Of a stretch of 59,601 nucleotides of DNA, positions 1 through 59,601 are shown in pieces. Made by a program: the position numbers and the translations under genes. How positions within the stretch are numbered: the first letter of the stretch is position 1; every line of letters starts with the position of its first letter. The notes beneath the pieces are model-generated. The model ran no database searches and was not told the DNA's origin. It saw only the letters and a program-made list of their open reading frames with translations. This stretch comes from Gammaproteobacteria bacterium (GTDB taxonomy: Bacteria > Pseudomonadota > Gammaproteobacteria > WOZS01). The stretch spans positions 1-59,601 of the forward strand of contig WOZS01000005.1 of assembly GCA_011620135.1 (NCBI GenBank). Direction: 5' to 3'.

Positions 1-286
1 AGCGGTCAGACTGCCGCCGCCTGCCGCCCCAGCAGCACAGGCATGGGGGTGGTCTTGAACCCAGCTGCCGGGTTTCAACCGGGGTCGATTGTCATTTGTA
101 ATATAGTACTGACTGAGGAATATGGCCGCGGGTTTCACGGGGCGGTCTGTGCAGGGGGAAGGCTGCTGGTCTTCGTTGCAAGCCCAAGGTGAGAAACCGG
201 CCGTGATGTGATGAGGCAGAAAGTCAGCCTTGAGGCTGTTTAGGCGGCTGTGAGCAGGTCTGATAGAACGGCATGGATGGTGGCGA

Positions 287-1180
287 ATGAGGCTCGAGCG
301 GCACAGCGGCGCCTCATGGATCGAAAAGGCGCGGGCCTGGGCGGATCTGATCCGGCTGCGCAACCCCACGGGCTTTCTGCTGTTGCTGTGGCCCATGCTG
401 TGGGCGTTGTGGCTGGCGTCCCAGGGCCGACCAAACCTTCGCTTGCTGGCCATCATGACAGCCGGCGCCTGGGTGTGCCGTGGTCTGGGTTGTGCCATCA
501 ACGACCTTTGGGACCGGCACCTCGATGCCCAGGTGGCGCGCACCAGATCCAGGCCCCTGCCCAGCGGGCGCCTGCGCAAGGATGAGGTGCTGCTGGGAGG
601 TGCCGCCATGGGGCTGGTGGCCGTCTTGCTGTTGGGGCTGTTACCATCAGCCACATGGCCCTGGGGGCTGGGAGGCGCCTTGTTGACTGTCACCTATCCC
701 TTGACCAAGCGCATCCTGGCCCTGCCGCAGGCCTATCTTGGCCTGGCCTTCGGCTGGGCCGTGCCCATGGCCTTCGTGGCAGTCTCGGGCAGCGTGAGTG
801 CATTGGGTTGGCTGGTCTTTGCCAGCGCGGCCATATGGGCGCTCATCTATGATGGTTTTTATGCCATGGCTGACGAGGCCGATGACAGAAAGGCCGGTGT
901 GCGTTCCATGGCTGTGTCGCTGGGTGCACATGTGCTGCCGGTCATTGCCGGCTGCCAACTGGGCATGATGCTGCTCTTGCTGGGCATCGGTTGGGCAGCG
1001 GATCTGGCCTGGCCCTATTTCCTGGCTCTGCTGGCAGTGGCTGGGTTGTTCCAGCGTCAGCAGGCCGTGGTCAGGCGTTTTGGTCATGAGGCTGGGTTGC
1101 GCGCCTTCCACATGAACCAATGGGTGGGGGCGGTGGTTTTCATGGGTATTGCAGGAGGACTGATGAGCCATGGCGGATAA
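287..1180 (+). CDS. ubiA: 4-hydroxybenzoate polyprenyltransferase
   Basis: LIRLRNPTGFLLLLWP start, Asp-rich motifs INDLWDRHLDAQVARTRSRPLPSG and YDGFYAMADEADD, multiple TM helices. Confidence 0.95.
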   Translation: MRLERHSGASWIEKARAWADLIRLRNPTGFLLLLWPMLWALWLASQGRPNLRLLAIMTAGAWVCRGLGCAINDLWDRHLDAQVARTRSRPLPSGRLRKDEVLLGGAAMGLVAVLLLGLLPSATWPWGLGGALLTVTYPLTKRILALPQAYLGLAFGWAVPMAFVAVSGSVSALGWLVFASAAIWALIYDGFYAMADEADDRKAGVRSMAVSLGAHVLPVIAGCQLGMMLLLLGIGWAADLAWPYFLALLAVAGLFQRQQAVVRRFGHEAGLRAFHMNQWVGAVVFMGIAGGLMSHGG

Positions 1181-2255
1181 GCCCTTGACGGTGGATGGGC
1201 AGGGACAGCAGGCGCCCTGGGTGCGCCGCCTCATGCCTTGGTTGCTGGCCGCAGCAGGGCTGATTCTGGCCTATCGGTTGCGTGCCGTGCTGTCGCCGTT
1301 TCTGATCGGCATGGCCATTGCCTACATGGGGCAGCCGCTGGTGGAGCGTTTGTGTCGGCTGCATCTGCCACGGTCTGCTGCGGTTGCCGTGGTATTCACG
1401 ATGGTGTTCGGTGTGGTCATCCTGCTGGTGATATTGGTAGTACCGGTGTTGATCGATCAATTCCTCGTGCTGATCGAGCGGCTGCCCACCTTGTTCGATG
1501 ATCTGCAGAAATTGCTGCGCCGCTTCGGGGTCCATGTGCCACCGTTCGATATCCGCTCCTTGATCAATGGCATGGCCGCCCATTGGCGGGAAGCTGGAGG
1601 CGTGGCGGCGCGCCTGGCTGCCTATGCAGGACGTTCCGGGGCTGCATTGTTCATGTTTCTGGCCAACCTGGTGCTGATTCCGGTGGTGAGCTTTTATCTG
1701 ATGCGCGACTGGCATCAGGTGGTGGCTTGGGGGCGTTCCCTGATTTCTCCGCGCTGGGTGGAGCGCCTGGATGATTTCTTCGTGGAAGCCGACCGAGCCC
1801 TGGGCGCCTTCCTGCGGGGGCAGGTGCTGGTGATGCTGGTGTTGGCTGTGATCTATACCCTGGGCTATACCCTGGTGGGTGTGCCCCAGGCCGTGCTGGT
1901 GGGCTTTTTTGCCGGCCTGATGAACTTTGTGCCCTATCTGGGCCATGTCATGGCTTTCCTGGCGGCCAGCGCCTCGCTGCTGGTTTCCGGCCAGTTGGAT
2001 TGGTCCGCGATGCTGGGTGTGGTGGCTGTGCTGGCGGTGGGCCAGGCCATGGAGCAGTGGTTTCTGACGCCCCGGCTGGTGGGCGAGCGCATCGGTATGC
2101 ATCCTGTGGCGGTGATGTTTGCTTTGTTGGCTGGTGGCGAGCTCTTCGGATTCACAGGGCTGCTGCTGGCGCTGCCGGCTTCCGCGGTGGCCGGTGTGGT
2201 GGTGCGTCATGTGCGGCTGTGGTGGCATCAGGACGGAAGCCGCCAGTTGCCATGA
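1170..2255 (+). CDS. AI-2E (PerM-like) family membrane transporter
   Basis: Hydrophobic 361 aa with LSPFLIGMAIAY, FLRGQVLVM, NFVPYLG and LTPRLVGERIGMHPVAV motifs; usual neighbour of hda. Confidence 0.9.
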   Translation: MADKPLTVDGQGQQAPWVRRLMPWLLAAAGLILAYRLRAVLSPFLIGMAIAYMGQPLVERLCRLHLPRSAAVAVVFTMVFGVVILLVILVVPVLIDQFLVLIERLPTLFDDLQKLLRRFGVHVPPFDIRSLINGMAAHWREAGGVAARLAAYAGRSGAALFMFLANLVLIPVVSFYLMRDWHQVVAWGRSLISPRWVERLDDFFVEADRALGAFLRGQVLVMLVLAVIYTLGYTLVGVPQAVLVGFFAGLMNFVPYLGHVMAFLAASASLLVSGQLDWSAMLGVVAVLAVGQAMEQWFLTPRLVGERIGMHPVAVMFALLAGGELFGFTGLLLALPASAVAGVVVRHVRLWWHQDGSRQLP

Positions 2256-2944
2256 AACGGCCCCGCTGGCGGCAGACTGCCCTGGCCCTGCCGCCTTTGC
2301 AGGGGCCCACATTGGCCAATTTCATCATCGGCGACAACGCTGTGTTGCTGCACCTGCTGGAGCAGATCAGCGCCGGGGCTGCCGTTCCAAGGCGCATGCA
2401 TCTGGTGGGGCCCGCCGGCTGCGGCAAGAGTCATCTGCTGCATGCCGTGGGGACGGCGGTCCTGCAGCGCGGCGGGATGGTGCGCAAGATCGATCTCGAG
2501 GAGATTCCTGCGGTGGATGATGCCTGCTGGCAGTTGAGCGAGCTTGTCATCATCGATGGCCTGGACGTGACACGGCTCGATCCCCAGCGAGCCGGCCAAC
2601 TGGTGGCCCTGGATGCCCATGGTGGCGGGGCATGGCTTTCGGCCAGCAGGACCCACCCCGGTTCATGCCCGGCGCTGGTGCCGGACCTGGCCTCGCGCCT
2701 GGCGGCAGACAGCTTCGTGGTGCAACCGCTTGACGAGCAGGGCCGGGAGCATGCCCTGCGGGCCTACGCCAGGGACCGGGGTATCATGCTGTCGGAACAT
2801 GTCTGGCGCTATCTGTTGGCCCGGGCCGAGCGGAGCATGACCGAGCTTACAGCGCTGCTGGACCGCATGGACCGTGCGTCCCTCAGTGAGAGTCGCCCCA
2901 TCACGGTGCCTTTCCTGCGCACTCTCTTGCAGTCCACATCCTGA
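2252..2944 (+). CDS. hda: DnaA regulatory inactivator Hda
   Basis: ATG at 2252 overlaps the upstream stop (ATGA). Clamp-binding-like QTALAL, NFIIGDN, Walker A GPAGCGKSHL, PDLASRL, RSMTEL. Confidence 0.85.
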   Translation: MKRPRWRQTALALPPLQGPTLANFIIGDNAVLLHLLEQISAGAAVPRRMHLVGPAGCGKSHLLHAVGTAVLQRGGMVRKIDLEEIPAVDDACWQLSELVIIDGLDVTRLDPQRAGQLVALDAHGGGAWLSASRTHPGSCPALVPDLASRLAADSFVVQPLDEQGREHALRAYARDRGIMLSEHVWRYLLARAERSMTELTALLDRMDRASLSESRPITVPFLRTLLQSTS

Positions 2945-2950
2945 TCCCTC

Positions 2951-4024
2951 CTAACTGATGCGCCGCAGCAGAACCAGGCCCAGGATCAGCACCATGGTAC
3001 CGGGCAGCAGCGCAGGCAGTGGCGCACCCATGGCTATGGTGACGCCCAGATAGATGGTGAGCTTGTTGAGCACATAGAAACCGATGCCCAGGCTCAACCC
3101 CAGCACCAGTCGCCGCCCGCTTGAGGCTCGCCCCCAGGTGCCCAAGGCCAGGGGGACTGCCAGCAGCAGCAAGGCCATGATGGACAGGGGGCTGGCCAGT
3201 TGCTGCCAGAGGGCATAGCGGTAGGGGTTGGGGTCCTGGTGTTGCTGGCGAAAGGTTCTGATGATGGCAATCAGCTTGGATGGGGGCAGGCTTTCTGTGG
3301 GCAGCAGCAGCAAACCGAGGTTGCCCGGCGGCAGCGGCGAGGAGATGCTGAGTGTCTCTTGCAATGGGGTGCGCACCAGCATGTTGCCTTGCATGTGGCG
3401 CACCACCACCCGAGAGAGCAGCCAGGGCTGCCCATGGCGCACCAGGACGTTGGCCGCACTGATGCTTTCCTGCAACAGGCCATCCTTGTCGAAATACAGC
3501 AGATCCACATCGCTGAGATGCTGACCATGACGGATGCCGCGGACCCGCATGACGAGCCCATCATGGCGCACATAGAAGCCTTGTTTGCCCGTCTCCTGGG
3601 CAGGCAGGGATTCGGTCTTGAGCGCCTTGTTGAGATAGGCGCTTCTGGCCAGGGGTGGCATGATCCATTGGGCCAGTGCAATGTCGGCCAGCAGCAGGAT
3701 CGAGCCCGTGACAAGGACTGCCTTGGTGATCTCTCGCACCGACAGGAAGCATGAGCGGATCACCAGCAGCTCACAGGACTGGTTCATGGCCCCCAGGGCC
3801 ACGGAAACACCCAGCAATGCGATCACCGGCAGCAAGCCGATGATGGTCTGCGGCAGGGTCAAAAAAACAAAAAGCAGCGCGTCCAGCAGGGTATAGCGGC
3901 CAGGTTCCAGATCATCGATCTCCTGGACCAGGATAATGACGCTGAACAGGCCGCCCAGCGCCATGGTCACCATGATGAAGCCACGCAGCAGTTGGGCTGC
4001 TATATAGCGCTGCAACCGGTTCAT
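2951..4024 (-). CDS. lptG: LptG/YjgP-YjgQ family permease, probably a sphingolipid-locus paralogue
   Basis: True start is MNRLQRYIAAQLL at 4024 (ATGA overlap with lptF stop), not the 730-aa ORF start. 3 TM, beta-jellyroll, 3 TM; YRYALWQQLASPLS motif. Confidence 0.85.
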   Translation of the reverse strand: MNRLQRYIAAQLLRGFIMVTMALGGLFSVIILVQEIDDLEPGRYTLLDALLFVFLTLPQTIIGLLPVIALLGVSVALGAMNQSCELLVIRSCFLSVREITKAVLVTGSILLLADIALAQWIMPPLARSAYLNKALKTESLPAQETGKQGFYVRHDGLVMRVRGIRHGQHLSDVDLLYFDKDGLLQESISAANVLVRHGQPWLLSRVVVRHMQGNMLVRTPLQETLSISSPLPPGNLGLLLLPTESLPPSKLIAIIRTFRQQHQDPNPYRYALWQQLASPLSIMALLLLAVPLALGTWGRASSGRRLVLGLSLGIGFYVLNKLTIYLGVTIAMGAPLPALLPGTMVLILGLVLLRRIS

Positions 4025-5139
4025 GATCGATGCCTGCTCAGCATGAGCCCTATCAGCAGGGCACCCAGCACCGCGATGGGAATCAGGAACAGGCCGGGGA
4101 TGGCCGGCAGGTTGTTGGACTGCATGAAACCTTTGAGGGCGGCTCCGCTGTTGTAATAGAGGGCTGCCACGGCCAGGGCAACCAATACCTTGCCAAAGCG
4201 GCCCTTGCGTGGTGGGCCTCTGCTCAGCGGTATGGCCAGGATGCCGAGCATCACCGCAGAGACCGGTGACCACAGGCGCCATTGCAGTTCGGCGGTGTTC
4301 GAGGGCGTTGCTTCCTGCCACAGCCTGGCGCTGGGAAGCGCCTTGGTCTTGGTGACGGCCTCCCGGGGCGGAGGCAGCGGAATATGCACCATGAGAACCT
4401 GGAAATGCACCGCTGTATCCGCCTGGGGTGGCGCGGCCAGGATATAGAGCCAGCCCTTCTGGAAAAGCAGGCCGTGACCGCTTGCTTCCTCGCCGGCCCC
4501 TGTGTGTTCCGTCACAGCCTGGGCGCGGATCACCCAACGCGATGTGCCGTTTTGCTGATCGAAATACACACCGGTCAGCTGGTTTCCCGCACGACCCTCG
4601 GCAAAGAGCACACTCCTGCCCAGCAACTGGAAGTGGCCGGGCTCCAGGCTGGTGAGGCTCAGGTTTTGCATGGCCGCGCGCCTTTGCTCGTAGAGCATGC
4701 CGTAGCCCCATGGCCTGACCAGCAGGCTCAGGTAGGCGGCGACACCAGCCACCAGCAGGATTAACGGCAGCAAGGCCTGGAACAGCTGCGGTCCACCCCA
4801 ACCTGCCGCCTTCATGGCCACCAGTTCCTGGTCGCTCTGCAGCCTGCCAAGACCGATGATCATGGAAAGATACAGTGCCATGGGCATCAGTACATCCATG
4901 GCCAGCAGCAGCTTGATGCCCACCACCCGACCCAGCGCGCCAGGCGTGAGCAGGCCGGCATGCTGGGAGATCAGCTCGCTGGTGGCGAGGTAGCCCGCAA
5001 AGATGCCCATCAATACCCCAAGGACACCCAGCAGTGGCCTGGTGATCTCCCAGAGCAGATAACGATGGAGATGGCCGCCGATCCAGGACAGCTCTGAAGA
5101 GAACGTTCTGGAAATGTCCAGGGTACTTGAATCGTTCAT
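4021..5139 (-). CDS. lptF: LptF/YjgP-YjgQ family permease, probably a sphingolipid-locus paralogue
   Basis: HRYLLWEI, GRLQSDQELVAMKAAG, LEPGHF, AELQWRL motifs. Start uncertain (5139 or 5175). Confidence 0.85.
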   Translation of the reverse strand: MNDSSTLDISRTFSSELSWIGGHLHRYLLWEITRPLLGVLGVLMGIFAGYLATSELISQHAGLLTPGALGRVVGIKLLLAMDVLMPMALYLSMIIGLGRLQSDQELVAMKAAGWGGPQLFQALLPLILLVAGVAAYLSLLVRPWGYGMLYEQRRAAMQNLSLTSLEPGHFQLLGRSVLFAEGRAGNQLTGVYFDQQNGTSRWVIRAQAVTEHTGAGEEASGHGLLFQKGWLYILAAPPQADTAVHFQVLMVHIPLPPPREAVTKTKALPSARLWQEATPSNTAELQWRLWSPVSAVMLGILAIPLSRGPPRKGRFGKVLVALAVAALYYNSGAALKGFMQSNNLPAIPGLFLIPIAVLGALLIGLMLSRHRS

Positions 5140-5325
5140 GCAAGATGACGCGTCATGCCCGGCGGGTTGACCCAAGATAAAACAGGAGCAATCGGTAGTA
5201 TACTATTCATTGAACTGTCACCGAAAATACAAGAAAATGTCATCAAAGGATATTTCCTGGAATCTGGAATTAGGAGAAATACTCATGCATAGCCGCATTA
5301 TCGCAAAAATAGGTCTGTTCAAGCC

Positions 5326-6096
5326 ATGCGCGCGGTAATTCTCAGTGCAGGTCGTGGCCAGCGGCTGATGCCCTACACCGCAGCGCAACCAAAATGCCTG
5401 GTGTCGGTCCTGGGCAAGCCCATCGTGCAATGGCAGATCGATCTTTTGCTGGATCACGGCATCGATCAGGTAGTGGTGGTGATCGGCTATGGTGCCGAGC
5501 AGGTGGAGAAGGTCTTGCATGATCACTATGGCGATGGGGTAACGTGCGTCTTCAATCCCTTTCACCACCTGTGCGATAACCTCATCAGTGCCTGGATGGC
5601 CCGGCCTTTCCTGCAGGGCGACTGCCTCCTGCTGAATGGCGATACGCTGATGGATCATGGCGCCATGGAGACCGTGCTTGCGGGCAAGGAAGGTCCTGTG
5701 GTGCTGGCCGTGCATCGCAAGCCCGTCTATGATGGCGACGATATGAAGGTCCAGTTGCAGGATGAGCGGCTGGTCCACGTCGGCAAACGCCTGTCTGATC
5801 CCATCGATGCCGAATCCATCGGCTGCATCCGCTTCAATGGAACGGGGGCCGGCTGGTTTTGCCATGCACTGGAAGAGGCGGTACGTGATGAGACGTCTTT
5901 GGGGCAATGGTATCTCTCGGTGATCGATCGCATGGCCGGCCAGCATCCAGTCTGGACCCAAGATATTGGCCAGAACCAATGGGCCGAGCTGGATTGTCCG
6001 GCCGATTTGGCCCATCTGCGGGAGGTATTGCCCCGCTGGAATCTGAGGAAGCATGGGTGGCATGCCGCGATGCCAAATGAACCCAAAGCAGGGTAG
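5326..6096 (+). CDS. Phosphocholine/phosphoglycerate-type cytidylyltransferase (LicC/CpgD-like nucleotidyltransferase)
   Basis: MRAVILSAGRGQRL...PKCL, LLNGDT, DDMKV, AESIG motifs of the NTP_transferase family. Substrate unknown. Confidence 0.8.
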   Translation: MRAVILSAGRGQRLMPYTAAQPKCLVSVLGKPIVQWQIDLLLDHGIDQVVVVIGYGAEQVEKVLHDHYGDGVTCVFNPFHHLCDNLISAWMARPFLQGDCLLLNGDTLMDHGAMETVLAGKEGPVVLAVHRKPVYDGDDMKVQLQDERLVHVGKRLSDPIDAESIGCIRFNGTGAGWFCHALEEAVRDETSLGQWYLSVIDRMAGQHPVWTQDIGQNQWAELDCPADLAHLREVLPRWNLRKHGWHAAMPNEPKAG

Positions 6097-6122
6097 GGTT
6101 TATCTGCTGCCTGCTGATTTGC

Positions 6123-6992
6123 TCAACATGCCGCAGCCCGGCGCGCCAAGCATTGTTCCACCAGCATGAGGTCTGCGAGGCTGTCCACGTCAACCGCCGC
6201 TTCGGGCTCATTGAGCACCACAACGCCGATGCGCAGCGCAAAGCGCGCCGAGAGCCGGTGCAGAAGACCTGCCAGGGAGAGCCGGCCCAAGGCATAGGAC
6301 AGCAGGATGCCCGGGCCAAGGCGGCGCGCCATGGTGAAGGGTTGCTTGCGGGCATCCTCCAGTTGCTGCCAGAACGCCACCACCCGGCTTGCATGGGCGT
6401 GGCGCAGGGCAAACAGGTTGGCGCCACAAAAGGCCCCTTCCGCAAAGCGCAGTCTGGTGCGTTTGGAGCCCGGGAAGGCGCTGGCGACACGCTCATGCGG
6501 CACGAGCCCGACGGCCAGGTCCAGTTGGCCATGGCTTGCCGAGGCACAGAAGGCATCGATGATGGCTGGTGTCAGCAGGGCATGGTCGGCGGTGGTAAGC
6601 AGGATGGGCAGCGTGAGATGGCCGAGGCAGGCGGCGGCGCTGCGTGCCGGACTGGCTTGCGGCACCCAATAAGTGCATGCAAGCCCTGGCCTCGCCTGAT
6701 GCAGGCGCTGCGCCAATGCATCGGCTTGCGGAGGATGCGGGCTATCCCACGGGCCGCACAGGGCGACATGGGCGATGGCCTGGCTGGCCTGCAACGCACC
6801 GAGCACCCGCTCCAGCATGGGTTGGCCGGCGACGGGTGCCAGTGCCTTGTGGGTCACACCACGAGCCTCCGCTACCGGATCGGTCCCATGGCGCGCTCCA
6901 GCCAGAACCAGCGCCGTCCAGTTGGCTTGTGGGCGAGCAAAAGCAAAAGATTGCTCCTGGACGATGTCAGTGCTGTTCCAGGGCGCGCTCAT
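6123..6992 (-). CDS. MobA-like NTP transferase (NTP_transf_3) of sphingolipid loci
   Basis: ALVLAGAR..DPVA...HKAL.PV.GQPML and PILLTTADHALL motifs. Start chosen at ATG 6992, overlapping the bCerS 3' end; uncertain. Confidence 0.75.
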   Translation of the reverse strand: MSAPWNSTDIVQEQSFAFARPQANWTALVLAGARHGTDPVAEARGVTHKALAPVAGQPMLERVLGALQASQAIAHVALCGPWDSPHPPQADALAQRLHQARPGLACTYWVPQASPARSAAACLGHLTLPILLTTADHALLTPAIIDAFCASASHGQLDLAVGLVPHERVASAFPGSKRTRLRFAEGAFCGANLFALRHAHASRVVAFWQQLEDARKQPFTMARRLGPGILLSYALGRLSLAGLLHRLSARFALRIGVVVLNEPEAAVDVDSLADLMLVEQCLARRAAAC

Positions 6993-8109
6993 AGATGCGG
7001 TAGCGTTTGTAGGCGATCCCTCCGATCGCCTCGATGATGTCGCGCATGGGGCGGTTTTGCTCCAGGATCCAGGACAGCTCCACCTGTTCCAGGCCGCGCC
7101 GCAATGCAGGCTCCCGCAGGGTATGGATGGCGCGCAGGGCAAGGGCAGCTCCCAGGATGGAGTGCTGGTGGATACGCCGTACGCCCATCAGGGCCACCCG
7201 TCCCCAACGGGGGTAGGCCCCGCCGCCCTTGAGACGCCAGAGCAGCTTGAGAAGGCCGGTTGGGAACAGCCTGCCATGGAGATCCCTGATCACCTCGTTG
7301 AGATTCGGCAGCATGACGATCATGCTCGCAGGTTCGCGATCCACCAGGGCCATCTGGATGAAATCGTCATCCACGATGAAGCGCAGCGCCTGCCCCAGTT
7401 GCTGGAACTCCTTCTGGGTAAAGGGGATGAATCCCCAGTTGTCCGCCCAGGCATCGTTGAAGATGGCGCGCATGGTCTCCAGTTCCTCGGTAAGCCTGTT
7501 GCGCTGCAAGGGGCGGATCGTGATGCGTCGAGCGGTGCGCTGCAAGAGGCGTTCCATGGTTTGCGGCACGGGAAAATCCGGCTTGATGCGGTAAGCCAGC
7601 AGATCCTGGATGCCCCGGTAGCCGCAGCGGGAGATGCGCTGGTCATACCAATGCCGGCCGTGGGGCATCATGATCACAGGCGGTGTCTCGAAACCCTCCA
7701 CCAGGCAGCCGATCTCCTCATTCACAGAAAGGCTGATGGGCCCGCGCAGGCAATGCGCCCCGAAGCGTCTCGCCCATTGCATTGCAGCCTCGAGCAAAGC
7801 GGCAAAGACGGCCTGGTCGTCCACTGCCTCGAGCATGCCGAAAAAACAGGCCCCATCATGGTGGTATTCCTGATGCAGCCGGTCGTACTGTGCGGTGATG
7901 CGGCCCACGGGGCGCTTGCCGTCGAGACATACGAAGGCCGCCACCTCGGCGTGCTCCCGCAGAGGGCTCTTTTTCGACAAGCGCATGGCCTCTTCCAGCC
8001 GCAGCGGCGCCACCCATGCCGGGTCGTCCTGGTAGACCAGATGGGGCACGTCCAGAAATTGCTGACGCTCGCGGCGCGTGGCGACCTGCGTGACTACCAG
8101 TTGCTGCAT
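6967..8109 (-). CDS. bcerS: Bacterial ceramide synthase (tandem-GNAT N-acyltransferase)
   Basis: PHLVYQDDPAWVAPL, VGRITAQ, FFGMLEA, RGPISLSVNEEIGCLVEGF..PP..MMP, AFNDAWADNWGF-like, LSWILEQN motifs; lies next to the spt operon. Confidence 0.8.
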   Translation of the reverse strand: MQQLVVTQVATRRERQQFLDVPHLVYQDDPAWVAPLRLEEAMRLSKKSPLREHAEVAAFVCLDGKRPVGRITAQYDRLHQEYHHDGACFFGMLEAVDDQAVFAALLEAAMQWARRFGAHCLRGPISLSVNEEIGCLVEGFETPPVIMMPHGRHWYDQRISRCGYRGIQDLLAYRIKPDFPVPQTMERLLQRTARRITIRPLQRNRLTEELETMRAIFNDAWADNWGFIPFTQKEFQQLGQALRFIVDDDFIQMALVDREPASMIVMLPNLNEVIRDLHGRLFPTGLLKLLWRLKGGGAYPRWGRVALMGVRRIHQHSILGAALALRAIHTLREPALRRGLEQVELSWILEQNRPMRDIIEAIGGIAYKRYRIYERALEQH

Positions 8110-8638
8110 AGTATGCTATGAATTTCCATGGCTACCCCAAGTACCAGAGAAGCCGGTACTCGAGAAGCCAGTATGTGATAGCTGGCGTATAATGACATCA
8201 GTTCGGGCGGCAGGAAGCATGAGCATCGTAGGACAGATGCCCTGATGAATGCAATGGTTCCCGGGAATGGGGTGAACCTTATAGCGGCCTGGCCGGTTTT
8301 CTGCATGCGGTTTCTTGTATTCGGCGCAGGGTTTGCGCCATAATGGTTTCCTAATTTAGATAATTTTGGATTTATGGCCTCAGGGCCTGCCATGTGGCAG
8401 TATGAAAAGCGCCATACTGCTGGGGATGCGGGCGAGGGCAAAAGGGCAGCCATGGGCTTGTTGCTTGCAGGCAGGCCAAGGGGTTGGCGCGGAGGCATGG
8501 TGTGTTTATGATCCATGGGTAATGCAGGGCAGTTATAAAACGAGAGGCATGGGAAAAGGGGCCTGATGCATGGGCTGCTGGCACCCCATTCTGGCCTGTT
8601 CAGACCTTGAAAAAGGTCAGAAAAATGGAGATGACACA

Positions 8639-10420
8639 TTGACCGAGGCGATCACAGCAACAACCAACAGCGCTCTGCCCTTACGTCTAGGTACATTTGA
8701 AACGCTAACAGAAGCCCTGGAATTCGCCGCAGGTGGTGAGACGGGTTATAACTTTCATAATGGCCGCGGTGCCCTGGAAGAAGCCGTACCCTATGCGCTG
8801 TTGCGCGATCAGGCACAGGAACTGGCGCGCCGCCTGCTGGGCTGTGGGCTCAGGCGCGGCGATCGCCTGGCGCTGATTGGCGAGACCTGGCCTGGGTTCG
8901 TCCGTTTTTTCTTTGCCTGTCAATATGCCGGGCTCGTTCCCGTGCCACTGCCAGCCACCCTGCAACTGGGCGGGCACAAGGCCTATGTGAAGCGGCTGCG
9001 TGCCCTGGTGCAGGCCGCGCAGGCCACCATGGTGGCAAGCCCCATGAGCCTGACGGCGCTTGTGGCGGAGGCTGTGGACGAGCTGGGCATTGCGGTGGTG
9101 GATGAAGACCATCTGCTGGCGGACTGCAGAGCCAGCACCCAACCCCTTGTGCCATCGCGGCCCCATGAACTGGCCTACCTGCAGTTCACCTCGGGCAGTA
9201 CGCGTTTTCCCAGGGGCGTGATGATCACCCAGCGGGCGGTCATGGCCAACCTGCAGGGCATCGTCCAGCATGGGCTCATGGTGCGCCCGGGAGATCGCTG
9301 TGTCTCCTGGCTGCCGTTTTATCACGACATGGGGTTGGTGGGGCTGGTGTTGGGCCCCTTGGCAAGCCAGCTTTCCGTGGATTACCTGCGGACCAGCGAT
9401 TTTGCCATGCGTCCCCGGCAATGGCTGCATCTCATGAGTCAACTCGAGGCCACCATCTCTTTTGGACCGCCTTTCGGCTATGAGCTTTGTGCCCGGCGCC
9501 TGCGCTCTGGGGATATCGCCGAATTGCGCCTGCACGCCTGGCGGGTGGCGGGCGTGGGTGCTGAGACCATCCGCATCGACTCGCTCAAGCGTTTTGCACA
9601 ATTGCTGGAACCTGCGGGCTTCGATGCCCGTGCCTTCGTGCCTTGCTATGGGATGGCCGAATGCTCCCTGGCGGTGAGTTTTGCGCCCTTGGGTCAGGGT
9701 GTGACCATCGAGCAGCTTCACGGAGAAATCCTGGCCCAGGACCTCAGGGCCGTGCCCGCCGATCCGCAGACAGCGCGTCGCGTGGAACTGGCCCGTTGCG
9801 GCCGGGTGCTGCCCGGACTGGAATTGGCTGTGCGCGATGGCCTGGGCCGGCCGGTGGCCGAGCGTACCTTGGGCGTGGTCCATGTGCGTGGCCCCTCTGT
9901 CATGGAAGGCTATTTTGCCGATCAGGCGGCCACAGCAGAGGTCCTCTCGCCAGACGGTTGGCTCAACACGGGTGATGTGGGCTATCTGGTGGATGGCGAG
10001 CTGGTAATCACGGGGCGCATCAAGGATATGATCGTGATCCATGGACGCAACATTTGGCCGCAGGATCTGGAGATGCTGGCCGAACAGCACGAGGGTGTTC
10101 GGCCAGGCGATAGCTCGGCGTTTGCTGTGGTGGATCCTGGCGGTGGCGAGTTGGCGGTGCTGGTGATCCAGTGCCGTGCCAAGGATGATCAGGAGCGTGC
10201 CGGGTTGATCGGCGCCCTGCGGTCAGCCATTCAGGCCGAGTTCGGTATCGATTGCCTGATCGACCTGGTGCCACCTCATACCCTGCCGCGCACCTCCAGC
10301 GGCAAACTGTCCCGTTCCGGCGCGCGACAGGATTTTCTGCGCCGTCGCAGCTGGCCCCAGGCCGATACCCAGGCCATGGGTCTGGAAGGATTGGAGGCTC
10401 CGCAGAGCGCTGTGGGATGA
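8639..10420 (+). CDS. Fatty acyl-AMP ligase / acyl-ACP synthetase
   Basis: LQFTSGSTRFPRGV, SWLPFYHDMGL, PCYGMAE, TGDVG, GRIKD, LPRTSSGK. TTG start at 8639 follows a GGAG RBS. Confidence 0.9.
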   Translation: MTEAITATTNSALPLRLGTFETLTEALEFAAGGETGYNFHNGRGALEEAVPYALLRDQAQELARRLLGCGLRRGDRLALIGETWPGFVRFFFACQYAGLVPVPLPATLQLGGHKAYVKRLRALVQAAQATMVASPMSLTALVAEAVDELGIAVVDEDHLLADCRASTQPLVPSRPHELAYLQFTSGSTRFPRGVMITQRAVMANLQGIVQHGLMVRPGDRCVSWLPFYHDMGLVGLVLGPLASQLSVDYLRTSDFAMRPRQWLHLMSQLEATISFGPPFGYELCARRLRSGDIAELRLHAWRVAGVGAETIRIDSLKRFAQLLEPAGFDARAFVPCYGMAECSLAVSFAPLGQGVTIEQLHGEILAQDLRAVPADPQTARRVELARCGRVLPGLELAVRDGLGRPVAERTLGVVHVRGPSVMEGYFADQAATAEVLSPDGWLNTGDVGYLVDGELVITGRIKDMIVIHGRNIWPQDLEMLAEQHEGVRPGDSSAFAVVDPGGGELAVLVIQCRAKDDQERAGLIGALRSAIQAEFGIDCLIDLVPPHTLPRTSSGKLSRSGARQDFLRRRSWPQADTQAMGLEGLEAPQSAVG

Positions 10421-10424
10421 GGCG

Positions 10425-11348
10425 ATGGCGCTTGTCGCCTTGACCGGGGCCACGGGTTTCGTGGGTAGCGCCCTTGCTCGTTTCCTCATGCAGCGCGGCG
10501 ATCGGGTGCGTCTCCTCCACCGCAGTGAAGCACCTCCTTTTGCCCTCTCTCAGGGCTCCATGTGGGTGCGGGGCGACCTTGACGACCAGGCCGCCCTGGA
10601 TAGAGTGGTTGACGCAACCGATGCGGTGGTTCACTGCGCTGGGGCCATTCGCGGTGCTACAGCGGCAGTCTTTCAGCACACCAACGTGACAGGGACCAAA
10701 AACCTGATGAATGCAGTGAGCAGACAGCCCATGGTGCCATATCTGGTGGTGCTCTCCTCGCTGGCCGCCCGTGAGCCCCAGCTGTCTCATTACGCCAGAA
10801 GCAAGCAGGACGAGGAGCAGGTGGTGGCCCAGAGCGGTCATGCTGCTGTGGTACTGCGACCGCCGGCCATCTATGGACCGGGGGACAAAAGCCTGGCTGA
10901 CCTGTTTGCCTTCCTGCAGCGGGGTTGGTGTCCCATGGTCGGGCGGGGCCGGTTTTCATTGCTTTATATCCATGATCTGCTGGAGGCCATCGCTGTGCTG
11001 CTGCAGCAGCGTCCCTGTGGCGTCATGGCCTTACATGATGGTCGGGAAGGGGGCTATGGCTGGGCGGATGTGGCTCAGGCAGCCCAAAGCGTACTGGGGC
11101 GTCGCGTGCGCTGTTTCAGGCTGCCAGACAACCTGGTGCGTGTGCTGGCGGCCTGCAATACGGCGCTGGGACGGCTGCGGCGTGCCGATCCCCTGTTCAC
11201 CACCGGCAAGGCCCGCGAGCTGCTCCACGCCGACTGGGTCTGTGACAATGCGGCCATCCTAGCGGCGTGCTCCTGGCAGCCCGCATGGCCATTGGCTCGG
11301 GCCATGGGGGCCATGTGGGGCCAGCAGGGCACCCAGGGAATGCCATAA
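10425..11348 (+). CDS. cerR: Extended SDR NAD(P)-dependent reductase, probable ceramide (3-oxo) reductase
   Basis: TGATGFVG Rossmann motif, SSLAA, YARSK catalytic motif, RPPAIYGPGD. cerR identity inferred from its position between the ligase and ACP/spt. Confidence 0.75.
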   Translation: MALVALTGATGFVGSALARFLMQRGDRVRLLHRSEAPPFALSQGSMWVRGDLDDQAALDRVVDATDAVVHCAGAIRGATAAVFQHTNVTGTKNLMNAVSRQPMVPYLVVLSSLAAREPQLSHYARSKQDEEQVVAQSGHAAVVLRPPAIYGPGDKSLADLFAFLQRGWCPMVGRGRFSLLYIHDLLEAIAVLLQQRPCGVMALHDGREGGYGWADVAQAAQSVLGRRVRCFRLPDNLVRVLAACNTALGRLRRADPLFTTGKARELLHADWVCDNAAILAACSWQPAWPLARAMGAMWGQQGTQGMP

Positions 11349-11602
11349 TGGCCCAAGAAAAGCAGGTGGCCCAGGTGATCCTACAGGCCCTGGCGCCATG
11401 GAGTGCACAGCCTGTGACCGAAACCAGCCGGTTTGGAGAGGATATTGCGCTGGATTCGGTGCAATTGATGGAGCTTTTGATGGCGCTCGAGGATCATTTC
11501 GACATAACCATTCCCATGAATGCCGTGGGCGATGTGGCAACAGTGGGAGATCTGTGTGACCTGTTGACCAGGATCCTGGCTGCCCGGGATCGGGGTACGT
11601 GA
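11348..11602 (+). CDS. Dedicated acyl carrier protein
   Basis: 84 aa, acidic, LDSVQLMEL phosphopantetheine site (Ser37), LEDHFDITIP. TAATG overlap with the upstream stop. Confidence 0.9.
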   Translation: MAQEKQVAQVILQALAPWSAQPVTETSRFGEDIALDSVQLMELLMALEDHFDITIPMNAVGDVATVGDLCDLLTRILAARDRGT

Positions 11603-12798
11603 TGCAGGCCAGACCACCTGCCATCTTTCGACGCCTGGAAGAACTGGAGGCTAAGCGTGCGCAGCTGGCCGCAGCCGGGCAGGTGGATCCTTTCTCCGTG
11701 CAGTTCGATCGACCGCTTTCGGCTACGGAAGCCCTGTGGCAGGGTCGGCCAGTGATCCTGTTCGGCAGCAACAATTATCTGGGGTTGAGCTTTGATGCCA
11801 CCTGCCAGGAAGCTGCCTGCCTGGCGGTGCGGCAAGAGGGTACAGGCACCACGGGTTCGAGGATGGCCAATGGCAGCTTCGCAAGCCACCGCGCCTTAGA
11901 AGAGCAACTGGCGGCCTGTTTCGGGTTTCCCTACTGCACCATGTTTTCCGCGGGCTACCTGGCTAATCTGGGCGTGATTGCCACGCTGGCAAGCGATGTG
12001 GTGGTGCTGGATGCCGAATCCCATGCCAGCATCTATGATGGCGCGCGCCTCAGCGGCGCTGATATCGTGCCCTTTCGCCATAATGATCCAGACGATCTGG
12101 ACAGACGGCTGCGCCGACTGGGCGCGCGGGCCTATGGGGCACCTGTGGTCATCGAGGGCCTGTACAGCATGATGGGGGATACCGCTCCCATCGCCGAGAT
12201 CGTGGCGGTCAAGGAGCGCCACGGCGCTTTGCTGGTGGTGGACGAGGCTCATTCCTTTGGCGTGCTGGGGGCGCGTGGCTGCGGCAAGGCCGAGGCCGAC
12301 GGCGTGCTGGATCGCGTGGACATGGTGGTGGGCACCTTCAGCAAGAGCCTTGCTGGGGTGGGCGGCTTTGCCACTGGGCCACACCCCCAGTGGGCTGCCT
12401 TGCGCCTGGCGAGCCGCCCTTATATCTTCACGGCGTCGCCCAGCCCGGCCACGGTGGCTGCCACCCAGCAGGCGCTGGCCATCATTACATCGGATCGGGG
12501 GGCTGCGCTCCGTGAACGGCTGGGTGGCCATGCCCGCAGGCTGCATGCGGGACTCCGGGACATGGACTGGCGATTGGGGGCCGAACCTGGTCCTGTGGTG
12601 GCGGTTGTCCTGGAGGATGCCCAGCGTACCTTGCACCTGTGGCATGCCCTGCTGGAGCGGGGCTATTATGTCAACATGATGATCCCGCCTGCTTCACCAA
12701 GGGGCTTGTCCCTGTTGCGGCTTTCCTTGAGCGCTGCCCACGGGGATGAGCAGATCGATGGTCTGCTCGCAGCTTTTGACGCCCTGCGTCAGACGTAA
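11599..12798 (+). CDS. spt: Serine palmitoyltransferase (alpha-oxoamine synthase)
   Basis: GSNNYLGL, GSRMANG, HASIYDG, DEAHS, PLP Lys in TFSKS, PPASP loop. These resemble bacterial SPTs more than BioF/Kbl; context agrees. Confidence 0.88.
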   Translation: MMQARPPAIFRRLEELEAKRAQLAAAGQVDPFSVQFDRPLSATEALWQGRPVILFGSNNYLGLSFDATCQEAACLAVRQEGTGTTGSRMANGSFASHRALEEQLAACFGFPYCTMFSAGYLANLGVIATLASDVVVLDAESHASIYDGARLSGADIVPFRHNDPDDLDRRLRRLGARAYGAPVVIEGLYSMMGDTAPIAEIVAVKERHGALLVVDEAHSFGVLGARGCGKAEADGVLDRVDMVVGTFSKSLAGVGGFATGPHPQWAALRLASRPYIFTASPSPATVAATQQALAIITSDRGAALRERLGGHARRLHAGLRDMDWRLGAEPGPVVAVVLEDAQRTLHLWHALLERGYYVNMMIPPASPRGLSLLRLSLSAAHGDEQIDGLLAAFDALRQT

Positions 12799-12856
12799 GT
12801 TTCGCGGTGAGGGGGCTTGTGCCCGGTATTCGCGTCCAAGCCGTGGCGATTGGCAC

Positions 12857-14128
12857 TCAGGGGCGATAGGCCAACACCTTGTCGATGCGTTTACCGTCCA
12901 TGTCGACCACCTCGAACCGCCAACCTTCCCAATCGGCATGCTCCCCAGTGGCAGGGATCTTGCCCAGCAACAGCATCATCATGCCGCTCAGGGTATGATA
13001 GCCACCCTTGTCTTCCGGGATGGCTTTGAGATCGAGCAGATCTTGCAGATCGGCAACGGGGATGAAGCCATCCAGCAGCCAGGAGCCATCGTCGCGCTGC
13101 ACGGCCCAGGCCTCTGCTGCGTCTGACACGAAAGCGCCCGTAACCGCTTCCATCACATCCTGCAGCGTCACCACACCTTCCACCTCGCCGTATTCATCGA
13201 TGACAAAGGCCATCTGGATGGGGCTTGCGCGGAATTGCTCCAACAACTCCATGCCAGTCATGCTCTCCTGGACATAGAGGCATGGTAGAGCCATGTCCGT
13301 GAAATCGAGGGGTTGATCCCTGACGATGCAGGCCAGTACCTGCTTGGCCTGGATCACGCCCAGCAGTTTGTTGAGCCCACCTTCGCATACCGGAAACCTG
13401 GAATGTTCCGATGCGATGAGACGTTGCAGGTTGTCTGCCAAAGGCAGACTGATGTCGATGAACACCACGTCGGCACGGGGGGTCATCAGCGAGCCCGCCG
13501 GGCGATCAGCCAGGCGGAAGATGTTGCGGGCCATCCTGTGCTCATGCTGTTCGATGACTCCAGACCGGGAACCTTCCTCAAGCATGGCGTAGATTTCTTC
13601 TTCGGTCACGTTGATGAGCGTGTTTGGCCTGACGCCCATGATGCGCAGCAGGGTGTGGGTCGATGCCGAGAGCAGTATGACAAAGGGGTGCATCAGCAGA
13701 GCCATGATCTGCATGGGTCGGGCCACCAGCCGCGCGATGGGTTCAGGGGTGATCTGTCCGATGCGCTTGGGGACCAGCTCGCCAATGACGATGGACACAT
13801 ACGTCACCACGACCACGACCATGGCGGTGGCACTAAAATCCGCCGTTTCCAGCGGTACAGCCAGCGACTGCAACCAGAGCGACAGCGGGGCAGCCAGGGC
13901 GGCTTCTCCCACGATGCCATTCATGAGCCCAATGGCCGTAATACCGATCTGGATCGTGGAGAGAAAGCTGGTGGGGTCTTCACCAAGCTTGAGTGCTACG
14001 GCCGCGGCATGATCCCCCTGGGAGGCCAGCTTTTTCAGTCGGACCTTGCGGGCCATGACCAGAGAGATCTCGGACATGGCAAAGAGGCCATTGAGCAGGA
14101 TGAGGAAGACGAGGATAAAAATTTCCAT
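12857..14128 (-). CDS. Hemolysin/CNNM family protein (DUF21, CBS pair, CorC-HlyC)
   Basis: NGLFAMSEIS, FLSTIQIGIT, GELVPK, HSRFPV, IDEYG, YHTLSG. Confidence 0.92.
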   Translation of the reverse strand: MEIFILVFLILLNGLFAMSEISLVMARKVRLKKLASQGDHAAAVALKLGEDPTSFLSTIQIGITAIGLMNGIVGEAALAAPLSLWLQSLAVPLETADFSATAMVVVVVTYVSIVIGELVPKRIGQITPEPIARLVARPMQIMALLMHPFVILLSASTHTLLRIMGVRPNTLINVTEEEIYAMLEEGSRSGVIEQHEHRMARNIFRLADRPAGSLMTPRADVVFIDISLPLADNLQRLIASEHSRFPVCEGGLNKLLGVIQAKQVLACIVRDQPLDFTDMALPCLYVQESMTGMELLEQFRASPIQMAFVIDEYGEVEGVVTLQDVMEAVTGAFVSDAAEAWAVQRDDGSWLLDGFIPVADLQDLLDLKAIPEDKGGYHTLSGMMMLLLGKIPATGEHADWEGWRFEVVDMDGKRIDKVLAYRP

Positions 14129-14131
14129 AGC

Positions 14132-16183
14132 TTAGAGCAGGTCCATGGGGTCCACATCAAGGATCAACCGCACACCCTTCTGTGTCATTTTCTGGGGGAG
14201 GAACCTGTGAAGGAAGGCGTGCAGCAGGCGGGCATTGCTGGCGCGCACCAGTAATTGTGCCCGATACAGGCCGCGGCGCTTGACCATGGTAGCCGGCATG
14301 GGGCCCAGCACCTGCACACCGCTTTGCCCCGCCAAAAGATTTCTACCCTGTTCCGCCAGCTGCTGCAGGGTCTGCAGGGGTGTATCCTCATGGCGTGCTT
14401 CGGCATGCAGCAGCGCCAGGCGCCAGTATGGTGGCCAATGGGTGGTCTTGCGCTGCAGGAGCGTCATGCGCACATACCCATCATAGCCCTGATCCAGTAG
14501 TGTGCGCAGGACAACATGTCGAGGCTGATGGGTCTGAATGATGACCAGCCCAGGACGCTCCCCGCGGCCAGCCCGGCCGGCCACCTGGGTGATGAGTTGC
14601 GCCATGCGGTCTGCGGCACGAAAATCGGGGCTCAGGAGCCCTTCGTCGGCGTCCATGACTGCAGCCAGGGTGACGCCTGGAAAATCATGGCCTTTGGCGA
14701 TCATCTGGGTGCCCACCACAATTTGCACCTCCCCGGTGCGCACCGCTTGCAGGGTCTGTCCCAGATGCCCCTTGCGGCGCATGCTGTCACGGTCAATGCG
14801 GGCAATGCGTGCCCCGGCAAAGCGTTCCTGCAGTGCCGCCTCGAGACGTTGGGTGCCCGTGCCCATGGGTTGCAGGGCAGGCGTGCCGCATGTGGGGCAC
14901 AGCGCTGGCAGCAGGCGCTGCAGTCCACAGTGGTGACACAGCAAGAAGGGTTGGCCTGGCTGCGTATGGAGAATCAGTCGGGCATCGCACTGGTGGCAGC
15001 CCAGGATGGCGCCACAGTCTGTGCAACGCACCATGGGCGCATAGCCGCGGCGATTCTGAAAGAGCAAAACCTGGCCCCCCCGTTGCAGCTGTTGGGCTAT
15101 GGCCTCAAGCAGGGCCGGGCTCATGCCGGCTTCCAGCTTCTGGTGCCTGCAGTCGATGCAGTGAATGGTGGCACCTTGCCTGTTCACGGGGCGCTGCTGC
15201 ATGATCAGATGCTGGTAGTGACCCGCCAAGGCCCAGCGCATGCTTTCCAGAGAGGGCGTGGCCGAGGCCAGCACCACCGGGATGTGCAGCAAGCGACTGC
15301 GTACGATAGCCAGGTCGCGCCCATTGTAGCGCCAGCTCTCGGACTGCTTGTACGAGGTATCATGCTCCTCATCGCAGATGATGAGCCCAAGTCTCGCAAA
15401 GGGCAGGAAGACCGCCGAGCGCGTGCCCACCACCACGCAGGCCTCACCGGTGGCAGCCGCCCGACGTGCGGCGAGTCGTTCCCGTTCTGTCATCCCTGAA
15501 TGAACGGTGGCCACGGCAAGACCAGGGAGCCGGGCGCTGCAACTGGCTGACAATTGGGGTGTCAGGCCGATTTCTGGGGTCATGAGCAGTGTCTGCAAGC
15601 CCTGGCTTGCGGCGGCGTGGGCGATGGCGTGCAGAAAGACCTCGGTCTTGCCGCTGCCGGTCACCCCATGGAGCAACAGTACGGCGCGCTGGCCCATGGC
15701 GCTGGTGATGGCCGCCAAGGCCTGCTGCTGGTCCGCGGTGAGCGGCCAGGCACAAGACGGTGAAGCCGCCACAGCAGATGCTGCGCCTATTGGGTTGTCC
15801 TGGCGCCTGGATGTCGGCAATCTGCGGATGGCAGCGGGCAAGGCGGCGGCCAGTGCCTGGCCGGGGGGGGTGTGATAATGATCGCTCGACCAGGCCAACA
15901 GGTGCAGCAGGTCAGCCGGCAGCACGGGTTCGGTGTCCAGCACCGCAATGATGGTCTTGAGGCGCAGTCGTGCCATGCTGGCTGCATGGCACGACCACAA
16001 CACGCCGACCCGTCGGCTGGATCCTATCGGCACCAAGACGCGCATTCCCAAGACGAGATGGCTGTCCCGGGGTGCCAGATAGTCCAGGGGCTGGCCCGGC
16101 TGGCCAGGAAGAAGCACTTGCCAGACCTGTTGCTCTTGGTTGTCGTCAGTATGCGCCGAAGATTCGTTGGCTGTTGTGGTCAC
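14132..16183 (-). CDS. priA: Primosomal protein N' (replication restart helicase)
   Basis: GVTGSGKT, DEEHDTSYKQ, SATPS, four CxxC zinc motifs, GTQMIAKGHDFP, QVAGRAGR. Confidence 0.95.
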   Translation of the reverse strand: MTTTANESSAHTDDNQEQQVWQVLLPGQPGQPLDYLAPRDSHLVLGMRVLVPIGSSRRVGVLWSCHAASMARLRLKTIIAVLDTEPVLPADLLHLLAWSSDHYHTPPGQALAAALPAAIRRLPTSRRQDNPIGAASAVAASPSCAWPLTADQQQALAAITSAMGQRAVLLLHGVTGSGKTEVFLHAIAHAAASQGLQTLLMTPEIGLTPQLSASCSARLPGLAVATVHSGMTERERLAARRAAATGEACVVVGTRSAVFLPFARLGLIICDEEHDTSYKQSESWRYNGRDLAIVRSRLLHIPVVLASATPSLESMRWALAGHYQHLIMQQRPVNRQGATIHCIDCRHQKLEAGMSPALLEAIAQQLQRGGQVLLFQNRRGYAPMVRCTDCGAILGCHQCDARLILHTQPGQPFLLCHHCGLQRLLPALCPTCGTPALQPMGTGTQRLEAALQERFAGARIARIDRDSMRRKGHLGQTLQAVRTGEVQIVVGTQMIAKGHDFPGVTLAAVMDADEGLLSPDFRAADRMAQLITQVAGRAGRGERPGLVIIQTHQPRHVVLRTLLDQGYDGYVRMTLLQRKTTHWPPYWRLALLHAEARHEDTPLQTLQQLAEQGRNLLAGQSGVQVLGPMPATMVKRRGLYRAQLLVRASNARLLHAFLHRFLPQKMTQKGVRLILDVDPMDLL

Positions 16184-17331
16184 GGGGTGGCGGGCTGATC
16201 GTCATGCGCGGTCAAGGCAGCAAGCCTGGCCTGGCGTAACGCCTGGCCCAGCGCCTCACCCCGCAGACCCTGGAGCAACAGGGGTTGTGCCTGAACGCTC
16301 AGCACCTGGTCGATATCCCGCAGCAAGGCATCCCATTGGTTGGCTGGTGCACCGCATACATGCAGCTCAGCCAGCAATACAGGGGCCAGGGATCTGATCT
16401 GTTCCTGGTTGCGCCAGATGTCCAGGCGTTCCAAATGAGCAAAACGGCTCGCGGCATCCAGGCTCTGCCAGTGGCACAGCGCCTCACGGATCTCACAGGA
16501 ATGACGTGCCAGCCTTGTCACCAGTTTGGGGGCGCGCAGGCGCTCGCAAAGGCACGTGCAGCGTGTGCAGGGCCGTGGCGCTTCGCTGGGACTGCCGCAG
16601 GCCTGGGCCAGGGCAATGAAGCGCAGTCGGGCATCCACGGTGCGGCGCGCTGCCTCAGCCAATACCTCCAGCACCGGGCGCTGCTGCATGGCGCAGGCCA
16701 CCTCAGGGTAGACCACCCCCAGGGCGCCGGTCCCTTGCAGGACAGCATAATATTCAACAGGGCAGCTCTCGGCCAGCGCCTTGATGGTTTCTGTGTAGAT
16801 GCGCTCGGGCTGCAGGGCATCGAGTTCGCCGTTGTGCACCATGCGCTTGCTCAGAGCGATGGTATCGGGGTGGATCGTGAAGCCCAGCGGCTTGAATCGC
16901 GCTGCAAAACGCGCCAGGCGCAACAGGCGGATGGGATCTTCGGCAAAGTGCTCGTTGATGTGGCGCAGCACCCTGTCTTGCAGGTCGCGTTGTCCGCCAA
17001 ATGGATCGAAGAGCCGGCCGTCAGCCTCGTCCCGGGCCATGGCGTTGACGGTCAGGTCACGGCGCGCCAGATCCTCTTCCAGGGTGACGTGGGGGTTTGC
17101 ATGGAACGTGAAGCCATGATAGCCAGGAGCCACTTTGCGTTCGGTGCGGGCCAGGGCGTATTCCTCATGGGTTTCGGGGTGCAAGAAAACAGGAAAGTCC
17201 CGACCCACGGGACGAAAGCCCAGTGCCATCATTTCCTGGGGCGTTCCCCCAACCACCACATAATCACGCTCACCGACAGGTAAGCCCAGCAGGGCATCCC
17301 GCACGCCTCCCCCCACCAGATAGACCTTCAT
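16180..17331 (-). CDS. cca: CCA tRNA nucleotidyltransferase, short form
   Basis: VYLVGGGVRD, ERD carboxylates, GRDFPVF, LARTERK, EEDLARRDLTVNA, EDPIRLLR. Confidence 0.92.
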   Translation of the reverse strand: MKVYLVGGGVRDALLGLPVGERDYVVVGGTPQEMMALGFRPVGRDFPVFLHPETHEEYALARTERKVAPGYHGFTFHANPHVTLEEDLARRDLTVNAMARDEADGRLFDPFGGQRDLQDRVLRHINEHFAEDPIRLLRLARFAARFKPLGFTIHPDTIALSKRMVHNGELDALQPERIYTETIKALAESCPVEYYAVLQGTGALGVVYPEVACAMQQRPVLEVLAEAARRTVDARLRFIALAQACGSPSEAPRPCTRCTCLCERLRAPKLVTRLARHSCEIREALCHWQSLDAASRFAHLERLDIWRNQEQIRSLAPVLLAELHVCGAPANQWDALLRDIDQVLSVQAQPLLLQGLRGEALGQALRQARLAALTAHDDQPATP

Positions 17332-17374
17332 GCCAGAAAAAGAGGATCAGGGAGATGACAACCTGGCGGGCGGA

Positions 17375-18343
17375 TCAGTCGCTCACCGAGCGCAGGCCGG
17401 CATAGCGCCTCTGGCCGTGGTGACCGGCAAAATGACGCCTCACCACCGCCTCGAAGGCCAATGGCTCCGCCACACCCCAGCGAGACAGGTCATTGTTGTC
17501 GCAGACACTGGGTATGGTGAGCGAGGCCAGGTTGTCCCGGGAAAGCAGCGCACCAGGCAGACGTTCCAGGATGGAAGCGGCAAGCCTGGCCAAGCCATCC
17601 GGCATGGGAACCACCAGGCGCCTGATGGCGCATAGTCTCAACAGGGTGGTCACCATGTCCTGGAAAGTCAGGACCTGGGGACCGCAGAAACACCATCTGG
17701 AGAGACCGGGATGGTGATGGGTATTGGTGATGATCCGCGTCAGGGCCGTCACCAGGTCATGCACATACACAGGCGCCAACTGGGCCTTGGCTGATGGGAG
17801 TGGCAAAACCAAGGGGCTGAGGCGGGCCATGGTGAGCAAGCGTTGCATCAGGTGATCATCCGGCCCCACCACCACTGTGGGGCGCACCAGATGCACCTCG
17901 AGCCCACAGTCCGGGTTTTGTTCCAGGGCTGCCTCGTAGGCCCGCTCACCAGATGCCTTGGAGCGCAGGTAGGCGCTGGGGGCATCCTGGGCAACGCCTG
18001 CGGCACTGATGTGGATCAGGCGGCGACAGTTGCTCTCCATGGCAAGCCGCACCAGGCGTCGCGGCAGTCCAACATGGATGTCATCGAAGCCGCCGCGCCT
18101 GTTTTCATGGAGAATGCCCACCAGGTTGACGATGGTATAAGCGCCAGCCATGGCCTGGCGCAGTATATCCTGGTCATGTACTGAGCCAAGAAAAACCTGC
18201 AGATGGGGAAGTACCAGCAACCCCCTGGCCTGATCATAGCTCCTGCTGACCACCCGGATATGGCGGCCCACGGTTTCCAATTGGGCCAGCAGATGGCGTC
18301 CGATGAAGCCGCTGCCCCCCAGGACGAGTATGGGTTTATCCAT
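17375..18343 (-). CDS. Complex I NDUFA9-like NAD-dependent epimerase/dehydratase
   Basis: GGSGFIG, NLVGIL, YLRSK, RPTVVVG. Start at MDKP after a GAGG RBS; usual slt-cca neighbour. Confidence 0.85.
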   Translation of the reverse strand: MDKPILVLGGSGFIGRHLLAQLETVGRHIRVVSRSYDQARGLLVLPHLQVFLGSVHDQDILRQAMAGAYTIVNLVGILHENRRGGFDDIHVGLPRRLVRLAMESNCRRLIHISAAGVAQDAPSAYLRSKASGERAYEAALEQNPDCGLEVHLVRPTVVVGPDDHLMQRLLTMARLSPLVLPLPSAKAQLAPVYVHDLVTALTRIITNTHHHPGLSRWCFCGPQVLTFQDMVTTLLRLCAIRRLVVPMPDGLARLAASILERLPGALLSRDNLASLTIPSVCDNNDLSRWGVAEPLAFEAVVRRHFAGHHGQRRYAGLRSVSD

Positions 18344-18426
18344 GCCTGTTTCCTCGAGCGGGTTGCAATAGCAATAGGATGACCGATGATAGCATGCCAA
18401 TGACCATCATCTGGGCCGCCGGTTGG

Positions 18427-20439
18427 CTAATTTGAGGAGGAGGTCGCCGACAACGCTGTTTCATCGGCCACCACCACAGCAGGCCCAGGCAGATCAAATT
18501 GTTGCAAGGCCACGGACATGCCCAAACGGCCTGAATAGATCGCATAATCTCGAATCACATTCTGCACATAGCTTCTGGTGGCATCGATGGGCACATTGTC
18601 CACCCAGACATCCAGGCTCATGGCTCGAGGCGGCAGCCAGCGGCTCACCCTGTTGGGGCCGGCGTGATAGGCCGCGGTGGCCAGCGCCACGTTGCTGGCG
18701 AAGCGGTTGGCCAGCTCCCCCAGATAGGCACTGCCCAGCAACACGTTGCGCTCGGTTTCCAGGATGGCTTGCTGGCTCAAGGGCCCCAGCTTCAGTTTGC
18801 GCGCCATGTCACCAGCTGTGGGGGGCATCAGCTGCATGAGCCCCAGAGCACCCGCATAGGAGGCCACGTCGGGTCGAAAGAGGCTTTCACTGCGCATAAT
18901 GGCATAGATCCAGCCTTTGGGGATGGAGAATTGATCTGCCCGGGCAACAACCAGCTCCCGATAGGGCATGGGGTAGCGCGCATCGAAACCAGTGCGTATG
19001 TCCAGACCACGCATGGCGGCCACAGCCTCGCTGTCCCAGCGCCAGCTCAACGCCAGCAAGGCCGCCTGTTCACGCAGGGCTGGCGAAAGTCTCCCCAGTA
19101 AGTCCTGCCAGACACGCCTGGCTGCTGGTAGGTCATGCAAGAGCAGCCATTCCCTGGCACGCTGAACCTGGGGCATGTCGCTCAGCCCCCTCAGGGCAGC
19201 AGGATCCGGACTGATGGCGGGGGCAGAGATCCATGGTGCGGACTTGCTTGTGCCGGACAAGCGATCCCATGCCAGGATGCCATAGTAATCCGGGGCTGCG
19301 GCCAGATTCTGATAGACGGCCATCGCCTCTGGTACATTATCCTTGTTTTTGCTGGCATGCCCGTTCTCGCTGGTGCGGATTATCCAATAGCGCCACGCCC
19401 GGTCGCGTTGTTGTTTTGGGTCAAGGGCGCCAAGCCACTTTGCGGCCAGTTGCCAATCGCCATGCCACAGCGCGTCCCGAAATCCCCAGGTGAGCGCCGT
19501 TTCATCCAGCAGGTTGGCTGGCAGATCGGCCAACAAAAGCTGGCCTGCTGGGTCATGTCGTTGGGCCCAGGCGCTGCCCAGGGCGCGCTGGACGACTGCT
19601 TGTTGCTGGGCGGAAAGCCATCGCTTGATCTGGTTTTGGGACAGCAGATTCTGGGCGGTGGCGGGGTCGCTGGCAGCCAGCCGCACCAAGCCGATCAGCA
19701 GCGCATCGGGATCCTGGAGACTGCCCAGCAAAGAGGGCAGCCGGGTGAGGGGTTGGCGTTGCACGGCCATGCGGAGCATGACAGCCTGACGCTTGGCTGG
19801 TGGCAGCCGGGCGGTCATCTGTTTGGCCAGAACATCGTTGTGGAGCCGCAAGGCGTTGTCCAGTCGTTCCATGAAAAGCTGTGCGGTGAGTATGCCGTGT
19901 GTATCCAGCCAGGAAAACACAAAGTCGCAGGCGGCGTCCTGGGGACGACCGCTGCGCCAGGCCGCAAGCCCCAATGCGCCGGCCAGCCGGTCCTGATTTT
20001 CCTGTATGGCCAGCTGGGCGCGAAAGCAGTGCAATGAATTATTGATGGGGTCGTCATTTTGCACGATGGCATAATGCGCCAGAAAACGACGCCATTGCTG
20101 CTCTTTTGCCAAATGGATCAGCCAGCGCCGATAGAGCATGCTCGAGGCTGGCGTGAAGCCCTCATGGGCAACGAAGCGCTCGATCTCCCGATCCAGCTCT
20201 GGAGTCAGACCAGCTTGCAGCCGCAGCGCCAGGATGCGGGCCTGGATATAGGGATATAGCACATAATGCTGCAATTGTTGTTGTGTAGCCACTGGGGGCA
20301 ACTGTCCTTTCTGGACGGCTGTCCAGGCGCTGAGAAACAACCGGCGCTGTGCCGTGCTGCTTGCGTCGCTTCCTGCCTCAGCCAGGAGGCTCAGGCAGGA
20401 GCCCAGGCACAACAACAGCAAGGATGCAGCCCGACGCAT
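18427..20439 (-). CDS. slt: Soluble lytic murein transglycosylase (Slt70 type)
   Basis: Signal peptide, LYPY motif, C-terminal SLT domain with RSES catalytic Glu, GALGLMQLMP, TRSYVQNV. Confidence 0.9.
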   Translation of the reverse strand: MRRAASLLLLCLGSCLSLLAEAGSDASSTAQRRLFLSAWTAVQKGQLPPVATQQQLQHYVLYPYIQARILALRLQAGLTPELDREIERFVAHEGFTPASSMLYRRWLIHLAKEQQWRRFLAHYAIVQNDDPINNSLHCFRAQLAIQENQDRLAGALGLAAWRSGRPQDAACDFVFSWLDTHGILTAQLFMERLDNALRLHNDVLAKQMTARLPPAKRQAVMLRMAVQRQPLTRLPSLLGSLQDPDALLIGLVRLAASDPATAQNLLSQNQIKRWLSAQQQAVVQRALGSAWAQRHDPAGQLLLADLPANLLDETALTWGFRDALWHGDWQLAAKWLGALDPKQQRDRAWRYWIIRTSENGHASKNKDNVPEAMAVYQNLAAAPDYYGILAWDRLSGTSKSAPWISAPAISPDPAALRGLSDMPQVQRAREWLLLHDLPAARRVWQDLLGRLSPALREQAALLALSWRWDSEAVAAMRGLDIRTGFDARYPMPYRELVVARADQFSIPKGWIYAIMRSESLFRPDVASYAGALGLMQLMPPTAGDMARKLKLGPLSQQAILETERNVLLGSAYLGELANRFASNVALATAAYHAGPNRVSRWLPPRAMSLDVWVDNVPIDATRSYVQNVIRDYAIYSGRLGMSVALQQFDLPGPAVVVADETALSATSSSN

Positions 20440-20441
20440 GG

Positions 20442-21845
20442 CTAATGGAAAAACAACAGCAGGGTTGCCGAGCCACGGCGAATCTTCAGCAAGAGGGCCC
20501 CATCACCAGCCTTGACTGCCGTGGCCAGGTCGTCGAGCGTCTTGACGGGCTGGCGATTCACCTCGACGATGACATCTTTTTCCTGCAATCCGCCGAAGGC
20601 GGCTGGACTTTGTGGATCCAGGCTCTGGACCAGCAACCCGGGTTCGCCATCCTTGGTGCTGCCGGGGGTCAGCGTGGCTCCGGCCAAGGCAGGATGCACC
20701 TCACCGCTTGCTTCCTGTTGCTGTTTCTTGCCAATCTTGGCCGTGATGGTTTTTGGTTTACCGTCGCGCAACACCTTGAGTTTGACGGTATCGCCTATGG
20801 TCATGAGACCAATGTCGTTGCGCAGCTCCCGGGCACTGTGCACCGGCTTGTCGTTGATCTCCACGATCACGTCTTCCGAACGCAGGCCTGCCTGCTCGGC
20901 AGCCGACCCGGGCGCGACCTGGGCGACGATGGCGCCATGCTGGACATCCAGCTTCAGGTAGCGTGCCAGATCGGGCGTGAGATCCTGCACCATGACACCC
21001 AACTGGCCGCGGCGCACCTCACCATGCTCAATGAGTTGGTGCATGATGGCGTTGGCGAGATTGATGGGAATGGCAAAGCCGATGCCGATGTTGCCCCCGC
21101 TCTGCGACAGAATGGCTGCGTTGATGCCCACCACCCGGCCCTGGAGATCCAGCAGGGCGCCACCGGAGTTGCCGGGATTGATGGAGGCATCGGTCTGGAT
21201 ATAATCCTGATAGGCATCGTTTTCCGTGGGCAAGGCACGCCCCAGAGCGCTGACGATGCCCATGGTCACGGTGTGCTTGAGGCCGAAAGGATTGCCAACG
21301 GCCACCACGAAATCACCAGCCCGCAGGCGATCGGAGTCGGCAAGGGGCAGGGCGACTAAGCGCTCTGGCTCGACCTTGATCACCGCCACGTCGGTTTCCT
21401 CGTCACGCCCCACCACCTTGGCTTCCATGGTGCGCTCGTCATTCAGGGTCACCGTGATGGAATCGGCCCCAGCCACCACATGGGTATTGGTGATGATGTA
21501 GCCTTTTTTGGCGTCGACAATCACGCCGGAACCCAGGGATTGGGTCTCACGATATTGAGGCATGTCCGGTTGACCAAAGAAACGCCTGAAAAATGGATCA
21601 TCATAAAAAGGGCTATCCATCAGAGGATTGCGCACCTTGACCTTGCCCCGGGTGGAAATGTTCACCACGCCAGGCAGCGCCTTTTCCAGCATGGGTGCCA
21701 GGCTGGGCATGGGCAATGGGGCATTGTGCGCAGGGGGTGGGGGTGGCTGGGAAGGGCTATCACTCCCAAACAAGCCAGCCTGGGCATTGCCCAGGCAGCA
21801 GCCCATACTCACAGCCAAGAAGGCTCGACGCCACGGTATGATCAA
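20442..21845 (-). CDS. degQ: Periplasmic serine endoprotease DegQ/DegP with two PDZ domains
   Basis: TTG start after AGGAG, signal peptide, GSGVIVD, TNTHV, TDASINPGNSGG triad motifs, two PDZ domains. Confidence 0.92.
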   Translation of the reverse strand: MIIPWRRAFLAVSMGCCLGNAQAGLFGSDSPSQPPPPPAHNAPLPMPSLAPMLEKALPGVVNISTRGKVKVRNPLMDSPFYDDPFFRRFFGQPDMPQYRETQSLGSGVIVDAKKGYIITNTHVVAGADSITVTLNDERTMEAKVVGRDEETDVAVIKVEPERLVALPLADSDRLRAGDFVVAVGNPFGLKHTVTMGIVSALGRALPTENDAYQDYIQTDASINPGNSGGALLDLQGRVVGINAAILSQSGGNIGIGFAIPINLANAIMHQLIEHGEVRRGQLGVMVQDLTPDLARYLKLDVQHGAIVAQVAPGSAAEQAGLRSEDVIVEINDKPVHSARELRNDIGLMTIGDTVKLKVLRDGKPKTITAKIGKKQQQEASGEVHPALAGATLTPGSTKDGEPGLLVQSLDPQSPAAFGGLQEKDVIVEVNRQPVKTLDDLATAVKAGDGALLLKIRRGSATLLLFFH

Positions 21846-21998
21846 TGTATTCTCTCCTGTCCCGCTGGCTTCCCCAGAGAAGCCACCATTGTAGCAAGGT
21901 GCATCATGGAGTGCTATTGTGCCGCAGGGTTCCCGGGAAGGTCTCTGTTGCGGTCCACTGCCCATCCATGAGGGGTAGCCGCTCCCCAGGTCAGCGTC

Positions 21999-24900
21999 AT
22001 GATGTCCGATGAAAATCAGCACATAGACAGCCCAGAGAGCGGTGCGTCCGGTGCAGAGGCCAGGCTGCTGCCCTACCAGGCCGCCAGCCACCTGGGGCCG
22101 GGACCCATGCTGGTGCTGGCACCCCATCCCGACGACGAGGTATTCGGCTGCGGGGGCACCCTGGCGCGCAGCGCCCAGCTCGGCACGGCCATCTGTGTGG
22201 TCATCGCCACCGACGGCGGCCATGGTGGCGGAGCGGACTATGCGGCTCGCCGTCGGGAGGAGAGCCGGGCGGCGGCGAGGGTGCTTGGCTTGCCGGAGCC
22301 TGTGTTCTGGGATCTGCAGGATCGCCGCTTGTGCTATGGGGAGGACCTCGTCGGCCGTATCGTCGGGGCCCTGGAAACCCAGGGCAGCCGGTTGTGTGTG
22401 GCGCCTTCGCCTGCCGAGGTGCATCCCGACCACCGGGCTCTGGCACTGGCTGCCATTGAGGCGGCACGGCGCCATGGGGTTCGCCTTGCCATGTATGAGG
22501 TGGGAGCCCCATTGTGGCCAAACCGATTGATCGACATCACTCCTGTGCGGGCGCTCAAGGAGCAGGCGATCCGTTGTTTTTCCTCACAGCTTGCCCAGCA
22601 GGACTACCTGAGCCAGGTCCAGGGGCGCGATGCCTTTCGCAGTTATACGCTGGGGGCCGCCGTAACCGCTGCCGAGGCTTTTTTCGTGGTGGAGCCGCAA
22701 CAGCTCGAGGAGTGGGGTGGTTTACCCTGGGACACACCATGGTTGCGGCCCGGGGAACGATCCCCAGCGCCAGGGCCGCTGGTGTCTATGGTGGTCCGCA
22801 GCATCGGCCGGCCCACCCTGGCCAAGGCGCTGGCTTCCCTGGCTGCCCAGACCCACGAGGCGCTGGAGATCATCGTGGTGCACAGCGGCTTGCAAGGAGC
22901 GTTGCCTCTGGAGGTGGGGGGGCGGACATTGGTTGTGGTGCCGGTCCCGCAGCATACCTCCAGGACCAAATCCGGCAATCTGGGGCTGCAGCAGGCACGC
23001 GGTGCCTATGTTGGCTTTCTGGATGATGATGATTGGTTGGCGCCCGATCATGTGGCCACCCTGGTACGGGCTTTTGCCGACAATCCAGGCACCCAGGTGG
23101 CCTATGGCGGCGTGGCCTGCGTGCAAGTCCAGGGGGAAAACCTGATCCACCTGCACGACTACGACCAGCCTTTCAGCGATGAACAGCTGTTGACGGGTAA
23201 TTTCATTCCCATGCATGCCGCGTTGTTCGATCGTGTCTTTGCAGTGCAGCATCATGTGGCTCTTGATGAGACGTTGGACGTCTATGAGGATTGGGATCTG
23301 TGGTTGCAACTCAGGGCAGCAGGGGCAGTATTCACCCATGTGCCCGGCAGCAGGGCCTTCTACCGTATCGGCGGCGGCAGCGGCTTTGCCATGCGGGCCG
23401 ACCCTGCTCTGGTGCGGCGCGGCGAGGGGGCCTTGTTGCGCAGATGGCAGGCGCGCTGGAGCGAGGATGACCTCATCAAGCTGCTTCATATGGCGCGCAC
23501 CAAACCGGCCCATGAACAGCTGGTCCCAGCCTACAGGGCGCTGGAGGGACATGTGCGCTCCATCGAGTCTGGATTGCGTGAGCAGCGCATCGCAGCGGAT
23601 GGCTGGCGCCTTGCTTATCAGGCGCAGCAGCGGCTTGTGCAGGATCAGGACAATATGATTCATGGCCATGCCCAGCATATCCAACTGCTGCAATTGCGCC
23701 TGATGAACACCGAGCAACAGCTGCAATTGCGCCTGATGGACATCGAGCATCACCATGCCCAGCATATCCAACTGCTGCAATTGCGCCTGATGGACATCGA
23801 GCAACAGCGCGCCCTGTTCGAGCAGGCCTGCATAGCCTATGAGCGCAGCACCAGTTGGCGCCTGACAAGCCCCTTGCGCCACTTTGCCGCTGGCCTGAGG
23901 CGGTTGCTGCGGCTGGTGAGGACCATGGGTCGTGCAGCAAAGACAGTGCCTGCGCCACAATTACCAGAGCTTCCACTACTGCCATTGACCGATGAAATCC
24001 CACCACTGCCATTGACCGATGAAAAAGGGGTGGCTGGCCAAGAGGGCCAGGGCCAGGATGCCCACCAGGTTGCAGCGGCGAGGCTGGCAGCGTCAGGCAC
24101 CATGTCCGCCATGGAAGATGCTGCCTTTAGGGCTTGGCTCGAGAGCGGCCACTGTCTGCATGTACCTCAGTATGATGAGGTAGAGGTTGCCATTATCCTG
24201 GTGCTTTTCAATCAGGTCGCCCTGACCTGGGCTTGCCTGAGCTCGATCCTCGAGACAGTCCATCTGCCCTATGAGTTGATCCTGGTGGACAACGCGTCCA
24301 CCGACGATACGGGGCTTTTATTGCGGCGCATCACAGGAGCGCAGGTGCTGCGCAATACAGAAAACAGACATTTTCTGCGCGCCGCCAACCAGGGGTCTCG
24401 CATGGCCCGGGGCCACTACCTGCTTTTCATGAACAATGATGCGCTCCTGGCCCCAGGCGCTCTGGCTGCTGCACTGGAAACGATGCGCCAGGAAGACCGG
24501 GTGGGGGCTGTGGGGGGGCGCATCATCAAGTTCGATGGCCTGTTGCAGGAAGCGGGTAACATCGTGTTTGCCGATGGCGGTTGTGCGGGTTATGGGCGCG
24601 GCGATGATCCCGAAAAACCACAGTACCAGTTCAGGCGTGCCGTGGATTATGTCTCGGGTTGTTTTCTACTGACACCACGAGCTCTGTTCGATTCCCTTGG
24701 AGGCTTCGATGAGGCCTTTGCCCCTGCCTACTACGAGGAGAGCGATTATTGTCTGCGACTTGCCGCAGCCGGATACCGGGTGCTCTATGAACCCCGTGTG
24801 GTGCTCTTCCACAAGGAATACGGCAGCGGCAATGCCGCGCAGGCCGCTGTCCTGATGCAAAAGAACCGGCTCTTGTTCGTTGAACGCCACCGGGAACGCC

Positions 24901-26081
24901 TGCAGCATCATCCAGCACCAGGAACCCATGTCCTGTGGGCGCGTCACCATCCAGAGCAGCGCCGGCGTGTTCTTTTCATTGATGACGCCATTCCGCATCT
25001 GGATCGTGGCGCTGGCTTGCCCCGGGCCAATACCATCGTTCATGGGCTGATCGAGCTTGGTTGTTTTGTCACCTTCTATCCCATGGACGAGCACCGGCAG
25101 CAGACATGGGCTGATGTCTATGTGGACCTGCCCCGGGAGCTGGAGGTCATGCGGGACCACAGCCATGGGGTCCTGGCCGATTTTTTGACATCAAGGTCCG
25201 GTTATTATGATGCCGTCATGGTCAGCCGGCCTCATAACATGCGTTGTTTGCAAGAAGCACTGGCAATGGTGCCCCACGCCCTGGGCGAGGCCCGCCTCAT
25301 CTATGATGCCGAAGCGCTGTTTGCCAGGCGCGAGATCGCCTGGGAAAGGCTGCAGGGCAAGACAGTGGCTGCCGAGGAAGCCCAAGGGCGTATCGCCGCG
25401 GAGGTGGCGCTGACCCAGGGGGCCCATTGCATCACGGCGGTGTGCACCGAAGAGGCCGCGTTGCTGGGTTCCGGGGAAATCCACAACGTGCTGGTGCTGG
25501 GCCATGCCCTGCTTGCGGAGCCCACGGCCGAGCCATGGGAGGAGCGTTCCGGGCTGCTGTTCGTGGGTCGTCTCGATGATCCCGGATCGCCCAATTGGGA
25601 TGCCGTCAGGCATTTTGTGAAAGCAATCCTACCCATCATGCAGCGCATGCTGGGCGACTCCTGCAGGCTTACCCTGGTGGGTGAGGCAGGTCCTGGGCTT
25701 GCCATGGAGATGGCTGGCGAGCCTGTGGATTTTGCAGGATGTGTTGCCGATATTCGTCCCTATGCCGCCGCATCCCGGATTTTTGTGGCACCAACCCGCT
25801 TTGCAGCCGGTATCCCCCACAAGGTCCATCAGGCCGCCGCGCTGGGTTTGCCTGTGGTGGCATCCAATATGCTAGCTGACAGCCTGGGCTGGCGCGATGG
25901 CGAGGAACTGTTGAGTGCCAATCCAGATGAACCAGAGGATTTTGCCGAGCAATGCGTTCGTCTGTACCAGGACAAGGTACTGTGGGAGCGGGTGCGCACG
26001 GCCGCCCTGCGGGCAGTGGTGCGGGATTGCGACCCGGAACGATTCAGGCATATCCTGGCACAGGCTGTGCATGGCGCCTGA
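21999..26081 (+). CDS. Multidomain glycosyltransferase: PIG-L deacetylase, GT2, coiled coil, GT2, GT4-like
   Basis: APHPDDE..GCGG and HPDH (PIG-L); FLDDDD and YEDWDLW (GT2); STSWRLTSPLR; FMNND and YYEESDYC (GT2); RFAAGIPHKV (GT-B). Confidence 0.85.
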   Translation: MMSDENQHIDSPESGASGAEARLLPYQAASHLGPGPMLVLAPHPDDEVFGCGGTLARSAQLGTAICVVIATDGGHGGGADYAARRREESRAAARVLGLPEPVFWDLQDRRLCYGEDLVGRIVGALETQGSRLCVAPSPAEVHPDHRALALAAIEAARRHGVRLAMYEVGAPLWPNRLIDITPVRALKEQAIRCFSSQLAQQDYLSQVQGRDAFRSYTLGAAVTAAEAFFVVEPQQLEEWGGLPWDTPWLRPGERSPAPGPLVSMVVRSIGRPTLAKALASLAAQTHEALEIIVVHSGLQGALPLEVGGRTLVVVPVPQHTSRTKSGNLGLQQARGAYVGFLDDDDWLAPDHVATLVRAFADNPGTQVAYGGVACVQVQGENLIHLHDYDQPFSDEQLLTGNFIPMHAALFDRVFAVQHHVALDETLDVYEDWDLWLQLRAAGAVFTHVPGSRAFYRIGGGSGFAMRADPALVRRGEGALLRRWQARWSEDDLIKLLHMARTKPAHEQLVPAYRALEGHVRSIESGLREQRIAADGWRLAYQAQQRLVQDQDNMIHGHAQHIQLLQLRLMNTEQQLQLRLMDIEHHHAQHIQLLQLRLMDIEQQRALFEQACIAYERSTSWRLTSPLRHFAAGLRRLLRLVRTMGRAAKTVPAPQLPELPLLPLTDEIPPLPLTDEKGVAGQEGQGQDAHQVAAARLAASGTMSAMEDAAFRAWLESGHCLHVPQYDEVEVAIILVLFNQVALTWACLSSILETVHLPYELILVDNASTDDTGLLLRRITGAQVLRNTENRHFLRAANQGSRMARGHYLLFMNNDALLAPGALAAALETMRQEDRVGAVGGRIIKFDGLLQEAGNIVFADGGCAGYGRGDDPEKPQYQFRRAVDYVSGCFLLTPRALFDSLGGFDEAFAPAYYEESDYCLRLAAAGYRVLYEPRVVLFHKEYGSGNAAQAAVLMQKNRLLFVERHRERLQHHPAPGTHVLWARHHPEQRRRVLFIDDAIPHLDRGAGLPRANTIVHGLIELGCFVTFYPMDEHRQQTWADVYVDLPRELEVMRDHSHGVLADFLTSRSGYYDAVMVSRPHNMRCLQEALAMVPHALGEARLIYDAEALFARREIAWERLQGKTVAAEEAQGRIAAEVALTQGAHCITAVCTEEAALLGSGEIHNVLVLGHALLAEPTAEPWEERSGLLFVGRLDDPGSPNWDAVRHFVKAILPIMQRMLGDSCRLTLVGEAGPGLAMEMAGEPVDFAGCVADIRPYAAASRIFVAPTRFAAGIPHKVHQAAALGLPVVASNMLADSLGWRDGEELLSANPDEPEDFAEQCVRLYQDKVLWERVRTAALRAVVRDCDPERFRHILAQAVHGA
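23666..23803 (+). repeat. In-frame imperfect tandem repeats in the coiled-coil linker (QLRLM x3)
   Basis: 40-nt exact repeat at 23666-23705 and 23753-23792; 29-nt exact repeat at 23721-23749 and 23775-23803. Confidence 0.9.
23973..24026 (+). repeat. 27-nt in-frame tandem duplication (P[LP]LPLTDE x2)
   Basis: ACTGCCATTGACCGATGAAA occurs at 23978-23997 and 24005-24024. Confidence 0.9.
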
Positions 26082-26132
26082 CCAAACATCCGCGGGTTTT
26101 GTCGTGGCAGAGCATGAGCTCAAGGGGCTTTT

Positions 26133-26966
26133 ATGACAACTACTGATTTACGGACTGATTTACGGAAGGAACAGAGCGTTGAGCAGGATCAACCGTGTGG
26201 CCCAGGTAACTATCCTCTTGTTCTTGTCAGCGTATTGATCCCCTGCCTCAACGAGGAAGGTATCGTGGGCCGGTTGTTGGGCGACCTGCAGGCGAATACT
26301 TTGCGCGATTTCGAGGTGGTGGTGTGCGACAATGGTTCCACCGATGATACGGCAGCGGAGGTGCGCCGTTTTGCCGAGGGCGACGCGCGCATTCGCCTGG
26401 TCCAGTTGGACGAGCCTGGCGTGTCCCGGGCACGCAATGCGGCGGCTTGCCATGCCGGAGGGCGTTATTTGCTGTTTCTGGATGCCGACACCAGATTGCG
26501 CCCCGATTTCCTGCAATTGGCTCTGGAGCAGATGCAGGCTCGCAAGCTGGATGTGGCCGCATTTCTGTTGTCCGTGGAGAGCAGGCAGTGGGCGGATCGG
26601 CTGCTGTGTCGTGTGGCCAATTTCGTGATTGCACTGCTGTCCCTTTTTCATCCCACCGCACCGGGCATGGCCGGCTATCTGGTGCGCCGTGAGGCCCATG
26701 AGCAAAGTGGCGGCTATGATGAGCACATGCATTTTGGCGAGGACGTGGATTACCTGCGCCGTGCTGCAGCAGGTAGGCCTTTTGGGGTCATCAAGGTGGC
26801 GCGGTGCATCGTGGATACGCGGCGGCTGGAACTGGAGGGGCGCTGGTCGGTGGCCAAACGCTTGCTGTTGGGAACCTGGTACCAGCGGGGCGGGCGGAAG
26901 ATCCAACAGCTGCCCTTCGAATATCGTTTTGGCCATTATCGGAACAAGAACAAGAAAAATGGCTAG
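26133..26966 (+). CDS. GT2 family glycosyltransferase
   Basis: VSVLIPCLNEE, VCDNGSTDDT, LFLDADT, EDVDY, DTRR. A 12-nt tandem repeat ACTGATTTACGG x2 sits at 26142-26165. Confidence 0.9.
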   Translation: MTTTDLRTDLRKEQSVEQDQPCGPGNYPLVLVSVLIPCLNEEGIVGRLLGDLQANTLRDFEVVVCDNGSTDDTAAEVRRFAEGDARIRLVQLDEPGVSRARNAAACHAGGRYLLFLDADTRLRPDFLQLALEQMQARKLDVAAFLLSVESRQWADRLLCRVANFVIALLSLFHPTAPGMAGYLVRREAHEQSGGYDEHMHFGEDVDYLRRAAAGRPFGVIKVARCIVDTRRLELEGRWSVAKRLLLGTWYQRGGRKIQQLPFEYRFGHYRNKNKKNG

Positions 26967-27088
26967 CGCCATCCATGCTTGGTGAGATGGGTGAGATCAT
27001 GGTTGACGAAGAGAGGCGTGCCTGACCGGATCTTGTTTTTTGCATGTATCATCTTCATTGATTTGCATTGAGGAATTGTGGAGCAGCT

Positions 27089-27625
27089 ATGACTGTGTGG
27101 CGCCTTCGCGGCAGGACCGGCAGCACCGGCAGAACCGTTTTGTTTCTTGGTCTCCTGATGATGGTCGGCATGGCATGGGGTGCTGCATGGACGGTCTATG
27201 CCACAGAGCAGGCCAAGTTCAGATTATCCTACCCGGCCAACTGGCGGCTGACGGAATGGGAGCAACCGCCAGCCGATGAAGAAAAACTGTTCCGTGCCGA
27301 TTTACCGCTGATCAAGCTGCCCGGAGCGAAACATATCCTGGAAACCGCGCACCCCATCGGCCCTGTGGTGCGCCTGGATGGTCCCCATGGGGCCGAGGTG
27401 ACCGCTATGGCGATTCCCCTTCCGGCACTGCCGGCTTACCAGATGAGCCAGGCTTTGGCCAAGAATCGTCTTGGCACCAGCAAGGACGGGCGCAGCGCTC
27501 TGCTTCATGCCCAAAACGGTGCCACGGCCTTGGGCATCGTCATCATGAAAGCGCCGGCTGGACAGTTCGACCAGCTGAACAAGACGTACTTTGCGGAGAT
27601 CGCCAAGCGCTTCGAAGCCCGCTAG
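27089..27625 (+). CDS. Exported or membrane-anchored hypothetical protein, possibly PsbP/DcrB-like
   Basis: N-terminal hydrophobic segment followed by FRLSYPANW. Start uncertain. Confidence 0.55.
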   Translation: MTVWRLRGRTGSTGRTVLFLGLLMMVGMAWGAAWTVYATEQAKFRLSYPANWRLTEWEQPPADEEKLFRADLPLIKLPGAKHILETAHPIGPVVRLDGPHGAEVTAMAIPLPALPAYQMSQALAKNRLGTSKDGRSALLHAQNGATALGIVIMKAPAGQFDQLNKTYFAEIAKRFEAR

Positions 27626-27632
27626 GGGCATC

Positions 27633-28409
27633 ATGACGCCCATCATGCTAGTAAGCTGGAATGTGAACTCCATCCGGGTACGCCTGGAGCATCTGCTGGC
27701 CTATCTCGAATCCAGCCATCCTGATGTGGTGGGTCTCCAGGAGACCAAGGTGAACGATGGGCATTTTCCTCGACAGCACATCGAGGAGGCTGGATATCGG
27801 GTGCATCATGTGGGTACTGGTGCTTATAGCGGCGTGGCTTTGCTGAGCCGGGAACATCTGGAGGATCTCTGTTGCGCTTTGCCCGGCGATGAGCAGGCGC
27901 CGCGTTTCATCTCGGCATTTACCTGCGGGATGCGCGTTGTCAACATCTATGCGCCCAATGGCCAGGCTGTCGATAGCCCGCAGTACGAATACAAGCTGGC
28001 TTGGTACGAGAAACTGCATCATTATCTGCGGCATCTCGATCCCGCCACGCCCACGGTGGTGATGGGTGATTTCAACGTGGCACCCACCGATCTGGATGTC
28101 CATGATCCACAAGCCTGGCATGAACACCTGCTGTGCAGCACCAAGGAGCGCCAGGCGCTGCAGGGTATTACGGCCCTTGGCTTTGAGGACATGTTTCGCC
28201 TGCACCATCCAGATGAGCGCCAGTTCAGTTGGTGGGATTACCGGCAGGGGGCTTTTCGCCGCAACATGGGCCTGCGGATCGACCTGGTCCTGGCCAATGA
28301 GGTTGCCAAATCCTGTTGTGTTGCTGGAGCCATCGACAAAACACCACGCTCCTGGGAACGACCCTCGGATCATGCCCCTGTGATGGCCACCTTTGCTTTG
28401 GGTGCCTGA
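27633..28409 (+). CDS. xth: Exodeoxyribonuclease III (AP endonuclease)
   Basis: SWNVNSIR, GLQETK, NIYAPNG, MGDFNVAP, FSWWDYR, GLRID, PSDHAPV. Confidence 0.96.
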   Translation: MTPIMLVSWNVNSIRVRLEHLLAYLESSHPDVVGLQETKVNDGHFPRQHIEEAGYRVHHVGTGAYSGVALLSREHLEDLCCALPGDEQAPRFISAFTCGMRVVNIYAPNGQAVDSPQYEYKLAWYEKLHHYLRHLDPATPTVVMGDFNVAPTDLDVHDPQAWHEHLLCSTKERQALQGITALGFEDMFRLHHPDERQFSWWDYRQGAFRRNMGLRIDLVLANEVAKSCCVAGAIDKTPRSWERPSDHAPVMATFALGA

Positions 28410-28425
28410 TGCTTTGGGTGCCTGA
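28394..28425 (+). repeat. 16-nt exact tandem duplication spanning the xth stop codon
   Basis: TGCTTTGGGTGCCTGA at 28394-28409 and 28410-28425. Confidence 0.9.
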
Positions 28426-28462
28426 GTTCTGTGAGGGCGCTGCTGCAGATATAGAGCGTCAA

Positions 28463-28674
28463 TTATGCACAGCTTGTCAGCGTGACGTGGTCTTGATACC
28501 GGGGCATGCACCTCATCTGTTACGTTAGCAGCTAGATAACGTAACTACTTGATAAATAAAGAAATTATTTTCTGGTTCATCATGAACCAGCCGGGGTTCA
28601 GCCTTGATCTGCCGGGCTCTTACAAGACTTTTCACCAAACTATCCCCCAAGTTATCCACAGATTTTGTGAGTTA
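28463..28674. promoter_or_regulatory. DnaA-box cluster with IHF site (oriC/datA/DARS-like element)
   Basis: TTATGCACA at 28463-28471 and TTATCCACA at 28652-28660 match TTWTNCACA. IHF consensus TATCAAGTAGTTA on the minus strand at 28542-28554 with an adjacent A/T tract. Degenerate boxes at 28629, 28640 and 28666. Confidence 0.65.
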
Positions 28675-28794
28675 AAAAAGTCAACGGGATCATGCCGTTT
28701 TGCGGCATGGTCCCGAAGGGCGCTCTGGGTAGTTGGTCGGCATCGGGGCCTGACCCGCACTCATGCCGTGGCAAGAACAAGCCGTGCGGAGGTT

Positions 28795-29472
28795 TTATGA
28801 AGCAGTCCGTGGCGTTTCCTGATGCGCATCCGCTTCATGGTGATTGCCCGCAAAACGGCAGAGGTCGCAGACGAGGCATGCTGTGCAGCGAGGCCGCCGA
28901 GCCAGGCACACATAGCGGCCATGCAGGACCAGCCAGTGGTGCAGGTGGTGGCGGTAGGGTTCGGGAACAATGGCCTCGAGCTCTTTTTCGATGGCCAGCG
29001 GCGTCGTGCCTTTGGCCAGGCCCAGGCGTCTGGCCACGCGCTGCACATGGGTGTCCACGCCGATGGTGGGCTGATTGAAAACGGTGTTCAAAATGATATT
29101 GGCCGTCTTGCGGCCCACCCCCGGCAGGGCCATGAGCGCCTCCCGGCTGGCCGGCACCTCGCCGCCATGGCGCTCCAGCAACAACCGGCTGGCAGCAATG
29201 ACATGCCGAGCCTTGCTGCGATAGAGTCCCAGGGACTGGAACTGCCTGGCAAGACCTTCTTCACCCAGGGCCACCATGGCCACAGGGTGAGGTGCCATGG
29301 CAAAGAGTTTGTCCGTCACATTGTTGACCGACTTGTCGGTACTCTGGGCCGAGAGCATCACCGCCACCAGGAGCTGATATGGCGTTTCATAATGCAACTC
29401 GGTGGCCGGGTTGGGATCGTGGGCCGCAAAGCGTTCCAGGATGGCCAGGATGCGCTGCTGCTCAGCGCTCAT
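28795..29472 (-). CDS. nth: Endonuclease III
   Basis: LLVAVMLSAQSTD, HhH LPGVGRKTAN, VDTHV, 4Fe-4S motif C-x6-C-x2-C-x5-C. Confidence 0.96.
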   Translation of the reverse strand: MSAEQQRILAILERFAAHDPNPATELHYETPYQLLVAVMLSAQSTDKSVNNVTDKLFAMAPHPVAMVALGEEGLARQFQSLGLYRSKARHVIAASRLLLERHGGEVPASREALMALPGVGRKTANIILNTVFNQPTIGVDTHVQRVARRLGLAKGTTPLAIEKELEAIVPEPYRHHLHHWLVLHGRYVCLARRPRCTACLVCDLCRFAGNHHEADAHQETPRTAS

Positions 29473-29965
29473 AGGTGACAAAGGTCATGGCGTAGGCGTT
29501 GCGCGCATCGGCTTTGCGCTCACGGCGTGCCACCTCATGCCAACCGGCCTGTATGGGATCTGGTTGTGGAAAGAAGCGATCACCAGCAAAGGTGGCGTGG
29601 ATGCGGGTGAGGTAGAGGCGGCTTGCCTGTGGCAGGAACAGTGCAAAAATGGCTGCTCCGCCAATGACCATGATCTCATGGTTTTTGGCAGCGGCGCAGA
29701 GAGCCGCTTCCTTGTCCTGCACCCAGATCACCTCGGGAGGCATGGCCTGCGGTGTGGGGTCATGGCTCATGACCACATGACGTCGCCCAGGCAGCACCCG
29801 CCCCAGGCTCTCGAAGGTCTTGCGCCCCATGATCATGGGCTTGCCCATGGTGCAGGACTTGAAATGCCCAAGATCGGCTGGCAGATGCCAGGGCAGTGTG
29901 CCATTGGCCCCGATACAGCCCTGCTCATCCATGGCCACGATGAGGGCAAGGTGTGGGGTGTTCAT
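29462..29965 (-). CDS. folA: Dihydrofolate reductase
   Basis: [40 protein letters not shown]. Confidence 0.96.
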
Positions 29966-30756
29966 ACCGCAATGGGGGCAGGCAGGGCATCATGGGGCGC
30001 GTAACCCTGGATCCCGATGTCTTCGGGCTTGAACTCCCACAGGACGGTGCACCCGGGATCGAGCTCCAGGGTAGGGAGGCGTCGAGGTTCGCGTTGCAGC
30101 TGGGTCTGGGCTTGTTGTATGTGGTTGCGATAGAGATGGATATCACCAAAACTGACGAGCAGCTCCCCTACACCAAGACCAACCACCTGAGCGACCATGT
30201 GGGTGAGCAGGGCATAGCTTGCAATATTGAAGGGCACGCCCAGGAAGACATCGGCGCTGCGCTGGTAGAGGTGGCAGGACAAGCGCCCCTGTGCCACGTA
30301 GAATTGGAATAACAGATGGCATGGCGGCAGCGCCATCAGTGGCAGTTGCGCCACATTCCAGGCGCTGACCACATGGCGCCTGCTGTGGGGATCGTGCCGT
30401 AATTGTTCCACGACCTGCCCGAGCTGGTCGATGGTGGCGCCATCTGGAGCAGGCCAGGCGCGCCACTGGCGGCCATAGATGGGTCCCAGCTCACCATCGG
30501 AGTCGGCCCATTCATCCCAGATGTGCACACCGGCTTCCTGGAGCGGCCTGATATTGGTCTCGCCGCGCAGGAACCACAGCAGTTCATGGACGATGCCCCG
30601 GAAAAAGACCTTCTTGGTGGTGAGCAGGGGAAAGCCTCGTTGCAGATCCAGCCGCAGCTGGCCGCCGAAGACGCTCAATGTCCCCACGCCGGTGCGGTCG
30701 TCCTTGTGAAGGCCTTGGCGCAGCACCGTCTCCAGCAGCTGCAGGTACTCGCGCAC
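29962..30756 (-). CDS. thyA: Thymidylate synthase
   Basis: [46 protein letters not shown]. Confidence 0.98.
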
Positions 30757-30759
30757 GGT

Positions 30760-32697
30760 TCACTCCAAGGTCCGGTGCCTGTCTTCCAGGAGACGCTCGA
30801 TCACCTCGGGATCTATCAATGTGCTGGTATCGCCCAGCTCGGACACATCGCCGCTGGCGATCTTGCGCAGGATGCGGCGCATGATCTTGCCCGAGCGGGT
30901 CTTGGGTAGATCGGTTGCCCACTGGATGATATCCGGCCGGGCGATGGGGCTGATCTCCCTGGTGACCAGGGCGATCAGCTCATGTTTCAGGGCATCGTCT
31001 GGGGTGATGTCGCTGACGGGCGTCACATAGGCGTATATGCCCTGACCCTTGATGTTGTGGGGGTAGGGGACCACAGCGGCCTCGGCCACCTTGGGGTGGC
31101 GCATCAGAGCGCTTTCCACCTCGGCCGTGCCCAGGCGATGCCCCGAGACGTTGATCACATCATCGGTGCGCCCGATGATCCAGTAGTCACCATCGGCATC
31201 GCGCTGTGCGCCATCGCCGGTATTGTAGATCCCGGGAAAGCGACTGAAATAGGTCTCGATGAAACGCTGGTGGTCGCCATAGACGGTACGCATCATGCCA
31301 GGCCATGGGGACTTGATCACCAGATTGCCAGAACCTGGCCCTTGCACCTCCTGGCCTGCATCGTCCAGCAGCGCAGGCTCGATGCCAAAGAAGGGCTTGG
31401 CGGCGGCCCCAGGTTTGAGCGTGGTGGAGCCTGGCAGGGGAGAGAGCATGATGCCGCCTGTCTCGGTCTGCCACCAGGTATCCACTATGGGGCAGCGCTC
31501 TTCGCCCACCTTGTGGTAATACCATTCCCAGGCTTCCGGATTGATGGGTTCTCCCACGCTGCCCAGCAGGCGCAGGCTCTTGCGGCTGGTGGAGTTGAGG
31601 TGCTGGTCCCCCGCGCCCATCAGGGCGCGAATGGCGGTGGGAGCTGTGTAGAGGATGGTGATGCCATGGCGGTCCACCACACGCCACATGCGCGAAGCAT
31701 CCGGATAGGTGGGCACCCCCTCATAGAGCACCGTGGTCCCGCCATGTGCCAGCACGCCATAGACCGCATAGCTGTGACCTGTGATCCAGCCGATGTCAGC
31801 GGTGCACCAGAAAATATCCTCAGACTGGTAGTCGAATACGGTCTGCAAGGTGGTGGCGGCATAGAGCAGATAGCCGGCTGTGGTATGCAAGACCCCCTTT
31901 GGTTTTCCTGTGGAGCCCGAGGTGTAGAGGATGAACAGAGGGTCTTCTGCAGCCATGGGCCGTGCCGGGCACTGCGGGCTTGCATCGGCCATCAAAGCAT
32001 TGAGATCCAGATCGCGCCCGGCGGTCATGGGTACGGTGGTCGCGGTGTGCTGCACCACCAAACAGTGGCGCACGCTGGGGGTTTCCTGAAGCGCTTCGTC
32101 CACATGACTTTTGAGGGGCTGTCTGCGCCCGCCACGGCATCCCTCGCTGGCAGTGATGAGGATGGCAGCCTGGGAGTCATTGATCCGCTCGCGCAGTGCT
32201 GCAGAGGAAAATCCGCCAAAGACCACAGAATGAATCGCACCAATACGGGTACAGGCCAACATGGCGACCACCGCCTGGGGGATCATGGGCATGTAGAGGC
32301 AGACCGGGTCGCCGGGCTGCACATCGAGTTGCAGCAGCACATTGGCGAGCCTGCAGACCTGCTCGTGCAGTTCCCGATAGGTCAGGCTGTAACCCTGATC
32401 AGGCTCATCTGCCTCCCAGATGAGCGCTGTCCTGGCGCCATCTCGTTCCAGGTGGCGGTCCAGGCAGTTGTCGCTCACATTGAGCATGCCGCCATCGAAC
32501 CAGCGCAACCGGGCCTGATCTGGCTCCCAGTGGCGCACGGTATGCCATGGTTTGCTCCAGCGCAGGCGGTGTTCTGCCTGCCGCGCCCAGAACCCCTCTG
32601 GGTCCTCGAGTGACTCCTGATACAGCCGGGCGTATTCCTCGGCAGACATGGATGATGTGGCTTGCCAGTGCAATGGCAGGGGATAGGTTGTGGCCAT
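30760..32697 (-). CDS. acs: Acetyl-CoA synthetase
   Basis: LYTSGSTGKPKG, ADIGWITGHSY, VGEPINPEAW, DTWWQTETG, LPKTRSGKIMRR. Confidence 0.97.
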   Translation of the reverse strand: MATTYPLPLHWQATSSMSAEEYARLYQESLEDPEGFWARQAEHRLRWSKPWHTVRHWEPDQARLRWFDGGMLNVSDNCLDRHLERDGARTALIWEADEPDQGYSLTYRELHEQVCRLANVLLQLDVQPGDPVCLYMPMIPQAVVAMLACTRIGAIHSVVFGGFSSAALRERINDSQAAILITASEGCRGGRRQPLKSHVDEALQETPSVRHCLVVQHTATTVPMTAGRDLDLNALMADASPQCPARPMAAEDPLFILYTSGSTGKPKGVLHTTAGYLLYAATTLQTVFDYQSEDIFWCTADIGWITGHSYAVYGVLAHGGTTVLYEGVPTYPDASRMWRVVDRHGITILYTAPTAIRALMGAGDQHLNSTSRKSLRLLGSVGEPINPEAWEWYYHKVGEERCPIVDTWWQTETGGIMLSPLPGSTTLKPGAAAKPFFGIEPALLDDAGQEVQGPGSGNLVIKSPWPGMMRTVYGDHQRFIETYFSRFPGIYNTGDGAQRDADGDYWIIGRTDDVINVSGHRLGTAEVESALMRHPKVAEAAVVPYPHNIKGQGIYAYVTPVSDITPDDALKHELIALVTREISPIARPDIIQWATDLPKTRSGKIMRRILRKIASGDVSELGDTSTLIDPEVIERLLEDRHRTLE

Positions 32698-32872
32698 GCG
32701 GAATCCTGCTCGTTCTGTGCGTCGGACGCAAATATGGTAGGCTTGCTGCTTGCGTCAGGCAAGACAGCCTGGATCCAGGGTGGATGGCGGCCTGGGGCCC
32801 TTGCTGTACCTGACCATCTCTTGGCATTGTACAAGATGCTCCATGAGGAAGCAGCATCCGTTGGAGGCAGTG

Positions 32873-33688
32873 ATGCAATCCATAACACAGCATGACCAGG
32901 GGGCGGTGCTTATCCTGGGTGGTGGCGCCCTGGGCGCGGCCCTGGCGCAGGGGTGGGCCAGGCACAGGGCCGTGACGGTGGTGGAGCCCAGGATGGAACG
33001 TCATGCCCATCTGGAGACACTGGGAGCCAGCCCCTGCACCGCACTGCCTGATCACGCGGCCGTGGTGGTGCTGGCCGTCAAGCCGGACAGGATCGCTGCG
33101 GCATGTCGGGAGTTGCGCCAGGTGTTGCGGCAAGCGCCGCTTTTCGTGCTCAGCATGGCCGCTGGCGTGAGCCTCGCAAGCCTGCGCCACCACCTGGCCG
33201 ATTGGTGTCCCGTGCTGCGCGCCATGCCCAACCTGGCCGCTGCCCAGGGTGCGGCCATGAGCGTGCTTTATGGCGAGCAGATCCCCCAGGCCATCCGTGA
33301 TGAGGCGCTGCATCTGCTGCAGCTGGCAGGACGCGTGCTGTGGGTGCGCGATGAGCAGGCCATGGATGCGGCGACGGCCATCTGCGGCAGCGGGCCTGCC
33401 TATGTGCTGCGCTTCATGGCTTGTCTGGAAAAGGAGGCCATGGGACTGGGTTTCACCAGGGAAGAAGCCCACGACATGGTGGTGCAGACCACGCTGGGCG
33501 CAGCCCTGATGGCCAAGACGTGCGGGGATTGCGAGGACCTGGTTGCCCAGGTAGCCTCCAGGGGAGGGACCACCGAGGCAGCCCTGTCCCAGCTGGATGG
33601 TCTTCAGGAGCTGCTGCACAACGCGGTCACCGAGGCGGTGCGGCGGGCCAATGCATTACGGGAGCAGTACGGTCATGATGATGCATGA
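32873..33688 (+). CDS. proC: Pyrroline-5-carboxylate reductase
   Basis: GGGALG, LAVKP, SMAAG, RAMPN, ICGSGPAY, VASRGGTT. Start after a GGAGG RBS. Confidence 0.93.
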   Translation: MQSITQHDQGAVLILGGGALGAALAQGWARHRAVTVVEPRMERHAHLETLGASPCTALPDHAAVVVLAVKPDRIAAACRELRQVLRQAPLFVLSMAAGVSLASLRHHLADWCPVLRAMPNLAAAQGAAMSVLYGEQIPQAIRDEALHLLQLAGRVLWVRDEQAMDAATAICGSGPAYVLRFMACLEKEAMGLGFTREEAHDMVVQTTLGAALMAKTCGDCEDLVAQVASRGGTTEAALSQLDGLQELLHNAVTEAVRRANALREQYGHDDA

Positions 33689-34217
33689 TGCATTATGGTA
33701 TCTGGTGCGCTCGGTGAGCATGATCGTCATCGGTGTGATGCTGTTGCGCTTCCTGAGTCAGTTGGTGGGTGCCAGCACCAGGAATCCGGTCTGTGCCGCC
33801 TTGTTGCGGCTCACCGATCCTGTGCTGCGCCCCTTGCGCCGTATCGTGCCTGGCAATAGGCGTGTCGACGGCGCCTCGCTGACCGTGGTGATTGGCCTGG
33901 AACTGGTCTATACCCTGGGCGTTTTGGTGCTGGCCGACCTGCGCCCCAGTCCCATGCCGGCCTTGCGCCTTGCCATGGTGGATCTCCTGTTGTTGCTGAT
34001 CAACATCATGACAGCCAGCCTCATTGTGGAGGCTGTCCTGAGTTGGATTGCCCCCCATCACCCTGTATCCTTTTTCAGCCAGGAACTCAACGCGCCACTG
34101 CTGGATCCGGCGCGGCGGTTGCTTCCCGATCTGGGGGGGCTCGATCTGTCGCCGGTGCTGGTGCTGTTGCTGTTGCAATTTCTGCGCCGCGCCCTCTTGC
34201 CATGGGCCATGTTTTGA
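33681..34217 (+). CDS. yggT: YggT family membrane protein
   Basis: Two YGGT repeats (RLTDPVLRPLRRIVP and PLLDPARRLLP..GGLDLSP). Start uncertain (33675, 33678 or 33681). Confidence 0.9.
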   Translation: MHDALWYLVRSVSMIVIGVMLLRFLSQLVGASTRNPVCAALLRLTDPVLRPLRRIVPGNRRVDGASLTVVIGLELVYTLGVLVLADLRPSPMPALRLAMVDLLLLLINIMTASLIVEAVLSWIAPHHPVSFFSQELNAPLLDPARRLLPDLGGLDLSPVLVLLLLQFLRRALLPWAMF

Positions 34218-34513
34218 TGGTTGCAGACCCTCCAGGTACACTGGTGATCCAGGTGCGGGTAACCACCGGGGCCCGTGGCAGCCCCCGGGCAGCATGGCAG
34301 GGTGAGCACATGGCGGTCTGGCTCAATGTCATCCCGGAAAAGGGCCGGGCCAACAAGGCATTGCAGGTACTGCTGGCCGAGCTGTTCGGGGTGGCTCCCT
34401 CTGCGGTGCGCATCGTCAAGGGGGCCACGAGCCGCACCAAACTTGTATCCATTGTCGCCCCCGGGACATGGCCGCCCGGTTGTCCTGCCCGGTTGCCAGC
34501 AAGCAGCGCATGA
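34217..34513 (+). CDS. yggU: DUF167/YggU family protein
   Basis: TGATG overlap; [16 protein letters not shown]...[10 protein letters not shown] motif. Confidence 0.85.
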
Positions 34514-35664
34514 GTGCATCGCCTGTGGCGGCTCAGGAATCCTCGGTGGGATTGGTGGTGCCCCAGACCCTGGTGGTGGATGAGCCCCTGGCCCTGCAGT
34601 GCGGTAAGGTCCTGCCTGCCTATCAGCTCAGCTACGAAACCTATGGCACGCTCAATGCGGCGCGCAGCAATGCCGTCTTGATCTGCCATGCCCTGTCCGG
34701 TGACCATCATGCGGCAGGCTATCACAATACCGCCGACAAGCGACCTGGCTGGTGGGACAACTGTATCGGACCCGGCAAGCCCTTCGATACCAATCGTTTT
34801 TTTGTGGTCTGCATGAACAATCTGGGGGGATGCGGCGGTTCCACGGGGCCTGCGGCCATCAACCCACAGACGGGCAAACCCTATGGACCAGATTTCCCCA
34901 TCGTGACGGTGCGCGACTGGGTCACCACCCAGCAGCGCCTGGGTCTGGCGCTGGGCATCGAACGCTTCGCGGTGGTGGCGGGGGGTAGTCTCGGTGGCAT
35001 GCAGGCCCTGGATTGGGCCATCTCCCAATCTGAGCACATCGCCCATGCCATCGTCATTGCCGCAGCACCCAAGCTCTCGGCGCAGAACATCGCCTTCAAC
35101 GAGGTGGCGCGCCAGGCCATCCTGGCAGACCCCGACTTCCATGGCGGCCGCTATGCCGAGCACCTCACCAAGCCGCGCCGCGGTCTGATGCTGGCCCGCA
35201 TGCTGGGGCACATCACCTATCTGTCCGAGGCGGCCATGCGCAGCCGTTTTGGCCGGGAGTTGCGCGAGGGCCGCATCGGCTTCGGTTTCGATGTGGAGTT
35301 CCAGGTGGAGAGCTACCTGCGTCATCAGGGACAGAGCTTCGTGGATCGCTTCGATGCCAACACCTATCTGCTGATGACCAAGGCGCTGGATTACTTCGAT
35401 CCTGCAGCAGCCTTCGATGGCGATCTGAGTCGGGCCTTTTCGGGAGTGACGACTCGTTTTCTGGTGTTGTCCTTCCAGCGGGATTGGCGGTTTCCCCCGG
35501 AACGCTCCTGGGAGATCGTCAAGGCGCTGACCGATGCCGACTGTCGGGTGTGTGCCATGGAGCTGCCCGGGGACCTGGGACACGATGATTTTCTCAAGGC
35601 CGATCCGGCCTATCATGGTGTGTTGCAGGCCTACATGGAACGGGTGGCCAGGATCTGCCTGTGA
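34510..35664 (+). CDS. metX: Homoserine O-acyltransferase MetX
   Basis: [28 protein letters not shown] nucleophile, GHDDF. Confidence 0.95.
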
Positions 35665-36296
35665 GTGCCAGCAGCATGCCCATAGGCCTGCGTCCTGACC
35701 TTGCCATCATCAGCACCTGGGTGCGCCCAGGCAGCCGGGTGCTGGACCTGGGCTGTGGTGATGGCACGCTGCTGGCCTATCTCAGCGAGCAGACCGGGGT
35801 GCGGGGCTATGGCCTGGAGATCGATCCGCACCAGGCCCTTTTGGCTATGTCCAAGGGGGTGGATGTGATCCAGGCCGACATCGACGAGGGATTGGGTGGC
35901 TTTGCCGATGACAGTTTCGACTATGTCATCATGACCAGGGCGCTGCAGGCGGTGTACCATCCACTCAAGCTGCTTTTCGAGATGTTGCGGGTGGGTCGCC
36001 AGGGTATCGTCACTTTCCCCAATTATGGCTACTGGCGGTGTCGCATCCAGTTCGTTGCCAAGGGCCGCATGCCGGTGAGTCCCGCCCTGCCGCAGCCTTG
36101 GCATGCCACGGCCAATATCCATCCGTGCACGGTGGCCGATTTCGAGGATCTGTGCAGCGCTCATGGCGTAGCCATCTTGGAGCGGCGCATGGTGGATGAG
36201 CGTCACCGGCAGGGCTGGTGGATGCAGTGGTGGCCCAATGTGCTGGGCGAGATTGCCCTGTACCGCCTGCAGTGGCGTACGGCGGCTGGAACATGA
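35661..36296 (+). CDS. metW: Methionine biosynthesis protein MetW
   Basis: [31 protein letters not shown]-like motif; follows metX. Confidence 0.93.
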
Positions 36297-38206
36297 GCGA
36301 GCCAGGGTCCGCCAGGGTTACCAGGAATCCCAGCAAAAAGGCACCTCCCCTCCATGCCCTGACGCTGGGGGCGTTGGGCATCGTCTTTGGCGACATCGGC
36401 ACAAGCCCCCTGTATGCCCTGCGCGAGGCGTTTTCCGAGCTGTCCGGCCTACAGGTGACCACAGGGCATGTCCATGGTGTCGTCTCGTTGATCATTTGGT
36501 CTTTGCTGTTCGTGATCTCGCTCAAGTACCTGGTGGTGATGCTGCGCGCCAACAATCGGGGCGAGGGCGGTATCCTGGCGTTGGTGGCGCTGCTGGGACC
36601 CTGGCAGCAAGCCAGAGACCAGCGTTCCCACCTGCTCCTGGTCCTGCTCGGGTTGCTGGGGGCTGCCTTGCTGTATGGCGACAGCACCATTACGCCGGCC
36701 ATCTCGGTGCTCAGTGCCATCGAGGGGCTTGCCATGCCTGCACCGCAACTCGCCCATTGGTCCATGCCGCTTGCCATGGCGGCACTGGTGGCCCTTTTTG
36801 CCGTGCAATCCAGGGGTTCGACCAGGGTTGGTGCCCTGTTTGGACCAGTGATGCTGTTTTGGTTTTTGGTGGTAGGCGCTTTGGGTTTGGCTGGTATCAT
36901 CCGCCATCCCATGATTCTCCAGGCCCTCGACCCTCAATGGGGCATCTCCTTTCTCACCCACAGTCCCAAGCAGGGTTTTTTCACCCTGGGGGCCGTCTTC
37001 CTGGCGGTGACCGGGGCCGAGGCGCTGTATGCCGACATGGGCCATTTTGGGGCCAGGCCCATCCGGCTCGCCTGGATCGTGGTGGTCCTGCCGGCCTTGA
37101 TCCTGAACTACCTGGGCCAAGGGGCCATGCTGCTCAGCAAGGAGGGTGCGGCCCAGCATCCCTTCTTTGCCTTGGCCCCTGCCTGGGCGCTGTATCCCTT
37201 GATCGGGCTGGCAACACTTGCTGCCATCATTGCCTCGCAGGCGGTGATCACCAGCGCCTTTTCACTGACCCGCCAGGCAGTGCAGCTGGATGTGCTGCCG
37301 CGCATGAAGATTCAGCAGACCTCTTCGGAGTCCTATGGCCAGATCTATGTCCCGCTGGTCAATTGGCTGTTGTTGTTGGCCACCGTGGGTCTGGTGATCG
37401 GCTTTGGCGATTCTGGCTCCCTGGCGGGGGCCTATGGCATTGCGGTCTCGGCCAACATGGTGATCACCACGATCCTGGTGCTGTTCCTGCGCAAGGTCTT
37501 CGGGTCCTCAGCCTGGTGGGTCCTGCCGTGTGCCTGTGGTTTTTTTGTGATTGATGCCGCCTTTTTCCTGGCCAACGGCATCAAGGTGGCCTATGGCGGC
37601 TGGTACCCGTTGTCCGTCGCCACGGTGCTTATGGTGATCATGAGCACCTGGCGGCGTGGCCGGCAGCTGCTGAGGGAGCGCCTCCAGCCCGCCAGCGAAC
37701 CATTGCAGACGTTCATCCAGCGCCTGCAACAGGAGCCGCCGGTGCGTGTGCCAGGTATTGCCGTATTCCTGACTGCCTCGCCACCATGGACACCCCCTAT
37801 GCTCCAGCATCATCTGGAGTACAACCGTGCCTTACAAGAACAGGTGATCCTGCTCACCGTGCAGGTGGCAGGCGTACCGCGGGTGCCGGCCTCCAAAAGG
37901 CTGGAATGGCATTCATTTGGCGAAGGGGTGCACGGTGTGCTTGTGCGCTATGGGTTCAATCAGGCAGTGAATGTGCCGGTGGCGCTGCGCCTTGCCGAGG
38001 AAACCCATGGCATAAGGCTGGATCTTGAGTCTGTCACCTATTACGTGGGCCGAGAGACCATGATCCCTTCAGCCGAGAAGCCGGGCATGGCGTTGTGGCG
38101 CGAACATCTATTCGCCTTTCTGGCGCGCAATGCGCTCAGCGCGGCGGCCTATTATGGTATCCCCCCGGAACATGTGGTGGAGCTGGGTATCCAGGTGGAG
38201 CTGTGA
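36293..38206 (+). CDS. kup: KUP/HAK/KT potassium transporter
   Basis: GIVFGDIGTSPLYA, NRGEGG, YGDSTITPAISVLSA, TGAEALYADMGHFG, GQIYVP. Confidence 0.96.
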   Translation: MSEPGSARVTRNPSKKAPPLHALTLGALGIVFGDIGTSPLYALREAFSELSGLQVTTGHVHGVVSLIIWSLLFVISLKYLVVMLRANNRGEGGILALVALLGPWQQARDQRSHLLLVLLGLLGAALLYGDSTITPAISVLSAIEGLAMPAPQLAHWSMPLAMAALVALFAVQSRGSTRVGALFGPVMLFWFLVVGALGLAGIIRHPMILQALDPQWGISFLTHSPKQGFFTLGAVFLAVTGAEALYADMGHFGARPIRLAWIVVVLPALILNYLGQGAMLLSKEGAAQHPFFALAPAWALYPLIGLATLAAIIASQAVITSAFSLTRQAVQLDVLPRMKIQQTSSESYGQIYVPLVNWLLLLATVGLVIGFGDSGSLAGAYGIAVSANMVITTILVLFLRKVFGSSAWWVLPCACGFFVIDAAFFLANGIKVAYGGWYPLSVATVLMVIMSTWRRGRQLLRERLQPASEPLQTFIQRLQQEPPVRVPGIAVFLTASPPWTPPMLQHHLEYNRALQEQVILLTVQVAGVPRVPASKRLEWHSFGEGVHGVLVRYGFNQAVNVPVALRLAEETHGIRLDLESVTYYVGRETMIPSAEKPGMALWREHLFAFLARNALSAAAYYGIPPEHVVELGIQVEL

Positions 38207-38459
38207 GCGGTTCGAAGTCGGGCAGAGCGACCCGGCCAAGACGCTGGTCTCGATGGGTGGCGCGCCCAATGGGCATGCCGCCCGGCACGTCTTGTGAGCC
38301 CATAGAGAGGATATCCAGCGCCAAGCCGACCGCCTCAGGGTGAACAGGGTGGCCCGGTCATCCCCTGGTTGCCCATGGCCAAGCCCTTCCCGGGCTTCCT
38401 CCATCCAGTGCCCAGGACATGGTAGACTGCATCTGCGTGGATTGGCGGGGGCACGGACA

Positions 38460-38669
38460 ATGGCTTGTGGAAGGCTGAAAACAGGATGTCTTTTGCTGGG
38501 TTTTCTTGCCCTGGTGGCAGGTTGTGGCAGGAAAGGCCCTTTGTACCTGCCAAAGGAAAAGCCGGCGAGCCAGGAAGCCCCGCAGGCAGGGCAGCAGTCT
38601 TCCCCTATCCCGGAAAACAAGCCAGCAGCAGACAAGAGTCCTGCCGGTGCTTCCCGTGATTCATCCTGA
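38460..38669 (+). CDS. lptM: LPS translocon maturation lipoprotein LptM (YifL)
   Basis: Lipobox VAG-C followed by CGRKGPLYLP, low-complexity tail, directly upstream of lysA. Confidence 0.85.
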   Translation: MACGRLKTGCLLLGFLALVAGCGRKGPLYLPKEKPASQEAPQAGQQSSPIPENKPAADKSPAGASRDSS

Positions 38670-39969
38670 CCACGCGGATCAGCGCCGCCAGCCTGTCGTC
38701 ATCCCTCCATGGTGGCATGCACGCGTCCTGCGGGAACTGGCGCGATGCTTCGGCACACCGCTTTATGTCTACAGCCGCAGGCGCCTCATGGACAATGTCG
38801 TGCGGCTGCAAAGCGCTCTCCATGACCTGGATGCCAGCATCAACTATGCCGTGAAGGCCAATGGCAACCTCGCCATCATGCAGGTCATGGCGCAATGCGG
38901 CCTGGGTTTCGACGTTGGTTCCGCAGGCGAGCTCCATCGGGTGCACTGCCTGCAACGCCACATGGGTAGGCGAGCGCCGCTGGTCATGACCGGGCCTGCC
39001 AAGACCACCGCCACCATTGCTGCCGGGCTTGAGTCAGGGGCGCAGCTGGTGGCCGAATCGGTGAGCGAACTGCAGCGCATCCAGCAGGCGGCCGGCGCCC
39101 TGGGCATCACCGCCGCGGTGGGGGTGCGGGTCAATCCCGATCTCGAGGCCAGCACCCATCCCCACCTGGCCACGGCAGCTGGGGAGGGCAAGTTCGGCAT
39201 GCCATTGGCAGAGGTGCGCAGATTGGCCGCCACATGGAGCACCTGGCCGGCCCTGCGTCTGGTCGGCCTGCACTGCCATGTGGGGTCTGCGTTGTATCGC
39301 CTGGATGAGCTGGATGCCGCCCTGGGGCTTCTGGTGGCGCTGGCCGCCGAGCTGCGCGCGGCGGGCTGTGCGCTGCAGTGGCTGGATGTGGGGGGCGGCC
39401 TGCCCATCTCCTATGGAGAAGAGCCGGTACCCGATGTGCGCGCCTATGGTGATATGCTGCGCGCCCATCTCGGCGGCACGGGGCTTGCGCTCCATTGCCA
39501 GCCGGGCCGTTACCTGGTGGGGGATGCCGGTTTGCTGCTCAGCGCTGTGGTGGAGGTCAAGCAGGCCGGCAGGCGGCGCATCGTGCTGTGTGATGCCGGC
39601 ATGAACGATCTGTTGCGGCCTGCCCTGTATGGCGCCAGGCATCGCATCGCAGCACTTTCAGGCTCTGGAGAGCTGCGGTCAGCCGATGTGGCCGGGCCTG
39701 TGTGCGAGAGCGCCGATTTCCTGGCCCGGGATGTGCTGCTGCCCGAAAACGTGGGTGATCTGCTGGCGGTGCTGGATGCCGGGGCCTATGGCATGAGCAT
39801 GGCCTCCAACTACAACGGCAGGCCACGCCCGGCCGAGGTGATGACCTGGGATGGGCAGGCCATCGTGGTTCGCCAGCGCGAGACGCTGGATGATCTCCTG
39901 CGTGGCGAGGCGCTTCTGCCTGCCAATGGCCCGGAATCCCAAGACGTTCCCGGGTCCGCTGCCCCATGA
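38656..39969 (+). CDS. lysA: Diaminopimelate decarboxylase
   Basis: GTPLYVY, YAVKAN, HCHVGS, DVGGG, CESAD, GAYG..MASNYN. Start uncertain. Confidence 0.9.
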   Translation: MIHPDHADQRRQPVVIPPWWHARVLRELARCFGTPLYVYSRRRLMDNVVRLQSALHDLDASINYAVKANGNLAIMQVMAQCGLGFDVGSAGELHRVHCLQRHMGRRAPLVMTGPAKTTATIAAGLESGAQLVAESVSELQRIQQAAGALGITAAVGVRVNPDLEASTHPHLATAAGEGKFGMPLAEVRRLAATWSTWPALRLVGLHCHVGSALYRLDELDAALGLLVALAAELRAAGCALQWLDVGGGLPISYGEEPVPDVRAYGDMLRAHLGGTGLALHCQPGRYLVGDAGLLLSAVVEVKQAGRRRIVLCDAGMNDLLRPALYGARHRIAALSGSGELRSADVAGPVCESADFLARDVLLPENVGDLLAVLDAGAYGMSMASNYNGRPRPAEVMTWDGQAIVVRQRETLDDLLRGEALLPANGPESQDVPGSAAP

Positions 39970-42716
39970 GTGGACCGCGGCACCTGGCAGCCGATGTGGC
40001 CTTGGTGGATGGTTCCTCATACCTCTATCGCGCCTATCATGCCCTGCCGCCCCTCACCACGAGCAGGGGCATGCCCACAGGGGCCATCTATGGCGTGGTG
40101 AGCATGCTGCAGCGCCTGGACGAGACACTGCAGGCCGGGCGAGTGGCGGTGATCATGGACGCACCCGGGCCCACGTTCCGCGATGCCCTTTTCGAGAAAT
40201 ACAAGGCCCAGCGCACTGCCATGCCCGAGGCGCTGGTGCAGCAGCTCGGGCCTGTGAAGCAGGTGATCCGGGCGTTGGGCTATCCATTGCTGGAGGTGTC
40301 TGGCGTGGAGGCCGACGATGTGATCGCCACCCTGGCCACCCAGGCCCGCAGGCAGGGCAGCACGGTGGTGATCGTCTCTGGCGACAAGGACCTGGCCCAG
40401 CTGGTGGGCCCCGGCGTGCTGCTCTATGACACCATGACAGACCGCCTGCTGGACGAGGCTGGCGTGGCCAGCCACTATGGCGTTCCGCCGCAGTGGATCA
40501 CCGCATGGCTCGCCTTGAAGGGTGATGCATCGGACAATATCCCGGGCATTCCCGGGGTGGGAGAAAAGACGGCGGCCAAATGGCTCCAGGAATATGGCGG
40601 CCTGGATGGTCTGCTTGCGCATCGCGACGAGCTCAAGGGGCGCGGCGGACAGGCGTTGCGCGAGCATACCGCGGAGCTTGCGCGCTGGCTTGAGCTTGTG
40701 ACGCTGCAGCGGGATGTCCCCTTGCCCCTCGAGCTCGATGCCATGCAACGCAGCAGGCCGGACGAGGCCTTGCTGCGCCGCCTCTATAGCGATCTCGAGT
40801 TCACCAGTCTGCGCAGGAAGCTGCCGAGTGCCGGGCCATTACCCCTGGCCGATGCAGCCACGAGCCCGCAAGACCCGCCTGCGCCTCAGTCGCCAGTCAC
40901 GGGGCAGGGCCGGCACATCGTGCATACCCTGGACGATGTCAAGCACTGGTGTGCCCTGCTGCGGGAGGCTGGGTGTTTTGCTCTGGATACCGAGACGACC
41001 TCGCTTGCCATGCTGGATGCACGGCTCGTGGGGCTCTCCCTGGCCGTGGAGGTGCGGGGTACAGAGACACTGCGCGCCTGCTACATGCCGCTGGCCCATG
41101 AGGCTGGTGACAATGTGCCGCTGGATGAAACCCTGGCACTGCTCAAGCCCATTCTCGAGGATGGGGCCATAGCCAAGCTGGGCCAGAACCTCAAGTTCGA
41201 CATGCATGTATTGGCCAACCACGGCATCGCCCTGGCAGGTATAGCCCATGACACCATGCTGGAGAGCTATGTGCTGGGCAGCAGCGCCGGCCGTCACGAC
41301 CTGGACAGCATGGCCGCGCGGGAACTGGGCCATACCACCACCAGCTATGAATCGCTCACCGGCAAGGGGGCCAGCCAGCGGGGCTTTGCCCAGGTGGCCA
41401 TAGCCGCTGCCGCTTCCTATGCCCAGGAGGACGTGGAGCTGGTATGGCGGTTGCACCGGCGCCTGTGGCCCAGGCTGGCAAGTACGGGCCGCCTGGAGCA
41501 GGTCTATGAGGAGATCGAGATGCCCTTGGTGCCGGTCCTGTGCCGCATGGAACGGGTCGGCGTACTGGTGGACAAAGCACGCCTGAGGGAACAGGGCCAG
41601 GAATTGGCGGCCCGCATGGGGAATATCGAGGAGCTTGCCTTCCATGAAGCGGATTGCGTCTTCAACCTGAGCTCCACAGTCCAGCTCCAGGAGGTGCTCT
41701 TTGGGGCCGGCAGGTTGCCGGTGATCCGCAAGACGCCCAAGGGGGCGCCGTCCACCGCAGAAGACGTCCTGGAGGAGCTGGCCATCGACTATCGGCTGCC
41801 GCGGCTCATCCTGGAATACCGCTCGCTCGCCAAGCTCAAGACCACCTACATCGACAAGCTGCCCACCATGATCCATCCCCTGACCGGGCGCATCCATTCC
41901 TCGTTTCATCAGGCGGTGACGGCCACGGGCCGGCTGTCGTCCTCGGACCCCAATCTGCAGAACATCCCGGCGCGCACCGAGGAAGGCCGCAGGATTCGGG
42001 AGGCTTTCGTGGCACCTGCTGGTTGCGTGCTGCTGGACGCAGATTATTCTCAGATCGAGCTGCGCATCCTGGCCCATTATTCGGGCGACGCGGCCTTGCT
42101 GGAGGCCTTTGCCGCCGGGCGCGACATCCACAGCGCCACCGCGGCCACCCTGTTCCAGATTCCTGAATCCCAGGTGAGCCCGGCGCAGCGACGTACCGCC
42201 AAGACCATCAACTTTGGCCTCATCTATGGCATGTCGGCCTTTGGGCTGGCGCGCCAGCTGCGCATCGAGCGCGAGCTTGCCAAGCGGTATATGGATGAGT
42301 ATTTTGCCCATTATCCCAAGGTGGCAGTACTCATGGAGGACATCCGGGCGCAGGCCAGGAAACAAGGCTATGTGGAGACCATTTTCGGCAGGCGACTGGC
42401 CACCCCGGATATCGAGTCCCGGGACAATCGCACCAGACAATATGCCGAGCGCACCGCCATCAACGCCCCCATGCAGGGGAGTGCGGCTGATATCATCAAA
42501 AGAGCCATGATCAGCACCGAGGCCGCCCTTGCCGCCCAGGTTCTGCCGGCGCGACTCATCCTGCAGGTGCATGACGAACTGGTGTTCGAGGTTGAGGAGG
42601 AGGCTGTGGAGCGCCTGCGCCCCGTTGTGGTGTCCTGCATGGAACAGGCCGCAGAACTGGCGGTTCCCCTGGTGGTCAATGTGGGTGTGGGTCATACCTG
42701 GGGCGCGGCACACTGA
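39966..42716 (+). CDS. polA: DNA polymerase I
   Basis: VDGSSYLYRAYHA 5' nuclease, LDTET 3'-5' exonuclease, TGRLSSSDPNLQNIP, DYSQIELR, AKTINFGLIYG, QVHDELV. Confidence 0.98.
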   Translation: MSGPRHLAADVALVDGSSYLYRAYHALPPLTTSRGMPTGAIYGVVSMLQRLDETLQAGRVAVIMDAPGPTFRDALFEKYKAQRTAMPEALVQQLGPVKQVIRALGYPLLEVSGVEADDVIATLATQARRQGSTVVIVSGDKDLAQLVGPGVLLYDTMTDRLLDEAGVASHYGVPPQWITAWLALKGDASDNIPGIPGVGEKTAAKWLQEYGGLDGLLAHRDELKGRGGQALREHTAELARWLELVTLQRDVPLPLELDAMQRSRPDEALLRRLYSDLEFTSLRRKLPSAGPLPLADAATSPQDPPAPQSPVTGQGRHIVHTLDDVKHWCALLREAGCFALDTETTSLAMLDARLVGLSLAVEVRGTETLRACYMPLAHEAGDNVPLDETLALLKPILEDGAIAKLGQNLKFDMHVLANHGIALAGIAHDTMLESYVLGSSAGRHDLDSMAARELGHTTTSYESLTGKGASQRGFAQVAIAAAASYAQEDVELVWRLHRRLWPRLASTGRLEQVYEEIEMPLVPVLCRMERVGVLVDKARLREQGQELAARMGNIEELAFHEADCVFNLSSTVQLQEVLFGAGRLPVIRKTPKGAPSTAEDVLEELAIDYRLPRLILEYRSLAKLKTTYIDKLPTMIHPLTGRIHSSFHQAVTATGRLSSSDPNLQNIPARTEEGRRIREAFVAPAGCVLLDADYSQIELRILAHYSGDAALLEAFAAGRDIHSATAATLFQIPESQVSPAQRRTAKTINFGLIYGMSAFGLARQLRIERELAKRYMDEYFAHYPKVAVLMEDIRAQARKQGYVETIFGRRLATPDIESRDNRTRQYAERTAINAPMQGSAADIIKRAMISTEAALAAQVLPARLILQVHDELVFEVEEEAVERLRPVVVSCMEQAAELAVPLVVNVGVGHTWGAAH

Positions 42717-42730
42717 GTCAGTGGCCCATG

Positions 42731-42763
42731 TATTTATGATTATTTATGATATTTATGATATTT
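42731..42763 (+). repeat. AT-rich ~10-nt direct repeats upstream of the M16 protease
   Basis: TATTTATGAT TATTTATGAT ATTTATGAT ATTT. Confidence 0.75.
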
Positions 42764-42794
42764 TAGGCCAACCAATTTTTTTCCAGGAGACAGC

Positions 42795-45473
42795 GTGGGC
42801 TTACGTATTCCTTACACCAAAGAAACCCTACCCAATGGCTTGACCGTGCTGGTCAGCGAGGACCACAAGGCCCCCTTGGTGGCGGTGAGCGTGTGGTACC
42901 ACGTGGGTTCCAAGAATGAACGTCCGGGACGAACGGGCTTTGCCCACTTGTTCGAGCATCTGATGTTCGAAGGCAGTGCGCACTGCGACGATGAGTTCTT
43001 CAGGCTCCTGGAGCGCGCCGGGGCCACCCAGATGAATGGCACCACGGGACGGGACCGCACCAACTATTTTGCCACCGTACCCACAGAAGCGCTTGATCTG
43101 TTGTTATGGCTCGAGTCCGATCGCATGGCCCACCTGATCCTGGATCAGCCGCGCCTGGACGAGCAGCGGGGCGTGGTGCTCAACGAAAAGCGCCAGGGGA
43201 ACAACCAGCCTTATGGCCGCCTGGAGGAAATCCTGGCGCAGAACAGCTATCCCAAGGGGCACCCTTATTCCTGGACCGTGATCGGCGATGAGCATGATCT
43301 CAAGGCCGCCACTCTGGAGGATGTGCGCCTGTGGTTCCGGGATTACTATGGCGCCAGCAACGCCACCATCGTCCTGGTGGGTGCTGTGGCCACCCAGGAG
43401 GCCATGGAGAAGGTGCGCCACTACTTTGCTGCTGTGCCCCCAGGAGTGCCGCTGGCCAGGCAGCAGCGCTGGGTGGCCGGTATGACAGAAGAGCGTCGCG
43501 TGGTGCTGGAGGATGATGTGGCCCAGGACGCCCTGGTCATGGCCTGGAATGTGCCGCCGCTGGGCGATGCCTCTTTGGAAGGGTTGCGTCTTGCGGCACG
43601 CCTGCTGGGAGGTGGGCGTTCCTCCAGGCTCTACCAGCGCCTGGTGCTGCGTGATGAGCTGGTGACCGAGGTGGACGCCGCCGTGGAGGAGGGTGCCATT
43701 GGGTCACAGTTTGTGGTCTCGGCCTTTGCGCGCCCCGGGGTGCAGCTTGCCGCCGTGGAAGCGGCTGTCCAGGCCATCCTGGATGAGTTGGCTGCCGATG
43801 GCCCTGATGACGAGGAGCTGCAGCGTGCCCAGACCGTGCTGCGTACGGCAATGGTCAAGGTAGCCGAGCGTTTGGGCGGTTTTTCGGGCCGCACTGAGAT
43901 CCTGGCGGAAGGCCAGGTGCTCGTTGGCTCACCGGATTGGTATCGCAAGCAGATGAAATACTGGGCCAAGACCAGCTGCAAGAAGGTGCGTGAGGCCGTT
44001 CGCGATCATCTGGGGCAGGGCCGCCTGGTGGTGGAGGTGCATCGTTTCGGGACCCCGCAACCCGGGCCGGATCTGTCTGATCGCAGCACCCCGCCCCCAG
44101 CACCCCGGCCCCAGGCCATCCATCTGCCCAGTTTGCAGCGTACCGTGCTGGGCAATGGCCTGGAACTGGTCCTGGCGCAGCGCACCGGAAGCGATGTTGT
44201 GGCGGCCCGGTTGCTGGTGGAAGCAGGGGCAGCCAGTGATGGCGCCGCCAAGGCAGGTCTTGCGGCACTCACCAGCAGCATGCTCCTGGAAGGGACCGGT
44301 AAGCGCAGTGGCGTGGAGGTCGCCCAGGAAGCCGAGCTTCTGGGCGCCGCTCTGGGAGCCAGCGCCGGGCTGGATGTGGCCACCGTTCATCTCACAGCCC
44401 TGCTTGACAACCTGCCCCCTGCATTGACCCTGTTCGCCGATGTGGTGAGCAACCCAGCCTTTCGAGACAAGGCGCTTTCCCGGGTGCAGGCTGAATATAT
44501 GGCCGCCATCGCCCAAGAGAAGACAGACCCCGCCTCGCTGGCCATGCGCTTGTTGCCGCCGCTGCTGTATGGGCCTGGTCATCCCTATGCCGCCCCCTTT
44601 ACGGGATCGGGAAGCGAACAGACCATCGCCGCCATCACCCGGGATGACCTGCTGGCTGTACACCATGCTTATTATCGTCCCGACCGTTCCCGTTTGCTGG
44701 TGGTTGGCGATGTCGGTCTGGACGAGCTTGTGCATCTGGCAGAACAGAGCCTGGGCGAGTGGCGCGGCAGCGGTATGGCAGCACGGCTGCCCGAGGTGCC
44801 TGTGGTCCATGGTGCGGGGCGTTTCTTTTTCCTGGACCGCCCCCGTGCCGAACAGACGGTGATCATGGCCGCAGCGCTCGCGCCGCCGCTGGGTAGTGCG
44901 GCGGATTTTGCCATCATGGCCGCCAACATGGTCCTGGGGGGGCTTTTCACCTCCCGGCTCAACATGAACCTGCGCGAGGACAAATCCTGGACCTATGGGG
45001 TGCGCAGCATGCTGCCAGCGGCTCGTCTGGCAAGACCTTTTCTGATCGATGCCCCTGTGGAGGCAGCCGCCACCGCCCCTGCGCTGCAGGAAATCCTGCG
45101 GGAGCTGCGCGAGATCCTGGGCGAACGTCCCATCAGTGCTGCGGAGCTGGAACAGGCCAAGGATGCGCTGATCCGCAGATTGCCAGGATCCTTCGAGACC
45201 AACCGTGATGTGGCGCTGCACCTGGCCCATGTGCTGACCTACCAGTTGCCGGAGGACCACTACGATCGCATGATTCATGCCGTCTCGGCACTCACCGTAG
45301 ACGATGTTCAGCAGGCCTTGCCGCTGTTCGTGCAACCTGAGCAGATGGTGTGGGTGCTGGTGGGTGATCGCGCTCGGGTGGCGGCAGAGGTGTGCGCCCT
45401 GCAATGGGGGGACTGGGTGTTGCTGGATGTGGAAGGCAAGCCCGTAGCCGATCACCTCTGTCCCGGCTCCTGA
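42795..45473 (+). CDS. M16B zinc peptidase (PqqL-like, four-domain)
   Basis: GTG start after AGGAG; WYHVGSKNE..GRTGFAHLFEHLMF (HxxEH), NGTT..DRTNY, LREDKSWTYG. Confidence 0.92.
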   Translation: MGLRIPYTKETLPNGLTVLVSEDHKAPLVAVSVWYHVGSKNERPGRTGFAHLFEHLMFEGSAHCDDEFFRLLERAGATQMNGTTGRDRTNYFATVPTEALDLLLWLESDRMAHLILDQPRLDEQRGVVLNEKRQGNNQPYGRLEEILAQNSYPKGHPYSWTVIGDEHDLKAATLEDVRLWFRDYYGASNATIVLVGAVATQEAMEKVRHYFAAVPPGVPLARQQRWVAGMTEERRVVLEDDVAQDALVMAWNVPPLGDASLEGLRLAARLLGGGRSSRLYQRLVLRDELVTEVDAAVEEGAIGSQFVVSAFARPGVQLAAVEAAVQAILDELAADGPDDEELQRAQTVLRTAMVKVAERLGGFSGRTEILAEGQVLVGSPDWYRKQMKYWAKTSCKKVREAVRDHLGQGRLVVEVHRFGTPQPGPDLSDRSTPPPAPRPQAIHLPSLQRTVLGNGLELVLAQRTGSDVVAARLLVEAGAASDGAAKAGLAALTSSMLLEGTGKRSGVEVAQEAELLGAALGASAGLDVATVHLTALLDNLPPALTLFADVVSNPAFRDKALSRVQAEYMAAIAQEKTDPASLAMRLLPPLLYGPGHPYAAPFTGSGSEQTIAAITRDDLLAVHHAYYRPDRSRLLVVGDVGLDELVHLAEQSLGEWRGSGMAARLPEVPVVHGAGRFFFLDRPRAEQTVIMAAALAPPLGSAADFAIMAANMVLGGLFTSRLNMNLREDKSWTYGVRSMLPAARLARPFLIDAPVEAAATAPALQEILRELREILGERPISAAELEQAKDALIRRLPGSFETNRDVALHLAHVLTYQLPEDHYDRMIHAVSALTVDDVQQALPLFVQPEQMVWVLVGDRARVAAEVCALQWGDWVLLDVEGKPVADHLCPGS

Positions 45474-45506
45474 GGCGCAGCTGGGGTCCAGTCTGGTCCG
45501 GAGCGC

Positions 45507-46652
45507 CTAGGCTGGAGGGGGATTACTCTCCCTGGGGCGTCCCTGGTGACAGGTGCCCAGCACAGCTGGGCTGCTGGCGCCTGTGACCACAGGGACATTG
45601 CCGGGTTTTGCCTCCATGTGGAGTTGGGCGAGATAGGCGAAAGCCATGGGCTCGATCCAGTCTGGGTCGAGGCCCAGGTGGGCCGTGGAGGCCACCTGGG
45701 CGCCAAGGCTCTGTTGCCCCATGGCCTGGACGAGGCACTGCATCAAATGATCATTATGGACGCCGCCGCCGCAAATCAGCACCTGTCTGGTCCGGGGGGC
45801 ATGGCAGGCAATGGCCCGGGCCATGGTGGTGGCTGTCAGGGCCGTCAGCGTGGCCAGCAGGTCTGCTGCCCGCAGTCTGGAGGCGCCCTGATCCATAAAC
45901 CAGGACCAGGCAAAGGTTTCAGGGCCAGCTGTCTTGGGGGGCTGGGCTTGGAAATAGGCATGGCGCAGCCAACGGTCGAGCACGTCCTGGTTCACCGTGC
46001 CTGACCGCGCACAGCAACCTCCCTCATCCCGGTCCTGGCGCAGGCAGAGGCGCGCTGCTTGGTCCAGCAGGCAATTGCCGGGGCCGGTGTCGAAGCCGCC
46101 GCGGATTGCGCCGCCCACCTCCAGCAAGGTGAGGTTGGCGATGCCGCCGATGTTGACCACGGCGTGTTCCTGGTGTGGGGACGACAGGAAACGGCCATGA
46201 AAAATGGGCGTCAGCGGTGCCCCTTGCCCGCCCATGGCCATATCCGTACGCCGGAAATCAGCGATGGTGGCCAATCCGGTGCGAGCAGCGATGATGTGGG
46301 CATTGCCCAGCTGCACCGTGTGGGGCGGGTCATCGAGTGGTCGATGGCGAATGGTTTGTCCATGGCTGCCGATGGCCAGAATGGCCTCCTGGTCCAGGCC
46401 GGCTTGCTGGATGGCGGCCAGGGCGGCTGCGGAAAAATGCTCGCCAAGCCGCGCATCCAGCCAGATTACCTGCGACAAGGTCAGCTCACCACCGCAACCT
46501 GCATGCAGGATCAGTTGCTGCTCGGTAGCTGGCATGGCGTGGCAGACAGCGGCAAGCAGGGAGGGTGGTGAGGCGGCAAGGTCCACCAGTGCTGCATCGA
46601 TGCTGTCGGCGCTGGTTCCCGAATTGAGCCCCAAGTACAGCTGGCCGCTCAC
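45507..46652 (-). CDS. anmK: Anhydro-N-acetylmuramic acid kinase
   Basis: LGLNSGTSADSID, SHGQT, DFRRTD...GGQGAPL, NIGGIAN, FDTGPGN, CGGG..N. Confidence 0.96.
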   Translation of the reverse strand: MSGQLYLGLNSGTSADSIDAALVDLAASPPSLLAAVCHAMPATEQQLILHAGCGGELTLSQVIWLDARLGEHFSAAALAAIQQAGLDQEAILAIGSHGQTIRHRPLDDPPHTVQLGNAHIIAARTGLATIADFRRTDMAMGGQGAPLTPIFHGRFLSSPHQEHAVVNIGGIANLTLLEVGGAIRGGFDTGPGNCLLDQAARLCLRQDRDEGGCCARSGTVNQDVLDRWLRHAYFQAQPPKTAGPETFAWSWFMDQGASRLRAADLLATLTALTATTMARAIACHAPRTRQVLICGGGVHNDHLMQCLVQAMGQQSLGAQVASTAHLGLDPDWIEPMAFAYLAQLHMEAKPGNVPVVTGASSPAVLGTCHQGRPRESNPPPA

Positions 46653-48034
46653 CCTCTTTCTGTTTTGCTGCTGACGACGCGCTGCTCCCTGGCCAGTTTC
46701 TGCAGGACCTGCAGCTGGGTCAGCAGCGGTCTGGTCTGGGCCAGAAAGCGGGGCTTGAGGTTGGCGGCGATGGGCTGGGGTGGCGGCTGGGTGGCCTGCA
46801 GGGGGTCCACATAGCGCCCCTTGATGTGCAGTTCATAATGCAGGTGGGGGCCTGTGGCCAAGCCGCTCATGCCCACATAGCCGATCAGTTGCCCCTGGCT
46901 CACAGGCTGGCCGGCACGCAACCCCTGGGCCCAGCGGGAAAGATGTCCATACATGGTATCGTACCCGCTGCTGTGGCGGATGAGGATGGCCCTGCCATAA
47001 CCACCCTTCCAGCCCACCAAGATCACGCGGCCATCACCTGCGGCCCGCACTGGCGTTCCCAGTGGCGCGGCGTAGTCCACACCGCGATGGGCGCGTATCC
47101 TGTTGAGTATGGGGTGGCGGCGCGCATTGCTGAACAATGAGGAGATCCTGGTGAACTTGAGCGGTGTGCGCAGGAAGGTGCGCTTGAGGGAGTAGCCAGC
47201 GGGGGTGTAATAGCCCTGCTCCCCCCCAGGCGCAGTGAACAGCACCGCATCATAGGACTTGCCCCGGTTGGACACATGGGCAGCCAGGATGCGACCGTTG
47301 TCCACCTTCATGCCGTCGAGATAGATCTCTTCGTAGACCACACTGAAGCGATCGCCAGGATGCAGATCCCGGGCAAAGTCGATCTGCCAGGCAAAGACCT
47401 CGGCTAAGGCCATGATGATCTGATCATCGATGCCTGCCTGCTGGGCGGCGTCAAACAGGGAGCCCTCGATGACGCCGCTGCCATACATCAGCCGCCGTTC
47501 TGTGTGGTTGGTGACCATCCTGGCAGAGAATGTGCCGTTTTCCTGGCGTTGAAAGACGATGGATTGCGGGCTTTCGGCATTGAAGAGCAGCGTGCGGACG
47601 TGTCCGTTTCCCAGGGTTTCGAGCTCGATGACATCGTCGATGTGCAGCTGGGCGAGGCGGTTGCCCAAGGGCCTGGTATTCACCAGGGCATTGATGTCGG
47701 TGGGGTCGATGCCAGCTCGTGACAAAAGGACACCCAGGGTATCACCAGGACGGACCGTAAGGCGCACTGCGGCATCCTCGGGCAGCGCCTGCATGATGGC
47801 CTGCTGCCCAGCGGGGTCATCCAGTTCGGGCAGGGGCAAGACATAGGAGGCCAGGCGAGGCGTTGCGGCTGGCTGGACGGCCCGTTCCAGATCGATCTTG
47901 ACTGCGGCACGGTTTTCCACGCCGCGTATGGTGGCGAAAGCGAGCCCCGCTGTCAGCACGCCGGCTATGGCTGGCAGCCATCGCCACAGACCGCGTGATG
48001 CGGCACGATGGTTTTCCTTCAAGACGCCCTTCAT
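46649..48034 (-). CDS. M23 family murein DD-endopeptidase (MepM-like, LysM/OapA)
   Basis: N-terminal TM anchor, HRGVDYAA, YGHLS, TGPHLHYE; usual anmK neighbour. Confidence 0.92.
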   Translation of the reverse strand: MKGVLKENHRAASRGLWRWLPAIAGVLTAGLAFATIRGVENRAAVKIDLERAVQPAATPRLASYVLPLPELDDPAGQQAIMQALPEDAAVRLTVRPGDTLGVLLSRAGIDPTDINALVNTRPLGNRLAQLHIDDVIELETLGNGHVRTLLFNAESPQSIVFQRQENGTFSARMVTNHTERRLMYGSGVIEGSLFDAAQQAGIDDQIIMALAEVFAWQIDFARDLHPGDRFSVVYEEIYLDGMKVDNGRILAAHVSNRGKSYDAVLFTAPGGEQGYYTPAGYSLKRTFLRTPLKFTRISSLFSNARRHPILNRIRAHRGVDYAAPLGTPVRAAGDGRVILVGWKGGYGRAILIRHSSGYDTMYGHLSRWAQGLRAGQPVSQGQLIGYVGMSGLATGPHLHYELHIKGRYVDPLQATQPPPQPIAANLKPRFLAQTRPLLTQLQVLQKLAREQRVVSSKTERG

Positions 48035-48183
48035 TGGCCGAACCTCCTCATAACTGGTACACTTAAAAAAATGACTCGTATGCTCCGTTGTCTCGGCGCT
48101 TCAAGATTATGAGCCATGTGCTTGTGCTGTCAATTGCTTGAGCAGAACTGTCCTGAACGAACGGTTCCAGGTGGGAACGACCA

Positions 48184-48984
48184 ATGCAAACCTCTTGCCA
48201 GCTGCGCTGGATGACCTACAATGTCCGTCTGGATACGCCAGAAGATACACACGACCCCTGGACGCAGCGCCGGGACCGCATCGCCGCACTGCTGCGCTTT
48301 CATGAAGTGGATGTGGCGGGGCTGCAAGAGCCCCTGCGCCATCAGGTGGATGACCTCTGCGCCCGAATGCCTGGTTATGCCTGGGTGGGTGTGGGACGTG
48401 ACGACGGGGTCGATGGCGGCGAGTTCGCACCTGTGTTCTTTCGGCGTGAGGCGCTGGAGGTCATGTCCTGGCAAGTGGATTGGCTGGCGCCACAACCGGC
48501 GGCTCCGGGGCAGCAAGGTTGGGATGCAGGTGCTGTGCGCATTGCCACGTCAGTCCTGCTGTGTCATCGGCTGACGCGGCAGCGCATCCGTTATTACAAT
48601 ACCCACCTGGATCACCGTGATCCCCATTCGCGGCTGGAGGCCGCGCGCCTGCTCGCCTCGTGGGCCAGTTCCTGTGGGGAGCCTGTGGTGATGGGTGGGG
48701 ACTGGAACGACCTCATCGAGGCGCCTGGCCAGCAGTTCCTGGCTCAGCATCTCTATGATGCCCGCGCCATCAGCCTGATGCCTCCTTTCGGGCCGCAGGG
48801 CACCTTTCCCGGCTTTGCAGCAGGTGAAGAGGAAGGTCCGGCCATTGATCGGCTGTGGGTCTCCCCAGGGGTCATCGTGCAGCGCTTTGGCGTATTGAAT
48901 CAGCATGCCAGGGGCAGGCATTATGCCGATCACCTGCCGGTGATGGCGGATCTGGTTTTCAACAGGGGTGAGGAGGCCAACTGA
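48184..48984 (+). CDS. Endonuclease/exonuclease/phosphatase (EEP) family metallohydrolase
   Basis: MTYNVR, GLQE, GRDDG..GE, NTHLDH, GDWND, IDR, DHLPV. Confidence 0.88.
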   Translation: MQTSCQLRWMTYNVRLDTPEDTHDPWTQRRDRIAALLRFHEVDVAGLQEPLRHQVDDLCARMPGYAWVGVGRDDGVDGGEFAPVFFRREALEVMSWQVDWLAPQPAAPGQQGWDAGAVRIATSVLLCHRLTRQRIRYYNTHLDHRDPHSRLEAARLLASWASSCGEPVVMGGDWNDLIEAPGQQFLAQHLYDARAISLMPPFGPQGTFPGFAAGEEEGPAIDRLWVSPGVIVQRFGVLNQHARGRHYADHLPVMADLVFNRGEEAN

Positions 48985-49979
48985 TGGACAGGCGCGGCCT
49001 ATTGCAGGCATTGACGGGGTTTTCAGGGGTGGCGGCAACCTTCTCCTCGGTTCAGGCGGCCCAGTTACAGCCCGTGCCCCTGCCGCCAGCGCATAAGCCA
49101 AAACCCAGCTGGACGGCACGACTGCAGGAATTGACCAAGGCTCCTGGTTGGGAGGGCTATTTCACCGCCCAGCAGGTGCAACAGTTCACAACCGAAAACG
49201 GTTTGGAACCGGACGCGTTGCTCTTTGCGCTGTTGCCCGTGGCGTCTGACTATGCCGTGGCCCCCCTGTCGGGCTTTCGTGTGGGTGCCGTGGCACGGGG
49301 TGGTTCAGGTGGTCTGTATCTGGGGGCCAACATGGAGTTTGCGGGCCTGCCCCTGTCCATGACCATGCACGCCGAGCAGGCTGCCGTGGCCCATGCCTGG
49401 GGACATGGGGAAGAGGCGATCAGCCAGTTGGCTGTGACCGCGGCACCCTGCGGTTTCTGCCGCCAGTTCCTCTATGAGCTCGCCTCGGCAGAGAGCCTTC
49501 AGATCCGTCTGCCGGGACGTCCTGCCACCACATTGCGCCAGTTGCTGCCGGCGGCCTTCGGGCCGCGTGATCTGGGGGTGCAGGGCGCCTTGCTCACCAA
49601 CACCCTGCGCACCTTGCAATTGGAAGATGGCGCTGCAGGCGATGTGCTGGCGCAGACAGCCTTGGCCGAGGCCGCGCGCAGTTATGCCCCTTATACCGGC
49701 AATTACGCTGGCATAGCCCTGCAGTCCAGGTCTGGCCGGGTTTTTGCGGGTCGCGTGGCCGAGAATGCTGCCTACAATCCAGTCCTGTCTCCCCTGCACA
49801 TGGCCCTCTCGGCCATGCGCATGGCGCGCATTTCACCCCTGGAGACAGTTCGGGGGGTGCTGGTGGAGGCGCATCCACGCCCCGTGGGGCCAGCGCAGGA
49901 CACGGCTGCCAAGGTCATGATGGAACACCTGGGTGGCAGCGGGCGCTTGACGGTATTGCAGGCGCGGCTCGTAACCTGA
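48984..49979 (+). CDS. cdd: Cytidine deaminase (two-domain E. coli type) with putative Tat signal peptide
   Basis: ANMEF, HAE (H129/E131), PCGFC (C156/C159), second domain SYAPY...ENAAYNP. N-terminus MDRRGLL...VQA. Confidence 0.9.
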   Translation: MDRRGLLQALTGFSGVAATFSSVQAAQLQPVPLPPAHKPKPSWTARLQELTKAPGWEGYFTAQQVQQFTTENGLEPDALLFALLPVASDYAVAPLSGFRVGAVARGGSGGLYLGANMEFAGLPLSMTMHAEQAAVAHAWGHGEEAISQLAVTAAPCGFCRQFLYELASAESLQIRLPGRPATTLRQLLPAAFGPRDLGVQGALLTNTLRTLQLEDGAAGDVLAQTALAEAARSYAPYTGNYAGIALQSRSGRVFAGRVAENAAYNPVLSPLHMALSAMRMARISPLETVRGVLVEAHPRPVGPAQDTAAKVMMEHLGGSGRLTVLQARLVT

Positions 49980-50023
49980 ACCATGATGGATTGACGCATT
50001 GCTTACCATGGAGACTCGCGATC

Positions 50024-50422
50024 ATGGAGCATTTTGATCTGGAAGGATGGATGTGGTCCGAGGCATGCACGATGCTGGATCGGGTCGAGCGGCTGCAGCG
50101 GCAGTTTTTTCAGCCGGCTGGATCCAGGGGGCTATGGCAACCACCTCTCGATGTGTTCGAGACCGAAAGCGCCATCTTTCTGGTCCTGGCTCTTCCTGGG
50201 GTCGAGGCTGATGCCATCGAGGTGCTTTATCATCAAGGAGGTGTGCTGGTCCGGGGGGAGCGCCGCCTGATCGCTGAACCCGATGCCGTGATTCACCGCC
50301 TGGAACTCCCCTATGGACATTTCGAGCGTCGCGTCGTGTTGCGACCCGGGCGCTTCGAGTTGCGCCTGCAGCAACTGCGCGATGGATGTCTCACCATTGT
50401 GCTGGAGAAGGTGGACCAATGA
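50024..50422 (+). CDS. Hsp20/alpha-crystallin small heat-shock protein
   Basis: WQPPLDVFET, LPGV, GER, ELPYG.FERR, DGCL.I.L.K. Confidence 0.88.
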   Translation: MEHFDLEGWMWSEACTMLDRVERLQRQFFQPAGSRGLWQPPLDVFETESAIFLVLALPGVEADAIEVLYHQGGVLVRGERRLIAEPDAVIHRLELPYGHFERRVVLRPGRFELRLQQLRDGCLTIVLEKVDQ

Positions 50423-52791
50423 CAGAGCAAGAACAAGGCATGACCACAGGGCAGGCCAAGCAGGAGAGCGTGGTTCCGGTGATACCGGTGCGCGGCATGG
50501 TGCTGTTTCCAGGGCTGGTGTTTCCCATTTCGGTGGGCCGGGAGCGTTCCGTGGCCGCTGCCCAGGATGCGGTACGCCGTGAGGCGAGCGTGCTGATTGT
50601 CCTGCAGCGCGATCCCCAGCTGGATGATCCAGTGGCGCTGGACGATCTCCATACCGTGGGGACCATGGCCACGGTGCTGCGCTATGTGACCGCGCCAGAT
50701 GGCTCCCATCACCTGGTGGTACGGGGCGAGCAGCGCTGCCGCCTCATGGCGATGCTTTCCAGTGAGCCTTTCTTGCAGGCCAGCGTCATGCCTCTGCCAG
50801 AGGAGGCTGGCGAGGGCAATGAGCTCGAGGCCAGCGCCTATTTTCTCAAGCAACAGGCCCTCGAGGCGCTGCGCCTGCTGCCCAATGTCCCAGAAGAGAT
50901 GAGCCGGGCCATCGAGGCGTTGGAGTCCCCAGGCTCCCTGGCGGACTTCATCGCCGCCTATATGGATCTCAAGCCGGAAGATAAACAGGCCATCCTGGAG
51001 GTGGTGAGCGTTCCCCAAAGGCTCGAGCGCGTCCAGGAGCTACTGGCTCATCGTTTGGAGGTGTTGCGACTCACCCAGCAGATCGGCCAGAAAACCAAGG
51101 AAAAGATGGAAGAGCGCCAGCGCGAGGTCCTGCTGCGCGAGCAGCTGCGTACCATCCAGAACGAGCTGGGCGGGGGCGAGGAGCGTGCCGCGGAGTTTGA
51201 GGTTCTGCAGACCTCTATCAAGGAAGCGCACATGCCTCCCGAGGTGGAAGAGCATGCCCTCAAGGAATTGCGGCGTCTTGAGCGCATGCCGGAGGGAGCC
51301 AGCGAATACACCATGGCGCGCACCTACCTGGACTGGCTTTTGGAGCTGCCCTGGTCGCGCTTCACCGAGGACACCCTGGACATCGCCCATGCCAGGACCA
51401 TACTGGACGAGGATCATTTCGACCTGGAAAAGGTCAAGCGACGCATCCTGGAACAGTTGGCTGTCCTGAAACTCAACCCCCAGGGCAAAGCACCCATCCT
51501 GTGTTTCGTGGGGCCGCCCGGGGTCGGCAAGACCTCGTTGGGGCAGAGCATCGCCCGGGCCACCGCTCGACAGTTCGTGCGGGTCAGTCTGGGCGGTGTC
51601 CATGACGAAGCGGAGATCCGCGGTCACCGGCGCACCTACGTGGGTGCCCTCCCCGGGAACATCATTCAGGCGCTGCGCAAGGCTGGCAGCGCCAATCCGG
51701 TCATGCTGCTGGACGAAGTGGACAAGCTGGGCCGCGGCATCCAGGGAGATCCCGCCGCCGCCCTCCTGGAAGTGCTCGACCCGGAACAGAATGCCACCTT
51801 CCGGGATAATTACCTGGGCGTGCCCTGCGATCTGAGTCACGTGCTTTTCATCGCCACGGCCAATGTGCTGGACGATATCCCCTGGGCACTGCGTGATCGC
51901 ATGGAACTGATCGAGCTCCCCGGGTATACCGAGGAGGATAAGCTGGAGATCGCCAGGCGCTATCTCATCAAGCGCCAGCAGACGGCTTGCGGTCTGGCCG
52001 ACTTCGACTGCCAGGTGACCGAGCAAGGTTTGCGCACGATCATCCGGGAATACACCCGGGAGGCGGGCTGCCGCATGCTGGAGCAGCGCATCGGGGCTGT
52101 GTTCCGTCACGTGGCTTTGCAGGTGACCGAGGGAGGCGAGGCGCTCCATGTGATCGACACCCAGCAGGTGCAGGCCATTCTCGGGCCCAGGCGGTTTGAA
52201 AATGAGCTTGCCATGCGCACCAGTGTGCCCGGTGTGGCGACCGGGCTGGCCTGGACACCTGTTGGTGGCGATATCCTGTTCATCGAGGCAAGCCTCACCC
52301 CCGGCCATGGCAAGCTGATCCTGACCGGCCAGCTGGGTGATGTAATGAAGGAATCGGCCCAGGCGGCGTTGAGTCTGCTCAAGGCGCGCAGCGGCCAGCT
52401 GGATCTCGCCCCTGAGCTCTTCGATCAGAACGACATCCATATCCATATTCCCTCGGGGGCCATCCCCAAGGATGGTCCCAGCGCCGGTGTCGCCTTGTTC
52501 ATGGCGCTGGTGTCGCTGGTCACAGGGCGCAAGGTACGCTCCGATACCGCCATGACCGGCGAGATCACGCTGCGTGGCTTGGTCCTGCCGGTGGGGGGCA
52601 TCAAGGAGAAACTTCTGGCCGCCCATCGGGCCGGAATCACCCGGGTGATGTTGCCAGAACGCAACCACAAGGATTATGAGGAGATTCCCCAGGGGGCCCG
52701 GGAAGCGCTTGAACTGATATGGATCGGCAATGTGGACGAGGCCCTGGAAGCCGCCCTGGGTCCCCCAGATCCGCGGCATGGCCCTGCATGA
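50419..52791 (+). CDS. lon: ATP-dependent Lon protease (LonA)
   Basis: LON N-domain, GPPGVGKTS, LLDEVDK, PKDGPSAG catalytic Ser, GGIKEK. ATGA overlap with hsp20. Confidence 0.97.
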   Translation: MTEQEQGMTTGQAKQESVVPVIPVRGMVLFPGLVFPISVGRERSVAAAQDAVRREASVLIVLQRDPQLDDPVALDDLHTVGTMATVLRYVTAPDGSHHLVVRGEQRCRLMAMLSSEPFLQASVMPLPEEAGEGNELEASAYFLKQQALEALRLLPNVPEEMSRAIEALESPGSLADFIAAYMDLKPEDKQAILEVVSVPQRLERVQELLAHRLEVLRLTQQIGQKTKEKMEERQREVLLREQLRTIQNELGGGEERAAEFEVLQTSIKEAHMPPEVEEHALKELRRLERMPEGASEYTMARTYLDWLLELPWSRFTEDTLDIAHARTILDEDHFDLEKVKRRILEQLAVLKLNPQGKAPILCFVGPPGVGKTSLGQSIARATARQFVRVSLGGVHDEAEIRGHRRTYVGALPGNIIQALRKAGSANPVMLLDEVDKLGRGIQGDPAAALLEVLDPEQNATFRDNYLGVPCDLSHVLFIATANVLDDIPWALRDRMELIELPGYTEEDKLEIARRYLIKRQQTACGLADFDCQVTEQGLRTIIREYTREAGCRMLEQRIGAVFRHVALQVTEGGEALHVIDTQQVQAILGPRRFENELAMRTSVPGVATGLAWTPVGGDILFIEASLTPGHGKLILTGQLGDVMKESAQAALSLLKARSGQLDLAPELFDQNDIHIHIPSGAIPKDGPSAGVALFMALVSLVTGRKVRSDTAMTGEITLRGLVLPVGGIKEKLLAAHRAGITRVMLPERNHKDYEEIPQGAREALELIWIGNVDEALEAALGPPDPRHGPA

Positions 52792-53027
52792 GCAAACGGG
52801 TCTGGTGAACAATCCTGGCGCTTGGCTGGAGCTCAGGCCAGCGCTCTTTCCAAGACCTGGCATCGATCTTGTCTCTCTCGCCAGAACGCCCATCTGTGAC
52901 TATGATTAATGAAAGGAACCATACCCATCTTATGGGTGTGATCTTAGGGGCGTGAGGGTGCCAGGGGAGGGCACCAGACAGGGGAGCGGCCATGATTTTT
53001 GGTCGGAAGGAGTCGGGAGGGAGCGCA

Positions 53028-53621
53028 ATGCGAAAGAAGAAGCATTTGACGTTACTGGCCGGGGCTGTGACAGAAGCACCATGGGAGTTGCCGGACCCTG
53101 AGCAGGTTGCCGGTTTCGTGCCCATCAGTCTGCCGGGGTTCTTTTCGCGTATGGAGGAACCCGTGGTGCGTTCGAGCAGGGAGCGATTCGCGGTGGAGAC
53201 GCGCTATGCCGCCCGCAACACCCTGTCGGAAAAGGGCTATGATGAGATCCTCTGTGGTATCTATGCCGGGCATGGAGGCATGGTACAGCCGGCTCATGTC
53301 CTGGAAGCAGGGCAGGCGGTGCGGTTGGATCAGGCCTATACGGTCGGCACCCGTGGCGGGCGGCACTTCGAGGCCAGGCGGTGGGCAGCCTGTTCCGAGC
53401 CGGAGGCCAATGGCTTTTCCACATGCAACTATGATATAGTCGTTCACCTCATCAGCAATCCAAGGGGATATTACTATATTCGTACCATGGCTACCCAGAT
53501 ACCATTCATCAATGGTCGTTATGACTGGTACATGCTGGGCATGATGGAGTGTCTGGTCACCATCGCCATGGACCTTCCTGGCCTGCTGGCCCTGCCCAAC
53601 GCCAGGAGTGCCGTGTGCTGA
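53028..53621 (+). CDS. Hypothetical protein, no family recognised
   Basis: Open frame fills the lon-Nudix gap, follows a GGGAG RBS and has a protein-like composition. Alternative start 52992. Confidence 0.6.
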   Translation: MRKKKHLTLLAGAVTEAPWELPDPEQVAGFVPISLPGFFSRMEEPVVRSSRERFAVETRYAARNTLSEKGYDEILCGIYAGHGGMVQPAHVLEAGQAVRLDQAYTVGTRGGRHFEARRWAACSEPEANGFSTCNYDIVVHLISNPRGYYYIRTMATQIPFINGRYDWYMLGMMECLVTIAMDLPGLLALPNARSAVC

Positions 53622-53628
53622 GCCAATC

Positions 53629-54099
53629 ATGAAGGCGGGGCCCGCTGTCACCGTGGATGTCATCATCGAGATGGCTGCTTCACGGCCGGCCCCACTGGTT
53701 CTCGTGAAAAGACGCTTTCCACCCCTGGGCTGGGCGCTGCCTGGTGGTTTTGTGGACCTGGGGGAGACCTTGGAGCAGGCCGCGGTCCGGGAGGCCCATG
53801 AGGAGACGGGGCTGCATGTGCAACTGACCGATTTGCTGGGTTGCTATTCCGATCCGGCCAGGGATCCGCGGCGCCATACCGTCAGTGTGGTGTATGTGGC
53901 ATGCGCCCAGGGTGCCGCGCGCGCGGGAGACGACGCTGCCGCGTGCATGATCTACGACCCACGTCGGGATGAGCCCCTGCCACTGGCTTTCGATCATGGC
54001 ACGATCCTCGGCGATTATCTGGATTTCTTTTGCAAAGGGCGCAAGGCCCCGCTGCGTGGTCTGCCTGGTGATTCCCATGGACAGGGTGTTCATGGCTGA
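53629..54099 (+). CDS. Nudix hydrolase
   Basis: Nudix box GGFVDLGETLEQAAVREAHEETGL; SDPARDPRRH; LAFDH. Confidence 0.93.
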   Translation: MKAGPAVTVDVIIEMAASRPAPLVLVKRRFPPLGWALPGGFVDLGETLEQAAVREAHEETGLHVQLTDLLGCYSDPARDPRRHTVSVVYVACAQGAARAGDDAAACMIYDPRRDEPLPLAFDHGTILGDYLDFFCKGRKAPLRGLPGDSHGQGVHG

Positions 54100-54197
54100 T
54101 CCCATGATGCCGAACATGATGCCGCATGTGGTTTTGCTCAGCTGGCAAGAGGGCCGGTTGATGGTGAACATACGAAATACGATGAGGAGGAGGATAC

Positions 54198-55454
54198 GTG
54201 ACTACGACCATCAAATTGCCCGAGGGTGAATGTCTCGTCATGCGCGACGGCAAGGTGGAGCCCGCCACACAGCCCATCATCGGCTTTGTGGAAGGTGATG
54301 GTATTGGGCCGGATATCACCAAGGTCTGCCTGGGGGTGTGGGATGCCGCCGTGCGATCGGTCTATGGCGACAAGCGCCGCGTGGCGTGGTGTGAGCTGTT
54401 CATGGGGGAAAAGGCAGCCAGCCTGTTTGGCGGTAACCCCTTCCCGGACGAGACGCTGGCTGCCATCAGGAAGCTCAAGGTGGCCATCAAGGGGCCCCTG
54501 GGGACACCGGTAGGCACTGGCATTCGGTCTTTGAACGTGGCATTGCGGCAGAAACTGGATCTCTATGCCTGTATCCGTCCTGTACGGTATTATCAGGGCG
54601 TGCCCTCGCCCATGAAACAACCCGAAAAGCTGGATATCGTTATTTTCCGGGAAAATACCGAAGACGTGTACGCCGGTATCGAGTACGCCTCGGGCACTCC
54701 GGAAAACCGGCGGTTGGCCGATTTCCTGAGGCAGGAGATGCAGGCTTCCTTTTTCGAGGATGCTGGTCTTGGCATCAAGCCCATCAGCCCCTTCGCCTCC
54801 AAGCGGCTGGTGCGCAAGGCCATCCGTTATGCCCTGGAGCATGGCCGCAAGAGCGTTACCCTGGTGCACAAGGGCAATATCATGAAATTCACAGAAGGCG
54901 CCTTTCGCACCTGGGGTTATGAGGTGGCCCGGGACGAGTTTGCCCAGGAAACCATCACCGAGGAGCAGGTCAACAAGGAATGCGGCGGCCAACCACCCGC
55001 GGGGAAGGTGGTCATCAATGATCGCATCGCCGATATCATGTTCCAGCTGCTGCTGCTGCGTCCCGAGGAGTTCGATGTCCTGGCGACACCCAACCTGAAC
55101 GGCGACTATCTCTCGGATGCAACCGCTGCCCAGGTTGGTGGCGTGGGGATTGCGCCAGGGGCCAACGTGGGGGACGAGGCTGCCGTCTTCGAGGCCACCC
55201 ATGGCACCGCCCCAAAGTATGCAGGACAGGACAAGGTCAATCCGGGTTCCCTGCTGCTGAGTGGGGCCGACATGTTCGAGTTCATCGGCTGGCACCCGGT
55301 GAGTGCTGTGTTGCGCGCTGCCTATGAGAAGACGGTGCGGGATGGGATTGTCACCTACGATTTTGCCCGCCAGATGACAGGGGCCACGGAGGTGGCAACC
55401 AGCGCCTTTGGCCAGGCTGTGATCGAGCGCCTGTCTGCTGTGGCCCAGAGCTGA
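54198..55454 (+). CDS. icd: Isocitrate dehydrogenase (E. coli type, probably NADP-dependent)
   Basis: EGDGIG.DI, RSLNVALRQ, RENTEDVY, HKGNIMKFTEG, NLNGDY.SD, HGTAPKYAG (KY is associated with NADP preference). Confidence 0.97.
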   Translation: MTTTIKLPEGECLVMRDGKVEPATQPIIGFVEGDGIGPDITKVCLGVWDAAVRSVYGDKRRVAWCELFMGEKAASLFGGNPFPDETLAAIRKLKVAIKGPLGTPVGTGIRSLNVALRQKLDLYACIRPVRYYQGVPSPMKQPEKLDIVIFRENTEDVYAGIEYASGTPENRRLADFLRQEMQASFFEDAGLGIKPISPFASKRLVRKAIRYALEHGRKSVTLVHKGNIMKFTEGAFRTWGYEVARDEFAQETITEEQVNKECGGQPPAGKVVINDRIADIMFQLLLLRPEEFDVLATPNLNGDYLSDATAAQVGGVGIAPGANVGDEAAVFEATHGTAPKYAGQDKVNPGSLLLSGADMFEFIGWHPVSAVLRAAYEKTVRDGIVTYDFARQMTGATEVATSAFGQAVIERLSAVAQS

Positions 55455-55470
55455 TCATCGGCAAGGGGCG

Positions 55471-55488
55471 CGCTGCCAGTAGGCAGCG
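55471..55488 (+). terminator. GC hairpin downstream of icd, possible terminator or stability element
   Basis: CGCTGCC-AGTA-GGCAGCG perfect 7-bp stem; no U-tract follows. Confidence 0.3.
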
Positions 55489-55653
55489 ACCATGGGCCAT
55501 GACATGGCTTGGTGTATGGTATCATTGACGATGTGGAACCCCCAGGCTGGTTTAGGGTGGTCTGCTGAGCTTTTGGTCCGAGGAGAAACACCATCACCGA
55601 CGTCCCAGAGTTGTTCATGGCCGCACCATGCCACGGGCTCGAGGATGGGCAGC

Positions 55654-58308
55654 ATGGCTGCGCAACCTGACCCCGATGCGCTGGTGCCCCTGCGCCGTCT
55701 GGCCGCAGCATACAGCACCCTGGCCGAGTTGCAGCACAAAGCCGCCACAGCCACCGAGAGTACCACATTCCTCCAGGAAGCCGCCACCATCCTGGCCGAG
55801 CGCAATGGTTTTCCCGCAGCCTGGGTTGGTCTGGTGGATCCAGCGTCCCAGATCATCACGGTTCGTGGGGTGGCGGGAGCGCAAGCCGCCACATTGAGGG
55901 AGTCCTGGGGCTCCCTCAGGGTCAGCACCGATCTCGCCAGTCCCTATGGACAAGGGCCTGCAGGCCAGGCGGTGCGTACTGCAAGCACCATAATCTGGAA
56001 TGAGCTGCCGCCAGGGATGCCCTGGTCCGAGTTGTGGTCGCGTTGCGGCCTGCGGTCTGCGGCTATCTTCCCCATGCGGCGCAAGGGCAATGATGGCCTG
56101 GTGGTGGGCGTGGTGGCCTGCTATGCGGCTCAAAAACAGTATTTCGATGATGAAGTGGTGGAACTGGGGGAGCGCATCGCTGCCTGTCTTGTCTTTGGGC
56201 TGGACCTGTTGGAGCAGGAAGCGGCGCGGGCACAGATGGAAAGGCTGTTGCGCCTCCAGGAGCGCAACTACAGGGTGCTTTTCGAGGGTAATCCAGTGCC
56301 CATGTGGGTACGCGCCGCGGAGGGACAGCGCCTCATCATGGCGGTGAACGAGGCGGCCCTGGCCCATTATGGCTACACGCGCCAGGAGTTCATCGAGCTG
56401 CCCATCAAGGCACTCTGTGCCGAGGACATCGCCCTTCCTGCCCTTGCCGAGGCGGAGCGCAGACTGCATGAGGGCCAAGGTGTGGTCTACCAGGCGGGCC
56501 TGATGCACCATCGCAAGAAGGATGGCACGGTGGTGGATGCGGATGTTGGGATTTCCTATCTGAACTTCGACGGGCAGGATGCCTGGCTGGTCATGGCCCG
56601 GGACGTCACCGAGCAGCGCCAACTCATGCAACGCTACGATCTGGCTTTGCGCTGCTTCGAGTACACCAAGGATGCCCTCATGATCACCGACGAAAAAACC
56701 ATCATTTTGCAGATCAACCAGGCCTTTAGCCGCATCACCGGCTTCAGTGCCCAGCAGGTCGTGGGCAGCAGCCCTTCCATATTGCACTCCGGGCTGCATT
56801 CCCGGTCTTTCTATAAAAAGCTGTGGCGCGACCTGGAGACCTATGGTCGTTTCGAGGGCGAGGTCTGGGATCGGCGTCAATCCGGGGAAGTGTACCCAGC
56901 GTGGTTGTCCATCAGCTCGGTGCGCGACGAGCAGGGCCGCATAACCCATTATGTGGCTTCCTTTTCCGATCTGGCATCAGAACAGTCCCAGGCGGCCCGC
57001 ATCGAGTATCTGGCCACGCACGACACCTTGACTGGCCTGCCCAATCGGGCCGCTCTCAAAAAACACCTGGATGATGCACTCCAGCAGGCCAATCGCGAGC
57101 GCAGCCGCCTGGCACTGCTGGTATTGGCCCCCGACCGATTTCGCCATATCAACGAATCACTGGGCAATGCAGTCGGCGACAAGATCCTGCAGCAGATGGC
57201 GGGTCGTCTGGGGGAAACGGTGGCTGGTCGCGGTGTTTGTTTTTCGCTGGGCGGTACCCAGTTTGCCGTTATGCTGCAGGAGCATTCCGGTGCCGTGCCG
57301 GCCCAGACCATGGCAACCCAGCTCCAGGAACGCCTGAGCGAACCATTCCACATGGGTGATGAGGCCATTCCAGTGCAGACCAGCGTGGGCATGGCCTGCT
57401 ATCCTGGCGAGGCGACCGAGGCCGATACCCTGATCGTTCACGCCGGACTGGCCTTGCGGGAAGCCAGGGAGCAAGGCGGCAGCCACGTGCAACTGTTCCA
57501 GGCGGAAATGTCTGAATCGGTATGGCGGCGTTTCACCATGGAGCGTGATCTGCGTCATGCCCTGGAAAATAACGCTCTCATCCTTTTCTACCAGCCCCAG
57601 GTGAACCTGCAAACCGGAAAACTGGTGGCGGCAGAAGCACTGGTGCGCTGGCGGCATCCAATACGGGGGCTGATCAGTCCTGGTGAATTCATTCCCCTGG
57701 CCGAAGAGGTGGGCCTGATCAAGCCGCTGGATTCCTGGGTATTGCGCCAGGCTTGCCAGAGTGCCAAGTCCTGGCAAGTGGCCGGCTATCGTGCCATCCC
57801 CGTAGCGGTCAATGTGTCGGCCACGCGGTTTGCCGATGAGAACCTGGTCTGGGAAGTGGAGTCCCTGCTGCAGGAAATCGATCTGGAGCCACAGTTTCTG
57901 GAGCTCGAGGTGACAGAAGGGGTGCTGGTGCAGGACATGGACCGCTCGGTGGCCATACTGAACAAGCTCAAGGGACTGGGCATCACCATAGCCATCGATG
58001 ACTTCGGTACCGGCTACTCCAGCTTGAGCTACCTGTCCTGCTTTCCTCTGGACCGCCTGAAACTGGACCGCAGCTTTGTCCAGGACATACACCTCAACCA
58101 CATCAAGACCGAGGTGGTCCGGGCGGTCATCACCCTGGCCCATGCCCTGGGGCTGGAGGTGGTTGCCGAGGGGGTGGAGACATTGGAAGAATACGATGCC
58201 CTGCGTCAACTGGCCTGCGAGTATGTCCAGGGCTATTACGTGAGCAGGCCTGTGGACAAGGAGCGTTTCGAGGCGGACTTCCTGCAGCTCCCCCTGACCG
58301 GGGGTTGA
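55654..58308 (+). CDS. GAF-PAS-PAS-(degenerate GGDEF)-EAL protein, probable c-di-GMP phosphodiesterase
   Basis: HDTLTGLPNR, GGTQF at 57250-57264 in place of GGDEF, EAL at 57634-57642, DDFGTGYSSL, AEGVE, QGY. Start uncertain (55645 or 55654). Confidence 0.92.
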   Translation: MAAQPDPDALVPLRRLAAAYSTLAELQHKAATATESTTFLQEAATILAERNGFPAAWVGLVDPASQIITVRGVAGAQAATLRESWGSLRVSTDLASPYGQGPAGQAVRTASTIIWNELPPGMPWSELWSRCGLRSAAIFPMRRKGNDGLVVGVVACYAAQKQYFDDEVVELGERIAACLVFGLDLLEQEAARAQMERLLRLQERNYRVLFEGNPVPMWVRAAEGQRLIMAVNEAALAHYGYTRQEFIELPIKALCAEDIALPALAEAERRLHEGQGVVYQAGLMHHRKKDGTVVDADVGISYLNFDGQDAWLVMARDVTEQRQLMQRYDLALRCFEYTKDALMITDEKTIILQINQAFSRITGFSAQQVVGSSPSILHSGLHSRSFYKKLWRDLETYGRFEGEVWDRRQSGEVYPAWLSISSVRDEQGRITHYVASFSDLASEQSQAARIEYLATHDTLTGLPNRAALKKHLDDALQQANRERSRLALLVLAPDRFRHINESLGNAVGDKILQQMAGRLGETVAGRGVCFSLGGTQFAVMLQEHSGAVPAQTMATQLQERLSEPFHMGDEAIPVQTSVGMACYPGEATEADTLIVHAGLALREAREQGGSHVQLFQAEMSESVWRRFTMERDLRHALENNALILFYQPQVNLQTGKLVAAEALVRWRHPIRGLISPGEFIPLAEEVGLIKPLDSWVLRQACQSAKSWQVAGYRAIPVAVNVSATRFADENLVWEVESLLQEIDLEPQFLELEVTEGVLVQDMDRSVAILNKLKGLGITIAIDDFGTGYSSLSYLSCFPLDRLKLDRSFVQDIHLNHIKTEVVRAVITLAHALGLEVVAEGVETLEEYDALRQLACEYVQGYYVSRPVDKERFEADFLQLPLTGG

Positions 58309-58335
58309 ACCCAGCCTCGCCCAGGCCGGCCGGGT

Positions 58336-59154
58336 TCATGGCGCAGCCCATCTCTCCATGGCGCGGCGCTCGTCGATGAGGCGGCGCACATAGGCCGAGG
58401 CATGGTGGGCAGGGATGCTCGGGCATGTTTCGAGGCGCCATTCAGCGGGATCATAGCCGAAACGGCGCATGGTTCTGCCAAGCATGGGTTGCAGGATGGC
58501 CACATCGCTGGTCGTGCACCAGCTACGCCAGGAGGCGCTGCCGCCGGTGCGGGCTACCCGCCCGAGATCATCCCCCAGGAGCACCTGGGGAGCCAACGCA
58601 AACCCCAGGGCCTGCTCGAGTTCCGGTACGCCTCCGGCAAGAAGGTCCTCGTAGCGAACAATTGCAAAAGGGTATCGTGCGTCCTGGCCTGCCAGGAAAT
58701 CATCGATGAGCCTCAGGCTTGCTTCAATGTGGTCCAGGGAGAAATCTTCCCGCAGTGCCGCAAACAGCTCCAGCAGGCCAACAGCGGCGGGACACTCTTC
58801 CTTGCGCCGGAGAAGATCCAGCGCCTTGGCGACGCGCGTTTCTTCCCAACGCCACATGACCTCGAAGCCACCGACATACAACAAGGCGCTCACCAGCACG
58901 TCTCGCGGGTCGCGAACCAGAAAAAGCCGTTTCGAGAAGACAGCCCCCAGTCTCGATGCGATGCCAGGCGCCACGGGCAGCAGCAACTTGGCCACCACAT
59001 GGCCTGGTGCTTCCTGGGCCTGCTGCAGGAAAGCGGGATTGGATGGTTCGAAAAAGCAGCAGGCATCCGGCAGCGAGGCACGCAGGCGTCCATAGAGCAG
59101 GCTGGTGCCGGAACGGGCATGACCCACGATGACCACCTTGTGTGTTGTATCCAT
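58336..59154 (-). CDS. PAPS-dependent sulfotransferase family protein
   Basis: 5'-PSB loop GHARSGTS, 3'-PB motif VRDPRDVLVS, VRYEDL. Confidence 0.8.
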   Translation of the reverse strand: MDTTHKVVIVGHARSGTSLLYGRLRASLPDACCFFEPSNPAFLQQAQEAPGHVVAKLLLPVAPGIASRLGAVFSKRLFLVRDPRDVLVSALLYVGGFEVMWRWEETRVAKALDLLRRKEECPAAVGLLELFAALREDFSLDHIEASLRLIDDFLAGQDARYPFAIVRYEDLLAGGVPELEQALGFALAPQVLLGDDLGRVARTGGSASWRSWCTTSDVAILQPMLGRTMRRFGYDPAEWRLETCPSIPAHHASAYVRRLIDERRAMERWAAP

Positions 59155-59264
59155 GAACCGCTCCATCACAGAAGACCCGCCTGTACACGCCAGGATGCAC
59201 CAATGGCGATGCAGCCTGCCAGTGGTTCTGGATGCCTGCTCCTGTCAGCGCCGCATGTGTTGGT

Positions 59265-59443
59265 TTATGGGTTCTTCCCGCCCGGGGTGATCATCACCCA
59301 GATCAGCAGCCCGACCGGCAGGTTCACCTGTGCCACCTCGAGGCCGGCGATGGCCCCAAAGAGCCCCGCTGCCATCAGGCCGGCCAGGATGCCGGCCCCG
59401 ATGCAAAGACTCACATGCTGACGAAGCGCTCCAACACGCTCAT
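59265..59443 (-). pseudogene. acr3: ACR3 arsenite efflux transporter, frameshifted 5' remnant
   Basis: MSVLERFVSM then stop at 59411-59413; another frame continues SLCIGAGILAG...LEVAQVNLPVGLLIWVMITP, the ACR3 N-terminal signature, and then ends. Confidence 0.75.
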
Positions 59444-59537
59444 GGGCGCCCGGCGGGTTTTCTGGCCGGCGGGTCGCGTTCTTCCGGGCTGGGCGCCGAT
59501 ACGGCAATCCCCCAGCCGATCAGGCCGCCATCCAGAT

Positions 59538-59600
59538 TCATTTCGCCCGCCTGTACTCCACGTCTCCGTCCCCGATGAGGTGGCCGGTTGTCTTGTCGAT
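59538..59600 (-). other. Possible 3' end of a CDS entering from outside the window
   Basis: Open frame IDKTTGHLIGDGDVEYRRAK* runs to the window edge; too short to identify. Confidence 0.3.
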
Positions 59601-59601
59601 G

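What the first reader, a model, noticed from the sequence alone, without database searches (positions are those of the whole stretch)
2951..12798. Complete core ceramide/sphingolipid locus in a gamma-like proteobacterium
Seen: ligase-SDR-ACP-oxoamine synthase operon, a divergent tandem-GNAT gene, two nucleotidyltransferases and an lptF/lptG pair, all contiguous between hda and a CNNM gene. Established: Spt, bCerS and CerR make ceramide in Caulobacter crescentus, whose locus also carries an ACP, an acyl ligase, nucleotidyltransferases and LptFG paralogues. Inference: this host makes and exports sphingolipids. The pathway itself is known, but this nine-gene arrangement in such a host is uncommon and may be undescribed for the lineage.
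Basis: partly seen in the sequence, partly recalled or inferred. Interest (0 to 1): 0.8.

Follow-up and report, generated by a model that had tools for sequence, protein, structure and literature searches.

The report
Known bacterial sphingolipid gene cassette
This stretch carries the already published nine-gene bacterial set for making ceramide, part of its anionic head group and a dedicated Lpt-type exporter; the only new thing is the host, an uncultured proteobacterium with a small genome and no close sequenced relatives.

Summary
All nine genes are real, intact and at the stated coordinates, between hda and a CNNM gene.

- **Spt:** it passes NCBI's curated serine palmitoyltransferase model. 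Its best solved relatives are Sphingomonas SPTs. It falls inside a 100/99-supported SPT clade, away from BioF and Kbl, and the genome's separate BioF-like paralogue groups with E. coli BioF.
- **Ceramide synthase candidate:** the divergent gene folds as a tandem GNAT and sits in the bCerS position.
- **Lpt pair:** it is a second copy. The housekeeping pair lies next to pepA on another contig, and there is a single LptB.
- **Nucleotidyltransferases:** they match Caulobacter CC_1152 (CpgD) and CC_1153.

The same nine genes in the same order and orientation occur in 10 of 80 fetched genomes (Azotobacter, Pseudomonas, Nitrospirota, Desulfuromonadales). This order is published for A. vinelandii and P. 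luteola. The arrangement is therefore not uncommon.

The missing head-group genes are present elsewhere in the genome: CpgA-, CpgB- and CpgC-like genes plus a phosphoesterase. LpxC is also present. The host probably makes LPS plus a ceramide-phosphoglycerate-type lipid.

The host lineage is an orphan: no genome of the same order among the held species representatives, and only 1 of 60 same-class genomes has bCerS.

Verdict: new member of a known kind, low interest.

The parts
2951..4024 (-). lptG2: second LptG-type permease (357 aa), counterpart of Caulobacter CC_1155/CCNA_01213
   Evidence: PF03739 178 bits and TIGR04408 252 bits, cut-off 240. It is only 25% identical to the genome's other LptG on contig C21. 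In 43 of 43 other sphingolipid loci, the linked LptG scores higher with this protein than with the C21 copy.
4021..5139 (-). lptF2: second LptF-type permease (372 aa), counterpart of CC_1156/CCNA_01214; 4-nt overlap with lptG2
   Evidence: PF03739 162 bits; TIGR04407 213 bits, below the cut-off of 230. It is 23% identical to the housekeeping LptF that sits next to pepA on C21. In 44 of 45 loci the linked LptF is closer to this protein.
5140..5325 (.). 186-bp divergent intergenic region between lptF2 and the CpgD-like gene (presumed promoters)
   Evidence: Gene coordinates. No consensus promoter was found here.
5326..6096 (+). CpgD-like (CC_1152/CCNA_01210-type) LicC-family cytidylyltransferase, 256 aa
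   Evidence: PF00483 and PF12804. Best PDB relative is LicC 1jyk. It is 48% identical to the gene in the same cassette position in A. beijerinckii and P. asuensis. That position is Avin_44310, the CC_1152 orthologue, in PMC11324152 S2E. CpgD makes CDP-glycerate (PMC12275187).
6123..6992 (-). CC_1153/CCNA_01211-type MobA/CofC-like nucleotidyltransferase, 289 aa; start overlaps the end of bcerS by 26 nt
   Evidence: PF12804 37 bits. A homologue lies directly downstream of bCerS in 69 of the 82 loci scanned. The sister metagenome contigs call the same 287-aa gene. CC_1153 is needed for CPG2 in Caulobacter.
6967..8109 (-). bcerS: bacterial ceramide synthase candidate, 380-aa tandem GNAT
   Evidence: The AlphaFold2 model (pLDDT 83, pTM 0.82) matches tandem GNATs 7q3a, 2wpw and MshD. 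It is 49% identical to the A. beijerinckii gene in the Avin_44290 (CC_1154 orthologue) position. Homologues occur as natural fusions to Spt-like and acyl-AMP-ligase domains.
8110..8569 (.). 460-bp divergent intergenic region between bcerS and aasR; promoter-like site at 8484-8512 (+)
   Evidence: The site is TTGGCG-17-TATGAT, 9 of 12 matches. The scan as a whole is not above chance. No Rfam family matches. Positions 8120-8183 do not align with the sister contigs.
8570..10420 (+). aasR: acyl-AMP ligase / acyl-ACP synthetase, 616 aa (CC_1165 type)
   Evidence: NF006624 fatty acyl-AMP ligase 771 bits, cut-off 600; PF00501. It is 51-57% identical to the gene in the same position in 45 loci.
10425..11348 (+). 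cerR: extended-SDR ceramide reductase candidate, 307 aa (CC_1164 type)
   Evidence: PF01370 Epimerase 84 bits. GATGFVG at residue 8 and YARSK at residue 123. The position between aasR and acpR is conserved in 41 loci.
11348..11602 (+). acpR: dedicated acyl carrier protein, 84 aa (CC_1163 type)
   Evidence: PF00550 39.6 bits. DSV phosphopantetheine-attachment motif at residue 36. TAATG overlap with cerR and GTGATG overlap with spt.
11599..12798 (+). spt: serine palmitoyltransferase, 399 aa (CC_1162 type)
   Evidence: NF047599 528 bits (cut-off 500), against bioF 313 and Kbl 269, both below their cut-offs. PDB scores: S. wittichii SPT 372 bits, Kbl 207, BioF 182. It lies inside the SPT clade with 100/99 support. 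TFSK lysine at residue 246.
2252..2944 (+). Flank, not part of the system: hda
   Evidence: TIGR03420 157 bits, the best hit though below its cut-off of 194.8. Synteny with the sister contig L096 breaks exactly at 2950.
12857..14128 (-). Flank, not part of the system: CNNM/CorC-family transporter, followed by priA
   Evidence: PF01595, PF00571 and PF03471. priA matches TIGR00595 with 559 bits. This flank is conserved in both sister contigs.

Best explanation
The region is a Caulobacter/Azotobacter-type sphingolipid cassette made of four transcription units.

1. **aasR-cerR-acpR-spt.** AasR loads a fatty acid onto the dedicated carrier AcpR. Spt condenses acyl-AcpR with serine to give 3-oxosphinganine.
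2. **bcerS plus a CC_1153-like nucleotidyltransferase.** bCerS N-acylates the base. CerR reduces the 3-keto group to give dihydroceramide. The order of acylation and reduction is disputed even in Caulobacter.
3. **A CpgD-like cytidylyltransferase.** It makes CDP-glycerate for the head group.
4. **lptF2-lptG2.** This permease pair is expected to borrow the cell's single LptB ATPase to extract the finished lipid from the inner membrane towards the outer membrane.

The rest of the head-group pathway is encoded on three other contigs:
- a CpgB-like lipid kinase, with a fatty-acid-desaturase-family gene upstream;
- a CpgC-like protein, with a divergent metallophosphoesterase;
- a CpgA-like CDP-alcohol transferase.

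The likely end product is therefore an anionic ceramide (di)phosphoglycerate-type lipid, made alongside LPS.

Shown here: gene identities, paralogy, conserved synteny and the presence of all partner genes. Inferred: every enzymatic activity, the lipid product and the export role.
For: - **Family assignments with curated cut-offs:**
- **Spt against BioF and Kbl:** by NCBIfam, by PDB ranking and aligned catalytic motifs, and by tree.
- **Second oxoamine synthase:** a copy on C12 groups with E. coli BioF, so biotin synthesis is covered separately.
- **bCerS:** tandem GNAT fold.
- **Conserved cassette:** identical nine-gene order and orientation in 10 of 80 loci, including A. beijerinckii and P. 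asuensis. This matches the published A. vinelandii and P. luteola orthologue tables for CC_1152-1165.
- **Gene fusions:** Spt-bCerS and bCerS-acyl-AMP-ligase fusions exist among homologues.
- **Second LptFG pair:** a housekeeping pepA<>lptF-lptG locus lies on C21. The window pair is 23-26% identical to it and closer to locus-linked pairs elsewhere. Only one LptB is above the cut-off. In Caulobacter, LptF2/G2 deletions are lethal unless sphingolipid synthesis is off, and the pair binds LptB.
- **Head-group partners elsewhere in the genome**:
  - C14:60180-61583, CDP-OH_P_transf, 44% identical to the A. beijerinckii CpgA-position gene.
  - C45, CpgC-like, 40% identical.
  - C45:36334-37269, metallophosphoesterase, with homologues inside 37 of 80 sphingolipid loci.
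  - C74:27083-28111, the genome's only tblastn match to the A. beijerinckii DAGK_cat kinase.
- **LPS:** LpxC is present.
- **Sister lineage:** two sister metagenome contigs keep the same nine genes at 86-88% nucleotide identity.
Against: - There is no lipid, expression or biochemical evidence for this organism, which is known only as a metagenome-assembled genome.
- No direct sequence comparison with the Caulobacter proteins was possible. Orthology to CC_ genes rests on position in the cassette and on the published Azotobacter-Caulobacter tables.
- The kinase is only 29.5% identical to the Azotobacter one (E 7e-16). This is similar to the 30% the paper reports between the Azotobacter and Caulobacter kinases.
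- LptF2 scores just below the LptF equivalog cut-off, and nothing here shows what it transports.
- The head-group genes are dispersed, so their link to this locus is by homology and by synteny in other genomes only.
Confidence: 0.85

Rival explanations
1. The cassette makes neutral ceramide, or a ceramide with some head group other than phosphoglycerate. The dispersed CpgA-, CpgB- and CpgC-like genes would then serve other lipids, and the two nucleotidyltransferases would activate a different alcohol or sugar phosphate.
For: The window has no kinase, CDP-alcohol transferase or CpgC-like gene. In the 10 loci with the identical cassette checked in detail, these genes follow lptG2 directly, for example in L073 and L055. 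The kinase match is weak at 29.5%. A GT1 glycosyltransferase lies next to the CpgC-like gene on C45. E. coli-type loci are reported in earlier scan notes to carry a different head-group module (unchecked).
Against: The genome does hold one homologue each of CpgA, CpgB and CpgC, plus the locus-associated phosphoesterase. Their closest relatives among the fetched loci sit inside sphingolipid clusters. CpgD-type and CC_1153-type genes are specifically required for CPG2 in Caulobacter. Dispersal over three regions is already described for Nitrosomonas eutropha.
Confidence: 0.25
2. The LptF/LptG pair in the window is simply a diverged LPS-transporter paralogue. It could be specialised for a modified LPS or active under another condition, and it sits next to the lipid genes by accident of cassette history without moving sphingolipid.
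For: Both proteins hit the LPS-export equivalog models, and LptG2 is above the cut-off. Transport was not tested. Bacteroidota and Myxococcus make sphingolipids with a single LptFG pair.
Against: The pair is linked to bCerS in 43-45 of the 82 loci scanned. It forms a group distinct from the housekeeping pair. Caulobacter genetics ties LptF2/G2 essentiality to anionic sphingolipid production.
Confidence: 0.1
3. The oxoamine synthase operon makes a non-sphingoid amino lipid, such as a sulfonolipid-type, alanine- or glycine-derived base, or a signalling alpha-hydroxyketone, rather than a serine-derived long-chain base.
For: Substrate specificity cannot be read with certainty from sequence. The superfamily includes cysteate acyltransferase and CqsA, both of which appear as weaker PDB hits.
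Against: The protein passes the curated SPT equivalog (528 bits against a cut-off of 500). It scores 372 bits with S. wittichii SPT, against 161 with cysteate-C-fatty acyltransferase and 119 with CqsA. It keeps the aligned SHASIYDG, DEAH, TFSK and LLR segments of SPT. It sits in a 100/99-supported SPT clade.
Confidence: 0.04

Closest known systems
Azotobacter vinelandii DJ Avin_44240-44370 and Pseudomonas luteola FOB45_16280-16340 sphingolipid clusters (PMC11324152, Fig. 7, S2E/S2F)
   Same: The order and orientation are identical for the nine genes: spt, acpR, cerR, aasR | cerS, CC_1153-like, CC_1152-like, lptF2, lptG2. This was verified here on the close relatives A. beijerinckii (L073) and P. 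asuensis (L055), with 29-52% protein identity to the window genes.
   Different: In those genomes the CpgA-, CpgB- and CpgC-type genes follow lptG2 directly. Here the cassette stops at lptG2 and these genes lie on contigs C14, C74 and C45. In A. vinelandii aasR is a pseudogene; here it is intact.
Caulobacter crescentus sphingolipid locus CC_1152-CC_1168 / CCNA_01210-01226 (Olea-Ozuna 2021; Stankeviciute 2022; Zik 2022, PMC9393093; PMC11324152; PMC12275187; bioRxiv 10.64898/2026.04.12.717747)
   Same: The gene families are the same: AasR, CerR, AcpR, Spt, bCerS, CpgD (CC_1152), CC_1153 and LptF2/LptG2. There is one LptB for two permease pairs. LPS genes are present as well.
   Different: No LptC2 (CC_1168), CC_1166 flippase, CC_1167 or CC_1157 counterpart is in the locus. 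The gene order differs, and cpgABC are not adjacent. No direct sequence comparison with the Caulobacter proteins was possible with the tools.
Nitrosomonas eutropha sphingolipid genes (Neut_0458-0461, Neut_1105-1106 and others; PMC11324152 S2D)
   Same: The pathway is split over several genomic regions. Spt matches the NCBIfam 'SerpalmtaseBetaP' equivalog.
   Different: In the Nitrosomonas loci fetched here, bCerS, the MobA-like nucleotidyltransferase and lptF2/G2 are together while the aasR-spt operon is elsewhere. In the window the nine genes are contiguous.

Membership tests
Bacterial serine palmitoyltransferase (alpha-oxoamine synthase, SPT clade) | Scores above the curated equivalog cut-off and above BioF, Kbl and ALAS models | tested here: met
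   NF047599 528 bits against a cut-off of 500. bioF 313 (cut-off 426) and Kbl 269 (cut-off 460) are both below their cut-offs.
Bacterial serine palmitoyltransferase (alpha-oxoamine synthase, SPT clade) | Groups phylogenetically with characterised SPT, not with BioF or Kbl | tested here: met
   The window sequence lies inside a 100/99-supported clade of 22 sequences with S. wittichii SPT (PDB 2x8u). E. coli Kbl and BioF are outside. The genome's C12 paralogue pairs with BioF at 98/92.
Bacterial serine palmitoyltransferase (alpha-oxoamine synthase, SPT clade) | PLP-binding lysine and active-site His/Asp/Arg segments conserved | tested here: met
   SHASIYDG, DEAHSFG, GTFSKS (K at residue 249 of the TFSK motif that starts at 246) and PPASPRGLSLLR align with the corresponding segments of 2x8u.
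Bacterial serine palmitoyltransferase (alpha-oxoamine synthase, SPT clade) | Condenses L-serine with acyl-ACP or acyl-CoA | not testable with these tools
   Needs an enzyme assay.
Bacterial ceramide synthase bCerS (CC_1154/CCNA_01212 family) | GNAT-superfamily N-acyltransferase of about 380 aa encoded with spt and cerR | tested here: met
   The tandem GNAT model supports the fold. The gene is divergent from the aasR-spt operon. It is 49% identical to the A. beijerinckii gene in the Avin_44290 position, which the paper lists as 47% identical to CC_1154.
Bacterial ceramide synthase bCerS (CC_1154/CCNA_01212 family) | Direct sequence relationship or clade membership with the experimentally characterised Caulobacter enzyme | not tested
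Only the indirect chain through Azotobacter is available.
CerR (CC_1164) ceramide reductase | Extended SDR with a GxxGxxG NAD(P) motif and a YxxxK catalytic pair, encoded between aasR and acpR | tested here: met
   PF01370. GATGFVG at residue 8 and YARSK at residue 123. The position is conserved in 41 loci.
AasR/AcpR acyl-loading pair (Rhodobacteria type, PMC9386255) | Acyl-AMP ligase and a small carrier protein with a phosphopantetheine serine, co-occurring with spt | tested here: met
   NF006624 771 bits against a cut-off of 600. PF00550 with a DSV motif. Translationally coupled to spt.
LptF2/LptG2 sphingolipid-locus permeases | A second LptF/LptG pair in addition to the housekeeping one | tested here: met
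   The genome has four PF03739 genes. The C21 pair is divergent from pepA, as in the canonical arrangement.
LptF2/LptG2 sphingolipid-locus permeases | Closer to locus-linked pairs of other bacteria than to the cell's own LptFG | tested here: met
   The window pair is 23-26% identical to the genome's own pair. In 44 of 45 loci (LptF) and 43 of 43 loci (LptG), the linked gene scores higher with the window proteins.
LptF2/LptG2 sphingolipid-locus permeases | No dedicated ATPase; shares the single LptB | tested here: met
   Only C14:22451-23161 passes TIGR04406 (376 bits, cut-off 240). There is no ABC ATPase in the locus. A physical interaction is not testable here.
LptF2/LptG2 sphingolipid-locus permeases | Required for sphingolipid transport | not testable with these tools
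   Needs genetics and membrane fractionation.
CPG/CPG2 head-group pathway (CpgA, CpgB, CpgC, CpgD, CC_1153) | CpgD-type and CC_1153-type nucleotidyltransferases present | tested here: met
   Window genes 5326-6096 and 6123-6992. They are 48% and 40% identical to the A. beijerinckii genes in the Avin_44310 and Avin_44300 positions.
CPG/CPG2 head-group pathway (CpgA, CpgB, CpgC, CpgD, CC_1153) | Ceramide kinase (CpgB), CpgC and a PgsA-like CpgA present in the genome | tested here: met
   CpgA-like on C14 at 44%, CpgC-like on C45 at 40%, and a DAGK_cat kinase on C74 at 29.5%. The kinase is the only match to the A. beijerinckii kinase in the genome. Kinase orthology is the weakest link.

The most novel reading that the evidence does not exclude
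This would be a genome-reduced (2.1 Mb), order-level orphan proteobacterial lineage that acquired the nine-gene cassette horizontally and then scattered the head-group genes. Its lipid would differ from Caulobacter CPG2. A fatty-acid-desaturase-family gene is translationally coupled to the only lipid kinase (C74:26031-28111). A metallophosphoesterase is divergent from the CpgC-like gene, and homologues of it sit in 37 of 80 sphingolipid loci, although published comparisons found no CC_1158 orthologue in five of six genomes. Together these could define a widespread but undescribed desaturated or hydroxylated ceramide-phosphate branch of the pathway.
Probability: 0.15. Interest if true: 0.4.

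Novelty: new member of a known kind. Interest (0 to 1): 0.2.

Why it matters
The finding adds one more host to the known range of the Caulobacter-type sphingolipid system: a deep-branching, uncultured proteobacterium with a small genome. It also supports two general points already made in the literature. The nine-gene core travels as a cassette across phyla. LptF2/G2 accompany it in Proteobacteria while a single LptB serves both permease pairs. It opens no new question. Its practical use is correct annotation of this genome: the GNAT and the two nucleotidyltransferases have no NCBIfam name. It is also a compact, intact gene set that could be used for heterologous reconstitution.

Tried and rejected
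- **Rfam, positions 1-17000:** no RNA family, so there is no riboswitch or leader in the 460-bp divergent region.
- **Promoter and terminator scan:** counts were not above shuffled controls. One plausibly placed site lies at 8484-8512.
- **PF01148 search for a CpgC-like gene:** it found only cdsA and was misleading, because CpgC-type proteins hit Tam41_Mmp37 only weakly. tblastn with the A. beijerinckii protein found the gene on C45.
- **Apparent 900-nt antisense overlap on C45:** a 740-aa GT1 ORF and a 475-aa CpgC-like ORF seemed to overlap. This is an artefact of a run of N at about 35400-35500 through which both frames stay open.
- **Taxonomy from Lon:** the result was ambiguous. The lineage's own relatives are 88-93% identical, and the next hits at 63-66% are a mix of gamma- and alphaproteobacteria. 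A LolB-like hit, the absence of GcrA, Hda-type rather than HdaA-type scores and pepA<>lptFG synteny point to the gamma/beta group.
- **Sister-contig genes:** G000 has no homologue of the alkaline ceramidase, FAD oxidoreductase or SBBP protein seen on the sister contig.
- **Composition:** no GC anomaly marks the locus.
- **CpgD structure:** none is in the PDB copy. The best hit for the window protein is LicC.

Full report
**Observation**

Six-frame ORF listing and profile searches confirm nine intact genes at 2951-12798:
- lptG-like, 2951-4024 (-)
- lptF-like, 4021-5139 (-)
- LicC-type nucleotidyltransferase, 5326-6096 (+)
- MobA-like nucleotidyltransferase, 6123-6992 (-)
- 380-aa GNAT-related gene, 6967-8109 (-)
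- operon on the plus strand: fatty acyl-AMP ligase (8570-10420), extended SDR (10425-11348), 84-aa carrier protein (11348-11602) and alpha-oxoamine synthase (11599-12798)

The flanks are hda (2252-2944) and a CNNM/CorC gene (12857-14128), followed by priA.

Start and stop overlaps show tight coupling. These are TAATG, GTGATG, a 4-nt lptF/lptG overlap, and a 26-nt overlap of the GNAT gene with the MobA-like gene. They define four transcription units. GC content shows no anomaly.

**The oxoamine synthase is Spt**

Three results argue against that.
- It passes NCBI's curated equivalog for serine palmitoyltransferase (NF047599, 528 bits, cut-off 500). It fails the bioF model (313 against 426) and the Kbl model (269 against 460).
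- Against all PDB chains the best matches are Sphingomonas wittichii and S. paucimobilis SPT (372 and 359 bits). Kbl scores 207, BioF 182, cysteate acyltransferase 161 and CqsA 119. The active-site segments align, including the PLP lysine.
- A maximum-likelihood tree was built with 20 Spt sequences from named genomes, S. wittichii SPT, E. coli BioF and Kbl, and the genome's second oxoamine synthase (C12). It puts the window protein inside a 100/99-supported SPT clade. The C12 paralogue pairs with E. coli BioF (98/92).

**The GNAT gene is the bCerS candidate**

Pfam gives only a marginal GNAT hit. An AlphaFold2 model built on 20 homologues (pLDDT 83, pTM 0.82) matches tandem-repeat GNATs best: 7q3a, 2wpw/2wpx and MshD. 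This confirms the 'tandem GNAT' description.

The family is large:
- more than 4,900 hits in the word-indexed search;
- 956 representatives of 50%-identity clusters at E <= 1e-30;

Some homologues are natural fusions with an Spt-like domain (P0369, P0389), with an acyl-AMP ligase (P0353) or with a fatty-acid hydroxylase (P0259). This is independent support for a shared pathway.

I could not fetch the Caulobacter sequence. Orthology to CC_1154 therefore rests on position in the cassette and on 49% identity to the A. beijerinckii gene in the position of Avin_44290. The literature lists Avin_44290 as the CC_1154 orthologue at 47% identity.

**The Lpt pair is a paralogue**

- The genome has four LptF/LptG-family genes.
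- The pair on contig C21 is divergent from pepA and scores as well as the window pair on the LptF and LptG equivalogs. I take it to be the housekeeping pair.
- The window proteins are only 23-26% identical to that pair. In 44 of 45 and 43 of 43 other sphingolipid loci, the linked LptF and LptG score higher with the window proteins than with the C21 ones.
- Only one LptB passes its cut-off, and LpxC is present.

This mirrors Caulobacter. There, LptF2/G2 form a complex, bind the single LptB, and can be deleted only when anionic sphingolipid synthesis is off (bioRxiv 10.64898/2026.04.12.717747).

**The two nucleotidyltransferases**

They correspond by family and position to CC_1152 and CC_1153, both required for ceramide diphosphoglycerate in Caulobacter (PMC11324152). 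CC_1152 is CpgD, a CTP:phosphoglycerate cytidylyltransferase (PMC12275187).

**The arrangement is the published one and it is common**

I fetched 80 loci through a bCerS alignment and mapped the window proteins onto them.
- All nine genes lie within 10-13 kb in 14 loci.
- Order and orientation are identical to the window in 10 loci: Azotobacter beijerinckii, Pseudomonas asuensis, six Nitrospirota, one further Nitrospiraceae and a Desulfuromonadales genome.
- The same order is printed for A. vinelandii (Avin_44240 to 44340) and P. luteola in PMC11324152.

The claim that the arrangement is uncommon or undescribed therefore does not hold. Earlier notes of this scan list 74 sphingolipid-locus findings in at least 53 genomes (unchecked).

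**What differs here**

In the Azotobacter and Pseudomonas loci, lptG2 is followed directly by three genes: a PgsA-like transferase (CpgA type), a DAGK_cat kinase (CpgB type) and a Tam41-like protein (CpgC type).

In the window the cassette stops at lptG2. The sister metagenome contig L096 diverges exactly at that point, at window position 2950.

The genome nevertheless has one homologue of each:
- **C14:60180-61583:** CDP-OH_P_transf, 44% identical, lying between tatC and murJ.
- **C45:36306 to about 35500 (-):** CpgC-like, 40% identical. A divergent metallophosphoesterase lies at 36334-37269, and its homologues sit inside 37 of 80 sphingolipid loci.
- **C74:27083-28111:** the only genomic match to the A. 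beijerinckii DAGK_cat kinase, 29.5% identical. It is preceded by a coupled FA_desaturase-family gene. That gene's one relative among the fetched loci (46% identity) sits between the kinase and cpgC in a Nitrospiraceae sphingolipid locus.

A split layout is already described for Nitrosomonas eutropha.

**Host**

The assembly is 2.1 Mb in 76 contigs and is rated complete.
- Among the held species representatives it has no relative of the same order. Of 60 same-class genomes, each from a different family, only one has a bCerS homologue, at 35% identity.
- Lon finds four metagenomic relatives at 88-93% identity. After that comes a drop to 66%, with a mix of gamma- and alphaproteobacteria.
- Four features fit the gamma/beta group: Hda-type scores, a LolB-like protein, the absence of GcrA, and pepA<>lptFG synteny. 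'Gamma-like' is therefore reasonable but not proven.
- Spt and its sister sit on a long branch with no clear donor. Together with the patchy distribution, this fits horizontal acquisition but does not prove it.

**Mechanism**

The steps below are inferred from the Caulobacter work; none was tested here.
1. AasR loads AcpR.
2. Spt makes 3-oxosphinganine.
3. bCerS N-acylates the base and CerR reduces it. The order of these two steps is debated (PMC11087976).
4. The kinase, CpgC-, CpgD-, CC_1153- and CpgA-type enzymes build a phosphoglycerate-type head group.
5. LptB with LptF2/G2 extracts the lipid towards the outer membrane, which also carries LPS.

**Verdict**

The functional interpretation is supported, and the rarity claim is not. 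This is a new member of a known kind and of low interest. The only open points are the exact head group and the role of the dispersed accessory genes.

Noticed in passing
G000 contig C74:26031-28111 (locus L095:4032-6112): A FA_desaturase-family gene (351 aa) overlaps by 4 nt the start of the genome's only DAGK_cat lipid kinase (342 aa). Its single relative among the 80 fetched loci (46% identity, L041) sits between the kinase and the CpgC-like gene of a Nitrospiraceae sphingolipid cluster. It may be a ceramide hydroxylase or desaturase, as with Caulobacter CC_0202.
   Followed up: partly
G000 contig C45:36334-37269 (L094:6335-7270): A metallophosphoesterase lies divergent from the CpgC-like gene. 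Homologues at 37-44% identity lie inside 37 of 80 sphingolipid loci. The published comparison found no CC_1158 phosphoesterase orthologue in five of six genomes, so this may be an under-recognised regular member of the pathway.
   Followed up: partly
G000 contig C45:34111-36333: A GT1-family glycosyltransferase (EryCIII-like_C/UDPGT) converges on the CpgC-like gene. A run of N at about 35400-35500 keeps both frames open and creates false 740-aa and 475-aa ORFs. The GT1 has no homologue in the 80 fetched loci.
   Followed up: partly
L096:12851-18433 (sister metagenome contig, ENA ERZ27283911): In the sister lineage the DNA beyond lptG2 does not encode hda. It encodes a FAD oxidoreductase, an SBBP-repeat protein and a 942-aa neutral/alkaline ceramidase (PF04734/PF17048). 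None of these has a homologue in G000. The synteny break falls exactly at window position 2950.
   Followed up: partly
Proteins P0369, P0389, P0353, P0259, P0242 (one search hits): Natural fusion proteins contain a bCerS-like domain: Spt-like aminotransferase plus bCerS, bCerS plus AMP-binding ligase, fatty-acid hydroxylase plus bCerS, and a doubled bCerS. Only Pfam scans were run, and gene-calling artefacts were not excluded.
   Followed up: partly
whole genome G000: The genome has no relative of the same order, family or genus among the held species representatives (60 same-class genomes were returned). Lon finds only four metagenomic relatives at 88-93% identity, then 66%. It is an orphan, small-genome (2.1 Mb, 62% GC) proteobacterial lineage.
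   Followed up: partly
G000 contig C14:60180-61583 (L011:6181-7584): The CpgA-like CDP-alcohol transferase sits between tatC and murJ, downstream of hisH-A-F-IE. The listed 467-aa ORF is probably over-extended at its 5' end, because the homology starts near residue 80-110.
   Followed up: no

What the first reader, a model, noticed from the sequence alone, without database searches (positions are those of the whole stretch)
5326..6992. Two convergent nucleotidyltransferases with no partner transferase or ceramide kinase: unknown headgroup
Seen: a LicC/CpgD-like and a MobA-like NTP transferase end 26 bp apart. The locus has no DAG/ceramide-kinase, CDP-alcohol phosphotransferase or metallophosphoesterase gene. 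Established: Caulobacter anionic ceramide-phosphoglycerate synthesis uses such Cpg enzymes. Inference: the acceptor step is encoded elsewhere, or this host makes a different headgroup. This is the most likely source of new chemistry in the window.
Basis: partly seen in the sequence, partly recalled or inferred. Interest (0 to 1): 0.62.

Follow-up and report, generated by a model that had tools for sequence, protein, structure and literature searches.

The report
Sphingolipid headgroup nucleotidyltransferase gene pair
The two tail-to-tail enzyme genes beside the ceramide synthase gene match two Caulobacter genes needed to make the anionic sphingolipid ceramide diphosphoglycerate, and the partner enzymes missing from this locus lie on other pieces of the same genome, so this is a scattered copy of a known pathway rather than new chemistry.

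Summary
A 256-aa NTP_transferase (5326-6096 +) and a 289-aa MobA-like NTP_transf_3 protein (6123-6992 -) converge with a 26-bp gap. The window holds no DAGK_cat, CDP-alcohol phosphotransferase or metallophosphoesterase gene.

The pair is not orphaned. It is the conserved module cerS -> CC_1153-like NTase, then convergent cpgD, as published for Caulobacter (CC_1154, CC_1153, CC_1152). I found the same module in 7 of 12 alphaproteobacterial cpgD-bearing loci, in a 4-Mb genome (L007) and in two close relatives (L055, L056).

The partners are on other scaffolds of this 2.1-Mb genome:
- cpgA-like CDP-alcohol phosphotransferase, C14:~60180-61580 (profile E 3e-89)
- cpgB-like kinase, C74:27083-28111 (E 1.4e-23, full length)
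- cpgC-like, C45:35431-36306
- a CC_1158-like metallophosphoesterase next to cpgC

No LicD was found.

Gene 1 carries the catalytic Arg, Lys and Asp of the cytidylyltransferases. At matching motif positions it also has the residues reported to contact CDP-glycerate in CpgD.

Verdict: this is a dispersed ceramide phosphoglycerate/diphosphoglycerate pathway, already described as dispersed in Nitrosomonas eutropha. The "different headgroup" reading is not supported.

One modest lead: in 301 alphaproteobacterial genomes cpgD and cpgA occurred in exactly the same 12. The CC_1153-like gene occurred in 26, all with cpgC, which suggests a core role rather than a CPG2-only role.

The parts
5326..6096 (+). 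cpgD-like cytidylyltransferase (CC_1152/CCNA_01210 family), 256 aa; predicted CTP:phosphoglycerate cytidylyltransferase that makes CDP-glycerate
   Evidence: Pfam NTP_transferase and NTP_transf_3. Best PDB sequence hits are LicC 1jyk and IMPCT 4jd0, with the G-x-G-x-R-L, PK and NGD motifs aligned. It is 37-44% identical to single-copy alphaproteobacterial homologues that sit in sphingolipid clusters and 43% identical to the L007 cluster gene.
6097..6122 (.). 26-bp spacer between the two convergent stop codons
   Evidence: Sequence read directly; no terminator-like hairpin found. The close relatives L055 and L056 have a 25-bp spacer.
6123..6992 (-). CC_1153/CCNA_01211-like MobA-type nucleotidyltransferase, 289 aa; last gene of the cerS operon; substrate unknown
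   Evidence: Pfam NTP_transf_3. Full-length match to the uncharacterised TTHA0179 (PDB 2dpw), E 5e-20 by sequence and Foldseek rank 1, TM 0.87. AlphaFold model pLDDT 92.8. More than 2,500 homologues with invariant TTADHALL, CGCNLF and AAVDVD motifs. Lies directly downstream of cerS in most loci examined.
6967..8109 (-). bacterial ceramide synthase (bCerS, CC_1154-like), 380 aa; its stop overlaps the start of the CC_1153-like gene by 26 nt
   Evidence: Weak GNAT hit. It is 38-50% identical to the cerS-position genes of L007, L008 and the alphaproteobacterial loci. The same 26-nt overlap occurs in L055 and L056.
4021..5175 (-). LptF paralogue (LptF2), divergent from cpgD across a ~150-bp AT-rich spacer
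   Evidence: Pfam LptF_LptG 2.5e-47. A second lptFG pair lies beside pepA on C21. Same position as in L007, L055 and L056.
2951..4024 (-). LptG paralogue (LptG2), 357 aa; its start overlaps the lptF2 stop
   Evidence: tblastn with the L007 and L008 LptG-position genes; start located.
8570..10420 (+). fatty acyl-AMP ligase / acyl-ACP synthetase (AasR, CC_1165-like)
   Evidence: Pfam AMP-binding; NCBIfam fatty acyl-AMP ligase 771 bits.
10425..11348 (+). CerR-type SDR reductase
   Evidence: Pfam Epimerase; 36% identical to the L007 cluster gene.
11348..11602 (+). dedicated acyl carrier protein (AcpR-like)
   Evidence: tblastn with the L007 PP-binding gene; frame read.
11599..12798 (+). serine palmitoyltransferase
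   Evidence: NCBIfam SerpalmtaseBetaP equivalog, 528 bits, above its 500-bit cut-off.

Best explanation
The two genes are this organism's copies of Caulobacter cpgD (CC_1152/CCNA_01210) and CC_1153/CCNA_01211. They form the conserved module 'cerS -> CC_1153-like NTase, convergent cpgD' inside a ceramide synthesis and export locus (spt, acp, cerR, acyl-ACP synthetase, bcerS, lptF2G2). Gene 1 most likely makes CDP-glycerate from CTP and 2- or 3-phosphoglycerate. The cpgA-like CDP-alcohol phosphotransferase on scaffold C14 would then use that donor to add the second phosphoglycerate to ceramide phosphoglycerate. Ceramide 1-phosphate would come from the cpgB-like kinase on C74 and the first glycerate step from the cpgC-like protein on C45, with a CC_1158-like phosphoesterase beside it. 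Gene 2 is a catalytically plausible nucleotidyltransferase of unknown substrate that is translationally coupled to cerS. Genetics in Caulobacter show its orthologue is needed for the diphosphoglycerate lipid. Shown here: gene identities, synteny, presence of all partner genes elsewhere in the genome, and co-occurrence patterns. Inferred: the enzymatic activities and the lipid product.
For: Family and fold:
- Pfam hits for both genes.
- Gene 1's best PDB sequence hits are LicC and T. maritima IMPCT 4jd0. IMPCT is the protein reported as the top structural homologue of CpgD (PMC12275187).
- The catalytic Arg, Lys and Asp align to 4jd0.
- N85, S88, N104-G105-D106, M140, K154, S164 and W195 sit in motifs invariant across 14 orthologues. 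Their spacings fit the published CpgD contacts N90, T93, N110-G111-D112, M147, K161, S170 and W201 (PMC13228409).

Synteny:
- Caulobacter CC_1152, CC_1153 and CC_1154 are consecutive genes, and N. eutropha has cerS and the CC_1153 orthologue adjacent, followed by the lptGF paralogues and cpgA, cpgB and cpgC (PMC11324152).
- L007 has cerS, MobA-like, convergent NTP_transferase, lptF, lptG, CDP-OH_P_transf, DAGK_cat and a 317-aa gene in one run.
- Seven of 12 alphaproteobacterial loci and the relatives L055 and L056 show the same convergent pair.

Partners elsewhere in the own genome:
- tblastn with the L007 genes.
- Profiles of syntenic genes: CpgA hits C14 at 3e-89 (PgsA scores 3e-4), and CpgC hits C45 at 1.7e-62.
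- CpgB hits C74 at 1.4e-23, full length; the other lipid kinase scores 2e-5.
- A CC_1158-like metallophosphoesterase lies next to cpgC.

Other:
- No LicD in the genome.
- Co-occurrence: cpgD and cpgA occur in exactly the same 12 genomes.
Against: - I had no Caulobacter sequence. Orthology to CCNA_01210 and CCNA_01211 rests on synteny, on unnamed alphaproteobacterial homologues, and on published identities for N. eutropha.
- The residue mapping to CpgD uses published numbers with three 1-residue offset shifts, not an alignment.
- The cpgB candidate is only 23-26% identical to syntenic CpgBs.
- The 3' end of cpgC is cut by a 100-N scaffold gap.
- No lipid or expression data exist for this uncultured organism.
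- A GT1 glycosyltransferase near cpgC could mean additional glycosylated ceramides.
- The substrate of gene 2 is unknown in every organism.
Confidence: 0.82

Rival explanations
1. The host makes a different polar ceramide headgroup (for example phosphocholine, phosphoinositol, phosphoethanolamine or a phosphonate). Gene 1 would activate that alcohol-phosphate and gene 2 a second moiety.
For: Gene 1's best PDB sequence hit is the phosphocholine cytidylyltransferase LicC, followed by an inositol-1-phosphate cytidylyltransferase. COG1213-type enzymes are known to be promiscuous (PMC12275187). The substrate of gene 2 is unknown.
Against: No LicD in the genome. Only two CDP-alcohol phosphotransferases exist: PgsA beside uvrC, and the cpgA-type protein with its N-terminal cytoplasmic domain. 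The full cpgA, cpgB, cpgC and CC_1158 complement is present. The residues proposed to hold the glycerate moiety are kept. Gene 1 clusters at 37-44% identity with the cluster-borne orthologues, against a hit to LicC that aligns only residues 2-99.
Confidence: 0.08
2. The CC_1153-like gene (gene 2) is not a CPG2-specific enzyme. It would be a core partner of bCerS and CpgC in the first headgroup step, while only cpgD plus cpgA form the CPG2 add-on.
For: In 301 evenly drawn alphaproteobacterial genomes the CC_1153-like gene occurs in 26, all of which have cpgC. Fourteen of the 26 lack both cpgD and cpgA. In those 14 it still sits directly downstream of cerS in 8 loci. In this window it overlaps the cerS stop by 26 nt. 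The Caulobacter CC_1153 mutant accumulates ceramide as well as CPG and grows slowly (PMC11324152).
Against: The Caulobacter CC_1153 mutant still makes CPG and loses only CPG2 (PMC11324152). Co-occurrence among sphingolipid producers is confounded by shared ancestry. cpgA was not searched outside the 26 genomes. Some genomes are incomplete MAGs.
Confidence: 0.35
3. The two NTases have nothing to do with sphingolipids and serve LPS, capsule or cofactor synthesis (sugar-1-P activation, or MobA/CobY/CofC-type cofactor chemistry). Their position would be accidental.
For: Source annotations of homologues read 'GTP:adenosylcobinamide-phosphate guanylyltransferase' or 'MocA'. Foldseek neighbours after 2dpw are GlmU, KdsB and IspD.
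Against: The position beside cerS is conserved from Alpha- to Beta/Gammaproteobacteria. There is published genetic evidence for both Caulobacter genes in CPG2 synthesis. No NCBIfam equivalog model reaches its cut-off for either protein.
Confidence: 0.03

Closest known systems
CpgD (CCNA_01210 / CC_1152), CTP:phosphoglycerate cytidylyltransferase of Caulobacter crescentus (PMC12275187; structures in PMC13228409)
   Same: Same Pfam families. IMPCT 4jd0, reported as the top structural homologue of CpgD, is gene 1's second-best PDB sequence hit after LicC. Same catalytic Arg, Lys and Asp. Matching motif positions for the reported cytosine and glycerate contacts. Sits next to the CC_1153-like gene and cerS. 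Co-occurs perfectly with cpgA in the sampled genomes.
   Different: No direct alignment to the Caulobacter protein was possible here. Ser replaces Thr at the position mapped to T93 and Cys sits at the position mapped to T88 (a backbone contact). The own protein has a ~15-residue C-terminal tail not seen in most orthologues. Activity is untested.
CC_1153 / CCNA_01211, MobA/CofC-like NTP transferase required for CPG2 in Caulobacter (PMC11324152)
   Same: Same domain and size (289 aa against 291 aa). Same place directly after cerS. Convergent with cpgD.
   Different: Biochemical function is unknown in both. The model's nearest solved structures are TTHA0179, then GlmU, KdsB and IspD, not CofC or MobA. 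The glycine-rich loop is replaced by L-A-(G/A)-x-R.
Split phosphosphingolipid gene set of Nitrosomonas eutropha C91 (Neut_0458-0461, Neut_1100-1106, Neut_0267/0268; PMC11324152 S2D Table)
   Same: A non-alphaproteobacterial set of ceramide, cpg and lptF2G2 genes spread over several genomic regions.
   Different: Here cpgD stays beside the cerS operon, whereas cpgA, cpgB and cpgC are each on a different scaffold. In N. eutropha cpgABC are contiguous with cerS and cpgD is apart. A CC_1158-like phosphoesterase is present here, whereas no orthologue was reported for N. eutropha.
TTHA0179 of Thermus thermophilus (PDB 2dpw), uncharacterised transferase
   Same: Full-length sequence match (E 5e-20) and fold match (TM 0.87) to gene 2, including the C-terminal helical extension.
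   Different: No known function, and no sphingolipid context known to me.
LicC (PDB 1jyk) and T. maritima IMPCT (PDB 4jd0)
   Same: Same GT-A-like cytidylyltransferase fold and N-terminal CTP-binding signature as gene 1.
   Different: The LicC match covers only residues 2-99. No LicD is present, and the genome's one other CDP-alcohol phosphotransferase, PgsA beside uvrC, is the housekeeping type. The M140 position is Ser in 4jd0.

Membership tests
CpgD-type CTP:phosphoglycerate cytidylyltransferase | COG1213/NTP_transferase fold with catalytic Arg (R16), Lys (K26) and Asp (D112) | tested here: met
   Pfam PF00483 and PF12804. R13, K23 and D106 align to the corresponding 4jd0 residues in the phmmer alignment. 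They are invariant in 14 orthologues.
CpgD-type CTP:phosphoglycerate cytidylyltransferase | Residues contacting cytosine (T88 backbone, T93) and the glycerate moiety (N90, N110, S170 via water, M147, K161) | tested here: inconclusive
   Own C83, S88, N85, N104, S164, M140 and K154 lie in invariant motifs (ADNLxS, NGD, DDMKV, GKxL, ESIG). Spacings equal the published numbering or differ by one residue. The mapping was done from residue numbers in PMC13228409, not from the CpgD sequence.
CpgD-type CTP:phosphoglycerate cytidylyltransferase | Genomic association with cerS and CC_1153, and co-occurrence with cpgA | tested here: met
   The convergent pair lies beside cerS in this window, in L007, L055 and L056, and in 7 of 12 alphaproteobacterial loci. 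cpgD-positive and cpgA-positive genomes are the same 12 of the 26 tested. The own genome has cpgA on C14.
CpgD-type CTP:phosphoglycerate cytidylyltransferase | Forms CDP-glycerate from CTP and phosphoglycerate | not testable with these tools
   Needs an enzyme assay.
CpgD-type CTP:phosphoglycerate cytidylyltransferase | Reciprocal best match to CCNA_01210 | not tested
   No Caulobacter sequence could be fetched; the primer-based scan missed it. Indirect support: each sampled alphaproteobacterial genome has a single strong hit (E <= 6e-47), with a clear gap to generic NTases (about 4e-13).
CC_1153 / CCNA_01211 family (cerS-linked MobA-like NTase) | NTP_transf_3 domain protein of about 290 aa | tested here: met
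   289 aa against the published 291 aa.
CC_1153 / CCNA_01211 family (cerS-linked MobA-like NTase) | Encoded directly downstream of bcerS | tested here: met
   Overlaps the cerS stop by 26 nt here and in L055 and L056. Adjacent to cerS in L007, L008 and 15 of 26 alphaproteobacterial loci.
CC_1153 / CCNA_01211 family (cerS-linked MobA-like NTase) | Required for CPG2 formation | not testable with these tools
   Genetic evidence exists only for Caulobacter (PMC11324152).
Ceramide (di)phosphoglycerate pathway (whole system) | CpgB-type ceramide kinase (DAGK_cat, GGDG motif) | tested here: met
   C74:27083-28111 scores 82.9 bits, E 1.4e-23, over the full length of a profile of 8 syntenic CpgBs. The other lipid kinase (C21) scores 23 bits. 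A GGDG motif is present. Identity is only 23-26%.
Ceramide (di)phosphoglycerate pathway (whole system) | CpgC (Tam41-like, no Pfam hit) | tested here: met
   C45:35431-36306 (-): profile E 1.7e-62 and 35% identity to the L007 gene. Its 3' end is cut by a scaffold gap.
Ceramide (di)phosphoglycerate pathway (whole system) | CpgA, a CDP-alcohol phosphotransferase with an N-terminal cytoplasmic domain | tested here: met
   C14:~60180-61580: profile E 3e-89. The DxxDGxxAR...G...D...D motif was read. Pfam PF01066 covers residues 213-305 of 421.
Ceramide (di)phosphoglycerate pathway (whole system) | CC_1158-type metallophosphoesterase (non-essential in Caulobacter) | tested here: met
   C45:~36334-37270 (+): 44% identity to the phosphoesterase of the Caulobacter-like locus L030, with Pfam Metallophos. 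Homologues lie beside cpgA or cpgB in L034, L039, L048 and L051.
Ceramide (di)phosphoglycerate pathway (whole system) | CPG and CPG2 lipids actually made | not testable with these tools
   Needs LC-MS/MS.
LicC/LicD phosphocholine decoration | LicD-type phosphocholine transferase present | tested here: not met
   PF04991 finds nothing in the own genome at E <= 0.1, while the controls B. subtilis and L. lactis ring.

The most novel reading that the evidence does not exclude
The cerS-coupled CC_1153-family nucleotidyltransferase (gene 2) may be a core enzyme of bacterial phosphosphingolipid headgroup synthesis that works with CpgC, for example by supplying a nucleotide-activated donor or intermediate for the first glycerate step. 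Only cpgD plus cpgA would then form the CPG2 add-on. This would revise the published placement of CC_1153 in the CPG-to-CPG2 step and would point to the missing activation chemistry of CPG synthesis.
Probability: 0.3. Interest if true: 0.45.

Novelty: new member of a known kind. Interest (0 to 1): 0.17.

Why it matters
For this window it matters little. It extends a pathway described in 2022-2026 (anionic ceramide phosphoglycerates that can stand in for LPS in Caulobacter) to an uncultured, small-genome Beta/Gammaproteobacterium. It also shows that apparent gaps in such loci should be checked genome-wide before new chemistry is proposed.

The useful by-product is comparative. cpgD and cpgA behave as one evolutionary unit, which fits the proposed CDP-glycerate donor-and-transferase pair. 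The still uncharacterised CC_1153 family follows cerS and cpgC instead. That narrows where to look for its substrate.

Tried and rejected
- To fetch the Caulobacter locus I scanned genome contigs with a 21-nt stretch of a published cc_1153 deletion primer. One of the hits (Mesorhizobium) was reused as an entry point for sampling Alphaproteobacteria.
- PF09139 (Tam41) as a probe for cpgC has no power: even the Caulobacter control does not ring.
- The look-up of encoding contigs on the Nitrosovibrio homologue P0041 found nothing on record.
- A paper search for ccna_01211, cpgE and CC_1153 returned only unrelated hits.
- My first fingerprint test, which required the published CpgD residue numbers to fit one start codon in the alphaproteobacterial homologues, failed. 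None of the 12 sampled genomes has Caulobacter's numbering, so I used motif-based mapping instead.
- The C21 DAGK_cat gene beside the housekeeping lptG looked at first like cpgB plus cpgC because the gene sizes match (320 and 323 aa). It was rejected: it is a MamU/YegS-type lipid kinase and scores only 23 bits on the CpgB profile.
- I looked for a terminator hairpin in the 26-bp gap and found none.
Full report
**Observation**

The window is scaffold C26 of a 2.1-Mb, 76-scaffold genome of about 62% G+C.

- ORF 5326-6096 (+, 256 aa) hits Pfam NTP_transferase, NTP_transf_3 and, weakly, IspD.
- ORF 6123-6992 (-, 289 aa from the ATG at 6992) hits NTP_transf_3.
- The + gene stops at 6094-6096 and the - gene at 6123-6125, so the spacer 6097-6122 is 26 bp. 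It holds no terminator-like hairpin.

**Context**

The surrounding genes form a complete ceramide locus:

- hda (~2252-2944 +)
- an lptG/lptF pair (2951-4024 -, 4021-5175 -)
- gene 1 (5326-6096 +)
- gene 2 (6123-6992 -)
- a 380-aa GNAT-like gene (6967-8109 -) that matches the cerS-position genes of other loci
- a fatty acyl-AMP ligase (8570-10420 +)
- a CerR-type SDR (10425-11348 +)
- an ACP (11348-11602 +)
- serine palmitoyltransferase (11599-12798 +; NCBIfam equivalog above its cut-off)

Gene 2's start overlaps the cerS stop by 26 nt, so gene 2 is the last gene of the cerS operon. Gene 1 is a separate unit, divergent from lptF across a ~150-bp AT-rich spacer.

**What the literature says**

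In Caulobacter the consecutive genes CC_1152, CC_1153 and CC_1154 are a nucleotidyltransferase, a 291-aa MobA/CofC-like NTP transferase and bcerS. Mutants in CC_1152 or CC_1153 keep ceramide phosphoglycerate (CPG) but lose ceramide diphosphoglycerate (CPG2) (PMC11324152).

CC_1152 (CCNA_01210) has since been named CpgD. It makes CDP-glycerate from CTP and phosphoglycerate (PMC12275187), and crystal structures define its contacts (PMC13228409).

The same PLoS Pathogens paper reports that N. eutropha carries the orthologues in three separate regions: Neut_1100 cerS, 1101 CC_1153, 1102/1103 lptGF paralogues, 1104-1106 cpgA, cpgB, cpgC; Neut_0268 cpgD; Neut_0458-0461 ceramide genes.

**Synteny found here**

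A homologue of gene 2 on a 4.0-Mb contig (L007) sits in a single run: spt, acp, cerR, ligase..., cerS, MobA-like, convergent NTP_transferase, lptF, lptG, CDP-OH_P_transf (410 aa), DAGK_cat (321 aa) and a 317-aa gene with no Pfam hit. This is the mirror image of the window as far as lptG. After that L007 continues with cpgA, cpgB and cpgC, where the window has hda.

- Two close relatives (L055 and L056; gene 2 is 84% identical) have the window's layout, including the 26-nt cerS/gene 2 overlap and a 25-bp convergent spacer. They too lack cpgABC nearby.
- In 301 evenly drawn genomes of the class of a Mesorhizobium genome (Alphaproteobacteria), 12 have a strong gene 1 homologue (E <= 6e-47; 37-44% identity). 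In 7 of these it converges on the MobA-like gene downstream of cerS.

**Are the partners elsewhere?**

Yes. Genome-wide Pfam searches gave:

- DAGK_cat on C21, C74 and C15 (the C15 hit is NAD kinase)
- CDP-OH_P_transf on C49 (PgsA beside uvrC) and C14
- nothing on C26

tblastn with the L007 cluster genes, and profile HMMs built from syntenic CpgA, CpgB and CpgC of other loci, give the following.

| Gene | Location in own genome | Score | Next-best hit |
|---|---|---|---|
| CpgA | C14:~60180-61580 | 3e-89; 38% identity over 402 aa | PgsA, 3e-4 |
| CpgC | C45:35431-36306 (-) | 1.7e-62 | none reported |
| CpgB | C74:27083-28111 | 1.4e-23, 82.9 bits; profile positions 3-320 of 321 | C21 MamU/YegS-type kinase, 23 bits |

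The C14 protein has the DxxDGxxAR...G...D...D motif and a ~200-aa N-terminal cytoplasmic domain, as described for CC_1159.

A metallophosphoesterase 44% identical to the one in a Caulobacter-like locus (L030) lies divergently next to cpgC. Its homologues flank cpgA or cpgB in four other loci.

LicD is absent. The Tam41 Pfam model was uninformative.

**Gene 1 in detail**

The best PDB sequence hits are LicC (1jyk) and T. maritima IMPCT (4jd0). The latter is the protein reported as the top structural homologue of CpgD. R13, K23 and D106 align with the catalytic triplet.

Using the published residue numbers, the own residues G9, R13, K23, N85, S88, N104-G105-D106, M140, K154, S164 and W195 lie in motifs invariant across 14 orthologues. 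The motifs are SAGxGxRL, PKCL, ADNLxS, NGD, DDMKV, GKxL, ESIG and WYL. Their spacings are equal to CpgD's G12...W201 or differ by one residue.

This mapping is indirect, because I could not obtain the Caulobacter sequence.

**Gene 2 in detail**

The family is large (more than 2,500 hits) with strongly invariant motifs: LAxxR, KAL, TTADHALL, RRT, CGCNLF, FWxxxExxRKxP and AAVDVD.

The AlphaFold model is confident (pLDDT 92.8). Its nearest solved structure is the uncharacterised TTHA0179 (2dpw; TM 0.87). After that come GlmU N-terminal domains, KdsB, IspD and CMP-NeuAc synthetases. CofC and MobA are not among the top hits. It is a plausible active nucleotidyltransferase, but its substrate remains unknown, as it does for CC_1153 itself.

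**Phylogenetic profile**

In the 301-genome sample:

- The cpgD-like gene occurs in 12 genomes.
- The cpgA-like gene, tested only in the 26 MobA-positive genomes, occurs in exactly the same 12.
- The CC_1153-like gene occurs in 26.
- The cpgC-like gene occurs in 30, including all 26.

In the 14 genomes that lack cpgD and cpgA, the CC_1153-like gene is still directly downstream of cerS in 8 loci, and housekeeping genes follow it.

This fits the proposed CpgD-to-CpgA donor-and-transferase pair. It also suggests that the CC_1153 family has a role beyond the CPG2 step. Three caveats apply: shared ancestry among sphingolipid producers, incomplete MAGs, and the Caulobacter mutant phenotype, in which CPG is retained.

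**Verdict**

The pair is the cpgD/CC_1153 module of a known anionic sphingolipid pathway, and its other genes are scattered over four scaffolds. The 'different headgroup / new chemistry' alternative is not supported.

I rate it a new member of a known kind, of low interest. There is one modest side lead on the function of the CC_1153 family.

Noticed in passing
window 2951-5175 (-); own genome C21:8512-10627: The lptF/lptG pair in the sphingolipid locus is a second copy. The housekeeping pair sits beside pepA on scaffold C21. This matches the LptF2/LptG2 sphingolipid exporter described for Caulobacter in a 2026 preprint (10.64898/2026.04.12.717747).
   Followed up: partly
own genome C74:26031-28111 (outside the window): The cpgB-like kinase is translationally coupled (4-nt overlap) to an upstream 351-aa FA_desaturase-family membrane protein. 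This may be a sphingolipid acyl-chain or long-chain-base desaturase or hydroxylase.
   Followed up: partly
own genome C45:34111-37270 (outside the window): cpgC is divergent from a CC_1158-like metallophosphoesterase. The published survey reported no orthologue of this gene in the Beta/Gammaproteobacteria it examined. A GT1 (MGT/EryCIII-like) glycosyltransferase converges on cpgC across a 100-N scaffold gap and might glycosylate ceramide.
   Followed up: partly
L055:17379-19271 (close relative's contig): In a close relative, a 942-aa neutral/alkaline ceramidase (Ceramidase_alk plus its C-terminal domain) lies about 5 kb beyond lptG2. A bacterial ceramidase beside a ceramide synthesis locus is worth a look.
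   Followed up: no
own genome C21:6642-8592 (outside the window): A MamU/YegS-type lipid kinase (320 aa) and a 323-aa single-pass membrane protein lie directly beside the housekeeping lptG. Their sizes mimic a cpgB-cpgC pair, but the kinase scores only 23 bits, over part of its length, on the CpgB profile, and neither gene scores on the CpgC profile.
   Followed up: partly
own genome C14:~60180-60800 (outside the window): The N-terminal ~200 residues of the cpgA-like protein form a soluble domain that starts with a 'VVIPSGTQ...' strand-like motif. This recalls the fused cytidylyltransferase domain of the archaeal IPCT/DIPPS enzymes. Whether it binds a nucleotide is unknown.
   Followed up: no
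L030 (G245:C12:82800-102700): One alphaproteobacterial locus carries two cpgA-like CDP-alcohol phosphotransferases (460 aa and about 400 aa) in the same sphingolipid cluster. Several other genomes have 2-3 copies, which hints at further headgroup diversity in that family.
   Followed up: no

What the first reader, a model, noticed from the sequence alone, without database searches (positions are those of the whole stretch)
28410..28794. DnaA boxes flanking a consensus IHF site between convergent repair genes: oriC, datA or DARS candidate
Seen: 385 bp between two stop codons, so no promoter is needed here. Same-orientation boxes TTATGCACA (28463) and TTATCCACA (28652) flank a perfect WATCAANNNNTTR site (28542-28554, minus strand) with its A/T tract. 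Degenerate boxes at 28629 and 28640 precede the perfect box at 11-12 bp spacing, and an opposed one lies at 28666. Established: DnaA boxes plus IHF define E. coli oriC, datA and DARS2. Inference: with no clear 13-mer DUE and few GATCs, a datA/DARS-type DnaA-cycle element fits at least as well as an origin. An xth-nth location would be unusual for either. hda, priA and polA in the same window are compatible with an origin-proximal region.
Basis: partly seen in the sequence, partly recalled or inferred. Interest (0 to 1): 0.65.

Follow-up and report, generated by a model that had tools for sequence, protein, structure and literature searches.

The report
DARS2-like DnaA/IHF/Fis control element
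The gap between the xth and nth repair genes is not a replication origin; it holds one copy of a 215-bp docking platform for DnaA, IHF and probably Fis, built like the E. coli DARS elements that recharge DnaA, and this platform is widespread in Gamma- and Betaproteobacteria although published only for E. coli and close relatives.

Summary
The motifs are the four parts of one conserved element, window 28458-28675:
- a far DnaA box, TTATGCACA;
- 70 bp on, a perfect IHF site;
- 19 bp on, a palindromic Fis-type 15-mer;
- then three DnaA boxes laid out III-3bp-II-5bp-I, with box I inverted.

That three-box layout is exactly the core of E. coli DARS1 and DARS2. The triple occurs in 82 of 121 sampled genomes of the class (control 0). 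The exact composite occurs in at least 120 named Gamma/Betaproteobacteria. The modal distances there (179, 88 and 70 bp) are the window's own. A profile built from 31 relatives finds one hit in this 2.1-Mb genome, this site, at E = 2e-14.

It is not oriC. GC skew stays positive across the whole contig, there is no unwinding element, and dnaA lies on another contig. In complete genomes the element sits 0.1-1 Mb from dnaA, often in several copies.

DnaA, Hda, IHF and Fis are all encoded. The most likely function is DARS2-like control of the DnaA nucleotide state.

Caveats: boxes I and III and the Fis site are weak here. DnaA carries Ala at the E. coli Gln208 position, which E. coli needs for DARS activity. 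No biochemistry exists.

The parts
27591..28409 (+). xth (exodeoxyribonuclease III), left flank, reading towards the element. The true start is probably downstream of the TTG at 27591.
   Evidence: TIGR00195 272 bits against a cut-off of 183; Pfam Exo_endo_phos.
28458..28675 (+). The whole conserved DnaA/IHF/Fis platform (DARS2-like element), oriented far box -> triple.
   Evidence: nhmmer profile of 31 relatives: the only hit in the genome, E = 1.9e-14, 53 bits, model positions 11-223 of 240. Alignment A2.
28463..28471 (+). Far DnaA box TTATGCACA. A possible counterpart of E. coli DARS2 DnaA box V, which however has the opposite orientation.
   Evidence: A same-orientation TTATNCACA is perfect in 71 and has one mismatch in 33 of 114 named loci at -200..-165 (controls 0-2). 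N = G in 46 of 71. Modal offset 179-181; window 179.
28542..28554 (-). IHF consensus site. It reads TAACTACTTGATA on the + strand (TAAnnnnTTGATW) and is followed by an A/T tract at 28555-28572.
   Evidence: Perfect consensus. The same strand and the same 87-90 bp offset to the triple occur in relatives; modal offset 88, window 88.
28574..28588 (.). Fis-type 15-mer GGTTCATCATGAACC, a perfect palindrome. It matches 4 of the 6 specified positions of GnnYAnnnnnTRnnC.
   Evidence: At the same offset (-68), 44% of 120 named loci match the Fis consensus perfectly and 74% with at most 1 mismatch, against a background of 0.8%. Stack.
28640..28648 (+). DnaA box III (CTATCCCCC, 6 of 9), same direction as box II, 3 bp before it.
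   Evidence: Same position as box III of E. coli DARS1/2.
28652..28660 (+). DnaA box II (TTATCCACA, perfect), followed by the conserved G.
   Evidence: One of only 6 perfect boxes in the genome. Invariant in alignments A1 and A2.
28666..28674 (-). DnaA box I (TGTGAGTTA on the + strand, 6 of 9), inverted and 5 bp after box II (head-to-head pair).
   Evidence: Nearly every listed perfect pair in the class has a 5-bp spacer; one has 6 bp. The 5-bp spacer and opposite orientation are stated for DARS in PMC6868365.
28675..28712 (-). Probable intrinsic terminator of nth: a hairpin with a T-run that abuts box I.
   Evidence: Terminator-like site at 28699..28683 with tail GACTTTTTTA.
28795..29481 (-). 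nth (endonuclease III), right flank, reading towards the element.
   Evidence: TIGR01083 255 bits against a cut-off of 212.

Best explanation
The xth-nth gap carries the single copy in this genome of a conserved, non-coding platform of about 215 bp for DnaA, IHF and Fis. [quoted passage not shown]

Proposed working; only the sequence layout is shown, every binding step and activity is inferred:
1. DnaA binds the perfect box II.
2. It recruits further DnaA to the weak box III (head-to-tail, 3-bp spacer) and to the inverted box I (head-to-head, 5-bp spacer).
3. IHF, bound 88 bp away, bends the DNA sharply. This folds the far DnaA box and the Fis-type site back onto the three-box core.
4. The folded complex changes the nucleotide state of DnaA. 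Most likely it releases ADP, so that apo-DnaA rebinds ATP, as at E. coli DARS2.
5. This helps set the timing of initiation at an origin elsewhere on the chromosome.

The element lies between two convergent genes, so it acts as a free-standing chromosomal site and not as a promoter.
For: Shown by sequence:
- The core is III-3-II-5-I with box I inverted. That is identical to E. coli DARS1 (TTATCCACT-5-TGTGGATAA-3-TGTGTATTA) and to DARS2 (TTATTCACC-5-TGTGGATAG-3-TGTGAAGAA). PMC6868365 describes this as the essential DARS core.
- Perfect head-to-head box pairs occur in 168 of 401 genomes of the class, against 2 for the control. The spacer is 5 bp in all but one listed case.
- The full triple occurs in 82 of 121 genomes, control 0.
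- The IHF site has a fixed offset and strand in relatives, and the window has the modal values 179/88/70 bp exactly.
- The far box and the Fis consensus are conserved at fixed positions.
- A family profile gives one hit in the genome, here, at E = 1.9e-14. It also matches E. coli DARS1 (E = 5e-9) and DARS2 from the IHF site to the core, but only 20 nt of datA.
- The exact composite occurs in at least 120 named Gamma/Betaproteobacteria.
- Neighbouring genes occur in all four orientation combinations (29/26/22/18), and nothing is conserved beyond box I.
- The trans-acting factors are encoded: DnaA with all DNA-contact residues conserved, an Hda-like protein, IHF alpha and beta, and Fis.

From the literature: E. 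coli DARS2 needs the core, IHF and Fis, and has a consensus DnaA box V beyond the IHF site (PMC4245941; PMC8682772).
Against: - There are no binding or activity data for any member outside E. coli and its close relatives.
- In this copy, boxes I and III each match only 6 of 9 positions, and the Fis-type site only 4 of 6 specified positions.
- DnaA has Ala at the position of E. coli Gln208. In E. coli the Q208A mutant is impaired in DARS-dependent ADP release (PMC6868365). Seven of 10 complete genomes that carry the element also have Ala there. An E. coli-type head-to-head interface is therefore not conserved.
- The layout differs from E. coli DARS2. The conserved Fis-type site lies between IHF and the core, where E. 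coli has the dispensable FBS1 by my reading. Beyond IHF there is a direct DnaA box instead of FBS2-3 plus an inverted box V.
- DnaA boxes on both sides of an IHF site are also the plan of datA.
- The bare triple also occurs in some families of other classes of the phylum. It may be a general high-affinity DnaA module.
Confidence: 0.6

Rival explanations
1. datA-like or titration element. The same platform binds ATP-DnaA on both sides of the IHF bend and promotes ATP hydrolysis, or simply sequesters DnaA. It would damp initiation rather than stimulate it.
For: - E. coli datA also has DnaA boxes on both sides of a perfect IHF site read in the same orientation: box7-3-box2, 58 bp, TAACCTATTGATA, 82 bp, box3-3-box4 inverted.
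- DnaA here and in most carriers lacks Gln208, which E. coli needs for DARS activity.
- An Hda-like protein shows that DnaA-ATP hydrolysis control exists in this organism.
Against: - datA has no II-5-I head-to-head pair. Its inverted pair has a 3-bp spacer and lies differently relative to the IHF site.
- The family profile aligns only 20 nt of datA, against 90-150 nt of DARS1 and DARS2.
- The 5-bp head-to-head spacer is almost invariant across the class. The literature ties that spacer to ADP release.
Confidence: 0.2
2. Displaced or relic transcriptional control region. The platform is ancestrally the DnaA/IHF/Fis-regulated upstream region of priA. Rearrangement left it between xth and nth, where it has little or no function.
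For: - PriA is the right-hand neighbour, read in the element's direction, in 26 of 95 named loci and in G017.
- In this genome priA is only 12 kb away.
- Boxes I and III and the Fis-type site are weaker here than in relatives.
Against: - About 70% of members are not next to priA, and neighbours occur in all four orientations.
- The distance to the priA start varies from 12 to 472 bp.
- All four parts and the exact modal spacings survive here in a reduced 2.1-Mb genome, with no gene to regulate. That argues for selection on a role independent of transcription.
Confidence: 0.1
3. Chromosomal replication origin (oriC) unlinked to dnaA.
For: - DnaA boxes plus an IHF site and a Fis-type site are also the ingredients of E. 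coli oriC.
- The assembly shows no convincing oriC elsewhere. No cluster of 3 or more boxes with at most 1 mismatch exists.
Against: - GC skew is positive in every 2-kb and 4-kb bin of the 59.6-kb contig, on both sides of the site.
- There is no AT-rich unwinding element. The outer flanks are the xth stop and the nth terminator.
- Family members are multicopy and lie 4-47% of a genome length from dnaA.
- The dnaA-dnaN spacer on C1 has the highest box density, and skew turns positive there.
Confidence: 0.02

Closest known systems
E. coli DARS2 (DnaA-reactivating sequence 2, rppH-mutH spacer; Kasho 2014 PMC4245941, Miyoshi 2021 PMC8682772, Kasho 2025 PMC11724364)
   Same: - A three-box core with box I inverted 5 bp from box II, and box III direct 3 bp from box II, including the G after box II.
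- An IHF site in the same orientation on the box-III side, 73-75 bp away in E. coli and 88 bp here.
- Fis-consensus sites within the element.
- A further consensus DnaA box beyond the IHF site.
- A free-standing, non-coding location far from oriC.
   Different: - The conserved Fis-type site lies between IHF and the core. E. coli's essential FBS2-3 lies beyond IHF.
- The far DnaA box is direct here, whereas box V is inverted in E. coli. It lies 70 bp from IHF rather than about 90 bp.
- Boxes I and III are weaker here.
- The host DnaA has Ala at the Gln208 position.
- The element is not next to mutH.
- Activity is untested.
E. coli DARS1 (bioD-uvrB spacer)
   Same: - Identical core geometry.
- The family profile aligns from about 60 nt upstream of the core through the core (E = 5e-9 in a small search).
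- A TTATCCCCA box in the family's far-box orientation lies 199 bp upstream.
   Different: DARS1 has no good IHF site (2 mismatches) and works without IHF or Fis in E. coli. It overlaps the uvrB promoter region.
E. coli datA
   Same: DnaA boxes flank a perfect IHF site. A weak box lies 3 bp before a perfect box (7-3-2). It is a non-coding chromosomal site that acts on the DnaA nucleotide state.
   Different: There is no II-5-I pair, the distances differ (58 and 82 bp), and only 20 nt align to the family profile. Its output in E. coli is the opposite one, ATP hydrolysis.
E. coli oriC (DnaA-oligomerisation region with IHF and Fis sites)
   Same: The same three proteins and a similar overall length.
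   Different: This element has no unwinding element, no arrays of low-affinity boxes and no skew switch, and the family is multicopy.

Membership tests
DARS core (E. coli DARS1/DARS2 type) | Three DnaA boxes. Boxes I and II are opposite in orientation and separated by 5 bp. | tested here: met
   TTATCCACA (28652-60), gattt, TGTGAGTTA (28666-74). E. coli cores read. The feature is stated in PMC6868365. Box I matches only 6 of 9 positions.
DARS core (E. coli DARS1/DARS2 type) | Box III has the same direction as box II and lies next to it (3 bp in both E. coli elements). | tested here: met
   CTATCCCCC (28640-48), aag, box II. Box III matches 6 of 9 positions. The 3-bp spacing is conserved in 82 of 121 class genomes.
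DARS core (E. coli DARS1/DARS2 type) | Promotes ADP dissociation from ADP-DnaA. | not testable with these tools
   This needs a [3H]ADP-DnaA release assay.
DARS core (E. coli DARS1/DARS2 type) | DnaA Gln208 at the head-to-head interface, required in E. coli. | tested here: not met
   The position is Ala in this DnaA and in 7 of 10 complete genomes that carry the element. Gln occurs only in E. coli and G043. Phe239, Lys243 and Leu290 are conserved.
DARS2 (IHF- and Fis-activated DARS) | An IHF-binding site at a set distance from the core. | tested here: met
   Perfect TAAnnnnTTGATW at 28542-54, 88 bp from the triple. The same offset and strand occur in relatives. The E. coli IBS aligns 13 bp closer to the core. 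IHF alpha and beta genes are present.
DARS2 (IHF- and Fis-activated DARS) | Fis-binding sites required for activation (FBS2-3, beyond the IHF site). | tested here: inconclusive
   The family has a strong Fis consensus at -68, perfect in 44% of loci, but it lies between IHF and the core. The window copy matches 4 of 6 specified positions. A Fis-like gene is present (68 bits, below the 99-bit cut-off).
DARS2 (IHF- and Fis-activated DARS) | Genomic position next to mutH, as in the published homologues. | tested here: not met
   The element lies between xth and nth. Neighbours vary across the family and the commonest is priA.
datA | Boxes 2, 3 and 7 around an IHF site, promoting DnaA-ATP hydrolysis. 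| tested here: inconclusive
   The element has boxes on both sides of IHF, but the geometry differs from datA and only 20 nt match the profile. Activity cannot be tested here.
oriC | An AT-rich unwinding element beside the box cluster, and a GC-skew switch. | tested here: not met
   No skew switch. The flanks are the G+C-rich end of xth and the nth terminator.
Class-wide four-part DnaA/IHF/Fis platform (this scan's family) | Far box, IHF site, Fis-type site and triple at about 179/88/68 bp offsets. | tested here: met
   The window offsets of 179, 88 and 68 equal the modes. nhmmer E = 1.9e-14 over nearly the full model.

The most novel reading that the evidence does not exclude
The four-part platform (far DnaA box, IHF, Fis, head-to-head triple) is an ancient regulator of the initiator, ancestral to Gamma- and Betaproteobacteria and often tied to priA. 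On this reading E. coli DARS1 and DARS2 are late, rearranged derivatives of it. Most carriers have Ala at DnaA position 208, so the platform would work through a DnaA-DnaA or DnaA-Fis interface different from the E. coli model. Its output (ADP release, ATP hydrolysis, or coupling of initiation to PriA-dependent restart) could differ from that of DARS.
Probability: 0.25. Interest if true: 0.8.

Novelty: new variant of a known kind. Interest (0 to 1): 0.6.

Why it matters
Control of the DnaA nucleotide cycle by non-coding chromosomal sites (DARS1, DARS2, datA) is known experimentally only from E. coli. The papers I could read describe its conservation only for 'E. coli-related' species, out to Vibrio and Shewanella.

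This element shows the same device, in a cleaner consensus form, in a deep-branching uncultured gammaproteobacterium. It also occurs in about two thirds of sampled families of the class, including Betaproteobacteria. That makes several things possible:
- It offers many cultured, non-pathogenic organisms in which to test whether DARS-type reactivation is general, for example Dyella, Rhodanobacter, Azovibrio, Pseudoduganella and Thioalkalivibrio.
- It gives a precise consensus for annotating such sites.
- It raises a sharp mechanistic question, because the residue that E. coli needs for the head-to-head step is not conserved.

Tried and rejected
- Rfam scan of 27000-30500 at E <= 1 found no known RNA.
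- Promoter scan of the gap found none.
- oriC is rejected on skew, on the lack of an unwinding element, and on the copy number and position of family members.
- The window core gave only weak 32-nt matches in E. coli genomes by blastn, mostly on plasmids. This was not informative.
- I suspected a covarying G+C hairpin with a T-run between the Fis-type site and the triple. Folding z-scores at -48..-6 (mean -0.20) do not differ from three control regions, so I rejected the idea.
- I suspected a conserved gene, RNA or promoter downstream of the triple. Information content is zero beyond +34 in 113 stacked loci, so I rejected it.
- Weak blastn hits to window 28554-28584 in G028 and G005 are A/T-rich, and I took them as chance.
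- Fujimitsu 2009, the original DARS paper, could not be read. Its statements on conservation are known to me only through later papers.
- One literature search was badly framed and returned nothing useful.

Full report
**Observation.**
- TTATGCACA at 28463-28471 and TTATCCACA at 28652-28660 lie on the + strand.
- A perfect WATCAANNNNTTR lies on the minus strand at 28542-28554. It reads TAACTACTTGATA on the + strand and is followed by an A/T tract.
- Degenerate boxes lie at 28629 and 28640, and an opposed one at 28666.
- The flanks are exodeoxyribonuclease III (xth, 27591-28409 +) and endonuclease III (nth, 28795-29481 -). Both score above their NCBIfam cut-offs. They converge on a 385-bp gap with no promoter-like site, and a terminator-like hairpin for nth abuts the last box.

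**Chance.** The window is a whole 59.6-kb contig (C26) of a 2.1-Mb metagenome-assembled genome in 76 contigs, 62% G+C.
- The whole genome has only 11 TTATNCACA, 6 TTATCCACA and 23 IHF consensus sites.
- By my arithmetic from those counts, two boxes within 200 bp with an IHF site between them is expected about 2e-5 times.
- The gap ranks among the three densest 300-bp windows for DnaA boxes.

**Not an origin.**
- GC skew is positive in every 2-kb and 4-kb bin of the contig, on both sides of the site.
- Outside the boxes lie the G+C-rich end of xth and the nth terminator, not an unwinding element.
- dnaA-dnaN lie at the start of contig C1. Their spacer has the top box density in the genome, and skew turns positive there.
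- The assembly has no cluster of three or more near-perfect boxes. The true oriC is therefore not identified, but nothing points to this gap.

**Core geometry.** From the E. coli K-12 record I read two cores:
- DARS1: TTATCCACT-attcc-TGTGGATAA-cca-TGTGTATTA.
- DARS2: TTATTCACC-ttttc-TGTGGATAG-agt-TGTGAAGAA. I located it with the deletion primers given in PMC4585315.

In both, box I is inverted 5 bp from box II, and box III is direct 3 bp from box II. PMC6868365 describes this as the essential DARS core. The window reads CTATCCCCC-aag-TTATCCACA-gattt-TGTGAGTTA. This is III-3-II-5-I, the same geometry, including the G after box II.

**Conservation.** The genome has no relative nearer than 'same class'. 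Even so, blastn of the gap found the core in 11 genomes of the class.
- A perfect TTATCCACA-N(0-12)-TGTGGATAA occurs in 168 of 401 class genomes, against 2 for the reversed-pattern control. The spacer is 5 bp in all but one listed case.
- The full triple, with at most 2 mismatches in 25 positions, occurs in 82 of 121 genomes, control 0.
- In this genome the xth-nth site is the single best match (5 mismatches; the next best has 8).

**A four-part element.** The IHF consensus lies on the opposite strand, 87-90 bp before the triple, in relatives. In the window the distance is 88 bp.
- Alignment of 31 oriented relatives with the window and E. coli (A2) shows a far DnaA box, the IHF site, a middle motif and the triple.
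All are Gamma- or Betaproteobacteria. They include Woeseiaceae, Lysobacterales, Steroidobacter, Thiotrichales, Methylococcales, Legionellales, Thioalkalivibrio, Rhodocyclaceae and Burkholderiaceae.
- In these loci the far box, which was not part of the search pattern, is perfect in 71 and has one mismatch in 33 of 114. Controls give 0-2. N is G in 46 of 71, and the modal offset is 179-181.
- The middle motif fits the Fis consensus GnnYAnnnnnTRnnC at offset -68. It is perfect in 44% of loci and has at most 1 mismatch in 74%, against a background of 0.8%.
- The window has the modal offsets exactly (179, 88, 70). Its far box is TTATGCACA and its IHF site is perfect. Its Fis-type site is weaker: GGTTCATCATGAACC, a perfect palindrome matching 4 of 6 specified positions.
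- An nhmmer profile built from the 31 relatives alone gives one hit in the whole genome, C26:28458-28669, at E = 1.9e-14 over model positions 11-223 of 240.
- The same profile matches E. coli DARS1 (E = 5e-9) and DARS2 from the IHF site to the core, but only 20 nt of datA.

**Context.**
- Nothing is conserved beyond box I.
- Neighbouring genes occur in all four orientation combinations (29/26/22/18).
- The one recurrent neighbour is priA. It lies downstream of the triple in 26 of 95 loci, at 12-472 bp, and also in G017. In this genome priA lies 12 kb away.
- In ten complete genomes the elements lie 115 kb to about 1 Mb from dnaA (4-47% of the genome) and occur in 1-4 copies.

**Trans-acting factors.** The genome encodes the following:
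- DnaA, with all DNA-contacting residues of domain IV conserved;
- an Hda-like protein (window 2273-2932; 157 bits, below the 195-bit cut-off);
- IHF alpha and beta, and HU;
- a 93-residue Fis-like protein upstream of purH.

**Comparison with datA.** E. coli datA reads as follows:
- box7-3-box2;
- 58 bp;
- TAACCTATTGATA (IHF site);
- 82 bp;
- box3-3-box4, with box4 inverted.

Boxes on both sides of an IHF site are therefore shared with this element. The 5-bp head-to-head pair and the distances are not.

**Caveats.**
- Boxes I and III each match only 6 of 9 positions here.
- DnaA has Ala at the position of E. coli Gln208. In E. coli, Q208A impairs DARS-dependent ADP release. Seven of ten complete genomes that carry the element also have Ala there. 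The E. coli interface model does not transfer as it stands.
- The conserved Fis-type site lies between IHF and the core, not beyond IHF as the essential FBS2-3 does in E. coli. The far box is direct, whereas E. coli box V is inverted.
- The bare triple also occurs in some families of other classes of the phylum, sometimes as a symmetric four-box form.
- No experiment exists for any of these elements.

**Mechanism.** Only the conserved layout is shown. The rest is inferred:
1. DnaA binds box II and recruits DnaA to boxes I and III.
2. IHF folds the far box and the Fis-type site onto the core.
3. The complex alters the nucleotide state of DnaA.

I rate a DARS2-like output (ADP release) at about 0.6, a datA-like or titration output at 0.2, a relic of a priA control region at 0.1, and oriC at 0.02.

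[quoted passage not shown] The 2026 review gives no wider claim. Fujimitsu 2009 was not available. Earlier notes of this scan, read only after my own analysis, report the same kind of module in other genomes. They include a priA-linked one and a four-part one with Fis-type sites. My results agree with them, but I do not count them as independent evidence.

Noticed in passing
window 28394-28425: A perfect 16-bp tandem duplication, TGCTTTGGGTGCCTGA x2, spans the xth stop codon. The second copy starts right after the TGA.
   Followed up: no
G000 contig C1:1953-2110 (locus L001): The dnaA-dnaN spacer has the highest DnaA-box density in the genome (TGGGGATAA, TGTGGATTG, TTATCCACA) at 44% G+C. There is no rpmH upstream of dnaA, and the first 4 kb of C1 have about zero skew before it turns positive. 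The real oriC may be here or just off the contig end.
   Followed up: partly
G000 contigs C64:15801-16100, C27:137101-137400, C46:4801-5100: Three further windows are rich in DnaA boxes. C27's lies at a contig end and is only 31% G+C; C46's is 37% G+C with two TTTTCCACA. None matches the DARS-like profile.
   Followed up: no
alignment A4 (DnaA of 10 complete class genomes, this genome and E. coli): The E. coli DnaA Gln208 position is Ala in this genome and in 7 of the 10 complete genomes that carry the element. The other three have Ser, Gly and Arg... one of the ten (G043) has Gln, as E. coli does. Phe239 and Lys243 are invariant and Leu290 is nearly so.
   Followed up: partly
loci L063, L064, L097 and 23 others; L009: The platform lies upstream of priA, reading towards it, in 26 of 95 named loci from several orders. 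This is the only recurrent neighbour.
   Followed up: partly
G027:C1:924327 and 926331; G107:C3:2505603 and 2505959; G072:C72:14579 and 15002; G006:C15:1223 and 1495: Some genomes carry two copies of the triple 270 bp to 2 kb apart. Others carry 4-8 perfect head-to-head box pairs or triples (G053, G189, G254, G400).
   Followed up: no
G449:C4:38657-38699, G482:C29:10057-10099, G514:C98:6953-6995 (other class, same phylum): A symmetric four-box form (III-3-II-5-II'-3-III') of the DnaA-box module occurs in one family outside the class. The triple is common in two or three families of other classes and absent from most others.
   Followed up: no
window 2273-2932: The Hda-like protein aligns over the full TIGR03420 model but scores 157 bits against a cut-off of 195. 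The Pfam Bac_DnaA search at E <= 0.001 did not report it.
   Followed up: partly
L021 3452-3486 (E. coli rppH-mutH spacer): A second triple with the same I-5-II-3-III geometry (TTATCCCAG-ctttc-TGTGGATAA-cat-GGTGTAAGA) lies about 300 bp from the DARS2 core. It is presumably part of the dispensable boxes IV-VI.
   Followed up: no

What the first reader, a model, noticed from the sequence alone, without database searches (positions are those of the whole stretch)
48984..49979. Cytidine deaminase with an apparent twin-arginine export signal
Seen: MDRRGLLQALTGFSGVAATFSSVQA|AQ (48984-49058) has an RR motif, a weakly hydrophobic core and a V-x-A site, followed by a Pro-rich linker. By-eye alignment to E. 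coli Cdd as I recall it leaves an N-terminal extension about the length of this peptide. The zinc ligands, catalytic Glu and NMEF ribose-binding motif are intact. Established: Cdd is normally cytoplasmic, and Tat exports folded, cofactor-loaded oligomers. Inference: a periplasmic nucleoside deaminase for nitrogen scavenging, detoxifying cytidine analogues, or local ammonia release for acid buffering. I know of no described system like this.
Basis: partly seen in the sequence, partly recalled or inferred. Interest (0 to 1): 0.7.

Follow-up and report, generated by a model that had tools for sequence, protein, structure and literature searches.

The report
Cytidine deaminase carrying an export signal
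This gene encodes an ordinary, catalytically intact cytidine deaminase that carries a conserved twin-arginine export signal, so an enzyme known only from the cytoplasm is probably sent to the periplasm here; similar signals occur in about one in ten branches of the enzyme family, and I found no paper describing this.

Summary
ORF 48984-49979 (+) is a 331-aa two-domain, E. coli-type cytidine deaminase. It scores 311 bits on NF006537. The AlphaFold model matches V. cholerae and E. coli Cdd with TM 0.89-0.92. All zinc, catalytic and ribose-binding residues are present.

Its first 25 residues (MDRRGLLQALTGFSGVAATFSSVQA|AQ) lie outside the fold. They are exactly the 27-residue excess over canonical Cdd.

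- **Start codon:** it is real. No earlier start is possible, a GAGGAGG Shine-Dalgarno lies 7 nt upstream, and ATG/GTG is kept in four orthologous loci.
- **Conservation among five orthologues:** M-D-R-R is invariant, the hydrophobic region is only 39% identical, and the mature enzyme is 81% identical.
- **Other exported Cdds:** an Acidobacteriaceae clade has an invariant RR signal. About 10% of diverse Cdd clusters carry RR-type or Sec/lipoprotein-type signals.
- **Tat versus Sec:** RR-type signals are uniformly less hydrophobic than the RR-less ones.
- **Genome context:** tatABC is present, this is the only cdd, and no Udk, NupC or nucleoside hydrolase was found.

Export is not proven. No signal predictor was available and TIGR01409 does not match. 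I found no literature on an exported bacterial Cdd. Verdict: a new variant of a known enzyme, of moderate interest.

The parts
48184..48984 (+). Upstream gene of the endonuclease/exonuclease/phosphatase (EEP) family, without a signal peptide. Its TGA stop overlaps the cdd ATG (TGATG). The EEP-cdd pairing is conserved in all orthologous loci.
   Evidence: PF03372, 50.6 bits. Nearest solved structures are 3g6s (E 2.5e-43) and the mannosyl-6-phosphatase 4c1r (E 3.6e-31). Synteny in L006, L008 and L009. No terminator-like site between the two genes.
48970..48976 (+). Shine-Dalgarno sequence GAGGAGG, 7 nt before the ATG.
   Evidence: Read directly from the sequence. A purine-rich equivalent is kept in L006, L008 and L009.
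48984..49058 (+). Predicted cleavable signal peptide, residues 1-25: n-region MDRR, weakly hydrophobic h-region GLLQALTGFSGVAATFSS, c-region V-Q-A followed by the cleavage site before AQ.
   Evidence: Among five orthologues MDRR is 100% conserved and residues 5-25 are 39% identical (2 of 22 columns invariant), against 81% for the mature part. A small residue at -1 and a small or aliphatic residue at -3 is kept in all five. pLDDT is about 50-60. Maximum 10-residue Kyte-Doolittle hydrophobicity is 1.39, within the RR class.
48990..48995 (+). Twin-arginine codons AGG CGC (R3 R4).
   Evidence: The second Arg codon is CGC/CGA/CGT/CGA in the four loci. This is synonymous change with Arg retained.
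49059..49109 (+). Proline-rich linker at the N-terminus of the mature protein, residues 26-42 (AQLQPVPLPPAHKPKPS). It stands in place of the first ~15 residues of canonical Cdd.
   Evidence: 71% mean identity among orthologues. Codon-position differences of 25/7/51 show purifying selection on the protein. Low pLDDT.
49110..49976 (+). Mature two-domain cytidine deaminase, residues 43-331.
   Evidence: NF006537 311 bits. phmmer against PDB: 4eg2 E 7e-67 and 1af2 E 3e-63. Foldseek target-normalised TM 0.89-0.92 to 4eg2, 1ctt and 6k63.
49239..49484 (+). Catalytic N-terminal CDA-fold domain. It holds NMEF (49329-49340), H129-A-E131 (49368-49376) and C156-G-F-C159 (49449-49460).
   Evidence: PF00383. 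These residues sit in invariant columns of the 52-sequence alignment.
49533..49886 (+). C-terminal CDA-like domain that lacks zinc ligands and carries the conserved AENAAYNP segment.
   Evidence: PF08211, 112 bits. E260, A262, A263, N265 and P266 are invariant.

Best explanation
The gene encodes an active homodimeric-type cytidine/deoxycytidine deaminase. It is made with a cleavable N-terminal twin-arginine signal peptide, most likely exported by the TatABC system of this uncultured gammaproteobacterium, and released into the periplasm after cleavage behind V-Q-A.

**Shown:**
- the enzyme family and intact active site;
- the correct start codon;
- a signal-peptide pattern of conservation (invariant M-D-R-R, a fast-evolving uncharged h-region, a retained small-x-small site);
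- recurrence of export signals in other Cdd clades;
- presence of tatABC;
- absence of any other cdd.

**Inferred:**
- actual export and the Tat route;
- the role.

The role I think most likely is extracytoplasmic pyrimidine-nucleoside salvage. Cytidine released from extracellular nucleic acids would be deaminated to uridine outside the cytoplasm, with ammonia as by-product. The pyrimidine would then enter metabolism as uracil through Upp. Upp is the only pyrimidine salvage enzyme found among those sought for the cytoplasm.
For: **Enzyme identity:**

**Start codon:** the frame opens 4 codons upstream. The SD and the ATG/GTG start are conserved in 4 loci, and the only indel in the leader is 3 nt long.

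**Signal-like conservation:**
- residues 1-4 are 100% identical, 5-25 are 39%, 26-42 are 71% and 43-331 are 81%;
- the R4 codon varies synonymously;
- codon-position differences are 56/40/64 in the h-region against 286/188/690 in the mature part.

**Recurrence:** an Acidobacteriaceae/Terriglobales clade has an invariant (N/D)RRxxLAxLG(S/T)AGLG leader in 8 proteins and 7 genome loci. Among 149 representatives at 50% identity, 4 carry RR-type and 11 carry Sec- or lipoprotein-type leaders.

**Tat-like character:**
- It matches RR.[FGAVML][LITMVF] followed by 33 uncharged residues.
- The 17 RR-bearing Cdd leaders have maximum 10-residue hydrophobicity 1.19-1.94. The 13 RR-less ones have 2.18-3.65. 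There is no overlap: Mann-Whitney p = 4e-6, or 7e-4 with clades collapsed.
- The leader resembles the genome's own candidate Tat substrates, namely PhoD-like, PLC-like and CopA-like proteins.

**Machinery:** a tatA-tatB-tatC operon lies on contig C14.

**Context for the role:**
- This is the sole cdd; the other PF00383 hit is RibD.
- Upp is present.
- None of the following was found: Udk/PRK, NupC, nucleoside hydrolase, UraA-type permease.
- The only PNP_UDP_1-superfamily protein carries a Sec signal.
- The 5'-nucleotidase has an N-terminal signal or anchor.
- An NCS1 nucleobase permease and a Bmp-type ABC transporter are present.
Against: - No dedicated predictor (SignalP, TatP, PRED-TAT) could be run.
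- The Tat-signal profiles TIGR01409 and Pfam TAT_signal do not match the leader. However, TIGR01409 reached its cut-off on only 1 of 5 plausible Tat substrates of this genome, scored a second just below it, and missed the acidobacterial RR leaders too, so this is a weak negative.
- The motif D-R-R-G-L-L-Q departs from S/T-R-R-x-F-L-K. It lacks the Phe and the Lys, and at 25 residues the leader is short for a Tat signal.
- Other Cdd homologues carry Sec or lipoprotein leaders. Cdd can therefore evidently be exported unfolded, and Tat is not required by the enzyme.
- The salvage model has gaps. The exported PNP_UDP_1-like protein is far below every nucleosidase cut-off, and some relatives are fused to unrelated domains, so its substrate is unknown.
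- The NCS1 gene is split over two frames.
- Exported Cdd genes in other lineages sit in no nucleoside operon.
Confidence: 0.65

Rival explanations
1. The leader is a genuine cleavable signal but is used by the Sec pathway. The twin arginines are just the positively charged n-region. The enzyme would fold and acquire zinc in the periplasm.
For: Cdd homologues with clear Sec-type or lipobox leaders exist (P0086, P0116, P0126, P0132, P0165 and others), so Sec export of this fold is feasible. TIGR01409 and Pfam TAT_signal do not match. The leader is short (25 aa) and lacks the F-L-K part of the consensus.
Against: Both arginines are invariant in all five orthologues, while every other leader position except two varies. 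RR is also invariant in the independent acidobacterial clade. The h-region hydrophobicity (1.39) falls in the RR class and below every RR-less Cdd leader (minimum 2.18).
Confidence: 0.17
2. The protein stays in the cytoplasm. The N-terminal 25-42 residues are a lineage-specific extension with some other role, or a decaying signal, and this is simply the cell's housekeeping Cdd.
For: It is the only cdd in the genome, and a cytoplasmic Cdd is the rule for the family. Profile models for Tat signals do not match. One acidobacterial copy (L011) has an in-frame stop inside its leader, with an ATG just after it. This suggests a leaderless form can be tolerated.
Against: The conservation pattern is that of a signal peptide, not of a folded or interacting extension: an invariant charged n-region, a compositionally constrained but sequence-variable uncharged stretch, and a retained small-x-small site. 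The model gives it no structure or contact with the fold. Leaders of three different kinds (RR, Sec, lipobox) have been fixed in different Cdd clades. That is hard to explain without export.
Confidence: 0.1
3. The leader is not cleaved and acts as an N-terminal signal anchor. The enzyme would be held on the periplasmic face of the inner membrane by the Pro-rich linker.
For: The conserved Pro-rich segment (71% identity) looks like a spacer or tether. The h-region plus following uncharged stretch is 33 residues long.
Against: The h-region is too weakly hydrophobic (1.39) for a stable transmembrane helix. A V-Q-A / A-x-A-type site is conserved in all five orthologues.
Confidence: 0.05
4. The start is mis-assigned. 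Translation begins downstream of RR and the leader is untranslated.
For: In-frame TTG and GTG codons exist at residues 7, 10, 16 and 31 in the window.
Against: Where I looked at those positions (codons 7, 10 and 12) the candidate start codons are not conserved in the orthologues. A strong SD precedes only the first ATG. The leader keeps its reading frame (one 3-nt indel). The linker shows a clear third-position bias, 25/7/51.
Confidence: 0.03

Closest known systems
Homodimeric (long-form) cytidine deaminase Cdd of E. coli, V. cholerae and K. pneumoniae (PDB 1CTT/1AF2, 4EG2, 6K63; EC 3.5.4.5)
   Same: Same two-domain architecture, fold (TM 0.89-0.92) and zinc ligands, catalytic Glu and ribose-binding N-x-E. 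Identity is 38-41% in the fold-search structural alignments.
   Different: Those enzymes start directly with the N-terminal helical segment and are cytoplasmic. This one has 27 extra residues forming an RR signal peptide, and a Pro-rich linker replaces the first ~15 residues. It reaches NF006537 but falls below the TIGR01355 cut-off, 224.6 against 275.
Tat-exported nutrient-scavenging hydrolases such as PhoD alkaline phosphatase/phosphodiesterase and phospholipase C-type phosphoesterases
   Same: An RR leader with a weakly hydrophobic, Gly/Ala/Ser-rich h-region sits on a metal-dependent hydrolase. This genome has its own PhoD-like (MTRRTLLGQAGLIAASLGLS) and PLC-like (WTRRTFLQGAAALGLSG) examples.
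   Different: The catalytic domains are unrelated. Those leaders match or nearly match TIGR01409 (18.1 and 15.9 bits), whereas the Cdd leader does not.
Periplasmic nucleotide-degrading enzymes of Gram-negative bacteria (UshA 5'-nucleotidase, CpdB), from my own knowledge
   Same: They process nucleic-acid breakdown products outside the cytoplasm before uptake. A homologous 5'-nucleotidase with an N-terminal signal or anchor is present in this genome.
   Different: They remove phosphate and stop at the nucleoside. I found no described periplasmic enzyme that alters the base.
Secreted eukaryotic nucleoside and nucleic-acid deaminases: ADGF/ADA2 (CECR1) adenosine deaminases and fish SNAD1 (PMC11004436; bioRxiv 10.1101/2023.05.16.541053)
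   Same: A deaminase that is normally intracellular, given a signal peptide and acting outside the cell.
   Different: They are eukaryotic. ADGF has a TIM-barrel fold and acts on adenosine. SNAD1 is an AID/APOBEC-type enzyme. Neither is a Cdd orthologue.
Blasticidin-S deaminase (a CDD/CDA-derived clade, Iyer et al. 2011, PMC3239186)
   Same: A Cdd-family enzyme whose role is to inactivate a cytosine-nucleoside antibiotic. It is the precedent for the 'detoxify cytidine analogues' reading.
   Different: It is the short tetrameric form, cytoplasmic and without a signal peptide. No evidence here links the window's enzyme to any antibiotic.

Membership tests
Homodimeric two-domain cytidine deaminase (NF006537 / TIGR01355, EC 3.5.4.5) | N-terminal catalytic CDA domain followed by a C-terminal zinc-less CDA-like domain | tested here: met
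   PF00383 at residues 86-167 and PF08211 at residues 184-301. Foldseek TM 0.89-0.92 to 4eg2, 1ctt and 6k63.
Homodimeric two-domain cytidine deaminase (NF006537 / TIGR01355, EC 3.5.4.5) | Score above the curated equivalog cut-off | tested here: met
   NF006537 scores 311.1 bits against a cut-off of 153. The older TIGR01355 model scores 224.6, below its cut-off of 275.
Homodimeric two-domain cytidine deaminase (NF006537 / TIGR01355, EC 3.5.4.5) | Zinc ligands H-x-E ... P-C-x-x-C with the catalytic Glu, and the ribose-binding N-x-E | tested here: met
   H129, E131, C156, C159, N116 and E118 are invariant in the 52-sequence alignment and aligned to 4eg2.
Homodimeric two-domain cytidine deaminase (NF006537 / TIGR01355, EC 3.5.4.5) | Cytidine/deoxycytidine deaminase activity | not testable with these tools
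   Needs an enzyme assay.
Twin-arginine (Tat) substrates | RR motif close to S/T-R-R-x-F-L-K at the n/h boundary | tested here: inconclusive
   D-R-R-G-L-L-Q matches the TatP-style pattern RR.[FGAVML][LITMVF]. It gives no hit to TIGR01409 or Pfam TAT_signal. On 5 plausible Tat substrates of this genome, TIGR01409 exceeded its 16.7-bit cut-off once (18.1), scored one just below it (15.9) and missed the other three.
Twin-arginine (Tat) substrates | Both arginines conserved in orthologues | tested here: met
   RR is invariant in 5 of 5 orthologues, with synonymous codon change, while 20 of 22 h/c-region columns vary. It is also invariant in the acidobacterial clade.
Twin-arginine (Tat) substrates | h-region less hydrophobic than Sec leaders, followed by a small-x-small cleavage site | tested here: met
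   1.39, against 2.18-3.65 for RR-less Cdd leaders and 2.0-3.9 for the Sec leaders of the exported PNP-like family. V-Q-A, with equivalents in all orthologues.
Twin-arginine (Tat) substrates | Tat translocase encoded in the genome | tested here: met
   TatC at 214 bits. tatA and tatB lie immediately upstream, at C14 ~58620-59409.
Twin-arginine (Tat) substrates | Export dependent on TatC and on the RR pair | not testable with these tools
   Needs genetics and fractionation.

The most novel reading that the evidence does not exclude
In this lineage, and perhaps in Acidobacteriaceae and other soil bacteria, pyrimidine nucleoside salvage has been moved outside the cytoplasm. An exported Cdd would work with an exported 5'-nucleotidase and an exported, uncharacterised PNP_UDP_1-like nucleosidase. 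Together they would convert nucleic-acid-derived cytidine to uracil in the periplasm. Uracil plus Upp would then be the only entry into pyrimidine nucleotides, since the genome lacks Udk, NupC and nucleoside hydrolase. Exported Cdd would then be a widespread, unrecognised class of periplasmic base-modifying enzymes. It could also inactivate cytidine-analogue antibiotics or drugs before they enter the cell.
Probability: 0.3. Interest if true: 0.7.

Novelty: new variant of a known kind. Interest (0 to 1): 0.55.

Why it matters
Cdd is a textbook cytoplasmic salvage enzyme. A periplasmic form would mean that some bacteria edit the base of a nucleoside before uptake. That changes how nucleoside transport specificity, nitrogen release from extracellular nucleic acids and pyrimidine salvage are modelled in genome-scale reconstructions.

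The signal is not a one-off. It is fixed in this lineage and in Acidobacteriaceae, an abundant soil group. Some kind of leader is present on about 10% of diverse long-form Cdd clusters.

The long-form Cdd of Gammaproteobacteria is the enzyme reported to inactivate gemcitabine (my own knowledge: Geller et al. 2017). An exported version could act on cytidine-analogue drugs or natural nucleoside antibiotics without uptake.

The claim is cheaply testable with a leader-reporter fusion in E. coli.

Tried and rejected
- **Tat-signal profile models.** TIGR01409 and Pfam TAT_signal gave no hit on the full protein or on 42-residue N-termini of this Cdd and of two acidobacterial RR-Cdds. Calibration on this genome's own Tat candidates showed low sensitivity. 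I treat the result as a weak negative.
- **Sequencing runs.** I therefore have no expression data and no sample-type information.
- **Neighbourhoods of exported Cdds in other lineages.** Acidobacterial L011/L014, P0116, P0086 and P0124 have no nucleoside, transport or nuclease genes nearby. The neighbours are Ddl, arginase, an aminoacyl-tRNA synthetase, trehalose synthesis genes and peptidases.
- **Fusion proteins.** Long Cdd fusions (P0121, P0128, P0207, P0246 and others) have no informative partner domains.
- **Number of origins of the leader.**
  - The quick tree separates the window clade from the acidobacterial/Sec clade.
  - The AU test does not reject one exported clade: p = 0.85, with the constrained tree 25 lnL units better.
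  - A 134-row FastTree needs 11 changes but has weak support.
  - The question stays unresolved.
- **Recent horizontal transfer.** Rejected as unsupported. GC is 64.7% against 61.9% for the genome, GC3 is normal, and synteny is conserved. However, none of 40 class-level relatives has a long-form Cdd, so the gene is patchy in the class.
- **Mis-assigned start.** Rejected.
- **Literature.** Six searches found no exported bacterial Cdd.
Full report
**What is there.** It is a long-form, two-domain cytidine deaminase.
- PF00383 covers residues 86-167 and PF08211 covers 184-301.
- NF006537 scores 311 bits against a cut-off of 153, aligned over residues 43-309 to profile positions 16-279.
- The older TIGR01355 model scores 224.6, below its cut-off of 275.
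- phmmer against the PDB gives V. cholerae Cdd 4eg2 (E 7e-67, query 41-310 to chain 17-283) and E. coli Cdd 1af2 (E 3e-63).
- An AlphaFold2 model from a 52-sequence alignment has mean pLDDT 89.2 and pTM 0.85. It superposes on 4eg2, 1ctt and 6k63 with target-normalised TM 0.89-0.92.
- H129, E131, C156, C159, N116 and E118, and the C-terminal AENAAYNP segment, all fall in invariant alignment columns.

The enzyme part is therefore ordinary and looks active.

**The N-terminal extension.** The distance from residue 1 to the conserved S-x-F-x-VGA motif is 68 in the many canonical enterobacterial Cdds and 95 here. That is an excess of 27 residues. It agrees with the offset of the catalytic residues from the E. 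coli numbering, which I take from my own knowledge of 1CTT. In the model, residues 1-40 have pLDDT 48-61, and the confident fold begins at about residue 43. The extension consists of:
- a 25-residue signal-like peptide, MDRRGLLQALTGFSGVAATFSSVQA;
- a proline-rich stretch, AQLQPVPLPPAHKPKPS.

**Is the start codon right?**
- The reading frame opens only four codons before the ATG (open frame 335 aa), so no earlier start exists.
- GAGGAGG lies at 48970-48976, seven bases before the ATG. The ATG overlaps the stop of the upstream gene (TGATG).
- In three orthologous metagenomic loci (L006, L008, L009; proteins 77-88% identical, same synteny) the start is ATG, GTG and ATG. It is preceded by a purine-rich SD and followed by GAC AGG CGN.
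- The internal TTG/GTG codons of the window are not conserved at the positions I compared (codons 7, 10 and 12).
- The only indel in the leader is 3 nt.
- Codon-position differences show coding constraint:

| Region (residues) | Differences at codon positions 1/2/3 |
|---|---|
| Linker (26-42) | 25/7/51 |
| Mature part (43-331) | 286/188/690 |
| h-region (5-25) | 56/40/64 (relaxed but in frame) |

**Does it behave like a signal peptide?** Among the five orthologues, conservation is as follows:

| Region (residues) | Mean pairwise identity |
|---|---|
| 1-4 (M-D-R-R) | 100% |
| 5-25 | 39% (2 of 22 columns invariant, but always uncharged and mildly hydrophobic) |
| 26-42 (linker) | 71% |
| 43-331 (mature enzyme) | 81% |

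- The second Arg codon is CGC, CGA, CGT, CGA. This is synonymous change with Arg kept.
- All five keep a small residue at -1 and a small or aliphatic one at -3: VQA, VQA, VQG, TQA, AEA.

This is the classic signature of a cleavable signal peptide. It is not what a folded or interacting extension would show.

**Is it Tat-type?** No signal predictor was available.

Evidence for:
- The leader matches the TatP-style pattern RR.[FGAVML][LITMVF], followed by 33 uncharged residues.
- The arginine pair is invariant here and in a second clade (below).
- I pooled all leader-bearing Cdds I found. The 17 with RR have maximum 10-residue Kyte-Doolittle hydrophobicity 1.19-1.94 (window 1.39). The 13 without RR have 2.18-3.65. 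There is no overlap: Mann-Whitney p = 4e-6, or 7e-4 after collapsing the two large clades.
- The genome has a tatA-tatB-tatC operon. It also has other RR-leader proteins of families that are known Tat substrates: PhoD-like, phospholipase-C-like and CopA-like.

Evidence against:
- TIGR01409 and Pfam TAT_signal do not match.
- The leader is short and lacks the F-L-K of the consensus.

Calibration weakens the negative. Of five plausible Tat leaders of this genome, TIGR01409 scored one above its 16.7-bit cut-off (18.1), scored one just below it (15.9) and missed the other three. It also missed the very Tat-like acidobacterial Cdd leaders.

My estimates are about 0.85 for export by some route and about 0.65 for Tat specifically.

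**Survey of homologues.**
- Among the 120 best clusters at 90% identity, the window clade (5 proteins) carries RR leaders.
- A second clade of 8 full-length proteins plus one truncated also carries them. This clade maps to Acidobacteriaceae/Terriglobales genomes. Its leader, (N/D)RRxxLAxLG(S/T)AGLG, is present in all seven loci examined.
- P0116 has a lipobox leader and P0086 a Sec-type one.
- Among 149 representatives at 50% identity, I counted 4 RR-type and 11 Sec- or lipoprotein-type leaders, about 10%.
- Whether these share one origin is unresolved.
- None of 40 class-level relatives of the window's genome has a long-form Cdd. The gene is therefore patchy, but its GC and GC3 are unremarkable.

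**Genome context and likely role.** The genome is 2.1 Mb in 76 contigs and is scored 100% complete.
- *Only one cdd:* the other PF00383 hit is RibD. A zinc-motif regex finds only one other match, in a 62-aa six-frame ORF that is not a deaminase.
- *Present:* Upp.
- *Not found:* Udk/PRK, NupC, nucleoside hydrolase and UraA-type permease.
- *Exported PNP-like protein:* the only PNP_UDP_1-superfamily protein (C30:25374-26390) has a Sec-type leader. It belongs to a rare family of 11 clusters whose members examined all have leaders.
- *5'-nucleotidase:* it has an N-terminal signal or anchor.
- *Transporters:* there is an NCS1 nucleobase permease, split over two frames. There is also a Bmp-type ABC transporter operon led by a leaderless adenosine deaminase, NF006850 at 505 bits.

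This fits a model in which pyrimidine nucleosides are processed to uracil outside the cytoplasm and salvaged by Upp, while purine nucleosides are imported and deaminated inside. The model is inference. The substrate of the PNP-like protein is unknown. It scores far below every nucleosidase cut-off, and some relatives are fused to unrelated domains. Ammonia release for nitrogen supply and inactivation of cytidine-analogue antibiotics remain possible. Nothing here bears on acid buffering.

**Local operon.** The upstream EEP-family gene (48184-48984) has no signal peptide. It resembles Bacteroides EEP proteins, including a mannosyl-6-phosphatase. It is paired with cdd in all four loci. No terminator-like site separates cdd from it, or from the downstream hsp20-lon pair. 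I see no functional link between the partners.

**Comparison with what is known.** Six literature searches, and a reading of the deaminase-fold survey by Iyer et al. 2011, found no exported, periplasmic or Tat-dependent bacterial Cdd. The nearest analogues are listed here.
- Eukaryotic secreted deaminases: ADGF/ADA2 and fish SNAD1.
- Periplasmic nucleotide phosphatases, which stop at the nucleoside.

Earlier unchecked notes of this scan record similar sightings in other genomes. That agrees with the survey here but is not independent proof.

**Verdict.** The reading 'Cdd with a twin-arginine export signal' is supported as far as sequence analysis can go. It is a new variant (an exported form) of a well-known enzyme. 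It is recurrent in environmental bacteria and apparently undescribed. Export, route and role still need a bench test.

Noticed in passing
own genome, contig C30:25374-26390 (+) (not in the window): A 338-aa divergent PNP_UDP_1-superfamily protein with a Sec-type leader (MKRQRPFLWLILVFFSMPAALA|GRY). It is the only PF01048 hit in the genome. It belongs to a rare family of 11 clusters in 5.8 billion proteins, and every member examined has a leader. Two relatives are fused, one to PF01427 (VanX-type dipeptidase) and one to PF03306 (acetolactate decarboxylase). Its function is unknown; it is a candidate periplasmic nucleosidase.
   Followed up: partly
own genome, contig C30:1860-3354 (-): An NCS1 nucleobase:cation symporter gene is split over two overlapping reading frames (152-aa N-terminal piece and 377-aa C-terminal piece). 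This is either a frameshift pseudogene or an assembly error.
   Followed up: partly
own genome, contig C71:6434-12055 (+): A leaderless adenosine deaminase (NF006850, 505 bits) heads a Bmp-type ABC transporter operon with an ATPase, two permeases and a binding protein that has a signal peptide. Purine nucleosides thus seem to be imported and deaminated inside, in contrast to the exported Cdd.
   Followed up: partly
window 48184-48984 (+): The EEP-family gene translationally coupled to cdd resembles Bacteroides EEP proteins, including the mannosyl-6-phosphatase BT3783 (4c1r), rather than nucleases. The EEP-cdd pairing is conserved in all four loci of the clade, but its logic is unclear.
   Followed up: partly
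window 50024-52791 (+): An hsp20-lon pair whose reading frames overlap in the window and in two of three orthologous loci follows cdd after about 45 nt with no terminator-like site. The same order (EEP, cdd, hsp20, lon, then a NUDIX gene and isocitrate/isopropylmalate dehydrogenase) is kept in the orthologous loci.
   Followed up: no
L011:6001-6984 (uncultured Acidobacteriaceae MAG, CAVXBB010000015.1): This copy of the RR-leader Cdd has an in-frame stop inside the leader (…GSAALGL*AIRLPAM…), followed by an ATG that would give a leaderless 303-aa Cdd. It is either a sequencing error or a natural loss of the export signal.
   Followed up: no
own genome, whole: No TadA-like HAE…PCxxC deaminase was found, either by PF00383 search or by regex, although tRNA adenosine deaminase is normally essential. 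It may be divergent, or it may lie in an assembly gap or a withheld stretch.
   Followed up: no
P0121 (993 aa), P0128, P0207, P0246, P0208 (metagenomic proteins): Long proteins carry a full long-form Cdd unit (two in P0121) joined to 250-450 residues with no Pfam match. P0207 and P0246 also have N-terminal leaders.
   Followed up: partly
own genome, contigs C42 (-) ~21335, C1 (+) ~74890, C7 (-) 7327, C27 (+) 61828, C38 (-) ~14770: A small set of other RR-leader proteins (PhoD-like, phospholipase-C-like, CopA-like multicopper oxidase and two unknowns) makes up the probable Tat substrate set of this 2.1-Mb genome.
   Followed up: partly
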